Assembly (NCBI RefSeq): GCF_003945235.1 | Contig: NZ_RSDW01000001.1 | Coordinates: 1,320,001-1,352,000, forward strand | DNA: 32,000 nucleotides | Direction of reading: 5' to 3' | From: Edaphobacter aggregans | Lineage (GTDB): Bacteria > Acidobacteriota > Terriglobia > Terriglobales > Acidobacteriaceae | Part shown: in pieces, positions 1 through 32,000 of the stretch | Position numbering within the stretch: position 1 is the stretch's first letter | How the letters are laid out: the number at the start of each line of letters is the position of its first letter | Translations under genes and position numbers: made by a program | Notes under the pieces: model-generated | What the model saw: only the letters and a program-made list of their open reading frames with translations | Database searches by the model: none | Told to the model about the DNA's origin: nothing

Positions 1-15
1 TGACAGACGTAGTCA

Positions 16-1824
16 TCATTTGAGACGACCGATCCATGATCCGTAGGGCGGCAGGGTGATTTCGGAGAGAGCGGTCACATTCTGAAGCGATGCGTCACTC
101 GTGAGCAGTGTTTGTGCAGATTTCCCCAAAGTCTTAGCGTACGTCTGATCGACAAAAAGAGGTTGCGGCTGGCCGGTGCAATTGAGCGAGACGAGAATGG
201 ACGGCTGCCCAGCGGCATCTTGGCGAATGAACGACAGCACAGAAGGGTTGTTTACGTCGACCATAACCATTTTGCCGTTACGCAGGGCTGGGTCTTTTCT
301 ACGCAAAGCGATTAATTGCTTGTGCCAGTTGAGCAGTGAATTCGGCTCATGCTCTTCCGCCTTGACGCTGGTCGCGCGATAGCTTGCAGGAACGGGCAGC
401 CAGGTTGTGTCGGCGGTACTAAAACCCGCGTTCTTCGAATCATCCCACTGCATAGGAGTGCGTTCTCCGTCGCGGCCTTTCTCCAGAGGCCAGCCCGTGA
501 CGCCAATGGGATCCTTCACGTCCTCTACGCGTGTCGGTGGAGTAGTGACCATTCCTATCTCCTCGCCGTAGTACATCAGCGCGGTAGAACGCGAGGTAAA
601 CAGAAGGGCAGCAATGAGTTTAGCGATGGCCTCGTTATGCACGCCATCACCGTAACGGTCCCAACTACGGATGTTGTCATGATTGTCGAAGACGAAGAGC
701 GGTTGATTGCCGCTGATCTTTGTCTCCGCATCGCTGATTCGCTGACGAAGAAGGTTGGCGTCGAGTTGATTAGTGAAGCCTACTTGCATGTCCATGGGAA
801 GTTGGAGCTCGTCGTGCTTTGCTCCGCCGTACCACTTGTCGAGTTCCTGTATGTTTGGCAAATAGGTCTCACCGATCAGCACACGATCGCCAGGGTATTG
901 ATCAGCTAAGGCGCGAAGACGGCGCATGACATCGTGCACCTCTGGCAGGTTGTCGTACATGTCATGCTCTTGCTTGCGATCGCCATAGGCGTTGGTGCCT
1001 TCTATCTCCTTGGCATCGCGAAGAGCTGGATCTTCGAAGAGCGTGGGGATTGCGTCGAACCGGAAACCTGCTACGCCTCTGTCGAGCCAGAAACGGACGG
1101 AGTCGAACATGGCTTTTTCTACGGCAGGATTGCGCCAGTTTAGATCGGGCTGTTGGGCGTAGAAGCGGTGGTAGTAGTACTGGCCTGTCTTTGGATCGTA
1201 CTGCCATGCTGAGTGCCCGAATTCACTGATCCAGTTATTGGGCGGATTGTTCGGCGGAGTTCCTCCAGCTTTTCCATCGCGCCACACGTACCAGTCACGT
1301 TTTGGATTATCTTTCGAGCTTGCCGATTCAATGAACCACTTGTGTTTATCGGAGGTGTGGTTCATCACCATATCCATAAGGATTCGGATATTTCGTTTCT
1401 TGGCCTCGGCTACAAGCCTGTCGAAATCGGCGAGCGTACCGTACTGCGAGTCAATATTCTCGTAGTCGGAGATGTCGTAACCAAAATCGACTTGCGGAGA
1501 GGGATAGATGGGCGAGAGCCAGATGGCGTCGACGCCGAGAGACTGCAAATAGTCGAGACGCTGGGTGATTCCGTTGAGATCGCCGATTCCGTCGCCGTCT
1601 GAGTCCTGAAAACTACGCGGATATATCTCATAGAAAACGGCGTGTTTCCACCAGGGATCATTGCTATGCTGCACCCCGTTGTTTGCATGCGCGTCTGTAG
1701 CGCCATGTGGGGGTGCCTGTGCCGATGCGAGATTCCAGGCCCCGGAGATAACCAAGAGCGCGAGCGAGGCGAGGGACATCCGGATCATCTGAGAGCGGGT
1801 GGAGGTACTTGTAATAGCGGTCAA
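16..1824 (-). CDS. Exported GH13 alpha-glucosidase (oligo-1,6-glucosidase / trehalose-6-P-hydrolase-like subgroup)
   Basis: ORF 16..1866. All four GH13 conserved regions are readable: DMVMNHTS, GFRFDAIP (nucleophile Asp), LIGETY (acid/base Glu), FDNHDNIRS. The QPDLNW motif is typical of the oligo-1,6-glucosidase subgroup. Signal peptide MIRMSLASLALLVISGAWNLASAQA. Start is ambiguous: an in-frame TTG at 1824 lies 6 nt downstream of AGGAGG (1831-1836, minus strand); ATG alternatives are at 1866 and 1788. Confidence 0.88.
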   Translation of the reverse strand: MTAITSTSTRSQMIRMSLASLALLVISGAWNLASAQAPPHGATDAHANNGVQHSNDPWWKHAVFYEIYPRSFQDSDGDGIGDLNGITQRLDYLQSLGVDAIWLSPIYPSPQVDFGYDISDYENIDSQYGTLADFDRLVAEAKKRNIRILMDMVMNHTSDKHKWFIESASSKDNPKRDWYVWRDGKAGGTPPNNPPNNWISEFGHSAWQYDPKTGQYYYHRFYAQQPDLNWRNPAVEKAMFDSVRFWLDRGVAGFRFDAIPTLFEDPALRDAKEIEGTNAYGDRKQEHDMYDNLPEVHDVMRRLRALADQYPGDRVLIGETYLPNIQELDKWYGGAKHDELQLPMDMQVGFTNQLDANLLRQRISDAETKISGNQPLFVFDNHDNIRSWDRYGDGVHNEAIAKLIAALLFTSRSTALMYYGEEIGMVTTPPTRVEDVKDPIGVTGWPLEKGRDGERTPMQWDDSKNAGFSTADTTWLPVPASYRATSVKAEEHEPNSLLNWHKQLIALRRKDPALRNGKMVMVDVNNPSVLSFIRQDAAGQPSILVSLNCTGQPQPLFVDQTYAKTLGKSAQTLLTSDASLQNVTALSEITLPPYGSWIGRLK

Positions 1825-1916
1825 GACTTGCCTCCTGCGATGCGGGAACAATATAGCACTGCCCATCAGATGGTTACTCCGATCTTAGCTCTGATGCGAT
1901 CGATTTGTGAGTTGCG

Positions 1917-3245
1917 TTAGTCGAGACCAAGCTTGTGCTGAAGCTGTTCGAGCGAGACGCCTTTTGTTTCGGGATAGATAAAGAGCACGACAAAAAATTG
2001 TAGAACCATCATCGCAGCAAAGAAGGCGAACGGGAGACCGCCGGAAGACTTGGCCAGCACAGGGAAGACAAGGGAGATGATGGCGTTTGTGATCCAGTGG
2101 GATGACGAGCCAAGGCTCTGCCCTTTGGCGCGAACACGGTTGGGGAAGACCTCAGCGATATAAACCCAGATGACCGCTCCCTGAGAGATGGCAAAAAAAA
2201 CGATATACGCAGCTAGCAGCCAAACGAGTGCGTCGAGATGACTGTGTGTGAAGAAGATGGCGGCGACTCCCGAGAGGCAAACCGCCATGCCGATACTACC
2301 AATAAGCAGAAGCGTCCTGCGTCCGAGTTTGTCGATGAGTGACATGCCCAAAAACGTCGCCAACAAATTCATCAAGCCGATCAAAACAGTCTGCAGTGCG
2401 CCGGAGAGTTGGCTAAACCCTGCAGCAGCGAAGATGTAGTTCGAATAGTAGAGAATCGCATTGATCCCTGAGAGTTGATTGAAAAGGCCGATCGTGATGG
2501 CGAGGAAGATAGGCAAGCGATATTGCCGCTGGAAAAGTGGCTCTGCTGCCATGCCGCGTTCCAGATGAATGGAATCCATGATCTCGCGCAACTCAGCTTC
2601 GGAGTCTGGCGATCCCATCATCTTCAGTACTTCGAGCGCTTCGTCTGTCTTGTTCTGCGTTACCAGCCAGCGCGAGCTTCGCGGGATGCCATAGAGCATC
2701 AAGAGGAATAGGAGCGATGGAATCGCTGCAACACCGAGTTGCCAGCGCCACTGGGCAACGCCGAGGTTCAAAAGTGAGATGAGATAGTTGGAGAGGTAAG
2801 CGAGAAGGATTCCGACAACGACATTGATCTGAAAGAGACCGACCATTCTGCCACGCCACTTCGCAGGAGCAAGTTCGGCGATGTAGACCGGACCGAGTAC
2901 GGAGGATCCTCCAATACCTAAACCGCCGATGAAGCGGAAGACCATCAACGCAGGCCAGTCCCACGAGAACGCGCAGCCCAACGCGGAGATTGTATAGAGA
3001 ATCGCCATGATGCGCAGAGCTTCGCGACCTCCGATTTTTTGGCCAACAACACCTGCAGTCATCGCGCCGATGACTGTGCCGAAGAGTCCGATGAAGACGG
3101 TGAGTCCAAGCGTGAAAGAAGAGAGGTTGAAGATCGTGGTCAACTGTTGCGTCGTGCCGGCGATGACCGCAGTGTCAAAACCGAAGAGTAGACCTCCTAG
3201 AGCGCCTACTATGGTGCTCTTCACCAGGTATGTCGTCATTTTCAT
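1917..3245 (-). CDS. MFS sugar porter (sugar:H+ symporter family)
   Basis: ORF 1917..3275. Multi-TM hydrophobic profile. Sugar-porter signatures: GFDTAVIAG near the N-terminus, GRREALR and GRRTLLL loops, PRSSRWL (PESPR-like), C-terminal YPETKG. Start placed at ATG 3245 (GGAGAG 9 nt upstream); 3275 is the longest-ORF alternative. Confidence 0.9.
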   Translation of the reverse strand: MKMTTYLVKSTIVGALGGLLFGFDTAVIAGTTQQLTTIFNLSSFTLGLTVFIGLFGTVIGAMTAGVVGQKIGGREALRIMAILYTISALGCAFSWDWPALMVFRFIGGLGIGGSSVLGPVYIAELAPAKWRGRMVGLFQINVVVGILLAYLSNYLISLLNLGVAQWRWQLGVAAIPSLLFLLMLYGIPRSSRWLVTQNKTDEALEVLKMMGSPDSEAELREIMDSIHLERGMAAEPLFQRQYRLPIFLAITIGLFNQLSGINAILYYSNYIFAAAGFSQLSGALQTVLIGLMNLLATFLGMSLIDKLGRRTLLLIGSIGMAVCLSGVAAIFFTHSHLDALVWLLAAYIVFFAISQGAVIWVYIAEVFPNRVRAKGQSLGSSSHWITNAIISLVFPVLAKSSGGLPFAFFAAMMVLQFFVVLFIYPETKGVSLEQLQHKLGLD

Positions 3246-3326
3246 CGTGACAGGCTCTCCATTGTGACAACGCACGAAGCATACATTGCCGAGGCAGCGT
3301 TACCCTAGAAACAAGTTGGCGACGTT

Positions 3327-4520
3327 CTAATTAACCCTTGCGCGCGATAGGTGGATGCCGCAGGAATTACGAACTACGGTATGGGTCTGCAATAGGACGT
3401 CGCGCGTGGGGAGATCGGGTTTTTCAAGCCGTTGCAACATTGTCGCCATTGCAGTTTCGCCAATGTCCGCGCAGTTCTGGTGCTGTGTCGTTAGAGGTAC
3501 GGGAAGCAGGCTGGCGTACTTAACGTCATCAATGCCGACGATACGCATCTCTTCCGGTACGCGGATGCTCATTTTCGTTAGCCCAGCCATGACTCGAGCA
3601 GCCGTGAAGTCGTTGGCACAAACGAGTGCGTCAGGCTTGCAGTTTCTCATCATCTTCCGGAGGAAATCGAGATCGTCCGGATCGCCTCGGCAAACCAGGT
3701 CCTGTCCCAGAGTAAGACCGTGTGCAATTAATGCTTCGCGGTAACCGGCTATTCTCGCCATAACGGTTGAAGCTGAGAGAGGTCTGGCGATAAATGCGAC
3801 CCGTTTAACGTCATGACGGAGCAGATGTTGTGTAACGAGAAAACCCGCCCGACGATTGTCGATTCCTACCAAGTCGTACTTGGACCGCATAGGATACGGC
3901 GCATAGCACCTGTCAAGCAGCACGACCTTAATGCCGGCCCGATCGAATGCAGCGACGATGCGATTGTTGACGGCATCTTTTGCGGGTGTGAATTCGAGGG
4001 GTGCGAAGAAAACGCCGGAGACTTTTTGTGTGACGTATTGATGACAAAGGTGCTCGGCCTCTTTCTCTTGCTGGGCCGCCTCTCCCATGGAGTGACCCCA
4101 AAGCAGGGAGTGCGGCTTTGACAATGGCGATTGCATCATGCCGTGGCAGATGGGTTCAAATATTTCTGTTCGCCCTAGGTCTGGAATGAGCAGGCCGAAG
4201 ACGTGTCCGCTTGATACGGCTGGAGCGACTACATGTGTTCCGGAGCCGGCTCGCCGCGATACTAGCCCTTTTTGCTGAAGTTCGTTGACAGCCTTTGCTA
4301 CGGTGATGCGAGAGGTGTTGTAGTGCTTTCCCAGTTCGGCTTCGCTAGGCAGCCGATCACCTGGTTGAAATGCACCAGTCCTAATCGCGGAAAGCAGATC
4401 CTCATAGACTTTTTTGTACTTGGGTGCATTGGAAGACGACACAGACACCTTCAAGTGATGGCCTTCGAGGGTGGATTCTCGCGGGTATGCTACCGCGCGC
4501 GCAGATTGCCCGGTCTTCAT
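3327..4520 (-). CDS. Transcriptional regulator with GntR-type winged HTH fused to a LacI/PBP1-type sugar-binding domain (AraR-like architecture)
   Basis: N-terminus: KVYEDLLSAIRTGAFQPGDRLPSEAELGKHYNTSRITVAKAVNELQQKGLVSRRAGSGTHV, a GntR HTH. The remainder resembles a LacI-family effector domain (VFGLLIPDL, ALVCANDFTAARVMAGL, RVPEEMRIVGIDD). AGGAG lies 5 nt upstream of ATG 4520. First gene of the regulator-MFS-GH13 co-directional string. Confidence 0.85.
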   Translation of the reverse strand: MKTGQSARAVAYPRESTLEGHHLKVSVSSSNAPKYKKVYEDLLSAIRTGAFQPGDRLPSEAELGKHYNTSRITVAKAVNELQQKGLVSRRAGSGTHVVAPAVSSGHVFGLLIPDLGRTEIFEPICHGMMQSPLSKPHSLLWGHSMGEAAQQEKEAEHLCHQYVTQKVSGVFFAPLEFTPAKDAVNNRIVAAFDRAGIKVVLLDRCYAPYPMRSKYDLVGIDNRRAGFLVTQHLLRHDVKRVAFIARPLSASTVMARIAGYREALIAHGLTLGQDLVCRGDPDDLDFLRKMMRNCKPDALVCANDFTAARVMAGLTKMSIRVPEEMRIVGIDDVKYASLLPVPLTTQHQNCADIGETAMATMLQRLEKPDLPTRDVLLQTHTVVRNSCGIHLSRARVN

Positions 4521-4838
4521 TGAATCTCCTGTCGTGCTGGAGAATAGATAGTTTAGTCAGATCAATGTATAGACAAACAATATCTCCCGCAATGATTCTC
4601 CTGGTTCCGCAAGCAGCAAAAATGGTCAACCTTTTGATTGAGTTCTATCTCAATCGTTGCCAAGCACTAAAAAGAACCTTCCGGTAATTCAGGCAAACAT
4701 GAGATGCATAAAGGTTTGTCTAAAAGGGATATCAAGGCAAGACGCCTAGAGGTTGGACCAAATGAGAGTACTTTGGCAAACACCGAAATGGTATGTCATT
4801 TATCGATCAAATGCCATATAGATAACATACAAAATTTA

Positions 4839-4868
4839 TTGACATATATAGCAATCTCCGCGTACTTT
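4839..4868 (+). promoter_or_regulatory. Candidate sigma70-type promoter for TBDR1 (weak -10)
   Basis: Perfect TTGACA at 4839-4844, 18-nt spacer, TACTTT at 4863-4868 (3/6 to TATAAT). Lies in the AT-rich 508-bp divergent intergenic region. Shares the TTGACATAT string with the TBDR2 promoter. By-eye call only. Confidence 0.25.
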
Positions 4869-5028
4869 CAATGCGGATTTCGAACGGAACGATTTGAGTA
4901 TCTGGGGTGTAGCTCTTAGGTTCGAACATTTGGCTTCAGCCTTTGAAGCTTGCAAGACAAGCGATGTTCGGAATACATCGCTCATGAAAGAAAAAACAGG
5001 CCGAAACATATTTTTGGAGGGATTTGCA

Positions 5029-8000
5029 ATGAGATTCATGACGCAAGTGAAACTATTGCTCTCAGCCGGTTGCTTGCTGGCCCTTTCGCCAGTCGCGCTC
5101 GGCCAGGCAGTTTACGGATCGATCTTCGGCACCGTGACCGATCCAACGGGCGCAGTGGTACCGAACGCGGCTGTCACCGTAACCGACGTCGCGAAAGGCA
5201 CCTCGACCAGCGAAGTATCGAACGGTAGCGGAGAGTTCACCGCGGACCATCTCATTCCCGACATCTACGACGTGAAGGTGACGGCATCGGGGTTCCAGAC
5301 TTTTCTGCAGAAGGGCATCCAGGTGTATGCAGACACCTCGACAAAGATGCAGGTCACTCTTACAACCGGCGCAACGACAGAGACGGTGGAGGTCAATGCC
5401 GATGCGGTTCCGTTGCTAAAGACCGACCGCGCTGATGTGTCGACGGTATTTGGGTCGCGGGAGATTCAGGATCTGCCAAATTCAGGTCGAAACTTCACCG
5501 GTCTGCAGCTGCTGTTACCGGGCGCACAGGAGCTTGGATGGAGCCACGCAGCCAGCGAGAATCCGCAGGGCAGCAAGCAGATCATGGTGGATGGCCAGGT
5601 TTTTGCCGGAGTTGCGTATGGATTGGATGGCACCGATAATCAGGACCCGATTCTCGGAATCATCGTCATCAACCCGAACCTTGACTCACTGTCGGAAGCA
5701 AAGATCACAACACAGAACTTCGACGCTGAGTTCGGCAAGGCGGTTTCATCCGTAGTAACGGCGCAAACAAAGTCAGGCTCGAACAACTTCCACGGTGCAG
5801 CGTGGAACTATCGTCAGAGCGGAGCCAATCTTGCGCAGGATCCATTCACGCAGGGGCCAGGCCGTGCCAGTGTCCCGGGCCAACTGAAGAACCAGTTCGG
5901 AGGTGCAATTGGTGGCCCAATTCTCAAGGACAAGCTGTTCTTCTTTGGCGACTACGAGGGTGTTCGCCAGAAAGTAGGAACCTCAAACGTCCAGACCGTT
6001 CCATCAGCGATGCTGGTGGCGACCTGCTTAGGTCAGCAGGTCGGGCCGAGCGGAATTCCTGGCTGCGACTTCAGCGAATATGCTGCGAATGTGACACCGG
6101 CGGGCACGGGAATTATTTACCAGCCAAATGGGACTCCCTATCCGGGCAACGTCATTCCCGCATCACTAGTATCCCCGCAGGCTAAGGCTTTCCTCGCGCT
6201 CCTGCAGCCTTACAAGCCGAATACGCCTGGCAAGTTCAACGGACTCCAGAACAACTATTCAGGAGCCGGTACAGGTGGCTTTAATAGTGACCAGTGGGGT
6301 GTCCGGGGCGACTTCACGCTGAATGACAAGACCCATGTCTTCGGCCGCTTCAGCCGCTTCACTGACGTACTGACTGGAACCACGATGTTCGGTCCTGCTG
6401 GAGGGTCCGGCTTTGGACTCGGCGGATACGGTGGAACTTCCAACGGGGCCAATGACAGCGCCGCGCTTGGCACCGACATAGTGGTGAACCCGAAGCTGGT
6501 GACTGACATACGCCTCGGCTACTTCCGCTATAACATCGGCACCGTAAAGTACGATCAGAACGTTGAACTCGCCAACCAACTCGGCATACCTGGTATGAAC
6601 ACCGGAACATTTGAGACTGGCGGCGCTCCGAGCTTCCAGTTGGCCGAAGTTGGTTCGGCGACCGGACCTGCACCTGCCAACGCCCAGGCTACGGGACCGC
6701 AGTACGGAGCTGGCCTGAATGTGAACCGCTGCAACTGTCCGCTGACCGAGCGCGAGGACCAGTATCAGATAGTGAATAACTGGACCAAAGTTATCGGCAA
6801 TCACTCGGTCAAATTCGGCGCCGACCTGCGTTATGCACGCAATCTACGTGTACCGAGCGACAATGACCGTACAGGAATTCTTTATTTCAGCAATCAGCCA
6901 ACCTCCAATCCCAATCTCGCGAATGCCGGAGGATTGGGCTTCGCGACCTTTGCACTTGGCGATGTAACCAGCTTCCTGCGCTTCGTCAGTACTTCAACGA
7001 ACGCGAAGGAGTTTCAGAAGCGCATGTTCTTCTACGGACAGGACACGTGGAGAGCTACGCCGAAGCTGACGGTCAACTACGGACTTCGGTACGAGTTCTA
7101 CTTTCCGGAAACGATCAACGGCCCAGGAAACGGCGCACTGCTGGACCTGAATACCGGGTATCTGAACGTAGCCGGCGTGGGTGGCGTTGCCAGCAATATG
7201 AACTGGGGTCGGCAGACCAACACCTGGAGCCCAAGGATCGGTCTTGCCTACCAGGCGCGTCCAACGATGGTGATTCGTGGCGGCTATGGGCGTAGCTTCG
7301 ACATCGGTGTTTTCGGTTCAATCTTTGGACATGCGGCGACGCAGAATCTTCCGACTCTTGCCAGTCAGCAGGTGACGACAACAACCGGAGTGCTGGGTTC
7401 GGCCTTTACGCTGGCTCAAGGGCCACCTGCGCCCACTCCCATTCCGGTTCCTTCCAGCGGTCTGCTGCCGAATCCAGGAGCAGCGGTCAATTCGCGGGCG
7501 CGACCCAATGGCCTGCTTCTGCCGACGATTGATGCCTGGAACGCAAGTCTCCAGCAGTCGTTGACTCCATCGCTCTCGTTAACCATCGCCTACGTGGGTA
7601 ACAAGGGAACACACACTCTTGGTGCGCAGAGCGGCAATACAACGAATCCGAACGAAGGGGCGATCAATTTGCCGGCGCAGTACAGCATCACCGGCCAGCC
7701 GCTGCATTACGATCCATCCGTGCCTTCCGCGACGATTTATCCCGGTGTGCACGCTGTGAATGGTCAGCCTGTCCCGGGTATTTCGCCCGGTGGAGGTACG
7801 CAAAACCTGACTTATCTGCAACGTTATTACGGAGGAAAGCTTCCAGCATGCGCAGACCCCAACTACCATATCTCTGATCCGCTAATTGGACCCGGCCAGT
7901 GCGGTTGGACAAACGGCATCACTTATTATTCCAATAGCTTCAACACTCACTTCAACTCTCTTCAGGTCACGCTCACCAAACAGTTCACGCACGGCCTGTC

Positions 8001-8673
8001 AATGAACGCGAACTATGCGTGGCAGCACGCGGTCAGCTGGGCGACGGGTTTCTCAACTTGGGATATAAACTCAGTCAAAGGAAATGAAGACTTCCTTCGC
8101 AGACAACAGCTCGTCCTCTATGGACTCTACGAACTTCCCTTCGGAAAAAACAAGATGTTCGGCAGCAACGTGAACGGTGCCGTCAACCAGATCATCGGTG
8201 GATGGCAGCTGAGCCCGGTGCTGAACTACTCGAGCGGACTACCGTTTACGCTCTCTTATGGTGAATGCTCGAATAGTGTGCCAAGTTCAGCTCCGTGCTA
8301 TGTCAATGGAGATGCCAAAACATTCCGCTCCCACATTACCGGCTTCCCGGGCAATGGCCTCAGCTTCTTTGATGCCCAGAAACTAGGCACACTCTTTACC
8401 GCACCCGGCCTGGGTCAGATCGGAAGTATAGGAAGGACCAGTGTCTACGGGCCGCATTTCTTCAACATGGACCTTGCTGTACAGAAAAACTTCCCGATTC
8501 ATGAGGTCGCCGCGATTCAATTCCGTATGGACGCATTCAATGTCTTCAATCACATCAACTTCGGCTCACCGAGCGGCAATATCGAACAGGCGGGAGCGAT
8601 CAGCAGCGGAGCTGGCAAAGATGGTTCAGCGAATCCACGGCAGTTGCAGTTCTCGCTGCGCGTACAATTCTGA
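5029..8673 (+). CDS. TonB-dependent outer-membrane receptor with N-terminal carboxypeptidase-regulatory-like domain (TBDR1)
   Basis: ORF 4894..8673. Start placed at ATG 5029 (GGAGGG at 5016-5021). Signal peptide MRFMTQVKLLLSAGCLLALSPVALGQA. CarboxypepD_reg-like segment (GTVTDPTGAVVPNAAVTVTDV...YDVKVTASGFQTF). Plug-like segment (REIQDLPNSGRNFTGLQLLLPGAQ). About 1100 aa of alternating beta-strand-type sequence. OMP-type C-terminal F (LRVQF). Clear paralogue of TBDR2 (e.g. FGGAIGGPILKDKLFFFGDYEG vs FGFSVGGPVLKRKLFFFFNYDK). Confidence 0.85.
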   Translation: MRFMTQVKLLLSAGCLLALSPVALGQAVYGSIFGTVTDPTGAVVPNAAVTVTDVAKGTSTSEVSNGSGEFTADHLIPDIYDVKVTASGFQTFLQKGIQVYADTSTKMQVTLTTGATTETVEVNADAVPLLKTDRADVSTVFGSREIQDLPNSGRNFTGLQLLLPGAQELGWSHAASENPQGSKQIMVDGQVFAGVAYGLDGTDNQDPILGIIVINPNLDSLSEAKITTQNFDAEFGKAVSSVVTAQTKSGSNNFHGAAWNYRQSGANLAQDPFTQGPGRASVPGQLKNQFGGAIGGPILKDKLFFFGDYEGVRQKVGTSNVQTVPSAMLVATCLGQQVGPSGIPGCDFSEYAANVTPAGTGIIYQPNGTPYPGNVIPASLVSPQAKAFLALLQPYKPNTPGKFNGLQNNYSGAGTGGFNSDQWGVRGDFTLNDKTHVFGRFSRFTDVLTGTTMFGPAGGSGFGLGGYGGTSNGANDSAALGTDIVVNPKLVTDIRLGYFRYNIGTVKYDQNVELANQLGIPGMNTGTFETGGAPSFQLAEVGSATGPAPANAQATGPQYGAGLNVNRCNCPLTEREDQYQIVNNWTKVIGNHSVKFGADLRYARNLRVPSDNDRTGILYFSNQPTSNPNLANAGGLGFATFALGDVTSFLRFVSTSTNAKEFQKRMFFYGQDTWRATPKLTVNYGLRYEFYFPETINGPGNGALLDLNTGYLNVAGVGGVASNMNWGRQTNTWSPRIGLAYQARPTMVIRGGYGRSFDIGVFGSIFGHAATQNLPTLASQQVTTTTGVLGSAFTLAQGPPAPTPIPVPSSGLLPNPGAAVNSRARPNGLLLPTIDAWNASLQQSLTPSLSLTIAYVGNKGTHTLGAQSGNTTNPNEGAINLPAQYSITGQPLHYDPSVPSATIYPGVHAVNGQPVPGISPGGGTQNLTYLQRYYGGKLPACADPNYHISDPLIGPGQCGWTNGITYYSNSFNTHFNSLQVTLTKQFTHGLSMNANYAWQHAVSWATGFSTWDINSVKGNEDFLRRQQLVLYGLYELPFGKNKMFGSNVNGAVNQIIGGWQLSPVLNYSSGLPFTLSYGECSNSVPSSAPCYVNGDAKTFRSHITGFPGNGLSFFDAQKLGTLFTAPGLGQIGSIGRTSVYGPHFFNMDLAVQKNFPIHEVAAIQFRMDAFNVFNHINFGSPSGNIEQAGAISSGAGKDGSANPRQLQFSLRVQF

Positions 8674-8695
8674 CGCTGCGATCATGATCAGGGTG

Positions 8696-8727
8696 AAAGG
8701 GGAGCTTCGGCTCCCCTTTTTCTTCTT
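8696..8727 (+). terminator. Intrinsic terminator / attenuating hairpin between TBDR1 and the TPR gene
   Basis: A 10-bp perfect stem, AAAGGGGAGC (8696-8705) paired with GCTCCCCTTT (8710-8719), closed by a TTCG tetraloop and followed by TTCTTCTT. Lies 23 nt after the TBDR1 stop and 29 nt before the TPR start. Confidence 0.7.
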
Positions 8728-8755
8728 CCCATTTACACTCAGGTCTAGGTCGCTG

Positions 8756-9808
8756 ATGAACCGTTTGCGCGTAGCCATCGTTGCTGTTATCGCTCTGTCC
8801 GTTTGCGCGCCCGCATCGCGCGCGCAATTGGTGGACAAACCGAACACGGCACCTGCGAACGCGCAGCAAAATCTCCTCCAGCTACGCCAGATGATCGACC
8901 GGGGACACGCCGCCGAAGCCCTGAAACAGCTCGACACATTGGCCATGCAGCATCCCGTACCTGCGGGCGCTGATACAGTCAGGGGTTTGGCCCTTTATTC
9001 TCAGAATCGCTTCGTTGAAGCTGACGCCGCGTTTGCAAGCGCGTTGAAACTGGACGCACATGACGAAGAAGCAACACAGATGCGCGGGCTCACGTTGTTC
9101 CGTCTCGGTAAACCAACAGATGCGATCCCACTGCTCGAGGCGGAGCATAACTGGACGTCGCAGACGAAGGTCGACCCGAACTATGTGCTGGCGCTGTGTT
9201 ACCTTGATACGCGCCGTTACGACGACGCCAGGCATGCCTTTGCTATGCAGTATGGCTTTGGACCGGACTCGGCGTCGGCATACTTGCTCGCTGCGCGAAT
9301 GTTGTTGCGCCGGGAATATGTTCCGGTGGCACAGGCGTTTGCCAGAAAAGCGCTCGAACTTGATCCTCAACTTCCCCTCGCACATGCCCTGCTCGGTGAA
9401 GTTGCGCTCGCGGGTCAGCATCTCGACGATGCGATTGCGGAGTTTGAAAAAGAACGCACTCGCAATCCGCTAGATGGAGGCGTTTATGACCGACTGGGGG
9501 ATGCCTATACTCGCGCAGGAGACTATACGAAGGCGCAGCAAGCATTGCAGCAGGCTTTGCTCCTGGAGCCGAATTCGACTGGGCCATATATCTTGCTAGG
9601 CAAAGTACTACTGAAGCGGCAGGATCCCGTGGGCGCCGTCATGTATCTGGAACGAGCCGAAAAGATGGACCCCACTAATTACATGACACACAGTCTATTG
9701 GGACAGGCTTACCGAGCGTTAGGTAGAACAGAGGACGCCAGCCGAGAGACTCAAATGGCCCAGAAAATACAATCTGCAAGCGAACCAAAGATTGAGACGG
9801 TTCACTAA
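8756..9808 (+). CDS. Exported tetratricopeptide-repeat (TPR) protein, TBDR1-associated
   Basis: ORF 8441..9808, but the first 105 codons overlap the TBDR1 3' end and the terminator. ATG 8756 gives signal peptide MNRLRVAIVAVIALSVCAPASRAQ. Multiple TPR-like helical pairs (e.g. AFASALKLDAHDEEA, ARKALELDPQLPLAHALLGEVAL, QQALLLEPNSTGPYILLGKVLL, LERAEKMDPTNYMTHSLLGQAY). Confidence 0.8.
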   Translation: MNRLRVAIVAVIALSVCAPASRAQLVDKPNTAPANAQQNLLQLRQMIDRGHAAEALKQLDTLAMQHPVPAGADTVRGLALYSQNRFVEADAAFASALKLDAHDEEATQMRGLTLFRLGKPTDAIPLLEAEHNWTSQTKVDPNYVLALCYLDTRRYDDARHAFAMQYGFGPDSASAYLLAARMLLRREYVPVAQAFARKALELDPQLPLAHALLGEVALAGQHLDDAIAEFEKERTRNPLDGGVYDRLGDAYTRAGDYTKAQQALQQALLLEPNSTGPYILLGKVLLKRQDPVGAVMYLERAEKMDPTNYMTHSLLGQAYRALGRTEDASRETQMAQKIQSASEPKIETVH

Positions 9809-9837
9809 AGGCCATAAGACAAGTCCTGTTCTCCATC

Positions 9838-11061
9838 TCAGGGCTGTGTATTCCATCCCGGTCCTTTGAGCTTCAACTTGCTCACATGTATATCGTACCC
9901 GGTGCCAGGCAACAGCACCTCTAGTGCAAACAAGTCCGTCCCGCCCGCCTTTACCTCGCGGTAACGATACACTCCGACCTCGCCCTCAGTGTCTTCTCTC
10001 CCCCGCGAGGGAGCATCCAAAAAACGTTGCGCATCCGCAATGCTCGCCGTTCCGTGGGAGACGCCGCTACCCAACCCCTCCGCGGCATAAGACCTCACCA
10101 GCTTGGTCCAATACCGGGCAAGCAACTCCGTGTTGGAGAAGATATCAGCCCAAATGACCTCTCCGCGAACAGCCACCACTACCCCAACTGCATGTTCCTG
10201 CCGCAGTGTCGCCAGAGCCTGCTCGCGAGATTGGACCAAGCCCGCAGCCTCATCATCTACCTTTGCGCTTACGGCCTCCGTCTGCATCGCTTTGGCATAG
10301 CTTGTAGTTCCCAGGGCACTCCTGCCATCCATAAATACCGGCGCATTACCATGCATTGGTCCAGTTACAACCAGTCCACCAACAGTCACATTTGCATTTG
10401 CATCCACTGATGGTCGCGGACCTGCAACCACAGACATCGTCGAAATCGCTCCTCCAACAGAGTTCCACACTTGCTGCTGGTCCTTGGCCACCATCGCTTG
10501 CTGCCGGACGGACGGCTGCACCATAAAACTTCCCGTAGCGTTCTTCGCGGTCGTGCCGAACTTGGCCGAACTCTCCGTCCAGCGCCCATGTTCGATGCAG
10601 AATACGGACAGATCAATAGGATCCGCACCCGCCGGCACGATCCTGTCCTTCGCAATCACCCGATCCTGTTTGCCGCCCGTTACGATCTCTCCAGCGAGCA
10701 GCACCAATGGGCGCTTTGAGTTGTTCACCAGCACCAGCGTATTCACCTGGTCTCCTAAGTAGCGCCAAGGCGTCGCTGTCCCGCGAGATCGTACGAGGCC
10801 TTGCACCTTGCCTGCCTCTGTTACCTCCACCTCTCCACTCTTCAGACCTTCATCGAGAGTCAGAAACTGGTCTGCCGGCGACGCCTTCCCGTCCGTCCGC
10901 ACCACCGGGAACAGTGTCAGATCTCCGCTCTGAATCGGCTTCAAGACACGATATCCACCATCTATCCCCCCTGCCTCCACTCGCGTCCACTGTCCCGTCA
11001 TCAGGACAGCAATAACCACCATCAAGGCCGCACCTAACCGCACCGTTCGTGTTTTCCGCAT
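9838..11061 (-). CDS. Secreted or membrane-anchored hypothetical protein, ARPP-1 / DUF6569-like (tentative family assignment)
   Basis: ORF 9838..11088. Start placed at ATG 11061 (GGGAGGA 6 nt upstream), giving MRKTRTVRLGAALMVVIAVLMTG as signal or anchor. Two motifs match my memory of the ARPP-1/DUF6569 family: LLAGEIVTGGKQDRV...SVFCIEHGRW and the later GVVVAVRGEVIWADIFSNTELLARYWTKLVRSYAAEGL. Not verifiable here without an HMM search. Confidence 0.6.
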   Translation of the reverse strand: MRKTRTVRLGAALMVVIAVLMTGQWTRVEAGGIDGGYRVLKPIQSGDLTLFPVVRTDGKASPADQFLTLDEGLKSGEVEVTEAGKVQGLVRSRGTATPWRYLGDQVNTLVLVNNSKRPLVLLAGEIVTGGKQDRVIAKDRIVPAGADPIDLSVFCIEHGRWTESSAKFGTTAKNATGSFMVQPSVRQQAMVAKDQQQVWNSVGGAISTMSVVAGPRPSVDANANVTVGGLVVTGPMHGNAPVFMDGRSALGTTSYAKAMQTEAVSAKVDDEAAGLVQSREQALATLRQEHAVGVVVAVRGEVIWADIFSNTELLARYWTKLVRSYAAEGLGSGVSHGTASIADAQRFLDAPSRGREDTEGEVGVYRYREVKAGGTDLFALEVLLPGTGYDIHVSKLKLKGPGWNTQP

Positions 11062-11193
11062 CACAAATCCTCCCTGATCCAGCGCCATACGTTAGGCTTC
11101 AGACTTAAGAACGTGCGCTTCGAAATCTCTTGCATATTTTTTGAAGAAATTTTTCTTCGCCCTGCGTCCAAGCGACAGGAGTACCTTGAAGAC

Positions 11194-12168
11194 GTGGACA
11201 CGGTCTCTTCTCAGCCCGGCGAACTCACCATCTCTCTGCCGTCTGCGCGCTGCCCTGTCCCCTCGGAAAACATCTCATCCTCTCTCCCAGTCGAACTCGT
11301 CCGGGAGCTTTGGCTCGCTGCCTCTGCAGAATCATGCGACCTTACCCTCACCGAACTCGCTGCCGCACTCTATACCATCGGCGCAAAAAGCAATCATGGC
11401 CTACCTATAGAAGTCCGTCCAAACGCTGCTCAGAAGGCCACGTTTTTCCGAGCCCTTCGCTTGCCCGATCTGGCCCTTGCAAAAGCCTGCGCCCTCGGCC
11501 GAGAAGCTGCCTGGGAACGTTTTCTTATCCTCTATCGCGCTCCCATAACACAAGCCGCCATTGCCATCACAGGCTCCCCCACTCTTGGCCACGACCTCGC
11601 GGATTCCCTGTACTCCGAGCTGTTCGGCATCACCGAGCACAATGGACAGCGCCGCTCACCACTCGCCTCCTACTCAGGTCGCGGATCTCTGCTGGGCTGG
11701 CTCCGTACCATCCTGGCCCAGCGCCACATCGACCACCACCGGCGCACCTACCGTGAGACTCCTCTCGATATCAATGACGTCCCTGAGCCACCGCCTACTC
11801 CCACACCGCTCCCGGCAGAAATCAACCGGCTTGCGCAGGCAATCGCAAACACGCTGGAAACACTTCCATCCGAAGACCGATTTCTACTCGCCTCGTATTT
11901 TCTCGACGAGCAAACCCTGTTCCAGATCGCACGTATCCTCCACGTCCACGAGGCCACAGTCAGTCGTAAAATCAAACGCCTGACCACAAGCCTCCGCAAA
12001 CAGCTTCTCCGTAACCTCCAGTCAGGAGGTCTCAGCAAACGAGCAGCAGAGGAAGCGCTGGGCGCCGATCCACGCGACCTCGAATTAAACATCCGAACGC
12101 TGCTGCAAACTTCTCACTCCAAACCGTTCTCCAATAAGACCAGCCACGCAGAACCGGATCAACGATGA
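11194..12168 (+). CDS. Sigma-70 family (ECF-like) RNA polymerase sigma factor with a long N-terminal extension
   Basis: Region-2-like segment: REAAWERFLILYRAPITQAAIAITG...DLADSLYSELF...GRGSLLGWLRTILAQRHIDHHRR. Region-4 HTH: LPSEDRFLLASYFLDEQTLFQIARILHVHEATVSRKIKRLTTSLRKQL. The ORF track starts at GTG 11113, but 11113-11193 is AT-rich and promoter-like. The in-frame GTG at 11194 has AGGAG at 11177-11181. Either way about 90-115 aa precede region 2. Confidence 0.8.
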   Translation: MDTVSSQPGELTISLPSARCPVPSENISSSLPVELVRELWLAASAESCDLTLTELAAALYTIGAKSNHGLPIEVRPNAAQKATFFRALRLPDLALAKACALGREAAWERFLILYRAPITQAAIAITGSPTLGHDLADSLYSELFGITEHNGQRRSPLASYSGRGSLLGWLRTILAQRHIDHHRRTYRETPLDINDVPEPPPTPTPLPAEINRLAQAIANTLETLPSEDRFLLASYFLDEQTLFQIARILHVHEATVSRKIKRLTTSLRKQLLRNLQSGGLSKRAAEEALGADPRDLELNIRTLLQTSHSKPFSNKTSHAEPDQR

Positions 12169-13454
12169 GCACTTCACTCCAACCCGGCCAGCATCCCGAC
12201 GCAGACCAACTCAACTCGTTCGTCGAGAACGCTCTACCTCTCCACGAGCATCAGCAAACCCTCGCCCATCTCGCCATCTGCGCCACATGCCGCGAGATCG
12301 TCTATCTCTCCAAACTCTCTGACCTCGGCGAATTCGCAGCGTCTCAAGCAAGCGTTAAGCGCAAGCCGTGGTTTTCCGGCTGGCAGCTAGCATGGCCTGC
12401 GGCAGCTGCCCTGGCCTGCGGTGTCATCTTCGCTGTCCATCTCCACAACATCCGTATTAGCAACAACAAGACCGTCATTACCACTACAGCCGCAGATCCG
12501 AAGACGTCGCCAACTCTTCCCTCCCTAACGCCTCTAGCCGTTCCACAGCCTTCCCCACCAGATAAACTGAAACCAACGCCAGCCCGCACTCCGAACAGCT
12601 ACCCTGCCGGCACTCCCTCGGCCGCTGCTTTTGGCGCGGTAACAGAAGCAAGCACAGGAAGCCTCAACGGACCTTTACAAGCGCAGAGCGCGCCCGTTCT
12701 TTCCCTTCAGGACCACAACACCATATTCCTCCCACATACCGTCCCCGTTTCGACAACCGGATCGATGCATGGATCCGCCTTCAAATCCGCCGATCAGCCG
12801 GGCAGCGCAGAAAAGAAGGCAACTACGGGCTCCCTCACAAGCCCTATCGGTGGCCCCATACTCCGGGCAGACCAAGTCAACGCCGACGCCGTCAATCACC
12901 CTCCGCAAAAAACTGTCAGCCCCGTTGAGCTCCACAGCAATCAAGCCGACTTACCTACCCAACGCGCGTTTAGTCAGCGATATCGAACAGCAGCACCCGT
13001 GTCATCGGCGCCCTCGACTACCGCCATTGCCGGCACCAGTCAAACGGTCAATGTCAATGGGGCAATGACTACTGTCGATGTAACCCCCTCCGACCAACCT
13101 CTAACAGAGAATAGGCTGTCGCCTACACTGCCCAGCCACCTTCCGGTTCTCTCAATCGTTTCAAAAGCCCAGCAAATGCTTGCTCTCGATACCAGCGGCA
13201 CGCTCTTCTTCAGCAAAGATTTCGGCGTATCCTGGCAACCAGTTCCAGCACAATGGACAGGCCGCGCGCGAAAGCTACGCCTCACACCTCCTCCATCACA
13301 AGCGGTTGCTAAAGACCCCAACAGCAGTCCCACAGCTCACACCGGAGTCGTAGCCGGCACCATTGCACAATCACAGCTCTCAGTCTTCGAACTCACAATC
13401 GATACTGGCGCCATCTGGACCAGCACCGACGGACGAAGCTGGAAGCAAAAATAG
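12165..13454 (+). CDS. Anti-sigma factor: zf-HC2 motif, single TM helix, long Pro/Ser/Thr-rich linker, C-terminal domain with two Asp-box (BNR) motifs
   Basis: The ATGA overlap with the sigma stop (12165-12168) indicates translational coupling. H-x3-C-x2-C motif in HLAICATCREI. TM segment WQLAWPAAAALACGVIFAVHL. About 230 aa of low-complexity P/S/T/A-rich sequence. Asp-box-like SKDFGVSW (13212-13235) and STDGRSW (13422-13442). Confidence 0.75.
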   Translation: MSTSLQPGQHPDADQLNSFVENALPLHEHQQTLAHLAICATCREIVYLSKLSDLGEFAASQASVKRKPWFSGWQLAWPAAAALACGVIFAVHLHNIRISNNKTVITTTAADPKTSPTLPSLTPLAVPQPSPPDKLKPTPARTPNSYPAGTPSAAAFGAVTEASTGSLNGPLQAQSAPVLSLQDHNTIFLPHTVPVSTTGSMHGSAFKSADQPGSAEKKATTGSLTSPIGGPILRADQVNADAVNHPPQKTVSPVELHSNQADLPTQRAFSQRYRTAAPVSSAPSTTAIAGTSQTVNVNGAMTTVDVTPSDQPLTENRLSPTLPSHLPVLSIVSKAQQMLALDTSGTLFFSKDFGVSWQPVPAQWTGRARKLRLTPPPSQAVAKDPNSSPTAHTGVVAGTIAQSQLSVFELTIDTGAIWTSTDGRSWKQK

Positions 13455-13532
13455 CTCCTTCCGCAGATCTCACAGCGCAGGAGATAGGGAACACTAAGCA
13501 ATCTGGGGACTAGAATCTCACTGAGAGAACAA

Positions 13533-16523
13533 CTATCTGCTCAGCCCTTTGACGCGCGTCTCTACAGCGTAGAGTGAGCTGCGGGCTAGGATGAACAAAG
13601 TCTTACCGTCCTTGCCGCCAAAGACCAGATCGACGGGGCGGTCTGGAACTTCTATGGTATCGATGAGGCGGCCGGATGAGTTGTAGACATAGATCTGACC
13701 TGCGGCGATGTAAACATTACCCTCAGTATCCTGCGCAACACTTTCGCCTCCCTGCTCTGCAAAGAGCCGAGGCTTCGTGAGGGTGCCGTCTGATGCCACT
13801 GAGACTTCGTATGTCTTCTGCTCTGATTCATCAGAGACATAGAAAGGCTTTCCAGGAACGGCCTGTGCGAGACCGAAAGCGCGCAGTAGGTCTGCCATCT
13901 TAGTGCCGTAGTAGAGAGCCCCAGTAACAAAGTCCTCACCTGCTGGGATGAAGGTTGAACCATCCGCCGATATGTACTGATAAGGTTTTTGCACGGGAAC
14001 GGCTTCGGTAAAGTCATGTTCGTTACGCCAGTAGTTGACAGGGAGAACAGCACCCATCGAGGGTCTAGGCCCGGTGGCCTGCGGCTTGAGGAGTGTGATG
14101 TTTTCATCAGGAGAGTCGGGCGCAAAAGAATAGACCGTGCCGTTGCCGTCGTAGGAGACAACAATAAGATTGCCGGCTTTATCGAACGCGAGTTGAACTG
14201 GCGAGAGCGGGCTGTCGCGTACGATTGAAAGCCGGCGGGTATCGGGTGCCCAGCGATAGATGCGTTGCCAGCGGGGATCGACAAAGTAGAGCTGCCCGTC
14301 TTTATCTACTGCCGCGCCTGAGATGTTGTAGAAGCCGTCGTGAAGTTTTTCAACCTTTGCACCGACAGCGAGAACCGTGGAGGCAGGTTTAGGCTCCACG
14401 GCGATGGGGGCATTGTTGATGGTCAGGAAAGCAAATTCGCGGTTACGAACAAGCTCTGGGGCTGACGGATTGATAACAATGGCATTGTCGAAGGAGACCT
14501 TGTTGTCACCGTAGACGTGAATATTGCGAAAGCGGATGTTGTCCGAGTTTGATACTTCAATGGCATTCAGGAACGGCTGATAGCTGCTTACGACGCGATA
14601 GCTGTGGTAGTTGGCGATACTGATATTACTGGAGTTGTCGATGGAAAGCGGTAAGCAAAACGGCCCTTCGCCTCGTTCTTCCTCCGTCTGTAGCGCATAA
14701 ATTTGCCAGTTCGAGGCGTTCTTGAGCTTTACTTCGTTGCGAACATGGTGCTCGCTGGAGAATTCATAGATACGGCCTTCTGTAGAAGTATCAGAGATAT
14801 AAAGGCCGGCCTGCGCGAAGCTGCTTGGCGTCCAAATGTTTGCGAAGGTTCCGCCGCCGCCATCAGTGATCCAGAGGCTAGGATACTGACTGTCCCAACG
14901 GCGATTGATGTCGGTTTCGGCGGTGTGGGTGTTGTTATAGATGGTAGCGAAGGAGACGCCCGGGTAGTTCGTTCCGTGACCTCCAAGAAAGCGAACGTCA
15001 TCCATCAACGAATCTTTGCCAGCCATCCACTTCGCGCCGACCGCACGGGTATTGATGCCATTAGTGTAAAGACCAATGCCTGTAACGATATTGGTTCCAC
15101 CCTTCGGGCTCTCAAGGAGCGGCTTAGGAGAGCCAGGGCCTTGAAAGGCCGGCGTTGAGTCAGGGATATCAAGCTGAGTGGTCGTCGGATTGAGACCGAT
15201 CAATACGGTATCGGGCCTTAATGTAATCGTATCGGTTACGATATATCGACCTGACGGAATATAGATCGTACGATGTTCGGCAATTGCCTTTTTGATAACT
15301 GCCGTGTCATCAGTCGTGCCATCGCCTTTGGCCCCCAGCGACTGGAGGTTAACCCACGTATCCTCGGCCGGGAGAGCAGGAATATCGGACGACACAGCCA
15401 TGGGTAGACTAGTGAGCGCACTCTTTTCGTAGATTGTGCCGATTGCGGGCGTAGCGCCTGCATTCGCAAAGGTTAAACCGTGAGTGAAGGCTTTGACCTG
15501 GTAAATCTCTCCTGTCCCAGGAAGGTTTTTGCCGCTCTCACGAAAGGCTGCAAAGACAGGGACATGGCGGCAGGTGATGTTCTCGAGGTTAATCTCCGTG
15601 CGCGCGTTGTTCTCGTTGCTGATTGTTATAGCGGGGCCGGAAATATCTTCGAACTGAGAATCCTTGACCCAAAGTTCGTCAGCATAACCGGGGTCGATGG
15701 AGATGGCAGCAGGAACGTTTTTGATGTGGGTGCGGATGATAGTGAGACCTGCTTCGTGCTCCTTGATCGCAGCCTGCGTCTGGCCTTCGAAGGTGGCGTC
15801 GAGCAAAGTGAACTGCCAACCGGGTGAGGGCTTGCGCGTCATGATGCCGTATTTGCCGCCGTGGAAATGCAGGTCTTCTGCTTCATTGCCGACATCGTGC
15901 AAGCCAGCGAGGCCAGAGCCAATGTGGAAGTCCATGTGAGCCAGGTAACAGTGCTGCGCGACGTGGAATCGGATTCCAACCGCGGCAGGATTGCCGTCCT
16001 GAATTTCGAGGTCGACATTGCTCATCGCCGAGTAGAATGTCCCAGGATTGGCGTCGGGAATATTCGGCGTTGGTGGAACGATTCCCTGCTGCAGTCCGGG
16101 GCGTACGCGGCTACCGGGAGGGCGATTGCCGCCGGGGCGGCCACCAGCAAAGAGCAGCATATAACCGATTCCCTGCTGGTAGCCTGGAGTGTCTTTGCCG
16201 AGAACAATGACGGGGCGGCTTTTGCCATATCCGATAAGACGAATTCCAGGCCAGACGATGAGGGTCTTGCTGATGCGATAGCGCCCTTCGGGCAGGAAGA
16301 CGATTCCCTGCACTGTCGTCTCCTGGACTTTATTGATAGCGTTCTGAATGGCGTCTGTGTCATCGCCAACGCCATCGCCATGAAGGCCCGAATCAGACTT
16401 GGAGAGGTAGATCGCTTTCGAGTCGTCGGGGCGAAGCGTGTAGAACGAAGCGGCCCACAAAGGAGTTACACAGAATGTTGCAAGGATACCTGCTGCCAAC
16501 TTTATAGACGATCTCGACTTCAT
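13533..16523 (-). CDS. Exported 996-aa fusion: two tandem right-handed beta-helix (Pectate_lyase_3 / GH55-like) domains plus a C-terminal SMP-30/gluconolactonase/LRE-like six-blade propeller
   Basis: Signal peptide MKSRSSIKLAAGILATFCVTPLWAASF. The beta-helix N-cap motif occurs twice: GDGVGDDTDAIQNAINK...VFLPEGRYRIS and GAKGDGTTDDTAVIKKAIAEHRTIYIPSGRYIV. The C-terminal ~280 aa (approx 13536-14380) shows six blade-like DG/GN motifs and the typical propeller ending VDLVFGGKDGKTLFILARSSLYAV. The GH55 assignment is inferred from the tandem arrangement. Confidence 0.72.
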   Translation of the reverse strand: MKSRSSIKLAAGILATFCVTPLWAASFYTLRPDDSKAIYLSKSDSGLHGDGVGDDTDAIQNAINKVQETTVQGIVFLPEGRYRISKTLIVWPGIRLIGYGKSRPVIVLGKDTPGYQQGIGYMLLFAGGRPGGNRPPGSRVRPGLQQGIVPPTPNIPDANPGTFYSAMSNVDLEIQDGNPAAVGIRFHVAQHCYLAHMDFHIGSGLAGLHDVGNEAEDLHFHGGKYGIMTRKPSPGWQFTLLDATFEGQTQAAIKEHEAGLTIIRTHIKNVPAAISIDPGYADELWVKDSQFEDISGPAITISNENNARTEINLENITCRHVPVFAAFRESGKNLPGTGEIYQVKAFTHGLTFANAGATPAIGTIYEKSALTSLPMAVSSDIPALPAEDTWVNLQSLGAKGDGTTDDTAVIKKAIAEHRTIYIPSGRYIVTDTITLRPDTVLIGLNPTTTQLDIPDSTPAFQGPGSPKPLLESPKGGTNIVTGIGLYTNGINTRAVGAKWMAGKDSLMDDVRFLGGHGTNYPGVSFATIYNNTHTAETDINRRWDSQYPSLWITDGGGGTFANIWTPSSFAQAGLYISDTSTEGRIYEFSSEHHVRNEVKLKNASNWQIYALQTEEERGEGPFCLPLSIDNSSNISIANYHSYRVVSSYQPFLNAIEVSNSDNIRFRNIHVYGDNKVSFDNAIVINPSAPELVRNREFAFLTINNAPIAVEPKPASTVLAVGAKVEKLHDGFYNISGAAVDKDGQLYFVDPRWQRIYRWAPDTRRLSIVRDSPLSPVQLAFDKAGNLIVVSYDGNGTVYSFAPDSPDENITLLKPQATGPRPSMGAVLPVNYWRNEHDFTEAVPVQKPYQYISADGSTFIPAGEDFVTGALYYGTKMADLLRAFGLAQAVPGKPFYVSDESEQKTYEVSVASDGTLTKPRLFAEQGGESVAQDTEGNVYIAAGQIYVYNSSGRLIDTIEVPDRPVDLVFGGKDGKTLFILARSSLYAVETRVKGLSR

Positions 16524-16543
16524 GCTTGCCCCTTGTTTTCCTG

Positions 16544-17947
16544 TTACCAGACGTAGGTCGCCACTGACCCAGCATTAAGCGACGTTGTGAATGACTTTCC
16601 GTGATCGCGAACGCTGAACGTTTGAGGAGTGCCGCTGATGTTCGACACAATAAGCACCTTCTCACCCCTGGGAGTTTTGAAGGCCACGTTGGGAAGCTGC
16701 TCGAGATCGTTAGAACCAATGCGAACAGAGCCGGGACGGACGAACTTCGATGCATGAGCGAGGGTATAAAAGGCAACCTGTCGAGTGACCTTCTCACCGT
16801 CGATGGTGATTGCACCGACGCATCCGGTGCATCCACCATCGTTAGTGTGTGGACCATTCTGGGGATCGGCGGCAAGGTTCCAGAGCAAAATATTTTTGCT
16901 CCAGTTGCGGGAGACACCAATAATGACTCGCGCCACAGGCTTGCTTAAATTGATGTCAGTGCTACCGCTGTGCTCGGTTACAGATTGTTCGGTGAAGTAG
17001 ATGTTCTTCTTGGGAAATTCATCATGGACCTGAGTCATTGCATCTACCTTTCCCCCATACAGATGAAAGCCGGTGCCGTCGATGTATTTGTTAGCTGTAG
17101 GGTCTCTCAGAATGGTGAGCGGATAGAGTGGATGATCGAGGTTGTGGTCGTATAAAACGATCTTGGTTTTGATGCCGGCTTTTTTGAATGCAGGCCCGAG
17201 ATGATTCTTGATGAAGTCCTCCTGCTCCGATTCAAGCATCAGCATACTGGGCGTGTTCTTCTCGTTCAGCGGCTCGTTCTGGATGGTGAGCGTGTCGATG
17301 GGAATGCCTGCAGCCTGCATGCCCTGGATGTACTTCACAAAATAGTCAGCGTAGGCACCGAAGTATTCGGGTTTCAGCACACCACCCCTTGCCACGCCGC
17401 TCGTCTTCATCCACAACGGAGCAGACCACGGAGAGGCGAGGATCTTAATCTTCGGATTGATCGCGAGAATTTCTTTGATAACAGGGATGACGTCGGCATG
17501 GTCTGGATCAAGGCTGAACTTCGCCATACTCTGGTCGGTCTGACCTTCAGGCATGTCGTCATAGGAGTAGACATGGTCATTCATGTCGGAAGCTCCGACA
17601 CTGACACGAATATAGCTGCTCCCAATGTTGTTGCCGTCGTCAGCAAAAAGTTCATGCAGGATTGCCGCACGCGCCGTAGGATTCATGCGCATCAGGAGTT
17701 GCGCGCTGCCACCAGTAACCGCAAAGCCGAAGCCATCAATAGTTTGAAAAGTCTTCGTATCATCAACATCGATGACTGGATCTTTTGCAGGCGAGTTCGT
17801 AAATGGCGTGGGTGGGGATTGCAGCTGAAAGAGAGCTGATCTGTCGGGATTCGTCAGCCAGACTGAAGCATCTTTTTGCGCGTAAGACGAAAGTGGAACC
17901 AATGTTAGTGCAAGGAATGCTAGGGAGTTAACAACCTTCGAGTTCAT
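16544..17947 (-). CDS. Exported GH30 glycoside hydrolase (glucosylceramidase / beta-1,6-glucanase-type)
   Basis: Signal peptide MNSKVVNSLAFLALTLVPLSSYAQ. GH30 hallmarks: FQTIDGFGFAVTGGSAQLL, acid/base motif TIQNEPLNE, nucleophile region NIYFTEQSV. AGGAG lies 5 nt upstream of ATG 17947. Confidence 0.85.
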   Translation of the reverse strand: MNSKVVNSLAFLALTLVPLSSYAQKDASVWLTNPDRSALFQLQSPPTPFTNSPAKDPVIDVDDTKTFQTIDGFGFAVTGGSAQLLMRMNPTARAAILHELFADDGNNIGSSYIRVSVGASDMNDHVYSYDDMPEGQTDQSMAKFSLDPDHADVIPVIKEILAINPKIKILASPWSAPLWMKTSGVARGGVLKPEYFGAYADYFVKYIQGMQAAGIPIDTLTIQNEPLNEKNTPSMLMLESEQEDFIKNHLGPAFKKAGIKTKIVLYDHNLDHPLYPLTILRDPTANKYIDGTGFHLYGGKVDAMTQVHDEFPKKNIYFTEQSVTEHSGSTDINLSKPVARVIIGVSRNWSKNILLWNLAADPQNGPHTNDGGCTGCVGAITIDGEKVTRQVAFYTLAHASKFVRPGSVRIGSNDLEQLPNVAFKTPRGEKVLIVSNISGTPQTFSVRDHGKSFTTSLNAGSVATYVW

Positions 17948-17994
17948 TTAGGCTCCTGAGTGGCAGTACTGCTATTTGCTATATACGTAAATGA

Positions 17995-19218
17995 TCACTG
18001 CGGCACCGATACCGGCTTGAGGCCGAGTGCCTTCAAATAACCTGGGTTCGTGTGAGCGTTATGAAGTTGAATATTTTCGAGTAGGCCAGCGAATGCTTTG
18101 TTTATGACTTCCTGATCCGGCCTTGCTTTTAGGCGCCCTTCAACCTGTCCTGTACCGCGCGGCAGTTTGGCAAAAGCGACGATCTGATCCCACCCTTCCG
18201 GAGGAGTGATGGTAACGACGGCGGATGTCTTGCCCATCTTCTTATAGGGCCAGAATGCCCAGCCAATATTGTGTTTCTCCATCAGAGCAACGAACTGAGC
18301 GATCCACTCATCGTTGTTTTCGCCAGATTCGCCCAGCCAGATCGGAACGTTATATTTATCGCGAAAGTCCAGATATTGCTGGATGACTGGTTCGTCTGTC
18401 TTCGACCAGTACTTATGAAAGGTGTAGGCGGTATTGCTGTCGAAGGGAGAACCAAAGACAGTGAAGTTACCGTCCCACTGAGCCCCGCCAAGAAAAAAGA
18501 TGTGATGCTTGTCGATCTGGCGAACTGCTGTGGATAACTTTTTATAGAGCGGCTCGAGCTTCGGATTCAACGAGGCCAAACGCGGGTAGTGCGGGATCGG
18601 CTCATTCAGAAGATCGTATCCAAGCACAGTGGGATTGTCTTTGTAATGATGTGCGATGCCCTGCCAAATCGCGATGAGATGCGCTTGCTCCTGAGGACTG
18701 TCGTAGAGCCATGGGTATCCGTAACTGTCGTCGATATTTGCGCCGGTCTGACCGCCGGGAGCAGCGTGCATGTCGATAACAACATAAAGGCCTTCCTCGC
18801 GACTCCATTGCAGAACGCGATCTAACAGAGTGAACCCTTCAGCATTATCCGCTTCAAAAAACTTGTAGTGGATTGGGATACGGATCGAATTAAACCCAGC
18901 TTCGCGGAGGAGATGAATGTCCTGCTGAGTAATGTAATTCTCGCGATATTGGCGCCAGAAATCCGCTGCCTTATCGGGACCGAGCAATTCGGTAACGAGG
19001 CCTTCGATCTCACGAGCCGACTGCGGGCCACCCTCGAACATCCACATATAGCCTTCAGGCACGAACCAGTTGCCCAGATTCGTCGCCCGCAGCAGAAGAG
19101 GCTTGCCGTTTCTGTCAACGATCTCCTTTTGTTGCGTGTGCGCAAACTGAGCAGAAAGGCTGGACGGAAGCAGCGAAAGCGACAGCACGGCAAGGCTTAA
19201 CAGACTGCGGAGCGACAT
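17995..19218 (-). CDS. Exported GH5 glycoside hydrolase (cellulase-family beta-glucanase)
   Basis: Signal peptide MSLRSLLSLAVLSLSLLPSSLSAQ. GH5 acid/base motif GYDLLNEP and nucleophile motif IWLGESGEN. GAGGGA lies 7 nt upstream of ATG 19218. Confidence 0.85.
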   Translation of the reverse strand: MSLRSLLSLAVLSLSLLPSSLSAQFAHTQQKEIVDRNGKPLLLRATNLGNWFVPEGYMWMFEGGPQSAREIEGLVTELLGPDKAADFWRQYRENYITQQDIHLLREAGFNSIRIPIHYKFFEADNAEGFTLLDRVLQWSREEGLYVVIDMHAAPGGQTGANIDDSYGYPWLYDSPQEQAHLIAIWQGIAHHYKDNPTVLGYDLLNEPIPHYPRLASLNPKLEPLYKKLSTAVRQIDKHHIFFLGGAQWDGNFTVFGSPFDSNTAYTFHKYWSKTDEPVIQQYLDFRDKYNVPIWLGESGENNDEWIAQFVALMEKHNIGWAFWPYKKMGKTSAVVTITPPEGWDQIVAFAKLPRGTGQVEGRLKARPDQEVINKAFAGLLENIQLHNAHTNPGYLKALGLKPVSVPQ

Positions 19219-19260
19219 GAGTAAATCCCTCGTAGGACGGGTTCGAAAATGAGACTGGTT

Positions 19261-21570
19261 TTACGGCAGAACAGTGAACGTCGTGTGTTGTGTCGCCGAA
19301 GAGTCGGCACCTACCCATAAATCGAAAGGGCCGGGTTCGATCGACCAGCGATGAGTCTGCGGACTCCAGAAGCCAAGGTCGTTCGTGTCGAGCGCGAACG
19401 TAACGGTCTGCTTCTCGCCAGGCTTGAGACTCACCCGACGAAAGGCTTTGAGCTCGCGCGTCGGACGTGACGCGGTGCCGGATCGTTGATGCGTGTAGAG
19501 CTGAACAACCTGATCACCCGCAGCCCCACCCGTGTTTTGCAGCTCGATAGAAACCGCCAACTTAGACCCGGCCTTCACTGAGATAGATTCTGTCTTGAGG
19601 TCATCCATCTTGAAAGTGGTATAGCTAAGACCATAGCCAAAGGGGTAGAGCGGCGCGCTGGAGCCATCCCAATAACGTGTATCGAGAGCATTCGGAATCT
19701 GCGTAAGAGTACGCGCATAGAAGATAGGAACCTGACCCACGCTGCGCGGCCAGCTCACCGGCAGTTTTCCTCCAGGATTCGCATCGCCGAAGAGCAGGTC
19801 CGCAACGGCATTGCCGCCCTCAGTCCCGGGATACCACGCGTCGAGGATAGCCGGCACATGCTCCGAAGCCCACGTAATATCGAGCGGGCGCCCGTTGAGA
19901 AGCACCAGCACGATTGGCTTCCCGGTGGCCACTGCCGCCTCGAGCAACTGCTGCTGACGTCCGGGAAGAGTAAGTGTGGAGCGTGAAGCCCGCTCACCGC
20001 TCATAGTCTGGGCCTCCCCCAAAACCAGCACAGCCACTTGCGATTGTTTGATGAGATCAATGGCATGTGCGAACTCTGCATCACGCTCCGCATCGGTTTT
20101 TAGCACTGGCTTTGGGCTGGGATATTGCGGATCAAAGATCGAAGGCTGAACCCGTTCAATCTCGACGCCCTTAGCCCAGTTGATGGTTGTACCTGATGGG
20201 AAGCGCTTGCGAATGCCTTCAAACACCGTAACAGCGTCCGCAGGATGAGTAGCCAGACTCCATGAGCCAGTAATGTCCGCCTGAGAATCGGCCAGCGGAC
20301 CAATGACGGCAATCGACGTAAGTGACTTGCTGAGAGGGAGCAGCCTGCCCTCATTCCGAAGTAGCACGGCGCTCCGTTCCGCAGCTTTTCGTGCCGACTG
20401 TCGCTGTTCAGGTGTGACGAGCTCAGTCTCGGCCCGCGATGACGCAACGTAAGGACTGGTGAAGAGCCCGAGACGATACTTCGCGGTAAGGATGCGACGC
20501 ACAGCCTCGTCAATCGTGGACTGCTGCACTAATCCCTGCTTCACCGCAGCAGCAAGCTCATCGCGAAAGACGTGGCTCGTCATCTCCATGTCGACGCCAG
20601 CGTTGACCGCACGAACGGCAGCGTCCTGCGGACCAGAAGCAAAGCCATGCGTCGTCAGACTCTTCACGGACTCCCAGTCACTCACCACGAAGCCATCGAA
20701 CTTCCACTTCTCACGCAACACATCGTGAAGCAGGAAGCGGTTGCCTGTAGCCGGTACGCCATTGAGGTCCATGTACGCGGACATCAACGAACCAGAACCC
20801 GCGCGAACAGCCGCCTCGAATGGAGGGAGATATATATTCCACAACTCCTCATCCGAGATGCTCGAAGAATCGTAGTCCCGCCCACCGACCGCAGCACCAT
20901 ACCCAGCGAAGTGCTTCACGCAGGCAAGAATGTGCTCTGGCGACCCGATCTTATCGCCCTGAAAACCACGAATTTGTGCAGCTGCCATCTGCGACCCAAG
21001 ATAGGGATCCTCGCCCGCGCCTTCCATGATGCGTCCCCAGCGAGGATCGCGCGCTATATCGACCATTGGCGCGAACGTCCAGTTAATTCCGACGGCGCTA
21101 GCTTCCTTCGCTGCCATTCGCTGAGCCTCTTCGGCCTGAGCAGGATCCCACGAGGCCGCAAGCGCCAGAGGAACCGGATAGATCGTACGGAATCCATGAA
21201 TCACATCGAATCCAAATATGAGGGGGATGTGAAGTCTTCCCTTCTCGACAGCCAGATGCTGCAGGCGATTGATCTCCTTCGCATCGGTGATGAAGAGAAA
21301 CGAGCCAACCTGCCCTTTCAAAATTCGCTCGTCAGGCGAGACGTCCTCCTTCTGGTTCAGTGGAATCTGGCTCATCTGCCCAAGCTTCTCTTCAAGGGTC
21401 ATCTTCTGCAGCAGATTGTCCACAAAGCGCGCTTCCGTTGTATCGCCCTCCCAGTTTTGTGGCGATTGTGCAAGACAAGAAGCTCCGGACAAAGTAATGG
21501 CAAGGCTGCCGACGAGCAGTCGACGAACCAAGGCGCACCTGGAGTAACAAAATGACATCAGAATCTCCAT
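19261..21570 (-). CDS. bglX: Periplasmic GH3 beta-glucosidase, BglX-like
   Basis: Collinear with E. coli BglX as I recall it: MTLEEKLGQM, KHFAGYGAAVGGRDY, nucleophile motif GFVVSDWES, LLNGRPL, GTEGGNAVADLLFGDANPGGKLPVSWPRSVGQVP, YPFGYGLSYTTF, and a C-terminal Fn3-like domain. Start is ambiguous: ATG 21570 (GGGAG 9 nt upstream), ATG 21558 (GGAG 6 nt upstream), or the longest ORF at 21609. Confidence 0.93.
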   Translation of the reverse strand: MEILMSFCYSRCALVRRLLVGSLAITLSGASCLAQSPQNWEGDTTEARFVDNLLQKMTLEEKLGQMSQIPLNQKEDVSPDERILKGQVGSFLFITDAKEINRLQHLAVEKGRLHIPLIFGFDVIHGFRTIYPVPLALAASWDPAQAEEAQRMAAKEASAVGINWTFAPMVDIARDPRWGRIMEGAGEDPYLGSQMAAAQIRGFQGDKIGSPEHILACVKHFAGYGAAVGGRDYDSSSISDEELWNIYLPPFEAAVRAGSGSLMSAYMDLNGVPATGNRFLLHDVLREKWKFDGFVVSDWESVKSLTTHGFASGPQDAAVRAVNAGVDMEMTSHVFRDELAAAVKQGLVQQSTIDEAVRRILTAKYRLGLFTSPYVASSRAETELVTPEQRQSARKAAERSAVLLRNEGRLLPLSKSLTSIAVIGPLADSQADITGSWSLATHPADAVTVFEGIRKRFPSGTTINWAKGVEIERVQPSIFDPQYPSPKPVLKTDAERDAEFAHAIDLIKQSQVAVLVLGEAQTMSGERASRSTLTLPGRQQQLLEAAVATGKPIVLVLLNGRPLDITWASEHVPAILDAWYPGTEGGNAVADLLFGDANPGGKLPVSWPRSVGQVPIFYARTLTQIPNALDTRYWDGSSAPLYPFGYGLSYTTFKMDDLKTESISVKAGSKLAVSIELQNTGGAAGDQVVQLYTHQRSGTASRPTRELKAFRRVSLKPGEKQTVTFALDTNDLGFWSPQTHRWSIEPGPFDLWVGADSSATQHTTFTVLP

Positions 21571-21660
21571 ATCGGGGGACTCCCGAAATTTGGCAACGAG
21601 GCAGAACAATTTCGCTTGCAGTTCAAACGATTTACTTCTTTGGATTTGACAGCGGCAACC

Positions 21661-21689
21661 AGTTTAGACAAACGTTTGTTTATTGTCTA
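21661..21689 (-). promoter_or_regulatory. Candidate promoter of the GH3-GH5-GH30-fusion operon
   Basis: Read on the minus strand: TAGACA (plus coordinates 21684-21689), 17-nt spacer, TAAACT (21661-21666). The spacer is the operator palindrome. By-eye call. Confidence 0.35.
21665..21682. promoter_or_regulatory. LacI-family operator candidate (TAGACAAACGTTTGTTTA)
   Basis: Near-perfect palindrome centred on CG at 21673/21674, with one mismatch in the outer arm. It has the same core as the two perfect palindromes at 29843-29862 and 29937-29966. It overlaps both divergent promoter candidates. A shifted second copy of the right arm (TTGTCTA) lies at 21683-21689. Confidence 0.65.
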
Positions 21690-21693
21690 TATT
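21665..21693 (+). promoter_or_regulatory. Candidate promoter of the LacI-family regulator gene (autoregulated)
   Basis: TAGACA (21665-21670), 17-nt spacer, TATATT (21688-21693). The -35 and spacer are covered by the operator palindrome. By-eye call. Confidence 0.35.
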
Positions 21694-21837
21694 GACCATC
21701 AACGAAATTTTACGATCTCTGCTTCCTTCTGTGCCCGGTGCTCTTCTTGTATTCATGCTCTCTCCTTGGCCCCGTAGCGTATTGTTATTCTTTATCAAGA
21801 AACAGTTTCCCTTGGCTTAGGATTCACTGACGTCACC

Positions 21838-22890
21838 ATGAAAAAATCGGCCGCGCCTCACCCGCACGAAACGCGTCCCACCAGTCTCAAGATGCTGGCG
21901 GCGTACCTGAACTTAAGTCCGTCCACCATCTCCTACGTCCTGAACGATTCTCCTGGCCGCTCGATTCCAACTGCGACGCGCGACCGGGTGAAGGCCGCCG
22001 CCGCGAAATTCAACTATCGCCCTAGCATGATCGCCCGTACCCTGCAGGGAAAGCGCATGCAGACGATAGGAGTCCTCCTGCCTGAACTAGGCGAGGGATA
22101 CCACTCCCAGGTCCTGAGCGGTGTAGGAGACCTTGTCATCCGGGAAGGTTATTTCTATTTCACCGTTCACCACCGGCACAAAAAAGATCTGATCTCGGCC
22201 TATCCCGATCTTCTACGGTCTCGAGGCGTCGATGGCATCCTGGCAATCGACACGCATTTCGATGCGCCTCTGCCGCTGCCTACGGTCCTGGTGGCTGGAC
22301 ATACGGAACTACCCGGTGTAACAAACGTCATTCTCGATGAAAAACACGCGGCCCGGTTATCCCTGCGCCATCTCCATGAGCTCGGCCATCGCAGGATCGC
22401 CTTCATGCACGGCCAGCCCTTCAGCGCCGACTCGAATGCCCGCTGGGACTCGACGCTCGAGGCAGCGCGCGAACTCGGCCTTGATATCCACGAAGAACTC
22501 ATGATCCATCTCTCCAAGGACTCTCACTCGCCAGAGATCAGCTATCCCGGCATCCGAAAGCTTATCCAAAGCGGAAAACGTTTCTCCGCAGTCCTCTGCT
22601 TCAACGACGTCTCAGCGATGGGTAGCATCCGCGCCTTGCACGAGGCTGGACTCCGCGTCCCCGGCGACGTCTCCATCCTCGGCTTCGACGACATCCAGTC
22701 CTCGGCCTATCAGGTACCGAGCCTCACCACCATCCGGCAGCCTCTTCACAAGATGGGCAGCACCGCCTCCCGCATGCTCCTGAAAAAACTGGCCGGCGAG
22801 ACCACCCCTGAGCTCGTCCGGGTAGAACCCGAGTTAATCGTCCGCGAATCCACCGGTCCCGCCCACTCCCATCCCACAAAAAGACGCTGA
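21838..22890 (+). CDS. LacI/GalR-family transcriptional repressor
   Basis: N-terminal HTH: LKMLAAYLNLSPSTISYVLNDSPGRSIPTATRDRVKAAAAKFNYRPSMIARTLQ. PBP1 effector domain: TIGVLLPEL, AVLCFNDVSAMGSIRALHEAGLRVPGDVSILGFDD, LTTIRQPL. Divergent from the hydrolase operon. Confidence 0.92.
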   Translation: MKKSAAPHPHETRPTSLKMLAAYLNLSPSTISYVLNDSPGRSIPTATRDRVKAAAAKFNYRPSMIARTLQGKRMQTIGVLLPELGEGYHSQVLSGVGDLVIREGYFYFTVHHRHKKDLISAYPDLLRSRGVDGILAIDTHFDAPLPLPTVLVAGHTELPGVTNVILDEKHAARLSLRHLHELGHRRIAFMHGQPFSADSNARWDSTLEAARELGLDIHEELMIHLSKDSHSPEISYPGIRKLIQSGKRFSAVLCFNDVSAMGSIRALHEAGLRVPGDVSILGFDDIQSSAYQVPSLTTIRQPLHKMGSTASRMLLKKLAGETTPELVRVEPELIVRESTGPAHSHPTKRR

Positions 22891-23064
22891 AACTACCGTC
22901 TGTTGCTACTTCTTCGCGCTGAAGTGGCCTTTTTGGATTGTCATCCTTGCTTCTGTCGTTCTACTGTCAAGCCAAAAAGACCATAACCCACAGAAAACAA
23001 GCTACATCCACGTGCCAGACAATTTAGGCTAACTTGCTATACTGGATATAGAGATGAAAGAGGA

Positions 23065-23089
23065 GCCTCGGCCAGCCGCCGGGGTTTTT
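23065..23089 (+). terminator. Intrinsic terminator-like hairpin in the convergent intergenic region
   Basis: Stem CCTCGGC (23066-23072) pairs with GCCGGGG (23078-23084), including one G-U pair. The loop is 5 nt and is followed by TTTTT (23085-23089). It lies 175 nt past the lacI-family stop, so it is either a distal terminator for that gene or the end of a very short independent transcript. Confidence 0.5.
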
Positions 23090-23276
23090 CATTTTAACCC
23101 ATAACTTATAAGAAAGAAGAGACCGTATCCCGATAAACACCATGGAATAAATACTTTACAGACACCATATTCACTACACCCTCGAATCTAGAGACTTCCT
23201 CATCACGCGATAGGGAAAGTCCACCCCTAACCCCTATTTATGGAATACTTTGCACGAAATGCACAATGGGGTGTCC

Positions 23277-25088
23277 TCAATGAGATGTTAGCGAGTCGCC
23301 AGCCGGAGTCAGCGTACCGCCCTGCTTGAGTTGGTAAAACCGGTTGGCTGCAACATTCTCGAAGACCTGTGTGCCGCCATTCGGCCAAAACACCTCGACC
23401 TTGTCGATACGGCTGGCCGAACCGAGCCCGAAGTGCAATCGCAGATCGCTCTGCGAGAGGTAGCTCCCACCGCTCCGCACCTCTCCAAGCTGCTGCTGTT
23501 TGCCCACCGTCACACGGACGCGAGCATTCAGAGCCAATCGGTTGGCCGGGCTGCCTTCCAGATCGAAGCTGACCCAGTGATTCGCCGGATTGCTCTTGGC
23601 CTCCAGAATCATCGGCGAGCCAGCCAGGTTTTCGACGACAATATCGAGTCGGCCCCGATTGAAAAGATCGCCCACGGCAAGCCCGCGACTCACCTGCGGC
23701 GTCCCAACCGCACCGCCAGTCTGCGCACTGACGTCCTTGAAAGTTCCGTCGCGCTGGTTCTGAAAGACAAGCTTCGGTTCGCGATAAGCCGTGCCAAGCT
23801 TGGCGTTATCGACCTGCGGATAGACATGCCCATTGACGAGGATCAGGTCCTGCCATCCTGAGTTGTCGAGATCGACAAACGCATTGCCCCAGCCAACGAA
23901 TGGAACCGTCGGACGCACGATCCCAGCCGAGTGCGAGACGTCAGTGAAGCTCATCCCACCATCGTTGCGGTAGAGCGTCGCATACTCATCGCTGAAGTGA
24001 CTAAGAAAGATGCTCATCCGACCGGTATTCAGGTAGTCACCCAGGGCAACGCCCATGTTGGCCTGCTCGACGCCATCCTCGCTAACAGCGACTCCGGCAT
24101 CCAGCGCAACCTCCTTGAACCGCCCGCCACCCTCATTGTGGTACAGATAGTTCGGCTCACCATCGTTGGCCACAAAAAGATCGAGCTTGCCATCGCCGTC
24201 GAAGTCCGACCAAACCGCACCGAGACCAAAGAATCGCTTAGGATCATCCACTCCAGCCTCTTTGGCAACCTCGGTAAAGGTCCCATCGCCGTTGTTACGG
24301 TAAAGCGTATCAGGATAGCCCTTCAACCCACGCGGCCCGCACTGCACAGCGATGTCATGGTACTCGCACGTCTTGCGCGAGCCAAACAAAGGAAGGTCGT
24401 GCATGTCAAAGTCAACGTAGTGCGGAACAAAGAGGTCGGAGTTGCCATCGCCATCGTAGTCACCAAACGTAACGCCAGTAGCCCATCCAGTGTCCTTGTC
24501 TAAACCCGAAGCTTTGGTGACATCTGTGAAGGTACCATCGCCATTGTTCCTGTAGAGCACGACGCCACCGAAGCAGCTAATGATGAGGTCAGGCCGGCCA
24601 TCATTGTTGTAATCTCCAACGGCTACACCCATAGCCCAGCAAGGATAGCCAACACCAGCCTTATCTGTGACATCGGTAAAGGTGCCGTCGTGGTTGTTAT
24701 GGAACAGAGCGCTCCTGGCCTTCTTACCCTCAAGTGCCATCGCAACATTTGGCGCATTGGTGAAGTAGATATCGAGCCAGCCGTCGCCATCGTAGTCGAT
24801 CAGCGCAACCCCACCGCTCATCGACTCAACAATGTACTTCTGCTCGGAACTTGCGAGGTGCTCGAAGTGAATTCCTGTAGAAGAAGTGATGTCGATAAGT
24901 TGCGAGACTTTGCCAATTACACCGTGATCACTGCTGGAAGCATTACTCTTTGCAGAAGCTTCCTTGGAGGTCACTGCTGATTGCTGTGCTCTTAGGCTCT
25001 GGCCTTGAAATCCGCGCGCGCAAAGCGCAATGCATACCAGAAGCGCCGCGAAGTGCAAGGCTCGCCCAGTGTCGATCTTGGCCGTCAC
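23277..25088 (-). CDS. Exported CRTAC1-family protein (FG-GAP/VCBS beta-propeller repeats plus C-terminal ASPIC/UnbV domain)
   Basis: Repeated Ca-binding-type loops: DYDGDGWLD, DYNNDGRPD, DYDGDGNSD, DFDGDGKLD, DLDNSGWQD. Each follows G-V/A-x-x-G-D. C-terminal UnbV/ASPIC-like segment: GSYLSQSDLRLHFGLG...KVEVFWPNGGTQVFENVAANRFYQL. GTG start at 25088 lies only 2 nt after the upstream TPR stop (TAG, 25091-25093), indicating tight coupling. Confidence 0.85.
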   Translation of the reverse strand: MTAKIDTGRALHFAALLVCIALCARGFQGQSLRAQQSAVTSKEASAKSNASSSDHGVIGKVSQLIDITSSTGIHFEHLASSEQKYIVESMSGGVALIDYDGDGWLDIYFTNAPNVAMALEGKKARSALFHNNHDGTFTDVTDKAGVGYPCWAMGVAVGDYNNDGRPDLIISCFGGVVLYRNNGDGTFTDVTKASGLDKDTGWATGVTFGDYDGDGNSDLFVPHYVDFDMHDLPLFGSRKTCEYHDIAVQCGPRGLKGYPDTLYRNNGDGTFTEVAKEAGVDDPKRFFGLGAVWSDFDGDGKLDLFVANDGEPNYLYHNEGGGRFKEVALDAGVAVSEDGVEQANMGVALGDYLNTGRMSIFLSHFSDEYATLYRNDGGMSFTDVSHSAGIVRPTVPFVGWGNAFVDLDNSGWQDLILVNGHVYPQVDNAKLGTAYREPKLVFQNQRDGTFKDVSAQTGGAVGTPQVSRGLAVGDLFNRGRLDIVVENLAGSPMILEAKSNPANHWVSFDLEGSPANRLALNARVRVTVGKQQQLGEVRSGGSYLSQSDLRLHFGLGSASRIDKVEVFWPNGGTQVFENVAANRFYQLKQGGTLTPAGDSLTSH

Positions 25089-25090
25089 AG

Positions 25091-26281
25091 CTACTTGCTC
25101 ACCTTGTCTTGCTGCTCGTCCTGCTCCGTACCGAGGCGCAGAGCCTTGTAGATCTGCCGCATCTTTTCTTTAATGTCCTTGTACTTTTGGTAGGCTTCCA
25201 GCTCGCGCTTGGCATCATCAGGACGATTCAGTTTGCGATAGACAGTGCTCAGCCGATAGTGCGCAAGAACATTGGCAGGATCGGCAGCAATAACCTGCTC
25301 GAGCAACGCCACAGCAGAGGCAGCCTCGTTCTTCTCGCTATAAACATGGGCCAAGCCAATCGCAGCATCAGCATCGTTAGGAGCGAGCGCCAGCGCCTGC
25401 TTGTAATACGCAGCTGCGCTATCGAGATCGCCCTTATCGGAGGCAAGGTCTCCCAGACGAGCGACGGCCTTTTCGTCGGAGCTGTTGACGGCGACTGCAA
25501 GCTTGTACTGTTCCTCAGCCTCGGCTCGTAGTTTCAAATCTGGCGAAGCATGGAGCGCCTCCGCCAACTCAAAGTGAATCCCCGGCAAGTTCGGATCAGC
25601 AGCCAACGCCTTCCTGTAGTTGGCAATTGCGCCAGCGGTATCCCGCTCGCGTACCAGTTCATGTGCCATCACCTGATACATCTGCCCGGAATCGGACGCT
25701 GCGACTGACAGATCCAGCATCGCCTCTCCCGCCAGATCGGTGTAAATTCTGTAAGCCGCATAAAGAACTCGCGGATCGGTGGGCGCTCCCTGTCGTAGAA
25801 TCGCAACAACGCTCGCAGCCTTTTCCAACTCCTGCGATGCACTATAGATCTCGATTAGTTCGAGTCCCGCCTCTAGACGTATGTTGGGCTCTTGCAACTG
25901 ATCGACGACAGCCTGCAGATCAGCACGCGCCGCGTCCGTTTTGCCAATGCGGCGTTCGCACATGCCAAGCAACGCGCGAATCTTAGTCAGGTCAGGCTTT
26001 TGCTCGATAGCATCACGCAGATGCGGCTCAGCCGCCGAATAGTCCTTTTGAAAGTAAAGCAGGACACCGAGATTTGCCTGTGCGTCCAGGTTATGCGGAT
26101 CAACCGCCAACACCGCAGCAAATTCCTTAATTGCAAGCTCAGGCTTCGTCTCGTTCAGAAGCTGATGCGCTCGCTGTTCATGCAACTGCACCTGCTGCGC
26201 CACCGAGTCAACACCCGCTTGCGCCGCATCCGCAACGACTCCACCCATAGCTAACAACAGAAGAAAGGAAAACACCCGCAT
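25091..26281 (-). CDS. Exported TPR protein, TBDR2-associated
   Basis: Signal peptide MRVFSFLLLLAMGGVVADAAQA. Serial TPR-like units: AIKEFAAVLAVDPHNLDAQANLGVLLY, YRKALAADPNLPGIHFELAEAL, YKQALALAPNDADAAIGLAHVY, LEQVIAADPANVLAHYRLSTVY. Confidence 0.8.
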   Translation of the reverse strand: MRVFSFLLLLAMGGVVADAAQAGVDSVAQQVQLHEQRAHQLLNETKPELAIKEFAAVLAVDPHNLDAQANLGVLLYFQKDYSAAEPHLRDAIEQKPDLTKIRALLGMCERRIGKTDAARADLQAVVDQLQEPNIRLEAGLELIEIYSASQELEKAASVVAILRQGAPTDPRVLYAAYRIYTDLAGEAMLDLSVAASDSGQMYQVMAHELVRERDTAGAIANYRKALAADPNLPGIHFELAEALHASPDLKLRAEAEEQYKLAVAVNSSDEKAVARLGDLASDKGDLDSAAAYYKQALALAPNDADAAIGLAHVYSEKNEAASAVALLEQVIAADPANVLAHYRLSTVYRKLNRPDDAKRELEAYQKYKDIKEKMRQIYKALRLGTEQDEQQDKVSK

Positions 26282-26323
26282 TGCAAGACCGTCCGATCCT
26301 GGTATGGATCGTATCTTAAAGGA

Positions 26324-26356
26324 AGATGGGATGGCGAAGATGTCGCCATCCCATCT
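26324..26356 (-). terminator. Strong intercistronic hairpin between TBDR2 and its TPR gene (partial terminator or processing/stability element)
   Basis: A 14-bp perfect stem, AGATGGGATGGCGA (26324-26337) paired with TCGCCATCCCATCT (26343-26356), with a 5-nt loop. On the transcribed (minus) strand it is followed by TCCTTTAAGAT, which is only moderately U-rich. It lies 9 nt after the TBDR2 stop. Confidence 0.5.
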
Positions 26357-26365
26357 GGTGATTGG

Positions 26366-29300
26366 TTAGAAGGATATGCGTCCGCTAAGTTGCATGGTAC
26401 GACCGCCAACCGTGACTCCCCTGATCGTTGAGGTTCCAGTTGCGATCGTGCCATTCGGATTCACAACAAGCTGAGCAGAGCCCTGTTCGCCTCCTGTAGT
26501 TGGCAGATTGAAGCTCGGGTGGTTGAAGATGTTATTTGCATCTGCACGAAGCTGGAACTTCACCGACTCCCATATTGCAAATGTCTTACCTAGGGAGAAG
26601 TTCACCTGTGAAAGTCCAGGCCCATTCAGGATGTTTCGGCCGGCATTGCCAAAGGTCCCTGGTGCAGGCGCCGCAAACGCAGCCTCATTGAACCACTGGT
26701 TCGTTCCATGGAATGGCCCCTTACTGGAGAGATGAGGATTCCCAATTACGTTGGGATACCACTGTGAGTTTTGAGATTGTGCGAACGAGTTATCCGTCTT
26801 CATAGAGACTGTAAACGGCTGACCGCTCTGAACAACGAGCGTGCCACTCGTCTGCCAGCCACCAATGAGTACATCGAGCAACGTATTGTTATTGACGAAC
26901 GTTCTGCCCTTTCCGAAAGGAAGCTGATAAATAGCGCTTCCCTTGATCGCATTCCTTACATCAAAGTTTGAATTTCCGTAGTTTGCAGAAGGATCGAACG
27001 AGCGTTGATAGTTTAGCGCGCCCGCCCGGCTGCCCCAGCCTGATGAATCCTGTTCGCTCAGGAAGTGGGCCCAGACATAGTTGAAATCAAAGCTCACCCC
27101 ATGGGACAGACGTTTTTGAATACTAGCCTGGAGTGAGTTGTAATTTGAGAGGGCATTGTTGGTGCTGCCGAAGATATTCCCGAATTGCGGAAATGCACGG
27201 AATGCCTTGTCGTTGGCGGACAGTTTGTTCTCCGGGACCTGGTTAATATCAACCGGGAACAGAAGATCGTGGCCATGGCTGCCTACATAGGCCAATTCAA
27301 CTGCCAGGTTGGGATTTAGCTCCTCCTGCACGCTGAGATTCCACTGATAGCTGCCACCTACGGGTGCGTGATACTGGTTGTAGTTGACGTTTGTGCCGTT
27401 GAATGCCGCTGGATCGGTACTGGCAGGAATGTATGGCAGATTGGAGCCGGTACCACCTAAAATCCCGATCGGTGTAACGTTACCGGTATCGCTGACATTA
27501 CCCCTCGTGCCGAAAGCCTGCCCCATGCCTGGCGCATACCTATCCAGGCTCCAGTTGTAGGCATAGAGACCAAATCCACCTCTTATCGTGGCGTTTGGAC
27601 GCATAAGCCATGCGAAGCCGACGCGGGGAAGAATAGTGTCATACACCGGGGCCTGAAGCGTGGTGCGACCATTTGCCTTCGTGGAACCAAACCAGTAGGC
27701 ACCGAGGGTACCTGTGGCGGGGTTTTGCACCGTTGGATCGAAGGTCGCCATATTACCTTTGACTTCGCCCCATCCTGACTGGATCTGATACCTCAGTCCA
27801 AGATTGATTGTCAGGTTCGGCGTTAGTTTGTAGTCGTCCTGGATGAACAACTGCGGAAGTCTCATACGTCCGCCATACTCCGGTGTCACCTGTGCGCTCC
27901 AGTTCTGCATTTGTCCCAGAAGGAAGTCAGCATAAGCGAGGCCGGTAGTGCTATCACCCGGTGTTGACGAGCTATATACGCCCGTGAAGCCCATAGTGCC
28001 GCCGTTTATATTTCCCCAGGCCGTCGAGTTGTCGCGGAAGAAAAGGAACTCTCCTCCAAAATGAAGAATGTGCTTACCGCGAATCAAAGTAACCACGTCG
28101 GAAGGATCGTAGACATGTTCTTTATAAACCGCGTTAATGTTCGATGAGAGGCCGTAGTAGCCGTTGATGTTAATGTTTGGGAAGATGTCCGCCTTCGCAT
28201 ATTGCCATCCCAACTTGGCCGGGAAGCCTTGATTGAGCGATGCGGGAACGAAGAAGTTCAACTGGTTCGTGTAGCCGACCCGGAGTTCGTTAATCACATT
28301 TGGGCTGATCGTCCACACATCTGTGATCTGGGCGTTGTACCGACTGACATCCCCAGATTGGCAGTTAATGGGGCATATACCCTGTCCGTTGCTGTATGCC
28401 GGATTATCGCTCTGCTGAACGGTTGCCGTCAGCCGATTATTTCCTCTGATGTCATAGTCTGCGCGGCCAAAGAATTTTGTGAACGGATTCGCATTCGGGA
28501 TGTTATAGAAAAAGTTGTTCGATGTAAGACCGTTCGCTACTGTTCCCGCTGTATTCGGAGTGGGGTAGTACTTCTGAAGAGCTAGCGCTAGAGGGTCGAA
28601 TCTAGATGCGGGAATCTTGTTGCCCTGGCCATATTCAGCCGCGAAAGAGGTCCGGTCGTAACAAGGGCAAGTTTGAGTGGTTCCGTTTGGAAGGGTTCGC
28701 GTCCCTGTAGCCTGGCTAAGCTTCGTCGTCGCAGGATCGTAAATCGTCGATTGGCCGGTGAAGTCTCCAGTGAGCATTGCTGAGGTAGGAACCGTAGTGA
28801 ATTGAAGTGTAGAAGCCCCAGGATTCACGATTTTGTCATAGTTGAAAAAGAAGAAAAGTTTTCTTTTCAAGACGGGCCCCCCGACAGAAAACCCAAAATT
28901 GTTATAACGAAGACGAGAGACCGCTTTGCTTCTTGGCAGTTGCGCAAAGGCATAGTTTGCTGCGTTGAGCGCGTCGTTTTGCCAGAACTCGTAAACATCG
29001 CCGTGGAATCTGTCCGTGCCGCCCTTGCTGATTTGGTTGAACATGATGCCGCCAATTCCATACTGTGCGGAGAAGTTGGACGCAGCAACTTTCACTTCCT
29101 GAATCGCATCCAGAACCATCACGTCGGCGTTTGCGCTCGAGGGCAGTGTAATAGCGGCGCCATCTGCGAGAACAGTGCTGTACGGTAAATTTCCATTTAC
29201 TGAAATTACCTGGCCAGGATTATTTGCCCCCTGTGAGCCGCCCGCCATCGGAGCACCAGAGCCTCCGGGCAATAGGATCGTGAAGTTCTGCCAGTCCTGT

Positions 29301-29770
29301 CCAACCTGCGGTAATTCCGACAGCTGCCTTGCGCTAAGCGTAGTGGATTGCTCCGCGTTCTCGGTTGCTAGCAGGGGAATGTCGGCCTGCACCACTACCT
29401 GCTCCGTTACAGCACCAACCGTTAGCTGCGCGTTGACAGTGACATTTCCCACGTCAATCGTCAAAGATGACCGAACGTATGTTTGGAATCCTGGTTTGGA
29501 GAACGTAAGTTCGTAGGTTCCGGTGACAATCGAGGATGTGTCGTACAAACCATCTTGGTTCGTAGTAAGAACCTTTGTTACTCCAGTGTTCTTATTAACC
29601 ACCGTTACGGTCACGTCAGGAAGCACGGCGCCGCTCGCATCGGTTACAACACCACGGATATCGCCAGCATTCATACTCTGCGCGAAGCCGACTTCCGTAA
29701 GGCTGAGTCCAACCGCAAAGCTTAACGTTATCGTCAGCAGACTCACTTTCAATTTGCCTCTAAAGCTCAT
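26366..29770 (-). CDS. TonB-dependent outer-membrane receptor with N-terminal carboxypeptidase-regulatory-like domain (TBDR2)
   Basis: ORF 26366..29791. Start placed at ATG 29770 (AGGAGG 4 nt upstream). Signal peptide MSFRGKLKVSLLTITLSFAVGLSLTEVGFAQS. CarboxypepD_reg-like segment: GVVTDASGAVLPDVTVTVVNKNTG...YELTFSKPGFQTY. Plug-like segment: LSARQLSELPQVGQDWQNFTILLPGG. C-terminal OMP signature ...GRISF. Confidence 0.85.
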   Translation of the reverse strand: MSFRGKLKVSLLTITLSFAVGLSLTEVGFAQSMNAGDIRGVVTDASGAVLPDVTVTVVNKNTGVTKVLTTNQDGLYDTSSIVTGTYELTFSKPGFQTYVRSSLTIDVGNVTVNAQLTVGAVTEQVVVQADIPLLATENAEQSTTLSARQLSELPQVGQDWQNFTILLPGGSGAPMAGGSQGANNPGQVISVNGNLPYSTVLADGAAITLPSSANADVMVLDAIQEVKVAASNFSAQYGIGGIMFNQISKGGTDRFHGDVYEFWQNDALNAANYAFAQLPRSKAVSRLRYNNFGFSVGGPVLKRKLFFFFNYDKIVNPGASTLQFTTVPTSAMLTGDFTGQSTIYDPATTKLSQATGTRTLPNGTTQTCPCYDRTSFAAEYGQGNKIPASRFDPLALALQKYYPTPNTAGTVANGLTSNNFFYNIPNANPFTKFFGRADYDIRGNNRLTATVQQSDNPAYSNGQGICPINCQSGDVSRYNAQITDVWTISPNVINELRVGYTNQLNFFVPASLNQGFPAKLGWQYAKADIFPNININGYYGLSSNINAVYKEHVYDPSDVVTLIRGKHILHFGGEFLFFRDNSTAWGNINGGTMGFTGVYSSSTPGDSTTGLAYADFLLGQMQNWSAQVTPEYGGRMRLPQLFIQDDYKLTPNLTINLGLRYQIQSGWGEVKGNMATFDPTVQNPATGTLGAYWFGSTKANGRTTLQAPVYDTILPRVGFAWLMRPNATIRGGFGLYAYNWSLDRYAPGMGQAFGTRGNVSDTGNVTPIGILGGTGSNLPYIPASTDPAAFNGTNVNYNQYHAPVGGSYQWNLSVQEELNPNLAVELAYVGSHGHDLLFPVDINQVPENKLSANDKAFRAFPQFGNIFGSTNNALSNYNSLQASIQKRLSHGVSFDFNYVWAHFLSEQDSSGWGSRAGALNYQRSFDPSANYGNSNFDVRNAIKGSAIYQLPFGKGRTFVNNNTLLDVLIGGWQTSGTLVVQSGQPFTVSMKTDNSFAQSQNSQWYPNVIGNPHLSSKGPFHGTNQWFNEAAFAAPAPGTFGNAGRNILNGPGLSQVNFSLGKTFAIWESVKFQLRADANNIFNHPSFNLPTTGGEQGSAQLVVNPNGTIATGTSTIRGVTVGGRTMQLSGRISF

Positions 29771-29842
29771 ATTGCCTCCTAAATATCTCAAACGACATAG
29801 CCTCTATCGTGGGCATCAGATCGTGAAGCGGGAATCAAAAAC

Positions 29843-29862
29843 ATAAGACAAACGTTTGTCTT
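29843..29862. promoter_or_regulatory. Operator candidate, promoter-distal (start-codon-proximal): 20-bp perfect palindrome TAAGACAAACGTTTGTCTTA
   Basis: Perfect dyad centred on CG 29852/29853, inside the TBDR2 leader 73 nt upstream of ATG 29770. On the mRNA strand it is followed by UGUUUUU (plus coordinates 29836-29842). Confidence 0.65.
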
Positions 29863-29936
29863 AATTGGCAAAAACTCTATCCAGTAACCAAGCTCACCAC
29901 CTGACCAATTAACCTTTTTTGAACCCGATTTGCTTC

Positions 29937-29966
29937 CAATCTAAGACAAACGTTTGTCTTAGATTG
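29937..29966. promoter_or_regulatory. Operator candidate, promoter-proximal: 30-bp perfect palindrome CAATCTAAGACAAACGTTTGTCTTAGATTG
   Basis: Perfect dyad centred on CG 29951/29952, beginning about 25 nt downstream of the predicted transcription start. Its centre is 99 bp from the other palindrome centre. Confidence 0.65.
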
Positions 29967-29997
29967 CGTGATTGAAAGGTTTGTCGAGTCGGACGAA

Positions 29998-30027
29998 AAT
30001 ATAGAAAGGATTCGTCAGATATGTCAA
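29998..30027 (-). promoter_or_regulatory. Near-consensus sigma70-type promoter of the TBDR2-TPR-CRTAC1 operon
   Basis: Read on the minus strand: TTGACA (plus coordinates 30022-30027), 18-nt spacer, TATATT (29998-30003). This predicts a leader of roughly 220 nt containing both palindromes. Confidence 0.5.
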
Positions 30028-30062
30028 GCGTTTATTTCGAATTGTGTTCGTAGAGTGGACAA

Positions 30063-30127
30063 CCACTGCTTCTAGAGAGGTCGACCACTGCAAACGCTAC
30101 TTAGTTTCAGTGTTTCAAGGCCACTGC
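30063..30127. repeat. Three direct copies of the heptamer CCACTGC upstream of the TBDR2 promoter
   Basis: CCACTGC at 30063-30069, 30085-30091 and 30121-30127, with start-to-start spacing of 22 and 36 bp. All lie 35-100 bp upstream of the -35 element relative to minus-strand transcription. Confidence 0.4.
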
Positions 30128-30213
30128 TGATAGCAATCAGGAATGCTGGCATCGTCCATAAATCCCACTCTTCGACGTTCGCTGGCGATCTACGTGATCG
30201 TTTTTCATCTTTG

Positions 30214-32000
30214 TCACCGTATCAGCATGATTGAGCCTTGCCAAAACGCGACTTTCTGCCCCGTCGGGTCGAGGACGTTTACTTGACACTCATACCGTCC
30301 GAGCGCAAGTTCACCGAGCCTGATATTGAAGCCGATTGGTGTTACGCCTAGCCGACTACCCGGTTGTGGTGTCACAGCAATTGGGCCAGTCTCAAACGCC
30401 TTCTTCTGATCCCGATAGAAACTTACAAAGGCGATCAGTGGCGCGACGGGTTTTGCAGGCGCGGGGTTCGCGGCGGTTGCTATTGTGCTGCTTGTTGGGT
30501 TGCCTTCATACGCCTGTAGATATACATAAAGTTCACGGTCTGTGCTGAAGACCCGCGTCACGCTTGGAATCAGTTTGAGACCATCTTTCACGAGTGGATT
30601 GGCCGCATCGTTCTTAGCCGCTTCCTTCCCCTTGGTCGCGTTATAGAGGGCGTCCTTCATGTCGACGCGCTGGTTGCTTAGCACAACCGAACTGATGGGA
30701 ACACGCTTTGTTTCCTTGTTTAGGTTCGGGATGATGAAGGTTGTCTGATAGGTGCCGATTCGTCCCGTCTCGTCGTCGCGCGCTAAAAATTTGACCGAGT
30801 ATCTTCCGGGAGTGAGAGTGAATCCGGCGTCGTACTCGATCGGTCTTCGAGCCAACTCCGCGGCTGTGGAATCACTCAGCTTGATGTTGACGTTGTCCCG
30901 AACATTGGTGACAGTTACGCCACCTACCTCGTCTTTGATCTCGCAAACGAAGTCGATCAGCGTGTGCTCTGCTCCGAAGCGTTTCGCCAAGGCGAGTTCG
31001 CCTCCGGGAATCTTCACAACAATGGGCACGAAGTATTCAGCGCGATTGAGCTGAAAATAATTGATCTCCATCGCGATCGTGAGATCTGTAATCGGGTCGC
31101 CCAGCATTAAGGCGTCCTCGAGCTGTCGCTCCTTGTCGGTTGGCGTGAAGTGGCTGAACTCTTTATTCGCGTAGTAGCCCTGGCGGTATTCGAGGTTGGC
31201 TTCGAGCGCGGAATCGACAGTTATCTTTACCTTCCGAAACCGTCCATTCTGCGCGGTGTTGGTCGTATAGTAGCCCACGATGTAATAGTCCGAGATTGCG
31301 CGCTGTGCTTGTACCACTCCTTTTGTGAGGTCGTTGTTGTCGAAGAGCGCTTTGCCTCCGGTATCGGCAGCCAGTGCGAACATTGTGTCCTGCGACCGCT
31401 GGAACTTGTCGGTTACAGCTTGTGCGGCCGCGCCGGAATACATTCCCTGATTGCCAGGCGAGCCCTGAGTCGCATCTCCGAGAGGAGCCTGCGCTACCAG
31501 GCCGCGCGCATCTATCGGCCAGAATGAAACTCCTGCCCGTATTGCAGCATCGATGGTTGCGTGCAGTTGCGCCTGATTATCGACGCCATTCAGGCGCAGG
31601 CCACTCGCGAAGTAGATGAGAGATTTTTTCTCGCTCATTTGGCCGAGCATCTTCGCAGCGGTTTGTAGTGCGGAGAGCTGGCGGTCCGTGTTGAAGATGT
31701 TGAACTCGCTGTCATCCTGTCCGAAGGCTGCCCCTGTATCGGCGCTACTGGCATCATCGATAGAGTCTGCGGAGCCCTGGCCTTCGCCGATGACCAATGT
31801 CTGCAGGATGCTCAGTAGCCGGTTGCGGTCCGCTGTAAAATCCTGCAGCACATCGACGGATCCACCGCCGTAACGCAGAATCGAGATGAGGTCTGCAGGG
31901 GTCATCTGCGTTCGCACAAACTTTTCCGCCGCGGCCAGAGCGCGAACCTGGTCTTGAGGCGGCATGGCCGTCATGTCGAAGTAAAGGGCCAGCAGGCGAT
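30214..32000 (-). CDS. VWA domain protein of the acidobacterial type (TIGR03436-like); 5' end lies outside the window
   Basis: The reading frame stays open to the window edge (...RLLALYFDMTAMPPQDQ), so ATG 31974 is probably internal. VWA-like core: LYFDM..M, SILRYGGGSVDVLQDFTADRNRLLSIL, LIYFASGL. It is followed by about 380 aa of uncharacterised beta-rich sequence. Family name recalled, not searched. Confidence 0.72.
   Translation of the reverse strand, partial: RLLALYFDMTAMPPQDQVRALAAAEKFVRTQMTPADLISILRYGGGSVDVLQDFTADRNRLLSILQTLVIGEGQGSADSIDDASSADTGAAFGQDDSEFNIFNTDRQLSALQTAAKMLGQMSEKKSLIYFASGLRLNGVDNQAQLHATIDAAIRAGVSFWPIDARGLVAQAPLGDATQGSPGNQGMYSGAAAQAVTDKFQRSQDTMFALAADTGGKALFDNNDLTKGVVQAQRAISDYYIVGYYTTNTAQNGRFRKVKITVDSALEANLEYRQGYYANKEFSHFTPTDKERQLEDALMLGDPITDLTIAMEINYFQLNRAEYFVPIVVKIPGGELALAKRFGAEHTLIDFVCEIKDEVGGVTVTNVRDNVNIKLSDSTAAELARRPIEYDAGFTLTPGRYSVKFLARDDETGRIGTYQTTFIIPNLNKETKRVPISSVVLSNQRVDMKDALYNATKGKEAAKNDAANPLVKDGLKLIPSVTRVFSTDRELYVYLQAYEGNPTSSTIATAANPAPAKPVAPLIAFVSFYRDQKKAFETGPIAVTPQPGSRLGVTPIGFNIRLGELALGRYECQVNVLDPTGQKVAFWQGSIMLIR

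Follow-up and report, generated by a model that had tools for sequence, protein, structure and literature searches.

The TBDR2, TPR2 and CRTAC1 genes found in the 32,000-nucleotide stretch of DNA analysed here (the window) are supported as an operon-like unit that is conserved and lies within a LacI-controlled β-glucan locus, together with GH3, GH5, GH30 and GH55-like genes. Our best reading, to which we give a probability of roughly 45%, is that of a β-glucan uptake operon built on a TonB-dependent transporter (TBDT), in which a lectin-like propeller, probably a glycan binder, is linked to the transporter by a TPR scaffold. The TBDR–TPR–CRTAC1 trio is no isolated case, being conserved across dozens of related species. 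An ORF check of the window places the three genes co-directionally on the minus strand, with TBDR2 at 26366..29770 (ATG 29770 being a likelier start than the TTG of the longest ORF, 26366..29791), TPR2 at 25091..26281 and the CRTAC1-family protein at 23277..25088. The gene order given in a first-pass annotation of this DNA holds in both coordinates and domains, as does the absence of a SusD/RagB-like gene: Pfam assigns every large ORF in the window to another family, and TPR2 matches TPR families only, with no SusD match. Also on the minus strand is a hydrolase operon (13533..21609), in which Pfam identifies GH3 (19261-21609), GH5 (17995-19218), GH30 (16544-17947) and a GH55-like double β-helix protein with an SGL propeller (13533-16523). 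The plus strand carries a LacI-family repressor (21838..22890; Pfam LacI and Peripla_BP_1/3) and a paralogous TBDR1–TPR1 pair (4894..9808; Pfam) that lacks a CRTAC1 gene.

The TBDR2 operon is preceded by a predicted σ70-like promoter (TTGACA-18-TATATT; 29998..30027, minus strand; a consensus match only, at 11 of 12 positions), located upstream of ATG 29770 and of two LacI-type palindromic operators. Both of these, O1 (AGACAAACGTTTGTCT; 29944..29959) and O2 (29846..29861, 98 bp from O1), are exact matches, and a third copy with one mismatch (21666..21681) lies in the spacer between the divergent LacI and GH3 genes. Three such sites compare with 0.07 expected by chance, and three were reached in none of 100 shuffles. 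The proposal that the operator is shared with the β-glucan hydrolase genes is borne out by these positions and by their conservation. Ten orthologous loci carry the exact operator core, shortly before the TBDR gene and between LacI and GH3, and with up to two mismatches allowed a site is found no more than 450 nt upstream of the TBDR in 28 of 48 loci, against a background density of 0.03 per 480 nt. The LacI-family repressor is presumed to bind all three operators; among 80 loci, 46 have a LacI gene within about 10 kb of their CRTAC1 orthologue.

These 80 species-level Terriglobia loci, centred on CRTAC1 orthologues, show TBDR–TPR upstream of CRTAC1 on the same strand in 54. The orders observed are TBDR–TPR–CRTAC1 (45/80), TBDR–TPR–GH55like(–GH30)–CRTAC1 (9/80) and CRTAC1–TBDR(–TPR) (9/80), and TBDR–CRTAC1–TPR also occurs in Acidisarcina. 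A GH3, GH5, GH30 or GH55-like gene lies within 10 kb in 57 of the 80 loci, and the genes of the hydrolase operon flank the module in orthologous loci as well; both synteny and CAZyme adjacency therefore extend beyond this genome. Plasmids of Granulicella and Acidisarcina carry paralogous modules with GH28/GH88/esterase, GH172 and GH27 sets, and some Oar-type TBDRs in these genomes have no TPR or CRTAC1 neighbour. In the window, TBDR1 is 28% identical to TBDR2, and TPR1 is colinear with TPR2 (34% identity over 176 aa, E = 3e-16). This pair, which has no CRTAC1 gene, shows TBDR–TPR to be a duplicated unit in itself. That TBDR1–TPR1 works without a propeller is a point against uptake with a TPR-coupled propeller.

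The coupling between TPR and propeller is tight. CRTAC1 starts with a GTG 2 nt past the TPR2 stop codon, as first annotated, with an AGGTGA-like Shine–Dalgarno sequence upstream, and the gap is 0 nt in an orthologous locus (L001). Fusions of TPR and CRTAC1, in either order, account for 20 of 33 mid-length CRTAC1-family representatives, so that gene fusion points to the propeller as the partner of the TPR protein with the clearest independent evidence. Moreover, identities to the window proteins co-vary between TBDR and TPR with CRTAC1 controlled (partial r = 0.62 [0.42-0.76]) and between TPR and CRTAC1 with TBDR controlled (0.57 [0.26-0.76]), compared with 0.11 [-0.17-0.42] between TBDR and CRTAC1 with TPR controlled (n = 46, bootstrap 95% intervals; the species are non-independent and the values confounded by phylogeny). 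This pattern would put TPR in the middle of the trio.

TBDR2 comprises a signal peptide, a CarboxypepD_reg N-terminal extension (Pfam, E = 7e-17, confirming the receptor type first assigned), a TonB-box-like EQVVVQA, a divergent plug and a large barrel (PF25183 OMP_b-brl_4, E = 1e-210), and is predicted to be a TBDT-like outer-membrane protein with the architecture of Oar and SusC. Its Plug match is weak (E = 0.019), and a profile of 14 homologues matches the YncD/PqqU plug (E = 1e-3); by sequence, the putative plug and TonB box of TBDR2 are weakly supported. Directly after the TBDR2 stop codon lies an intercistronic 14-bp stem-loop without a U-tract (26324..26356, minus strand). The TBDR2–TPR2 spacer RNA folds at -37.2 kcal/mol (z = -5.9), and the TBDR–TPR spacers of all 49 orthologous loci contain a stem of 8 bp or more, with a mean MFE of -34 against a background of -24.

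TPR2 is Sec-exported and non-lipidated, with about nine TPR repeats and a long C-terminal helix. Its AF2 model (pLDDT 89, 19 helices) is a pure TPR superhelix, for which the best PDB matches in Foldseek are the TPR domains of OGT/SPINDLY and consensus TPRs. The suggested likeness to SusD was not found: SusD is absent from the top 50 Foldseek matches, hhalign against one SusD gives a probability of 0.1%, and the nine-repeat solenoid has no SusD-type variable glycan-binding region. A SusD-like TPR2 was rejected on these grounds, together with the missing Pfam match and lipobox. The observation that the signal peptides are of Sec type without lipoboxes holds across orthologues, with no lipobox in any of 120 TPR2 sequences.

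In the CRTAC1 protein, a signal peptide and a low-complexity linker precede the FG-GAP β-propeller (five Pfam FG-GAP_3 stretches, E = 3e-48), and a UnbV_ASPIC domain (E = 5e-24) forms the C-terminal part; the N-terminal Cys of the protein is not conserved among orthologues. The count of at least five calcium-binding loops stands with four canonical Dx[DN]xDG loops (residues 98, 159, 210 and 295) and one degenerate loop (DLDNSG at 406). Murine CRTAC1 (9etn) is matched at E = 2e-16 by sequence and comes first in Foldseek (E = 5e-19), followed by the GlcNAc lectins AAL2, PVL and PAL (approximately 1e-11); other matches are the exopolysaccharide-binding Bap1 and the teichuronic-acid-binding UmbA4. 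Since the structure model is moderate (pLDDT 66), the lectin likeness is one of fold level only. Across the whole family only the Asp and Gly residues of the Ca loops are invariant, and the acidobacterial subfamily keeps the polar motifs YIVES, CGPRGL, SHFSDEY and NGHVYPQVD. Roseobacters carry ROK–CRTAC1 beside xylFGH, and a haloarchaeon has a family member among sugar genes, in both cases without a TBDT, which argues for an intrinsic carbohydrate-related role of the propeller. Haem or redox proteins are repeatedly found beside CRTAC1 paralogues, a hint of catalysis rather than binding in at least some members.

We propose that the module provides outer-membrane uptake for a LacI-repressed β-glucan utilization locus in this Terriglobia (Edaphobacter-like) soil acidobacterium, the substrate probably being β-1,3/1,6-glucan. 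An inducer would free the operators from LacI, so that the GH3–GH5–GH30–GH55-like enzymes and the TBDR2–TPR2–CRTAC1 operon would be made together, and TBDR2 would import gluco-oligosaccharides. TPR2 and CRTAC1 would form a two-protein unit of the cell envelope: TPR2, a scaffold for protein–protein contacts, would bind the propeller and link it to the transporter, and the Ca2+-binding FG-GAP propeller would do the actual work, most likely by binding glycan in the manner of a lectin. Given their signal-peptidase-I-type signals and lack of a lipid anchor, the default location of both would be the periplasmic side, where imported oligosaccharides would be taken over or passed on by the two proteins, although they may instead be released to the cell surface. 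The pair is the positional counterpart of SusD and the CRTAC1-like lipoprotein of Bacteroidota and Gemmatimonadota.

In the first-pass annotation, TPR2 and/or the propeller was cast as a surface analogue of SusD, capping the extracellular face of TBDR2 and capturing glycan. The positional half of this idea stands: SusC–SusD–CRTAC1-like propeller cassettes are found in 8/8 Bacteroidota loci and 1/1 Gemmatimonadota locus, and as homologous propellers directly follow SusC–SusD there, the TPR gene stands where SusD does in a recurrent TBDT–X–propeller cassette. TBDR2 also has the SusC-type N-terminal extension, TBDR–TPR pairs duplicate as units and co-vary, and SusD is built on four TPR units (PMC13543919). 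However, TPR2 has neither SusD homology nor a lipobox, being a plain solenoid in which the variable glycan-binding half known from SusD is missing; the gene order varies, as in Acidisarcina; and acidobacterial propellers do not have the lipid anchor signalled in at least 87 of 120 Bacteroidota homologues. We know of no route by which non-lipidated Sec substrates would reach the acidobacterial surface, and we regard such an analogue as distinctly unlikely. A rather unlikely reading makes CRTAC1 an enzyme whose substrate would be the glycan or a glycan decoration (possible activities being those of a lyase, hydrolase, dehydratase or redox-linked modification), with TPR2 as scaffold or assembly partner and the TBDR importing the products. 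It would account for the position of CRTAC1 among glycoside hydrolases (GH55like–CRTAC1–GH30) in nine loci and for the TBDT-free sugar clusters; the propeller enzyme aldos-2-ulose dehydratase is among the Foldseek neighbours, polar motifs are kept in the subfamily, and genes for haem proteins, peroxidases or vanadium-haloperoxidase-like proteins recur beside or fused to family members (PMC12758564). Yet none of the residues conserved across the whole family looks catalytic, similarity to CAZy families was not detected, the operon in the window has no redox partner and the closest non-CRTAC1 structures are lectins.

We may also wonder whether TBDR2 moves CRTAC1 outwards, with TPR2 as a periplasmic chaperone or adaptor. 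Being Sec-exported and non-lipidated, CRTAC1 and TPR2 would both start in the periplasm. In Bacteroidota, lipoprotein signals and T9SS tails usually mean surface display, so the lipoprotein signals of the Bacteroidota homologues and the T9SS sorting tails of two family representatives make a surface location plausible for the family. Secretion chaperones are commonly TPR proteins, weak LcrH/SycD-type NCBIfam matches were obtained, TPR–CRTAC1 fusions exist, and TBDR2 has the domain architecture of Oar, which Myxococcus xanthus requires for secretion of the protease PopC (PMC6434023). This architecture is, however, common to SusC importers and 28% of all TBDTs, and the operon resembles importer loci in its sugar regulation and its hydrolase neighbours. 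TBDR1–TPR1 lacks a cargo gene, CRTAC1 homologues are also encoded where there is no TBDT, and a single case of TBDT-dependent secretion is known; we consider export highly improbable. Finally, TPR2 may be a general accessory of the transporter that has no substrate role and instead helps to assemble the barrel, to couple TonB or to bind the N-terminal extension, with CRTAC1 as an independent passenger. TBDR–TPR without CRTAC1, in TBDR1–TPR1 and at three other loci (L063, L070 and L075), fits this, as do the canonical peptide-binding type of the solenoid, the use of TPR proteins as envelope assembly factors and weak BamD/BepA/PilW-type and Slam-type TPR matches. The whole of it is nevertheless improbable in view of the fusions, which dominate multidomain CRTAC1-family members, the tight translational coupling, the TPR–CRTAC1 co-variation that persists with TBDR controlled and the TPR–CRTAC1 pairs found away from TBDRs (L085, L086 and L060).

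Uptake with a TPR-coupled propeller can be set beside several known systems. Vertebrate CRTAC1/ASPIC (murine 9etn) and UnbV of enediyne clusters (E4) belong to the same family as the propeller, sharing the FG-GAP fold, the Dx[DN]xDG Ca loops, the C-terminal UnbV_ASPIC domain and secretion. Vertebrate CRTAC1, which has an additional EGF-like tail, is a protein of the extracellular matrix or plasma, and UnbV is located in polyketide clusters; both are without TBDT, TPR or CAZyme context, and neither has a defined biochemical activity transferable to the acidobacterial protein. The fungal lectins PVL, AAL2 and PAL (2bwr, 4tqj and 5mb4) are likewise seven-bladed Ca2+-containing FG-GAP-type propellers, but with an identity of only 16-19% and no UnbV_ASPIC domain. 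Like the acidobacterial locus, the TBDT-containing carbohydrate-utilization (CUT) loci of Proteobacteria such as Xanthomonas and Caulobacter group a SusD-less TBDT with glycoside hydrolases, a LacI/GntR-type repressor and inner-membrane sugar transporters; their TBDTs are usually without a CarboxypepD_reg extension, and to our knowledge an accessory pair of the TPR or CRTAC1 type is not conserved in them. Oar resembles TBDR2 at the level of architecture (signal peptide, CarboxypepD_reg, TonB box/plug and large barrel) but is implicated in PopC export, not nutrient import, and its report (PMC6434023) mentions neither a TPR nor a CRTAC1 partner.

The SusC/SusD systems remain for comparison. The uncharacterised Bacteroidota cassette (SusC–SusD–CRTAC1-like(VCBS)–PAP2/VCPO; loci L082, L083, L091 and L095-L099) has a PAP2/VCPO gene that the acidobacterial operon does not, and its regulator is an ECF sigma/anti-sigma pair in place of LacI. 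Its propellers of about 1100 aa carry lipoprotein signals, whereas the acidobacterial propeller is single, non-lipidated and 603 aa long. TPR2 is a canonical TPR solenoid of 396 aa compared with about 65 kDa for SusD, which adds to its four TPR units a lipid anchor and a variable region for glycan binding, both absent from TPR2. In other phyla SusD and a CRTAC1-like protein are found together, which makes the propeller a third component and rules it out as a SusD substitute. The shared features are the TBDT with a CarboxypepD_reg N-terminal extension as first gene, a partner gene directly downstream and the FG-GAP/UnbV_ASPIC propeller in third position, together with CAZymes and a dedicated regulator. 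SusC/SusD PULs moreover exist in many duplicates, each with different enzymes, the same pairing of duplicated modules with differing CAZyme sets as on the Granulicella and Acidisarcina plasmids.

The module comprises three consecutive, co-directional minus-strand ORFs at the coordinates given in the first-pass annotation, which had described them as an operon, and with the Pfam domains expected from it. TBDR2, the TonB-dependent receptor, occupies 26366..29791 when read from a TTG, although translation probably begins at the ATG at 29770 (MSFRGKLKV…), which gives a signal peptide that ends in GFAQ. It is followed by TPR2 (25091..26281), an exported protein in which Pfam finds TPR families alone, and by CRTAC1 (23277..25088), a propeller with FG-GAP_3 and UnbV_ASPIC domains. 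The GTG start of CRTAC1 lies 2 nt past the TPR2 stop codon, as already noted in the first reading, with an AGGTGA-like ribosome-binding site ahead of it. The top database relatives of all three proteins are Edaphobacter proteins, and the window stems from an acidobacterium of the Terriglobia with Edaphobacter and Granulicella as near relatives. Pfam finds no SusD-family gene in the 32 kb window, which thus lacks the adjacent susC/susD pair of a Bacteroidota-type PUL; the remaining large ORFs, which bear on the earlier statement that no SusD gene is present, all belong to other families or have no Pfam family. The genes tonB and exbBD are likewise absent from the window, and Rfam and tRNA scans of it gave no matches.

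The other large ORFs, as assigned by Pfam, begin on the minus strand with a GH13 alpha-amylase-family enzyme (16-1866), an MFS sugar porter (1917-3275) and a regulator that combines a GntR HTH with a LacI-type sensor domain (3327-4520). This alpha-glucan-type cluster adjoins a plus-strand receptor pair, TBDR1 (4894-8673) and TPR1 (8753-9808), which has no CRTAC1 gene; TPR1 is colinear with TPR2 and 34% identical to it, and the two receptors, TBDR1 and TBDR2, share 28% identity. An ARPP-1 domain protein (9838-11088, minus strand) adjoins two overlapping plus-strand ORFs (11113-12168 and 12165-13454) that have no Pfam family at E ≤ 1e-5 and by eye resemble a sigma/anti-sigma pair. The minus-strand hydrolase operon (13533..21609) contains a GH55-like double beta-helix protein (13533-16523) with an additional C-terminal SMP-30/gluconolactonase/LRE-like propeller, together with GH30, GH5 and GH3 genes, and is followed by the divergent LacI gene (21838..22890, plus strand). 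Finally, an acidobacterial VWA-domain protein (TIGR03436, E 1e-51; 30214-31974, minus strand) is encoded directly upstream of the module promoter, apparently in a separate transcription unit.

A near-consensus promoter (TTGACA-18-TATATT; 30027..29998, minus strand) is located upstream of TBDR2, and downstream of it are two exact copies of an operator palindrome, AGACAAACGTTTGTCT, at 29944-29959 and 29846-29861. With 98 bp between their centres, these two operators are arranged in a way that would permit looping of the DNA by the repressor. The divergent LacI/GH3 spacer has a third copy at 21666, which departs from the palindrome by one mismatch. The window thus holds three sites, compared with 0.07 expected, and three were reached in 0/100 shuffles. 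The operator core GACAAACGTTTGTC occupies the same two positions, upstream of the TBDR and in the LacI/GH3 spacer, in ten orthologous loci, and a site with at most two mismatches is present within 450 nt upstream of the TBDR in 28 of 48 loci, against a background of 0.03 per 480 nt. The palindrome is therefore common to the regulator region and the target operon and is conserved in orthologues, as is characteristic of a LacI regulon. On the strength of these shared, conserved sites, the uptake operon and the GH3-GH5-GH30-GH55-like operon are predicted to form one conserved LacI regulon. The link between the trio and beta-glucan hydrolases through a shared operator, as originally proposed, is borne out in this way by the window and by the orthologous loci. 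From the operator type known for its family, we infer that LacI binds these sites.

Directly after the TBDR2 stop codon there is also a perfect 14 bp stem-loop (26324..26356, minus strand) without a U-tract. The TBDR2–TPR2 spacer folds with −37.2 kcal/mol (z = −5.9) and a comparable stem follows the TBDR in 49/49 orthologous loci. The missing U-tract rules out a canonical intrinsic terminator; for this reason, the hairpin more likely acts by attenuation or mRNA stabilisation, setting the ratio of TBDR to TPR/CRTAC1, than as a full terminator.

We scanned one genome per species (GTDB), using an alignment of CRTAC1 orthologues as the query, and mapped the window proteins onto all ORFs of the resulting loci. 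The scan gave 80 loci with 55–80% identity, all acidobacterial in gene content, including three contigs in MAGs labelled as other phyla. These three (L021, L027 and L072, in MAGs labelled Acetobacteraceae, Saccharimonadales and Sphingomonas, respectively) are probably due to binning contamination. Synteny beyond this genome, the absence of which had been set beforehand as a possible refutation, is present: TBDR, TPR and CRTAC1 genes are adjacent and co-directional in 45 of the 80 loci, while nine show TBDR-TPR-GH55like(-GH30)-CRTAC1 and another nine CRTAC1-TBDR(-TPR) with a TBDR of a different subfamily. The other loci contain TPR-CRTAC1 at a contig end (four), TPR-CRTAC1 without an adjacent TBDR (four), GH55like-CRTAC1 (four), TBDR-CRTAC1 (one) or other arrangements (four). 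Chance adjacency of the trio is ruled out by this synteny in 80 species. GH3, GH5, GH30 or GH55-like genes are found within 10 kb in 57/80 loci and a LacI gene within 10 kb in 46/80. In nine related genomes the GH55-like gene separates the TPR gene from the CRTAC1 gene.

Paralogous modules with other enzyme sets are carried by plasmids of Granulicella tundricola and Acidisarcina polymorpha. Their arrangements are TBDR-CRTAC1-esterase-GH30-GH28, GH172 / TBDR-CRTAC1-TPR / LacI, TBDR-hyp-TPR-CRTAC1-CRTAC1 and CRTAC1-TPR adjoining GH88. Some Oar-type TBDRs in these loci have no TPR partner, and a peptidase, an MFS transporter or an esterase follows them in its place.

In TBDR2, Pfam identifies an N-terminal CarboxypepD_reg extension (PF13620, E 7e-17, residues 45-123) and an OMP_b-brl_4 barrel (PF25183, E 1e-210, residues 255-1117); the barrel of TBDR1 also touches PF00593 (E 7e-5). 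The plug is, to judge from its profile scores, divergent: the single sequence hits PF07715 with E 0.019, its 15.9 bits falling short of the cut-off of 23.9 bits, and a profile of 14 homologues matches the YncD/PqqU plug with E 1.3e-3. A PDB sequence search with TBDR2 gave nothing usable even at E ≤ 10, TBDT plugs being reached by the profile alone, and NCBIfam has no model for TBDR2 or CRTAC1. The TonB-box consensus is of the ETVVVTA type, and right after the N-terminal extension of TBDR2 we read by eye, without statistics, the TonB-box-like motif EQVVVQA. TBDR2 appears to have the domain order of the Oar subclass, which SusC shares and which accounts for 28% of TBDTs (PMC6434023).

CRTAC1 comprises five FG-GAP_3 stretches (E 3e-48) and a UnbV_ASPIC domain (E 5e-24, residues 519-585). 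The first reading had counted at least five calcium-type loops; we find five, of which four are canonical Dx[DN]xDG loops and the fifth is degenerate, and the protein is predicted to bind Ca2+. Its only PDB sequence relatives are murine CRTAC1 (9etn; phmmer E 2e-16) and integrin alpha-6. The structural model is of moderate quality (pLDDT 66, pTM 0.64), having been built from a shallow alignment of 12 sequences at 75–88% identity, and sugar-site residues are for that reason not comparable with those of lectins. At the level of the fold, Foldseek matches the model to murine CRTAC1 (9etn; E 5e-19, TM about 0.5), to the fungal FG-GAP lectins AAL2, PVL and PAL (about 1e-11) and, more weakly, to aldos-2-ulose dehydratase, Bap1, UmbA4 and integrin alpha; Bap1 binds Vibrio exopolysaccharide and UmbA4 teichuronic acid. 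Across distant homologues of CRTAC1, only the Asp and Gly residues of the calcium loops are invariant. The CRTAC1/ASPIC/UnbV family numbers 12,572 clusters at 50% identity with E ≤ 1e-30, or 44,807 with E ≤ 1e-10, among 1.84 billion representatives.

CRTAC1-like genes also occur in TBDT loci of other phyla, which we collected by tblastn of annotated plasmids followed by nine neighbourhood look-ups. In Bacteroidota, the gene directly after SusC-SusD encodes a CRTAC1-like ‘VCBS repeat’ protein with a length of about 1100 aa in 8/8 loci examined (Hymenobacter, two from Chondrinema, Hydrobacter, Pseudarcicella, Ferruginibacter and two metagenomic). Seven of these eight loci have a PAP2/vanadium-haloperoxidase-like gene downstream, immediately after the propeller gene in six and two genes further in Hymenobacter. 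The cassette, (ECF sigma/FecR)-SusC-SusD-CRTAC1-like lipoprotein-PAP2/VCPO_2nd (loci L082, L091 and L095-L099), is highly conserved and apparently uncharacterised, and its propeller appears in databases as ‘VCBS repeat-containing’, ‘RNA-binding protein’ or ‘enediyne biosynthesis protein E4’. Lipobox-like signals are present in at least 87 of 120 Bacteroidota CRTAC1-like proteins. The MTANKD start annotated for the Hymenobacter volaticus VCBS protein (L082, 8986-9063) is probably erroneous, with an upstream in-frame MRVWRL…LAGC forming a lipoprotein signal like those of its homologues. In Gemmatirosa (Gemmatimonadota), the order is LacI-SusC-like-SusD-CRTAC1-like. Judging from these gene orders, TBDT cassettes recurrently include the propeller as a third component alongside SusD, and this coexistence rules it out as a substitute for SusD.

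The propeller family also occurs outside TBDT loci. In roseobacters, with no TBDT, a CRTAC1-family gene overlaps a ROK regulator gene beside xylFGH, and in a haloarchaeon, again with no TBDT, such a gene is found among sugar genes. This association with sugars even in the absence of a transporter argues for an intrinsic carbohydrate-related activity of the propeller. We propose that this activity is glycan binding, an assignment that we regard as tentative. A rival view is that the propeller is an enzyme, in favour of which are its position among GH genes in nine loci, its presence in the TBDT-free sugar clusters and the repeated redox company of the family. Multihaem cytochrome, cytochrome c peroxidase and haloperoxidase-like genes are among the neighbours of CRTAC1-family genes, in G. 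tundricola the TPR partner forms a fusion with a multihaem cytochrome, and in P0358, a protein of the family, it is the CRTAC1 propeller itself that is joined to one, with a 9xCxxCH domain. Haem/redox proteins recur around CRTAC1-family genes at L085 (10727-13069), L088 (2822-4015), L090 (9426-10778) and L083 (9439-10962), as well as in P0358, and one protein adjoining a CRTAC1-family gene has a CGSCH motif. Hydrazine-synthase-like haem proteins flank a CRTAC1 gene in a published case (PMC12758564).

A second set of rivals concerns TPR2. SusD, a protein of about 65 kDa, combines four TPR units with a variable glycan-binding region and is lipidated at its N-terminal cysteine (PMC13543919). The model of TPR2 (pLDDT 89) consists of 19 helices, forming about nine TPRs and a long capping helix and nothing else, and the mature protein is of about 41 kDa. 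Comparison of TPR2 with SusD structures by Foldseek, as suggested in the first-pass annotation, turned out negative: TPR solenoids, for example SPINDLY, OGT and designed consensus TPRs, make up the whole of the best 50 PDB matches, and there is no SusD among these. The SusD families PF07980, PF14322 and PF12771 are likewise missing from the Pfam hits of TPR2 at E ≤ 0.01, NCBIfam returns sub-threshold generic TPR hits alone, and when the TPR2 profile is compared by hhalign with a Hymenobacter SusD, the probability is 0.1%. A lipobox is found in none of 120 TPR2 orthologues, all of which have AxA/AQS-type signal peptidase I sites, and CRTAC1 orthologues have Sec signals with no conserved cysteine in the signal region; the caveat raised earlier about Sec-type signals was thus justified. 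The hhalign, Pfam, fold and lipobox results together rule out TPR2 as a diverged SusD homologue. What remains of the proposed SusD analogy is the place of the gene: a TPR gene lies directly downstream of the TBDT in the window and in 54/80 orthologous loci, where susD stands elsewhere, which by analogy is a real, though purely positional, support, whereas the sequence, fold, size and lipid anchor of SusD are not matched. An extracellular SusD-like lid is accordingly very unlikely, and the specific SusD-analogue mechanism is not well supported. Another rival borrows from Oar: the receptor would export the propeller, with the TPR protein as its chaperone. The architecture is all that is shared with Oar; CRTAC1 has a Sec signal. 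Finally, the TPR protein could be a generic transporter accessory, a rival to be read beside its relations with both partners.

These relations were followed in fusions and in co-variation. Among 33 mid-length proteins (661–1300 aa) drawn from the 150 best family representatives, 20 have TPR repeats fused to FG-GAP/UnbV_ASPIC, at either end, and many TPR–CRTAC1 fusions have lipoprotein signals. Such fusions are a classical Rosetta-stone sign, and an indication that TPR and propeller may work as one physical unit in the envelope. In addition, translation of TPR and CRTAC1 is coupled in the window and in L001, an independent metagenomic locus with the order TBDR-TPR-CRTAC1 / LacI / GH3-GH30, the gaps being 2 and 0 nt, respectively. 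We also correlated the identities of each orthologue to the window protein across 46 species. The partial correlation is 0.62 for TBDR–TPR controlling for CRTAC1 (bootstrap 95% 0.42 to 0.76), 0.57 for TPR–CRTAC1 controlling for TBDR (0.26 to 0.76) and 0.11 for TBDR–CRTAC1 controlling for TPR (−0.17 to 0.42). This pattern, with the TPR protein in the middle, would fit a scaffold touching both partners, a weak line of argument because the species are not independent.

We propose that derepression of LacI would switch on TBDR2, TPR2 and CRTAC1 along with beta-glucanases, both secreted ones and ones of the periplasm. TBDR2, from family knowledge and locus context, would import gluco-oligosaccharides with TonB energy, while the protein-binding solenoid of TPR2 would hold the Ca2+ propeller and couple it to the transporter, leaving the propeller to bind glycan. 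As neither TPR2 nor CRTAC1 has a lipid anchor, the periplasmic side would be their default location. We put the probability of the regulon and importer role of the module at roughly 0.85, and a role of the operon in beta-glucan use is well supported; the TPR–propeller unit is probable. A broader proposal, which we consider doubtful, is that SusD-less Terriglobia arrived at a ‘utilisome’ of non-homologous parts, with the TPR protein as the obligate transporter partner that recruits CRTAC1 as the glycan-capturing subunit. If it were true, TBDR-TPR-CRTAC1 would correspond in Acidobacteriota to the set of SusC, SusD and a surface glycan-binding protein, the nutrient-uptake machines built on TBDTs would have in CRTAC1-like propellers a third component that is ancient and spans phyla, and the CRTAC1/ASPIC/UnbV family would gain its first function.

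Acidobacteriota rank with the most abundant bacteria of soil and are major degraders of plant and fungal polysaccharides; to our knowledge, there is essentially no description of how they acquire glycans in the absence of SusD. Carbohydrate loci centred on a TBDT are well known, as are LacI regulons. In full-text literature, we found no paper joining CRTAC1, ASPIC or VCBS proteins to TBDTs or SusD, and no functional work on bacterial CRTAC1/UnbV, TBDR–TPR pairs or acidobacterial TBDT loci. Both the Terriglobia TPR–CRTAC1 accessory pair and the cross-phylum TBDT-(SusD or TPR)-CRTAC1-like cassette thus appear to be undescribed in the searchable literature. The analysis connects TonB-dependent nutrient uptake, in three phyla, with CRTAC1/ASPIC/UnbV, a very large family of unknown function to which a protein of human plasma and cartilage belongs, a link that is directly testable in culturable Edaphobacter and Granulicella strains. 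Compared with the known systems, TPR2 differs from SusD in family, lipidation, fold and size and shares with it only the gene position downstream of the TBDT. The SusC/SusD pairs of Bacteroidota likewise form a duplicated core with changing CAZyme sets, and the conserved, paralogously expanded trio could become for polysaccharide-utilisation loci of Acidobacteriota the kind of marker that susC/susD is for those of Bacteroidota.

What the first reader, a model, noticed from the sequence alone, without database searches (positions are those of the whole stretch)
29843..29966. Two perfect palindromes (20 and 30 bp) in the TBDR2 leader share their core with the lacI/GH3 operator, defining a regulon
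Seen directly: TAAGACAAACGTTTGTCTTA (29843-29862) and CAATCTAAGACAAACGTTTGTCTTAGATTG (29937-29966). Both lie downstream of a TTGACA-18-TATATT promoter. A third copy, TAGACAAACGTTTGTTTA, sits at 21665-21682 between the LacI-family gene and the GH3 operon.

Under uniform base composition a 20-bp perfect palindrome is expected about 0.03 times in 32 kb, so three copies of the same dyad are not chance. The AAACGTTT core with a central CG fits the LacI/GalR operator pattern.

Inference: the repressor at 21838-22890 co-controls the four exported hydrolases and the TBDR2-TPR-CRTAC1 operon. That gives two uncharacterised proteins (TPR, CRTAC1) a functional context. The two operators have centres 99 bp apart, and a degenerate 11/16 match at 30022-30037 overlaps the -35. 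This three-site layout could support repressor looping.
Basis: partly seen in the sequence, partly recalled or inferred. Interest (0 to 1): 0.65.

Follow-up and report, generated by a model that had tools for sequence, protein, structure and literature searches.

The report
LacI-type operators of a beta-glucan regulon
The palindromes are real, conserved binding sites for the neighbouring LacI-family repressor, which switches a set of beta-glucan-degrading enzymes and an outer-membrane import operon in soil Acidobacteria; this is an ordinary kind of sugar switch, newly mapped in a little-studied phylum.

Summary
The 20-bp palindrome lies at 29844-29863, not 29843-29862. The two centres are 98 bp apart, not 99.

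The conserved unit is a 16-bp dyad, AGACAAACGTTTGTCT. It has three strong copies in the window, against 0.07 expected by chance.

I fetched 79 loci around orthologues of the LacI gene, all from Acidobacteriaceae. There the dyad sits almost only in front of the GH3 operon/lacI divergon and the TBDR2 operon. It follows GH30, GH55 and TBDR genes when they are rearranged. A motif-first metagenome scan recovered the same gene set, so this is not a dispersed repeat.

- **GH3 operon:** the operator fills the spacer of a conserved promoter and touches its -10 (T[A/G]GACA-17-TAnnnT). This implies promoter occlusion.
- **TBDR2 operon:** both operators lie downstream of a conserved TTGACA-18-TATATT promoter, at about +39 and +137. 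This implies a roadblock, possibly with cooperation between the sites.
- **Operator pairs:** spacing clusters at 93-111 bp across lineages, which hints at looping. The repressor, however, lacks a LacI-type tetramerisation tail.
- **Claimed third site (30022-30037):** not supported.
- **Arms of the 30-bp palindrome:** lineage-specific, most likely made by hairpin-templated mutation.

Verdict: a new member of a known kind, of moderate interest.

The parts
29844..29863 (.). Proximal operator of the TBDR2 operon. It is a 20-bp perfect palindrome; the conserved 16-bp core AGACAAACGTTTGTCT is 29846-29861. Its centre is 83 bp upstream of the TBDR2 ATG, about +137 from the predicted transcription start.
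   Evidence: 32.4 bits. The orthologous position is invariant in the aligned TBDR2 leaders.
29937..29966 (.). Distal operator of the TBDR2 operon. It is a 30-bp perfect palindrome; the conserved core is 29944-29959. The outer 7-bp arms CAATCTA/TAGATTG are specific to this lineage. Its centre is about +39 from the predicted start.
   Evidence: The distal site is conserved in the close relatives L001-L004, L113 and L143. The arms are not conserved.
29998..30027 (-). Predicted sigma-70-type promoter of the TBDR2 operon: TTGACA (30027-30022), 18-nt spacer, TATATT (30003-29998).
   Evidence: 11 of 12. It is conserved as CTTGACA-N18-TATA[T/G]T at the same distance from the distal operator in win, L001-L004, L183, L115 and L165; L109 and L198 also carry it upstream of both operators. 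No experimental transcription start is available.
21665..21682 (.). Operator in the GH3/lacI divergon: TAGACAAACGTTTGTTTA. The core is 21666-21681, with one mismatch. Its centre is 103 bp upstream of the GH3 ATG (21570) and 164 bp upstream of the lacI ATG.
   Evidence: 30.6 bits. It is the only strongly conserved block of the intergenic alignment.
21661..21689 (-). Predicted promoter of the GH3-GH5-GH30-GH55-like operon: TAGACA (21689-21684), 17-nt spacer, TAAACT (21666-21661). The operator fills the spacer and overlaps the first base of the -10.
   Evidence: In all 37 GH3/lacI divergons examined, the hexamer that starts at the last operator base reads TAnnnT, and a T[A/G]GACA-like hexamer lies 17-18 nt upstream (alignment).
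21838..22890 (+). LacI/GalR-family repressor gene, 350 aa: an N-terminal helix-turn-helix plus hinge, then a periplasmic-binding-protein-like effector domain. It has a short basic C-terminal tail and no tetramerisation helix.
   Evidence: Pfam LacI, Peripla_BP_1 and Peripla_BP_3. The closest solved full-length repressor is PurR, E = 2e-39, aligned over residues 17-340. It reaches no NCBIfam equivalog cut-off.
21774..21782 (+). Candidate extended -10 element (TGTTATTCT, of the form TGnTAyTnT) of lacI's own promoter, about 55 bp upstream of the lacI ATG and about 105 bp downstream of the operator centre.
   Evidence: It is the second conserved block in the intergenic alignment (CTGATACTGT, CTGCTATTGT, TTGTTATTCT). 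This is an inference from conservation only.
13533..21570 (-). Target operon 1: GH3 (19261-21570), GH5 (17995-19218), GH30 (16544-17947) and a GH55-like beta-helix protein with a C-terminal SGL domain (13533-16523). Gaps between genes are 20-47 bp.
   Evidence: Pfam. PDB hits: GH55 glucan 1,3-beta-glucosidase 3eqn/5m5z; GH30 best hit 5ngk; GH5 hits include exo-beta-1,3-glucanases. Synteny is conserved.
23277..29770 (-). Target operon 2: a TonB-dependent-type outer-membrane barrel, TBDR2 (26366-29770, ATG at 29770 after GGAGG); a TPR protein (25091-26281); and an FG-GAP/ASPIC-UnbV (CRTAC1-like) protein (23277-25088).
   Evidence: Pfam. The order CRTAC1-TPR-TBDR2 is conserved next to lacI in most loci L001-L062. 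The start codon and ribosome-binding site are read.

Best explanation
The three dyads are operators for the LacI/GalR-family repressor encoded at 21838-22890. The recognised unit is the 16-bp even palindrome AGACAAACGTTTGTCT with a central CG.

Without inducer, a repressor dimer binds in two places:

1. The GH3-GH5-GH30-GH55-like operon promoter. There the operator fills the spacer and touches the -10, so RNA polymerase is excluded.
2. Two operators in the transcribed leader of the TBDR2-TPR-CRTAC1 operon, at about +39 and +137 from a conserved TTGACA-18-TATATT promoter. There it blocks elongation. The two sites may stabilise each other.

A breakdown product of beta-1,3/1,6-glucan, such as laminaribiose, gentiobiose or a related oligosaccharide, is inferred to release the repressor. 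Secreted glucanases and the outer-membrane uptake machinery are then induced together.

Shown here: the sites exist, are non-random, are conserved, and track these genes and this regulator across Acidobacteriaceae. Inferred: actual binding, the promoters and transcription starts, the identity of the inducer, and any cooperativity.

The extra arms that make the distal site 30 bp long are not part of the operator. They are best explained as a lineage-specific hairpin-templated (template-switch) mutation.
For: **Motif type.** It is an even palindrome with a central CG and 16 informative positions. Positions +-9 carry little information and +-10 none. This fits the LacI-family rule of 16-22-nt even palindromes with a central CG (PMC4052901).

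**Regulator next door.** The gene has the LacI helix-turn-helix plus a PBP domain. It aligns end to end with PurR, including the hinge (query PSMIARTLQ against PurR PSAVARSLK).

**Non-randomness.** 3 sites against 0.07 expected in the window. 148 against 3 in shuffles across 1.48 Mb of orthologous loci.

**Target specificity.** 118 of 120 sites are intergenic. GH3 38 of 39, TBDR2 40 of 48 and lacI 65 of 86 have a site within 350 bp upstream. Internal operon genes mostly have none. Unrelated ORFs: 28 of 743.

**The motif follows relocated genes.** Examples are GH30 in L029 and L041, GH3 in L040, and TBDR2 in L051 and L062.

**Reciprocal test.** An exact 18-mer scan of metagenomes gave 120 contigs. 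In 80 the site lies upstream of LacI, TBDR2, GH3, GH30 or GH5 homologues. Most of the rest are low-GC or very short contigs.

**Promoter overlap at GH3.** All 37 divergons have TAnnnT starting at the last operator base, and T[A/G]GACA 17-18 nt upstream.

**TBDR2 promoter.** It is conserved upstream of both operators in close relatives.

**Regulator and motif change together.** The helix LSPSTIS[Y/F]VLN and hinge PSMIARTLQG are near-invariant where the motif is AGACAAACGTTTGTCT (most of L001-L062, with a few conservative substitutions). Both the protein segment and the motif change in L063-L079.

**Substrate context.** GH55-like, GH30 and GH5 with beta-1,3-glucanase relatives, plus GH3. In relatives the same operator precedes proteins about 500 bits similar to 4pew/4tyv (from memory, a Streptomyces GH55 laminarinase) and MFS transporters.
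Against: - There is no binding or expression data. Promoters and transcription starts are consensus matches supported only by conservation.
- An operator centred at +39 or +137 is far downstream for simple occlusion, so repression at TBDR2 relies on a roadblock or cooperative model that is not demonstrated.
- The site matrix was built from sites pre-selected by similarity to the dyad, so the information content inside the 16-mer is partly circular. The flanks were not constrained.
- The same core, AACAAACGTTTGTT, is bound by an unrelated Thermus regulator, TTHA0973 (PMC6651687). The sequence alone therefore does not prove the family.
- I could not scan a complete genome of this organism. The regulon could be larger than seen here.
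Confidence: 0.85

Rival explanations
1. This refines the best explanation rather than replacing it. The two TBDR2 operators act as a cooperative pair: two repressor dimers bridge about 98 bp of DNA into a loop, as in the GalR repressosome or the LacI O1-O3 loop. That loop, not a simple roadblock, gives tight repression.
For: Operator pairs in front of TBDR genes are spaced 93-111 bp apart in 26 of 36 sequence-distinct pairs, from lineages whose LacI proteins are only 52-94% identical. The sequence between the operators is not alignable across these groups.

Spacing shows two modes, at about 97-98 and 107-109 bp. A test against uniform spacing gives p of about 0.013.

In a second group of relatives (L063, L064, L067, L080, L119, L122, L128, L150, L164, L180) a TTGACA -35 lies between the two operators, with a TATATT or TAAATT -10 scored in five of them. 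The distal operator is then near -72 and the proximal near +25. This is the gal operon layout.
Against: The protein ends about 10 residues after the core domain with a basic tail. It has no LacI-type heptad tetramerisation helix, and neither do its orthologues.

The periodicity signal is broad, with R of about 0.45-0.49 for any period from 10 to 12 bp. The pairs are not phylogenetically independent. Values of 104-106 bp also occur.

Many orthologous leaders work with a single operator (L006-L017).

In the window both operators lie downstream of the predicted promoter, so a loop would not enclose it.
Confidence: 0.3
2. The palindromes work mainly as RNA hairpins in the long 5' leader of the TBDR2 mRNA, for example in stability, processing or attenuation, rather than as protein-binding DNA.
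For: Both TBDR2 sites are predicted to be transcribed. The leader folds with both palindromes as hairpins, at -60.7 kcal/mol and z = -2.2.

In three lineages the arms beyond the core are perfectly complementary but differ in sequence. This looks like compensatory change.
Against: The core is conserved as sequence, not as pairing: it is invariant at 16 positions, with no covariation.

The same dyad sits inside a promoter spacer at GH3, where it is not expected to be transcribed as a hairpin.

The extended arms are absent from most orthologues (3 of 41 perfect-core sites).

There is no Rfam match in the window. No T-tract follows either hairpin.
Confidence: 0.05
3. The dyad is bound by a different regulator, not the adjacent LacI-family protein. 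Candidates are a TetR-family protein like Thermus TTHA0973, or the GntR-PBP hybrid regulator at 3327-4520.
For: TTHA0973 prefers AACAAACGTTTGTT, which shares the same 12-bp core (PMC6651687). A second PBP-domain regulator is encoded in the window.
Against: No TetR gene is present in the window. The GntR-PBP gene is not part of the conserved neighbourhood in the 79 loci.

By contrast, 65 of 86 lacI orthologues have the dyad within 350 bp upstream. The motif-first scan also recovers lacI homologues next to the site. The LacI recognition helix and hinge change together with the motif.
Confidence: 0.04
4. The palindrome is a dispersed repeat (REP- or MITE-like), or a chance feature with no specific regulatory role.
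For: It is a perfect palindrome that occurs several times. A minority of metagenome hits (34 of 120) had no recognisable regulon gene nearby.
Against: Sites occur once or twice per regulatory region and are tied to a small set of orthologous genes. Only the 16-bp core is shared, with no common flanks.

Most of the unexplained metagenome hits are from low-GC unrelated organisms or from contigs too short to show a neighbour.

Chance expectation is exceeded about 40-fold or more.
Confidence: 0.01

Closest known systems
PurR / LacI-GalR family repressor-operator pairs (E. coli PurR box ACGCAAACGTTTGCGT)
   Same: It is a 16-bp even palindrome with a central CG and the shared CAAACGTTTG core. The regulator aligns with PurR over residues 17-340, including the helix-turn-helix and a hinge helix with the Leu expected to insert at the central CpG. 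Operators overlap the promoter or lie downstream of it, as roadblocks, as is known for this family (PMC4052901).
   Different: The outer positions are AGAC/GTCT rather than ACGC/GCGT. The protein reaches no NCBIfam equivalog cut-off. The targets are glycan-degradation and outer-membrane uptake genes, not purine synthesis. PurR needs a corepressor, whereas this protein is inferred to be released by a sugar inducer, like most local LacI-family regulators.
Carbohydrate-utilisation (CUT) loci with TonB-dependent receptors in Xanthomonas and Caulobacter, e.g. the sux locus with the LacI/GalR-family repressor SuxR (PMC1790865)
   Same: A LacI/GalR-family repressor encoded in the locus controls a TonB-dependent outer-membrane transporter gene together with the degradative enzyme genes, and a sugar induces them (for SuxR; here).
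   Different: - The phylum is Acidobacteriota.
- The transporter is the long CarboxypepD_reg + OMP_b-brl_4 type.
- It is followed by TPR and FG-GAP/ASPIC-UnbV proteins that have no counterpart in sux.
- No inner-membrane transporter gene carries the operator in this window, although MFS genes do in relatives.
- The substrate is inferred to be beta-1,3/1,6-glucan rather than sucrose.
gal operon OE/OI (GalR repressosome) and lac O1/O3 auxiliary operators
   Same: There are two operators about 100 bp apart. This compares with 113 bp for gal and 92 bp for lac O1-O3 (figures from established knowledge). In one group of relatives the promoter sits between the operators, as in gal.
   Different: In the window both operators are downstream of the predicted promoter. 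There is no tetramerisation helix. Dependence on HU or another architectural protein is unknown. Evidence for helical phasing is weak.
Bacteroidota polysaccharide utilisation loci for beta-glucans (SusC/SusD with GH3, GH30_3, GH16 or GH158)
   Same: An outer-membrane TonB-dependent transporter gene is co-localised and co-regulated with secreted beta-glucanases. The GH30 here is closest to PDB 5ngk. From memory, 5ngk is the Bacteroides endo-beta-1,6-glucanase BT3312.
   Different: There is no SusD. TPR and ASPIC/UnbV proteins occupy the position after the transporter. Regulation is by a cytoplasmic LacI-family repressor, rather than by the hybrid two-component, SusR-like or ECF-sigma systems typical of Bacteroidota (established knowledge).
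Quasi-palindrome correction by intrastrand template switching (Ripley model; from memory, also invoked for the creation of RNA hairpins)
   Same: Multi-base changes make one flank the exact complement of the other. They arose independently in three lineages and in both directions.
   Different: Here the seed palindrome is a transcription-factor operator. Whether the longer hairpin has any selected function is unknown.

Membership tests
LacI/GalR-family operator | Even palindrome of 16-22 nt with a central CG (PMC4052901) | tested here: met
   The 16-bp dyad AGACAAACGTTTGTCT has a central CG. Information is confined to 16 positions (rule).
LacI/GalR-family operator | A cognate LacI-family regulator (helix-turn-helix + hinge + PBP-like effector domain) encoded nearby | tested here: met
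   Pfam LacI, Peripla_BP_1 and Peripla_BP_3. PurR alignment covers residues 17-340. The dyad lies within 350 bp upstream of 65 of 86 orthologues.
LacI/GalR-family operator | Sites conserved in front of orthologous target genes across genomes (phylogenetic footprint, regulog) | tested here: met
.
LacI/GalR-family operator | [quoted passage not shown] | tested here: met
   Distances to the ATG: GH3 operator 103 bp, proximal TBDR2 operator 83 bp, distal TBDR2 operator 181 bp. The GH3 operator overlaps the promoter. The TBDR2 operators lie downstream of the conserved promoter. The promoters are predictions.
LacI/GalR-family operator | Direct, effector-sensitive binding of the regulator to the site | not testable with these tools
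   Needs EMSA or footprinting with purified protein, with and without laminaribiose, gentiobiose, cellobiose or glucose.
LacI-type tetramer looping | C-terminal heptad-repeat tetramerisation helix | tested here: not met
   Alignments to LacI end at query residue 337. The tail is GPAHSHPTKRR, and orthologues have similar short basic tails.
LacI-type tetramer looping | Auxiliary operator at a helically phased distance | tested here: inconclusive
   Spacing clusters at 93-111 bp with modes near 98 and 108. Rayleigh R is about 0.47-0.49 and is not specific to one period. p is about 0.013 against uniform spacing, and the pairs are not independent.
GalR-type repressosome | Two operators flanking the promoter, about 110 bp apart | tested here: not met
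   In the window both operators are downstream of the predicted promoter. The feature is met in a different group of relatives, such as L063, L064, L067 and L080. The need for HU cannot be tested.
TBDR-containing carbohydrate utilisation (CUT) locus | TonB-dependent outer-membrane transporter, degradative enzymes and a regulator in one co-regulated locus | tested here: met
TBDR-containing carbohydrate utilisation (CUT) locus | Inner-membrane sugar transporter belonging to the same locus or regulon | tested here: inconclusive
   No transporter gene carries the operator in this window. The MFS gene at 1917-3275 lies in another cluster. In relatives, MFS-like genes carry the operator: L023 matches Pfam MFS_1, while L025 and L028 have no Pfam hit.
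Dispersed repeat (REP/MITE-like) | Many copies at unrelated loci, with shared flanks | tested here: not met
Known structured RNA (Rfam) | Match to a curated covariance model | tested here: not met
   No match at gathering threshold anywhere in the window.

The most novel reading that the evidence does not exclude
In Acidobacteriaceae, a LacI-family dimer without a tetramerisation helix represses its outer-membrane uptake operon through a conserved operator pair about 100 bp apart. The pair forms a GalR-like loop or repressosome, placed either around the promoter or just downstream of it.

The co-regulated TBDR-TPR-ASPIC/UnbV trio would be the acidobacterial functional counterpart of SusC/SusD for importing fungal or algal beta-1,3/1,6-glucan. 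That would assign a first function to the widespread bacterial CRTAC1-like (ASPIC/UnbV) proteins.
Probability: 0.25. Interest if true: 0.6.

Novelty: new member of a known kind. Interest (0 to 1): 0.35.

Why it matters
Acidobacteriota are among the most abundant soil bacteria, yet almost no transcription-factor regulons have been mapped in them. The large LacI-family regulon survey (PMC4052901) does not mention the phylum.

This finding provides:
- A well-supported operator motif and its regulator.
- A defined target set that links secreted GH55-like, GH30, GH5 and GH3 enzymes with a TonB-dependent transporter operon. It points to beta-1,3/1,6-glucan, from fungal cell wall or laminarin-type sources, as the substrate.
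- A testable physiological context for two protein families of unknown role, the TPR and ASPIC/UnbV (CRTAC1-like) proteins that follow acidobacterial TBDR genes.
- A simple sequence handle for finding such loci in soil metagenomes.

The mechanism itself is textbook. The value lies in annotation and ecology rather than in a new concept.

Tried and rejected
1. **Third operator overlapping the -35 (30022-30037).** Rejected. It scores 3.3 bits. 11/16 matches are common (15 positions in the window reach 11/16 or better, counting the three true sites, against 7.2 in shuffles). It is not conserved in relatives.

2. **A 30-bp operator.** Rejected. Positions beyond +-8 carry little or no information. 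Only 3 of 41 perfect-core sites have long arms, and the arm sequences differ.

3. **Plus-strand promoter TAGACA-17-TATATT for lacI.** Its TATATT is not conserved beyond the closest relatives. The conserved flanks fit the minus-strand GH3 promoter instead. A conserved TGnTAyTnT block nearer to lacI is the better candidate for its own promoter. Direct autoregulation of lacI is therefore left open.

4. **Rfam scan of the whole window.** No match.

5. **Intrinsic terminator reading of the palindromes.** Rejected. No T-tract follows either one.

6. **Helical-phase test of operator spacing.** Suggestive only.

7. **Literature search for the motif, or for acidobacterial LacI/TBDR regulation.** I found no prior description of this system. 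The only full-text hit for the 12-mer core was the Thermus regulator TTHA0973.

8. **Weak matches upstream of TBDR1.** These are 4704-4723 (9.8 bits) and a half-site at about 4570-4578. They are not convincing as operators of this repressor.

Full report
**Observation**

The sequences are present. TAAGACAAACGTTTGTCTTA is a perfect 20-bp palindrome at 29844-29863, one base to the right of the stated coordinates. CAATCTAAGACAAACGTTTGTCTTAGATTG is a perfect 30-bp palindrome at 29937-29966. TAGACAAACGTTTGTTTA lies at 21665-21682.

The shared 16-mer AGACAAACGTTTGTCT, allowing up to 3 mismatches, occurs 3 times in the window. Dinucleotide-preserving shuffles give 0.07, and none of 100 reached 3. Perfect palindromes of 20 bp or more are expected 0.035 times per shuffled window. 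The centres of the two TBDR2 sites are 98 bp apart.

**Gene context**

- 21838-22890 (+): a LacI-family regulator.
- Divergent from it, on the minus strand: GH3, GH5, GH30 and a large beta-helix protein with an SGL domain.
- Convergent with it, on the minus strand: a CarboxypepD_reg + OMP_b-brl_4 outer-membrane barrel (TBDR2), a TPR protein and an FG-GAP/ASPIC-UnbV protein.

PDB searches refine the enzyme assignments.
- The beta-helix protein is related to GH55 beta-1,3-glucanases (3eqn, 5m5z).
- The GH30 is closest to 5ngk.
- The GH5 has exo-beta-1,3-glucanases among its relatives.

The regulator aligns with PurR over residues 17-340, including the hinge. It reaches no named NCBIfam equivalog. 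It ends in a short basic tail.

**Comparative test**

A search of one-genome-per-species contigs with the LacI protein returned 79 loci. All are from Acidobacteriaceae (Edaphobacter, Granulicella, Acidipila, Bryocella and many MAGs), with 52-94% protein identity. The window therefore comes from an Edaphobacter-related acidobacterium.

Across these 1.48 Mb the dyad (3 mismatches or fewer) occurs 148 times, against 3 in shuffled sequence. The gene order [GH55-like, GH30, GH5, GH3] <- -> lacI <- [CRTAC1-like, TPR, TBDR2] is widely conserved.

Of 120 sites with 2 mismatches or fewer, 118 are intergenic. The number of genes with a site within 350 bp upstream is shown below.

| Gene class | With a site / total |
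|---|---|
| GH3 | 38 / 39 |
| TBDR2 | 40 / 48 |
| lacI | 65 / 86 |
| CRTAC1-like (internal to its operon) | 0 / 37 |
| TPR (internal) | 4 / 38 |
| GH55-like (internal) | 2 / 26 |
| Other long ORFs | 28 / 743 |

Where gene order has changed, the site moves with the gene. GH30 heads its own unit in L029 and L041, GH3 in L040, and TBDR2 lies on the other side in L051 and L062.

Some of the 'other' ORFs that carry the site fit the same theme:
- a Pfam-confirmed MFS transporter in L023, with similar ORFs in L025 and L028 that have no Pfam hit;
- secreted proteins, two of them with Ricin-B or malectin modules.

One representative of the secreted proteins matches 4pew/4tyv at E = 1e-148. From memory, these entries are the Streptomyces GH55 laminarinase.

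**Reciprocal test for dispersal**

- In 80, the site lies within 600 bp upstream of a homologue of LacI, TBDR2, GH3, GH30 or GH5.
- In 6 more, such genes lie elsewhere on the contig.
- The other 34 are mostly low-GC contigs from unrelated organisms, or very short contigs.

**What the operator is**

A symmetrised count matrix from the collected sites shows high information at the 16 core positions, a weak A/T preference at +-9, and none at +-10. The inner positions are partly constrained by how the sites were collected; the flanks were not.

In the window only three positions score high, at 32.4, 32.4 and 30.6 bits. The next best scores 9.8 bits. [quoted passage not shown]

Regulator and motif change together. 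In most of L001-L062, which use AGACAAACGTTTGTCT, the recognition helix LSPSTIS[Y/F]VLN and the hinge PSMIARTLQG are conserved, with a few conservative substitutions. In L063-L079 these segments read L[D/N]P[T/A]TVSVVLN and P[S/N][F/L]LARSLRN, and the nearby dyads have altered central or outer positions.

**Mechanism at the GH operon**

In the alignment of the GH3/lacI intergenic region, the only strongly conserved block is the operator plus a few flanking bases. Read on the GH3 strand, this block is T[A/G]GACA, 17-18 nt, TAnnnT. The operator occupies the spacer, and its last base is the first base of the -10.

All 37 divergons examined show TAnnnT at that position (TAAACT 13, TAGAAT 6, TAAAAT 5, and others). 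Bound repressor would therefore exclude RNA polymerase. This step is inferred from position.

A second conserved block, TGnTAyTnT, lies about 55 bp upstream of the lacI ATG (window 21774-21782). It looks like an extended -10 for lacI itself. The operator is about 105 bp upstream of it, so direct autoregulation is uncertain.

**Mechanism at the TBDR2 operon**

The TTGACA-18-TATATT match (30027-29998, minus strand) scores 11 of 12. It is conserved, with the same distance to the distal operator, in the close relatives and in several metagenome contigs.

With a transcription start near 29991, the operators are centred at about +39 and +137, and the leader is about 220 nt long. The start codon is the ATG at 29770, preceded by GGAGG. 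The most likely action is a block to elongation or promoter escape.

More distant orthologues (L006-L017) have a single operator just downstream of a different conserved promoter-like element. A further group has a TTGACA -35 hexamer lying between two operators; a TATATT or TAAATT -10 was scored for five of these ten.

**Spacing and looping**

Thirty-six sequence-distinct operator pairs were collected from all loci. In 26 of them the spacing is 93-111 bp, with modes near 97-98 and 107-109 bp. This holds even though the intervening sequence is not alignable between groups and the promoter position differs.

This argues for a constraint on distance and so for some interaction between the two bound dimers. 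The evidence is limited in three ways:
- The periodicity statistic is modest and not specific to one period (R = 0.45-0.49 for 10-12 bp; p about 0.013 against uniform spacing).
- The pairs are phylogenetically related.
- The protein has no LacI-type tetramerisation helix.

I rate looping as possible, at about 0.3, and not shown.

**The long palindrome**

Among 41 sites with a perfect 16-mer, three extend by 7-8 further pairs, against 0.003 expected:
- the window's distal site, and its near-identical relative L143, which was not among the 41;
- L004 (32 bp);
- L007 (30 bp).

The arm sequences differ between lineages (CAATCTA, CCGGTCAA, CCGTCAA).

Several relatives share a left flank of the form (C/T)GTCAA, and L003 and L113 share a right flank resembling TGATTAGG.
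- In the window lineage, the left flank has become the exact complement of the right.
- In L004 and L007, the right flank has become the complement of the left.

Three independent multi-base conversions in both directions are the signature of hairpin-templated (template-switch) mutation at a pre-existing palindrome. The extra length is therefore most simply a mutational by-product, not an extended operator. A selected RNA-hairpin role cannot be excluded, but it is not needed.

The leader folds with both palindromes as hairpins, as it must. Rfam finds nothing in the window.

**Comparison with known systems**

The pair works like any local LacI/GalR repressor with its operator, and PurR is its closest solved relative. 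Functionally the locus resembles the TBDR-containing carbohydrate utilisation loci of Xanthomonas and Caulobacter. In the sux locus, for example, the LacI/GalR-family SuxR represses the TBDR gene suxA (PMC1790865).

It differs in phylum, in transporter type, in the TPR and ASPIC/UnbV partners, and in the inferred substrate.

My searches found no earlier description of this motif or regulon in Acidobacteria. The 12-bp core is also the preferred site of the Thermus regulator TTHA0973 (PMC6651687). The assignment to the LacI protein therefore rests on linkage and co-variation, not on the sequence alone.

**Verdict**

It is a new member of a known kind: a LacI-family local regulon for beta-glucan use in Acidobacteriaceae. 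Interest is moderate, mainly for annotation and soil ecology. Two side observations merit follow-up: the conserved operator spacing of about 100 bp, and the recurrent extension of the palindrome.

Noticed in passing
window 29937-29966; L004 17665-17696; L007 17587-17616: The operator palindrome has been lengthened to 28-32 bp three separate times, with different arm sequences. In the window lineage the left flank was rewritten as the complement of the right. In L004 and L007 the right flank was rewritten as the complement of the left. This is the signature of hairpin-templated (template-switch) mutation.
   Followed up: yes
L063 ~15186-15300; also L064, L067, L080, L119, L122, L128, L150, L164, L180: These relatives show a second regulatory layout. 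A TTGACA -35 hexamer sits between the two operators (a TATATT or TAAATT -10 was scored for five of the ten), with the distal operator near -72 and the proximal near +25, as in the gal operon. In the window group the promoter lies upstream of both. Operator spacing stays at 93-111 bp in both layouts.
   Followed up: partly
L025 5271-7148; L032 5754-8372; L042 7471-9762; L055 17744-19465: In relatives, the same operator precedes secreted proteins with no Pfam hit in the catalytic part and a shared N-terminal NFGPNV motif. Two of them carry C-terminal Ricin-B or malectin modules. The one tested (L025) matches PDB 4pew/4tyv at E = 1e-148; from memory these are a bacterial GH55 laminarinase. This supports a beta-1,3-glucan regulon.
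   Followed up: partly
L023 3531-4715; L025 3930-5102; L028 623-1894: MFS-type inner-membrane transporter candidates carry the operator in relatives; only L023 has a Pfam MFS_1 hit. No transporter gene carries it in this window.
   Followed up: partly
L063-L065, L067, L069, L073 (several lacI copies per locus): These lineages hold two or three LacI paralogues per locus. Next to them are dyads with altered centres (ACGGTT, ACCCTT, ACTATT) and several TBDR operons. This looks like a paralogue family with diverging operator specificities.
   Followed up: partly
window 4568-4585 and 4704-4723: Between the GntR-PBP hybrid regulator gene (3327-4520) and TBDR1 (4894-8673) there is an isolated half-site TAGACAAAC and a weak dyad-like match ATGCATAAAGGTTTGTCTAA (9.8 bits). 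It is unclear whether these are cross-talk with the LacI repressor, sites of the GntR-PBP regulator, or chance.
   Followed up: no
window 21774-21782: TGTTATTCT, about 55 bp upstream of the lacI ATG, is conserved among orthologues as TGnTAyTnT. It is a likely extended -10 promoter for lacI, separate from the operator, so lacI may not be directly autoregulated.
   Followed up: partly
window 29775-29835: The roughly 60 nt between the proximal operator and the TBDR2 start codon (…CACGATCTGA.GCC…ATAGAGGCTATG.CGTTTG…TTTAGGAGGCAATATG) is well conserved among the close relatives. It is more conserved than the rest of the leader. It may be a translational or RNA-level control element.
   Followed up: no
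window 30214-31974: The gene upstream of the TBDR2 promoter, on the same strand, matches the Acidobacteria-specific VWA domain model TIGR03436 (acidobact_VWFA, 176 bits). It has no operator of its own.
   Followed up: no
window 16-13454: The left half of the window holds a second, separate sugar cluster: alpha-amylase, an MFS sugar transporter, a GntR-PBP hybrid regulator, TBDR1 and a TPR protein. Next to it are an ARPP-1 domain protein and a protein containing sigma-70 region 4. None of these carries the dyad.
   Followed up: no
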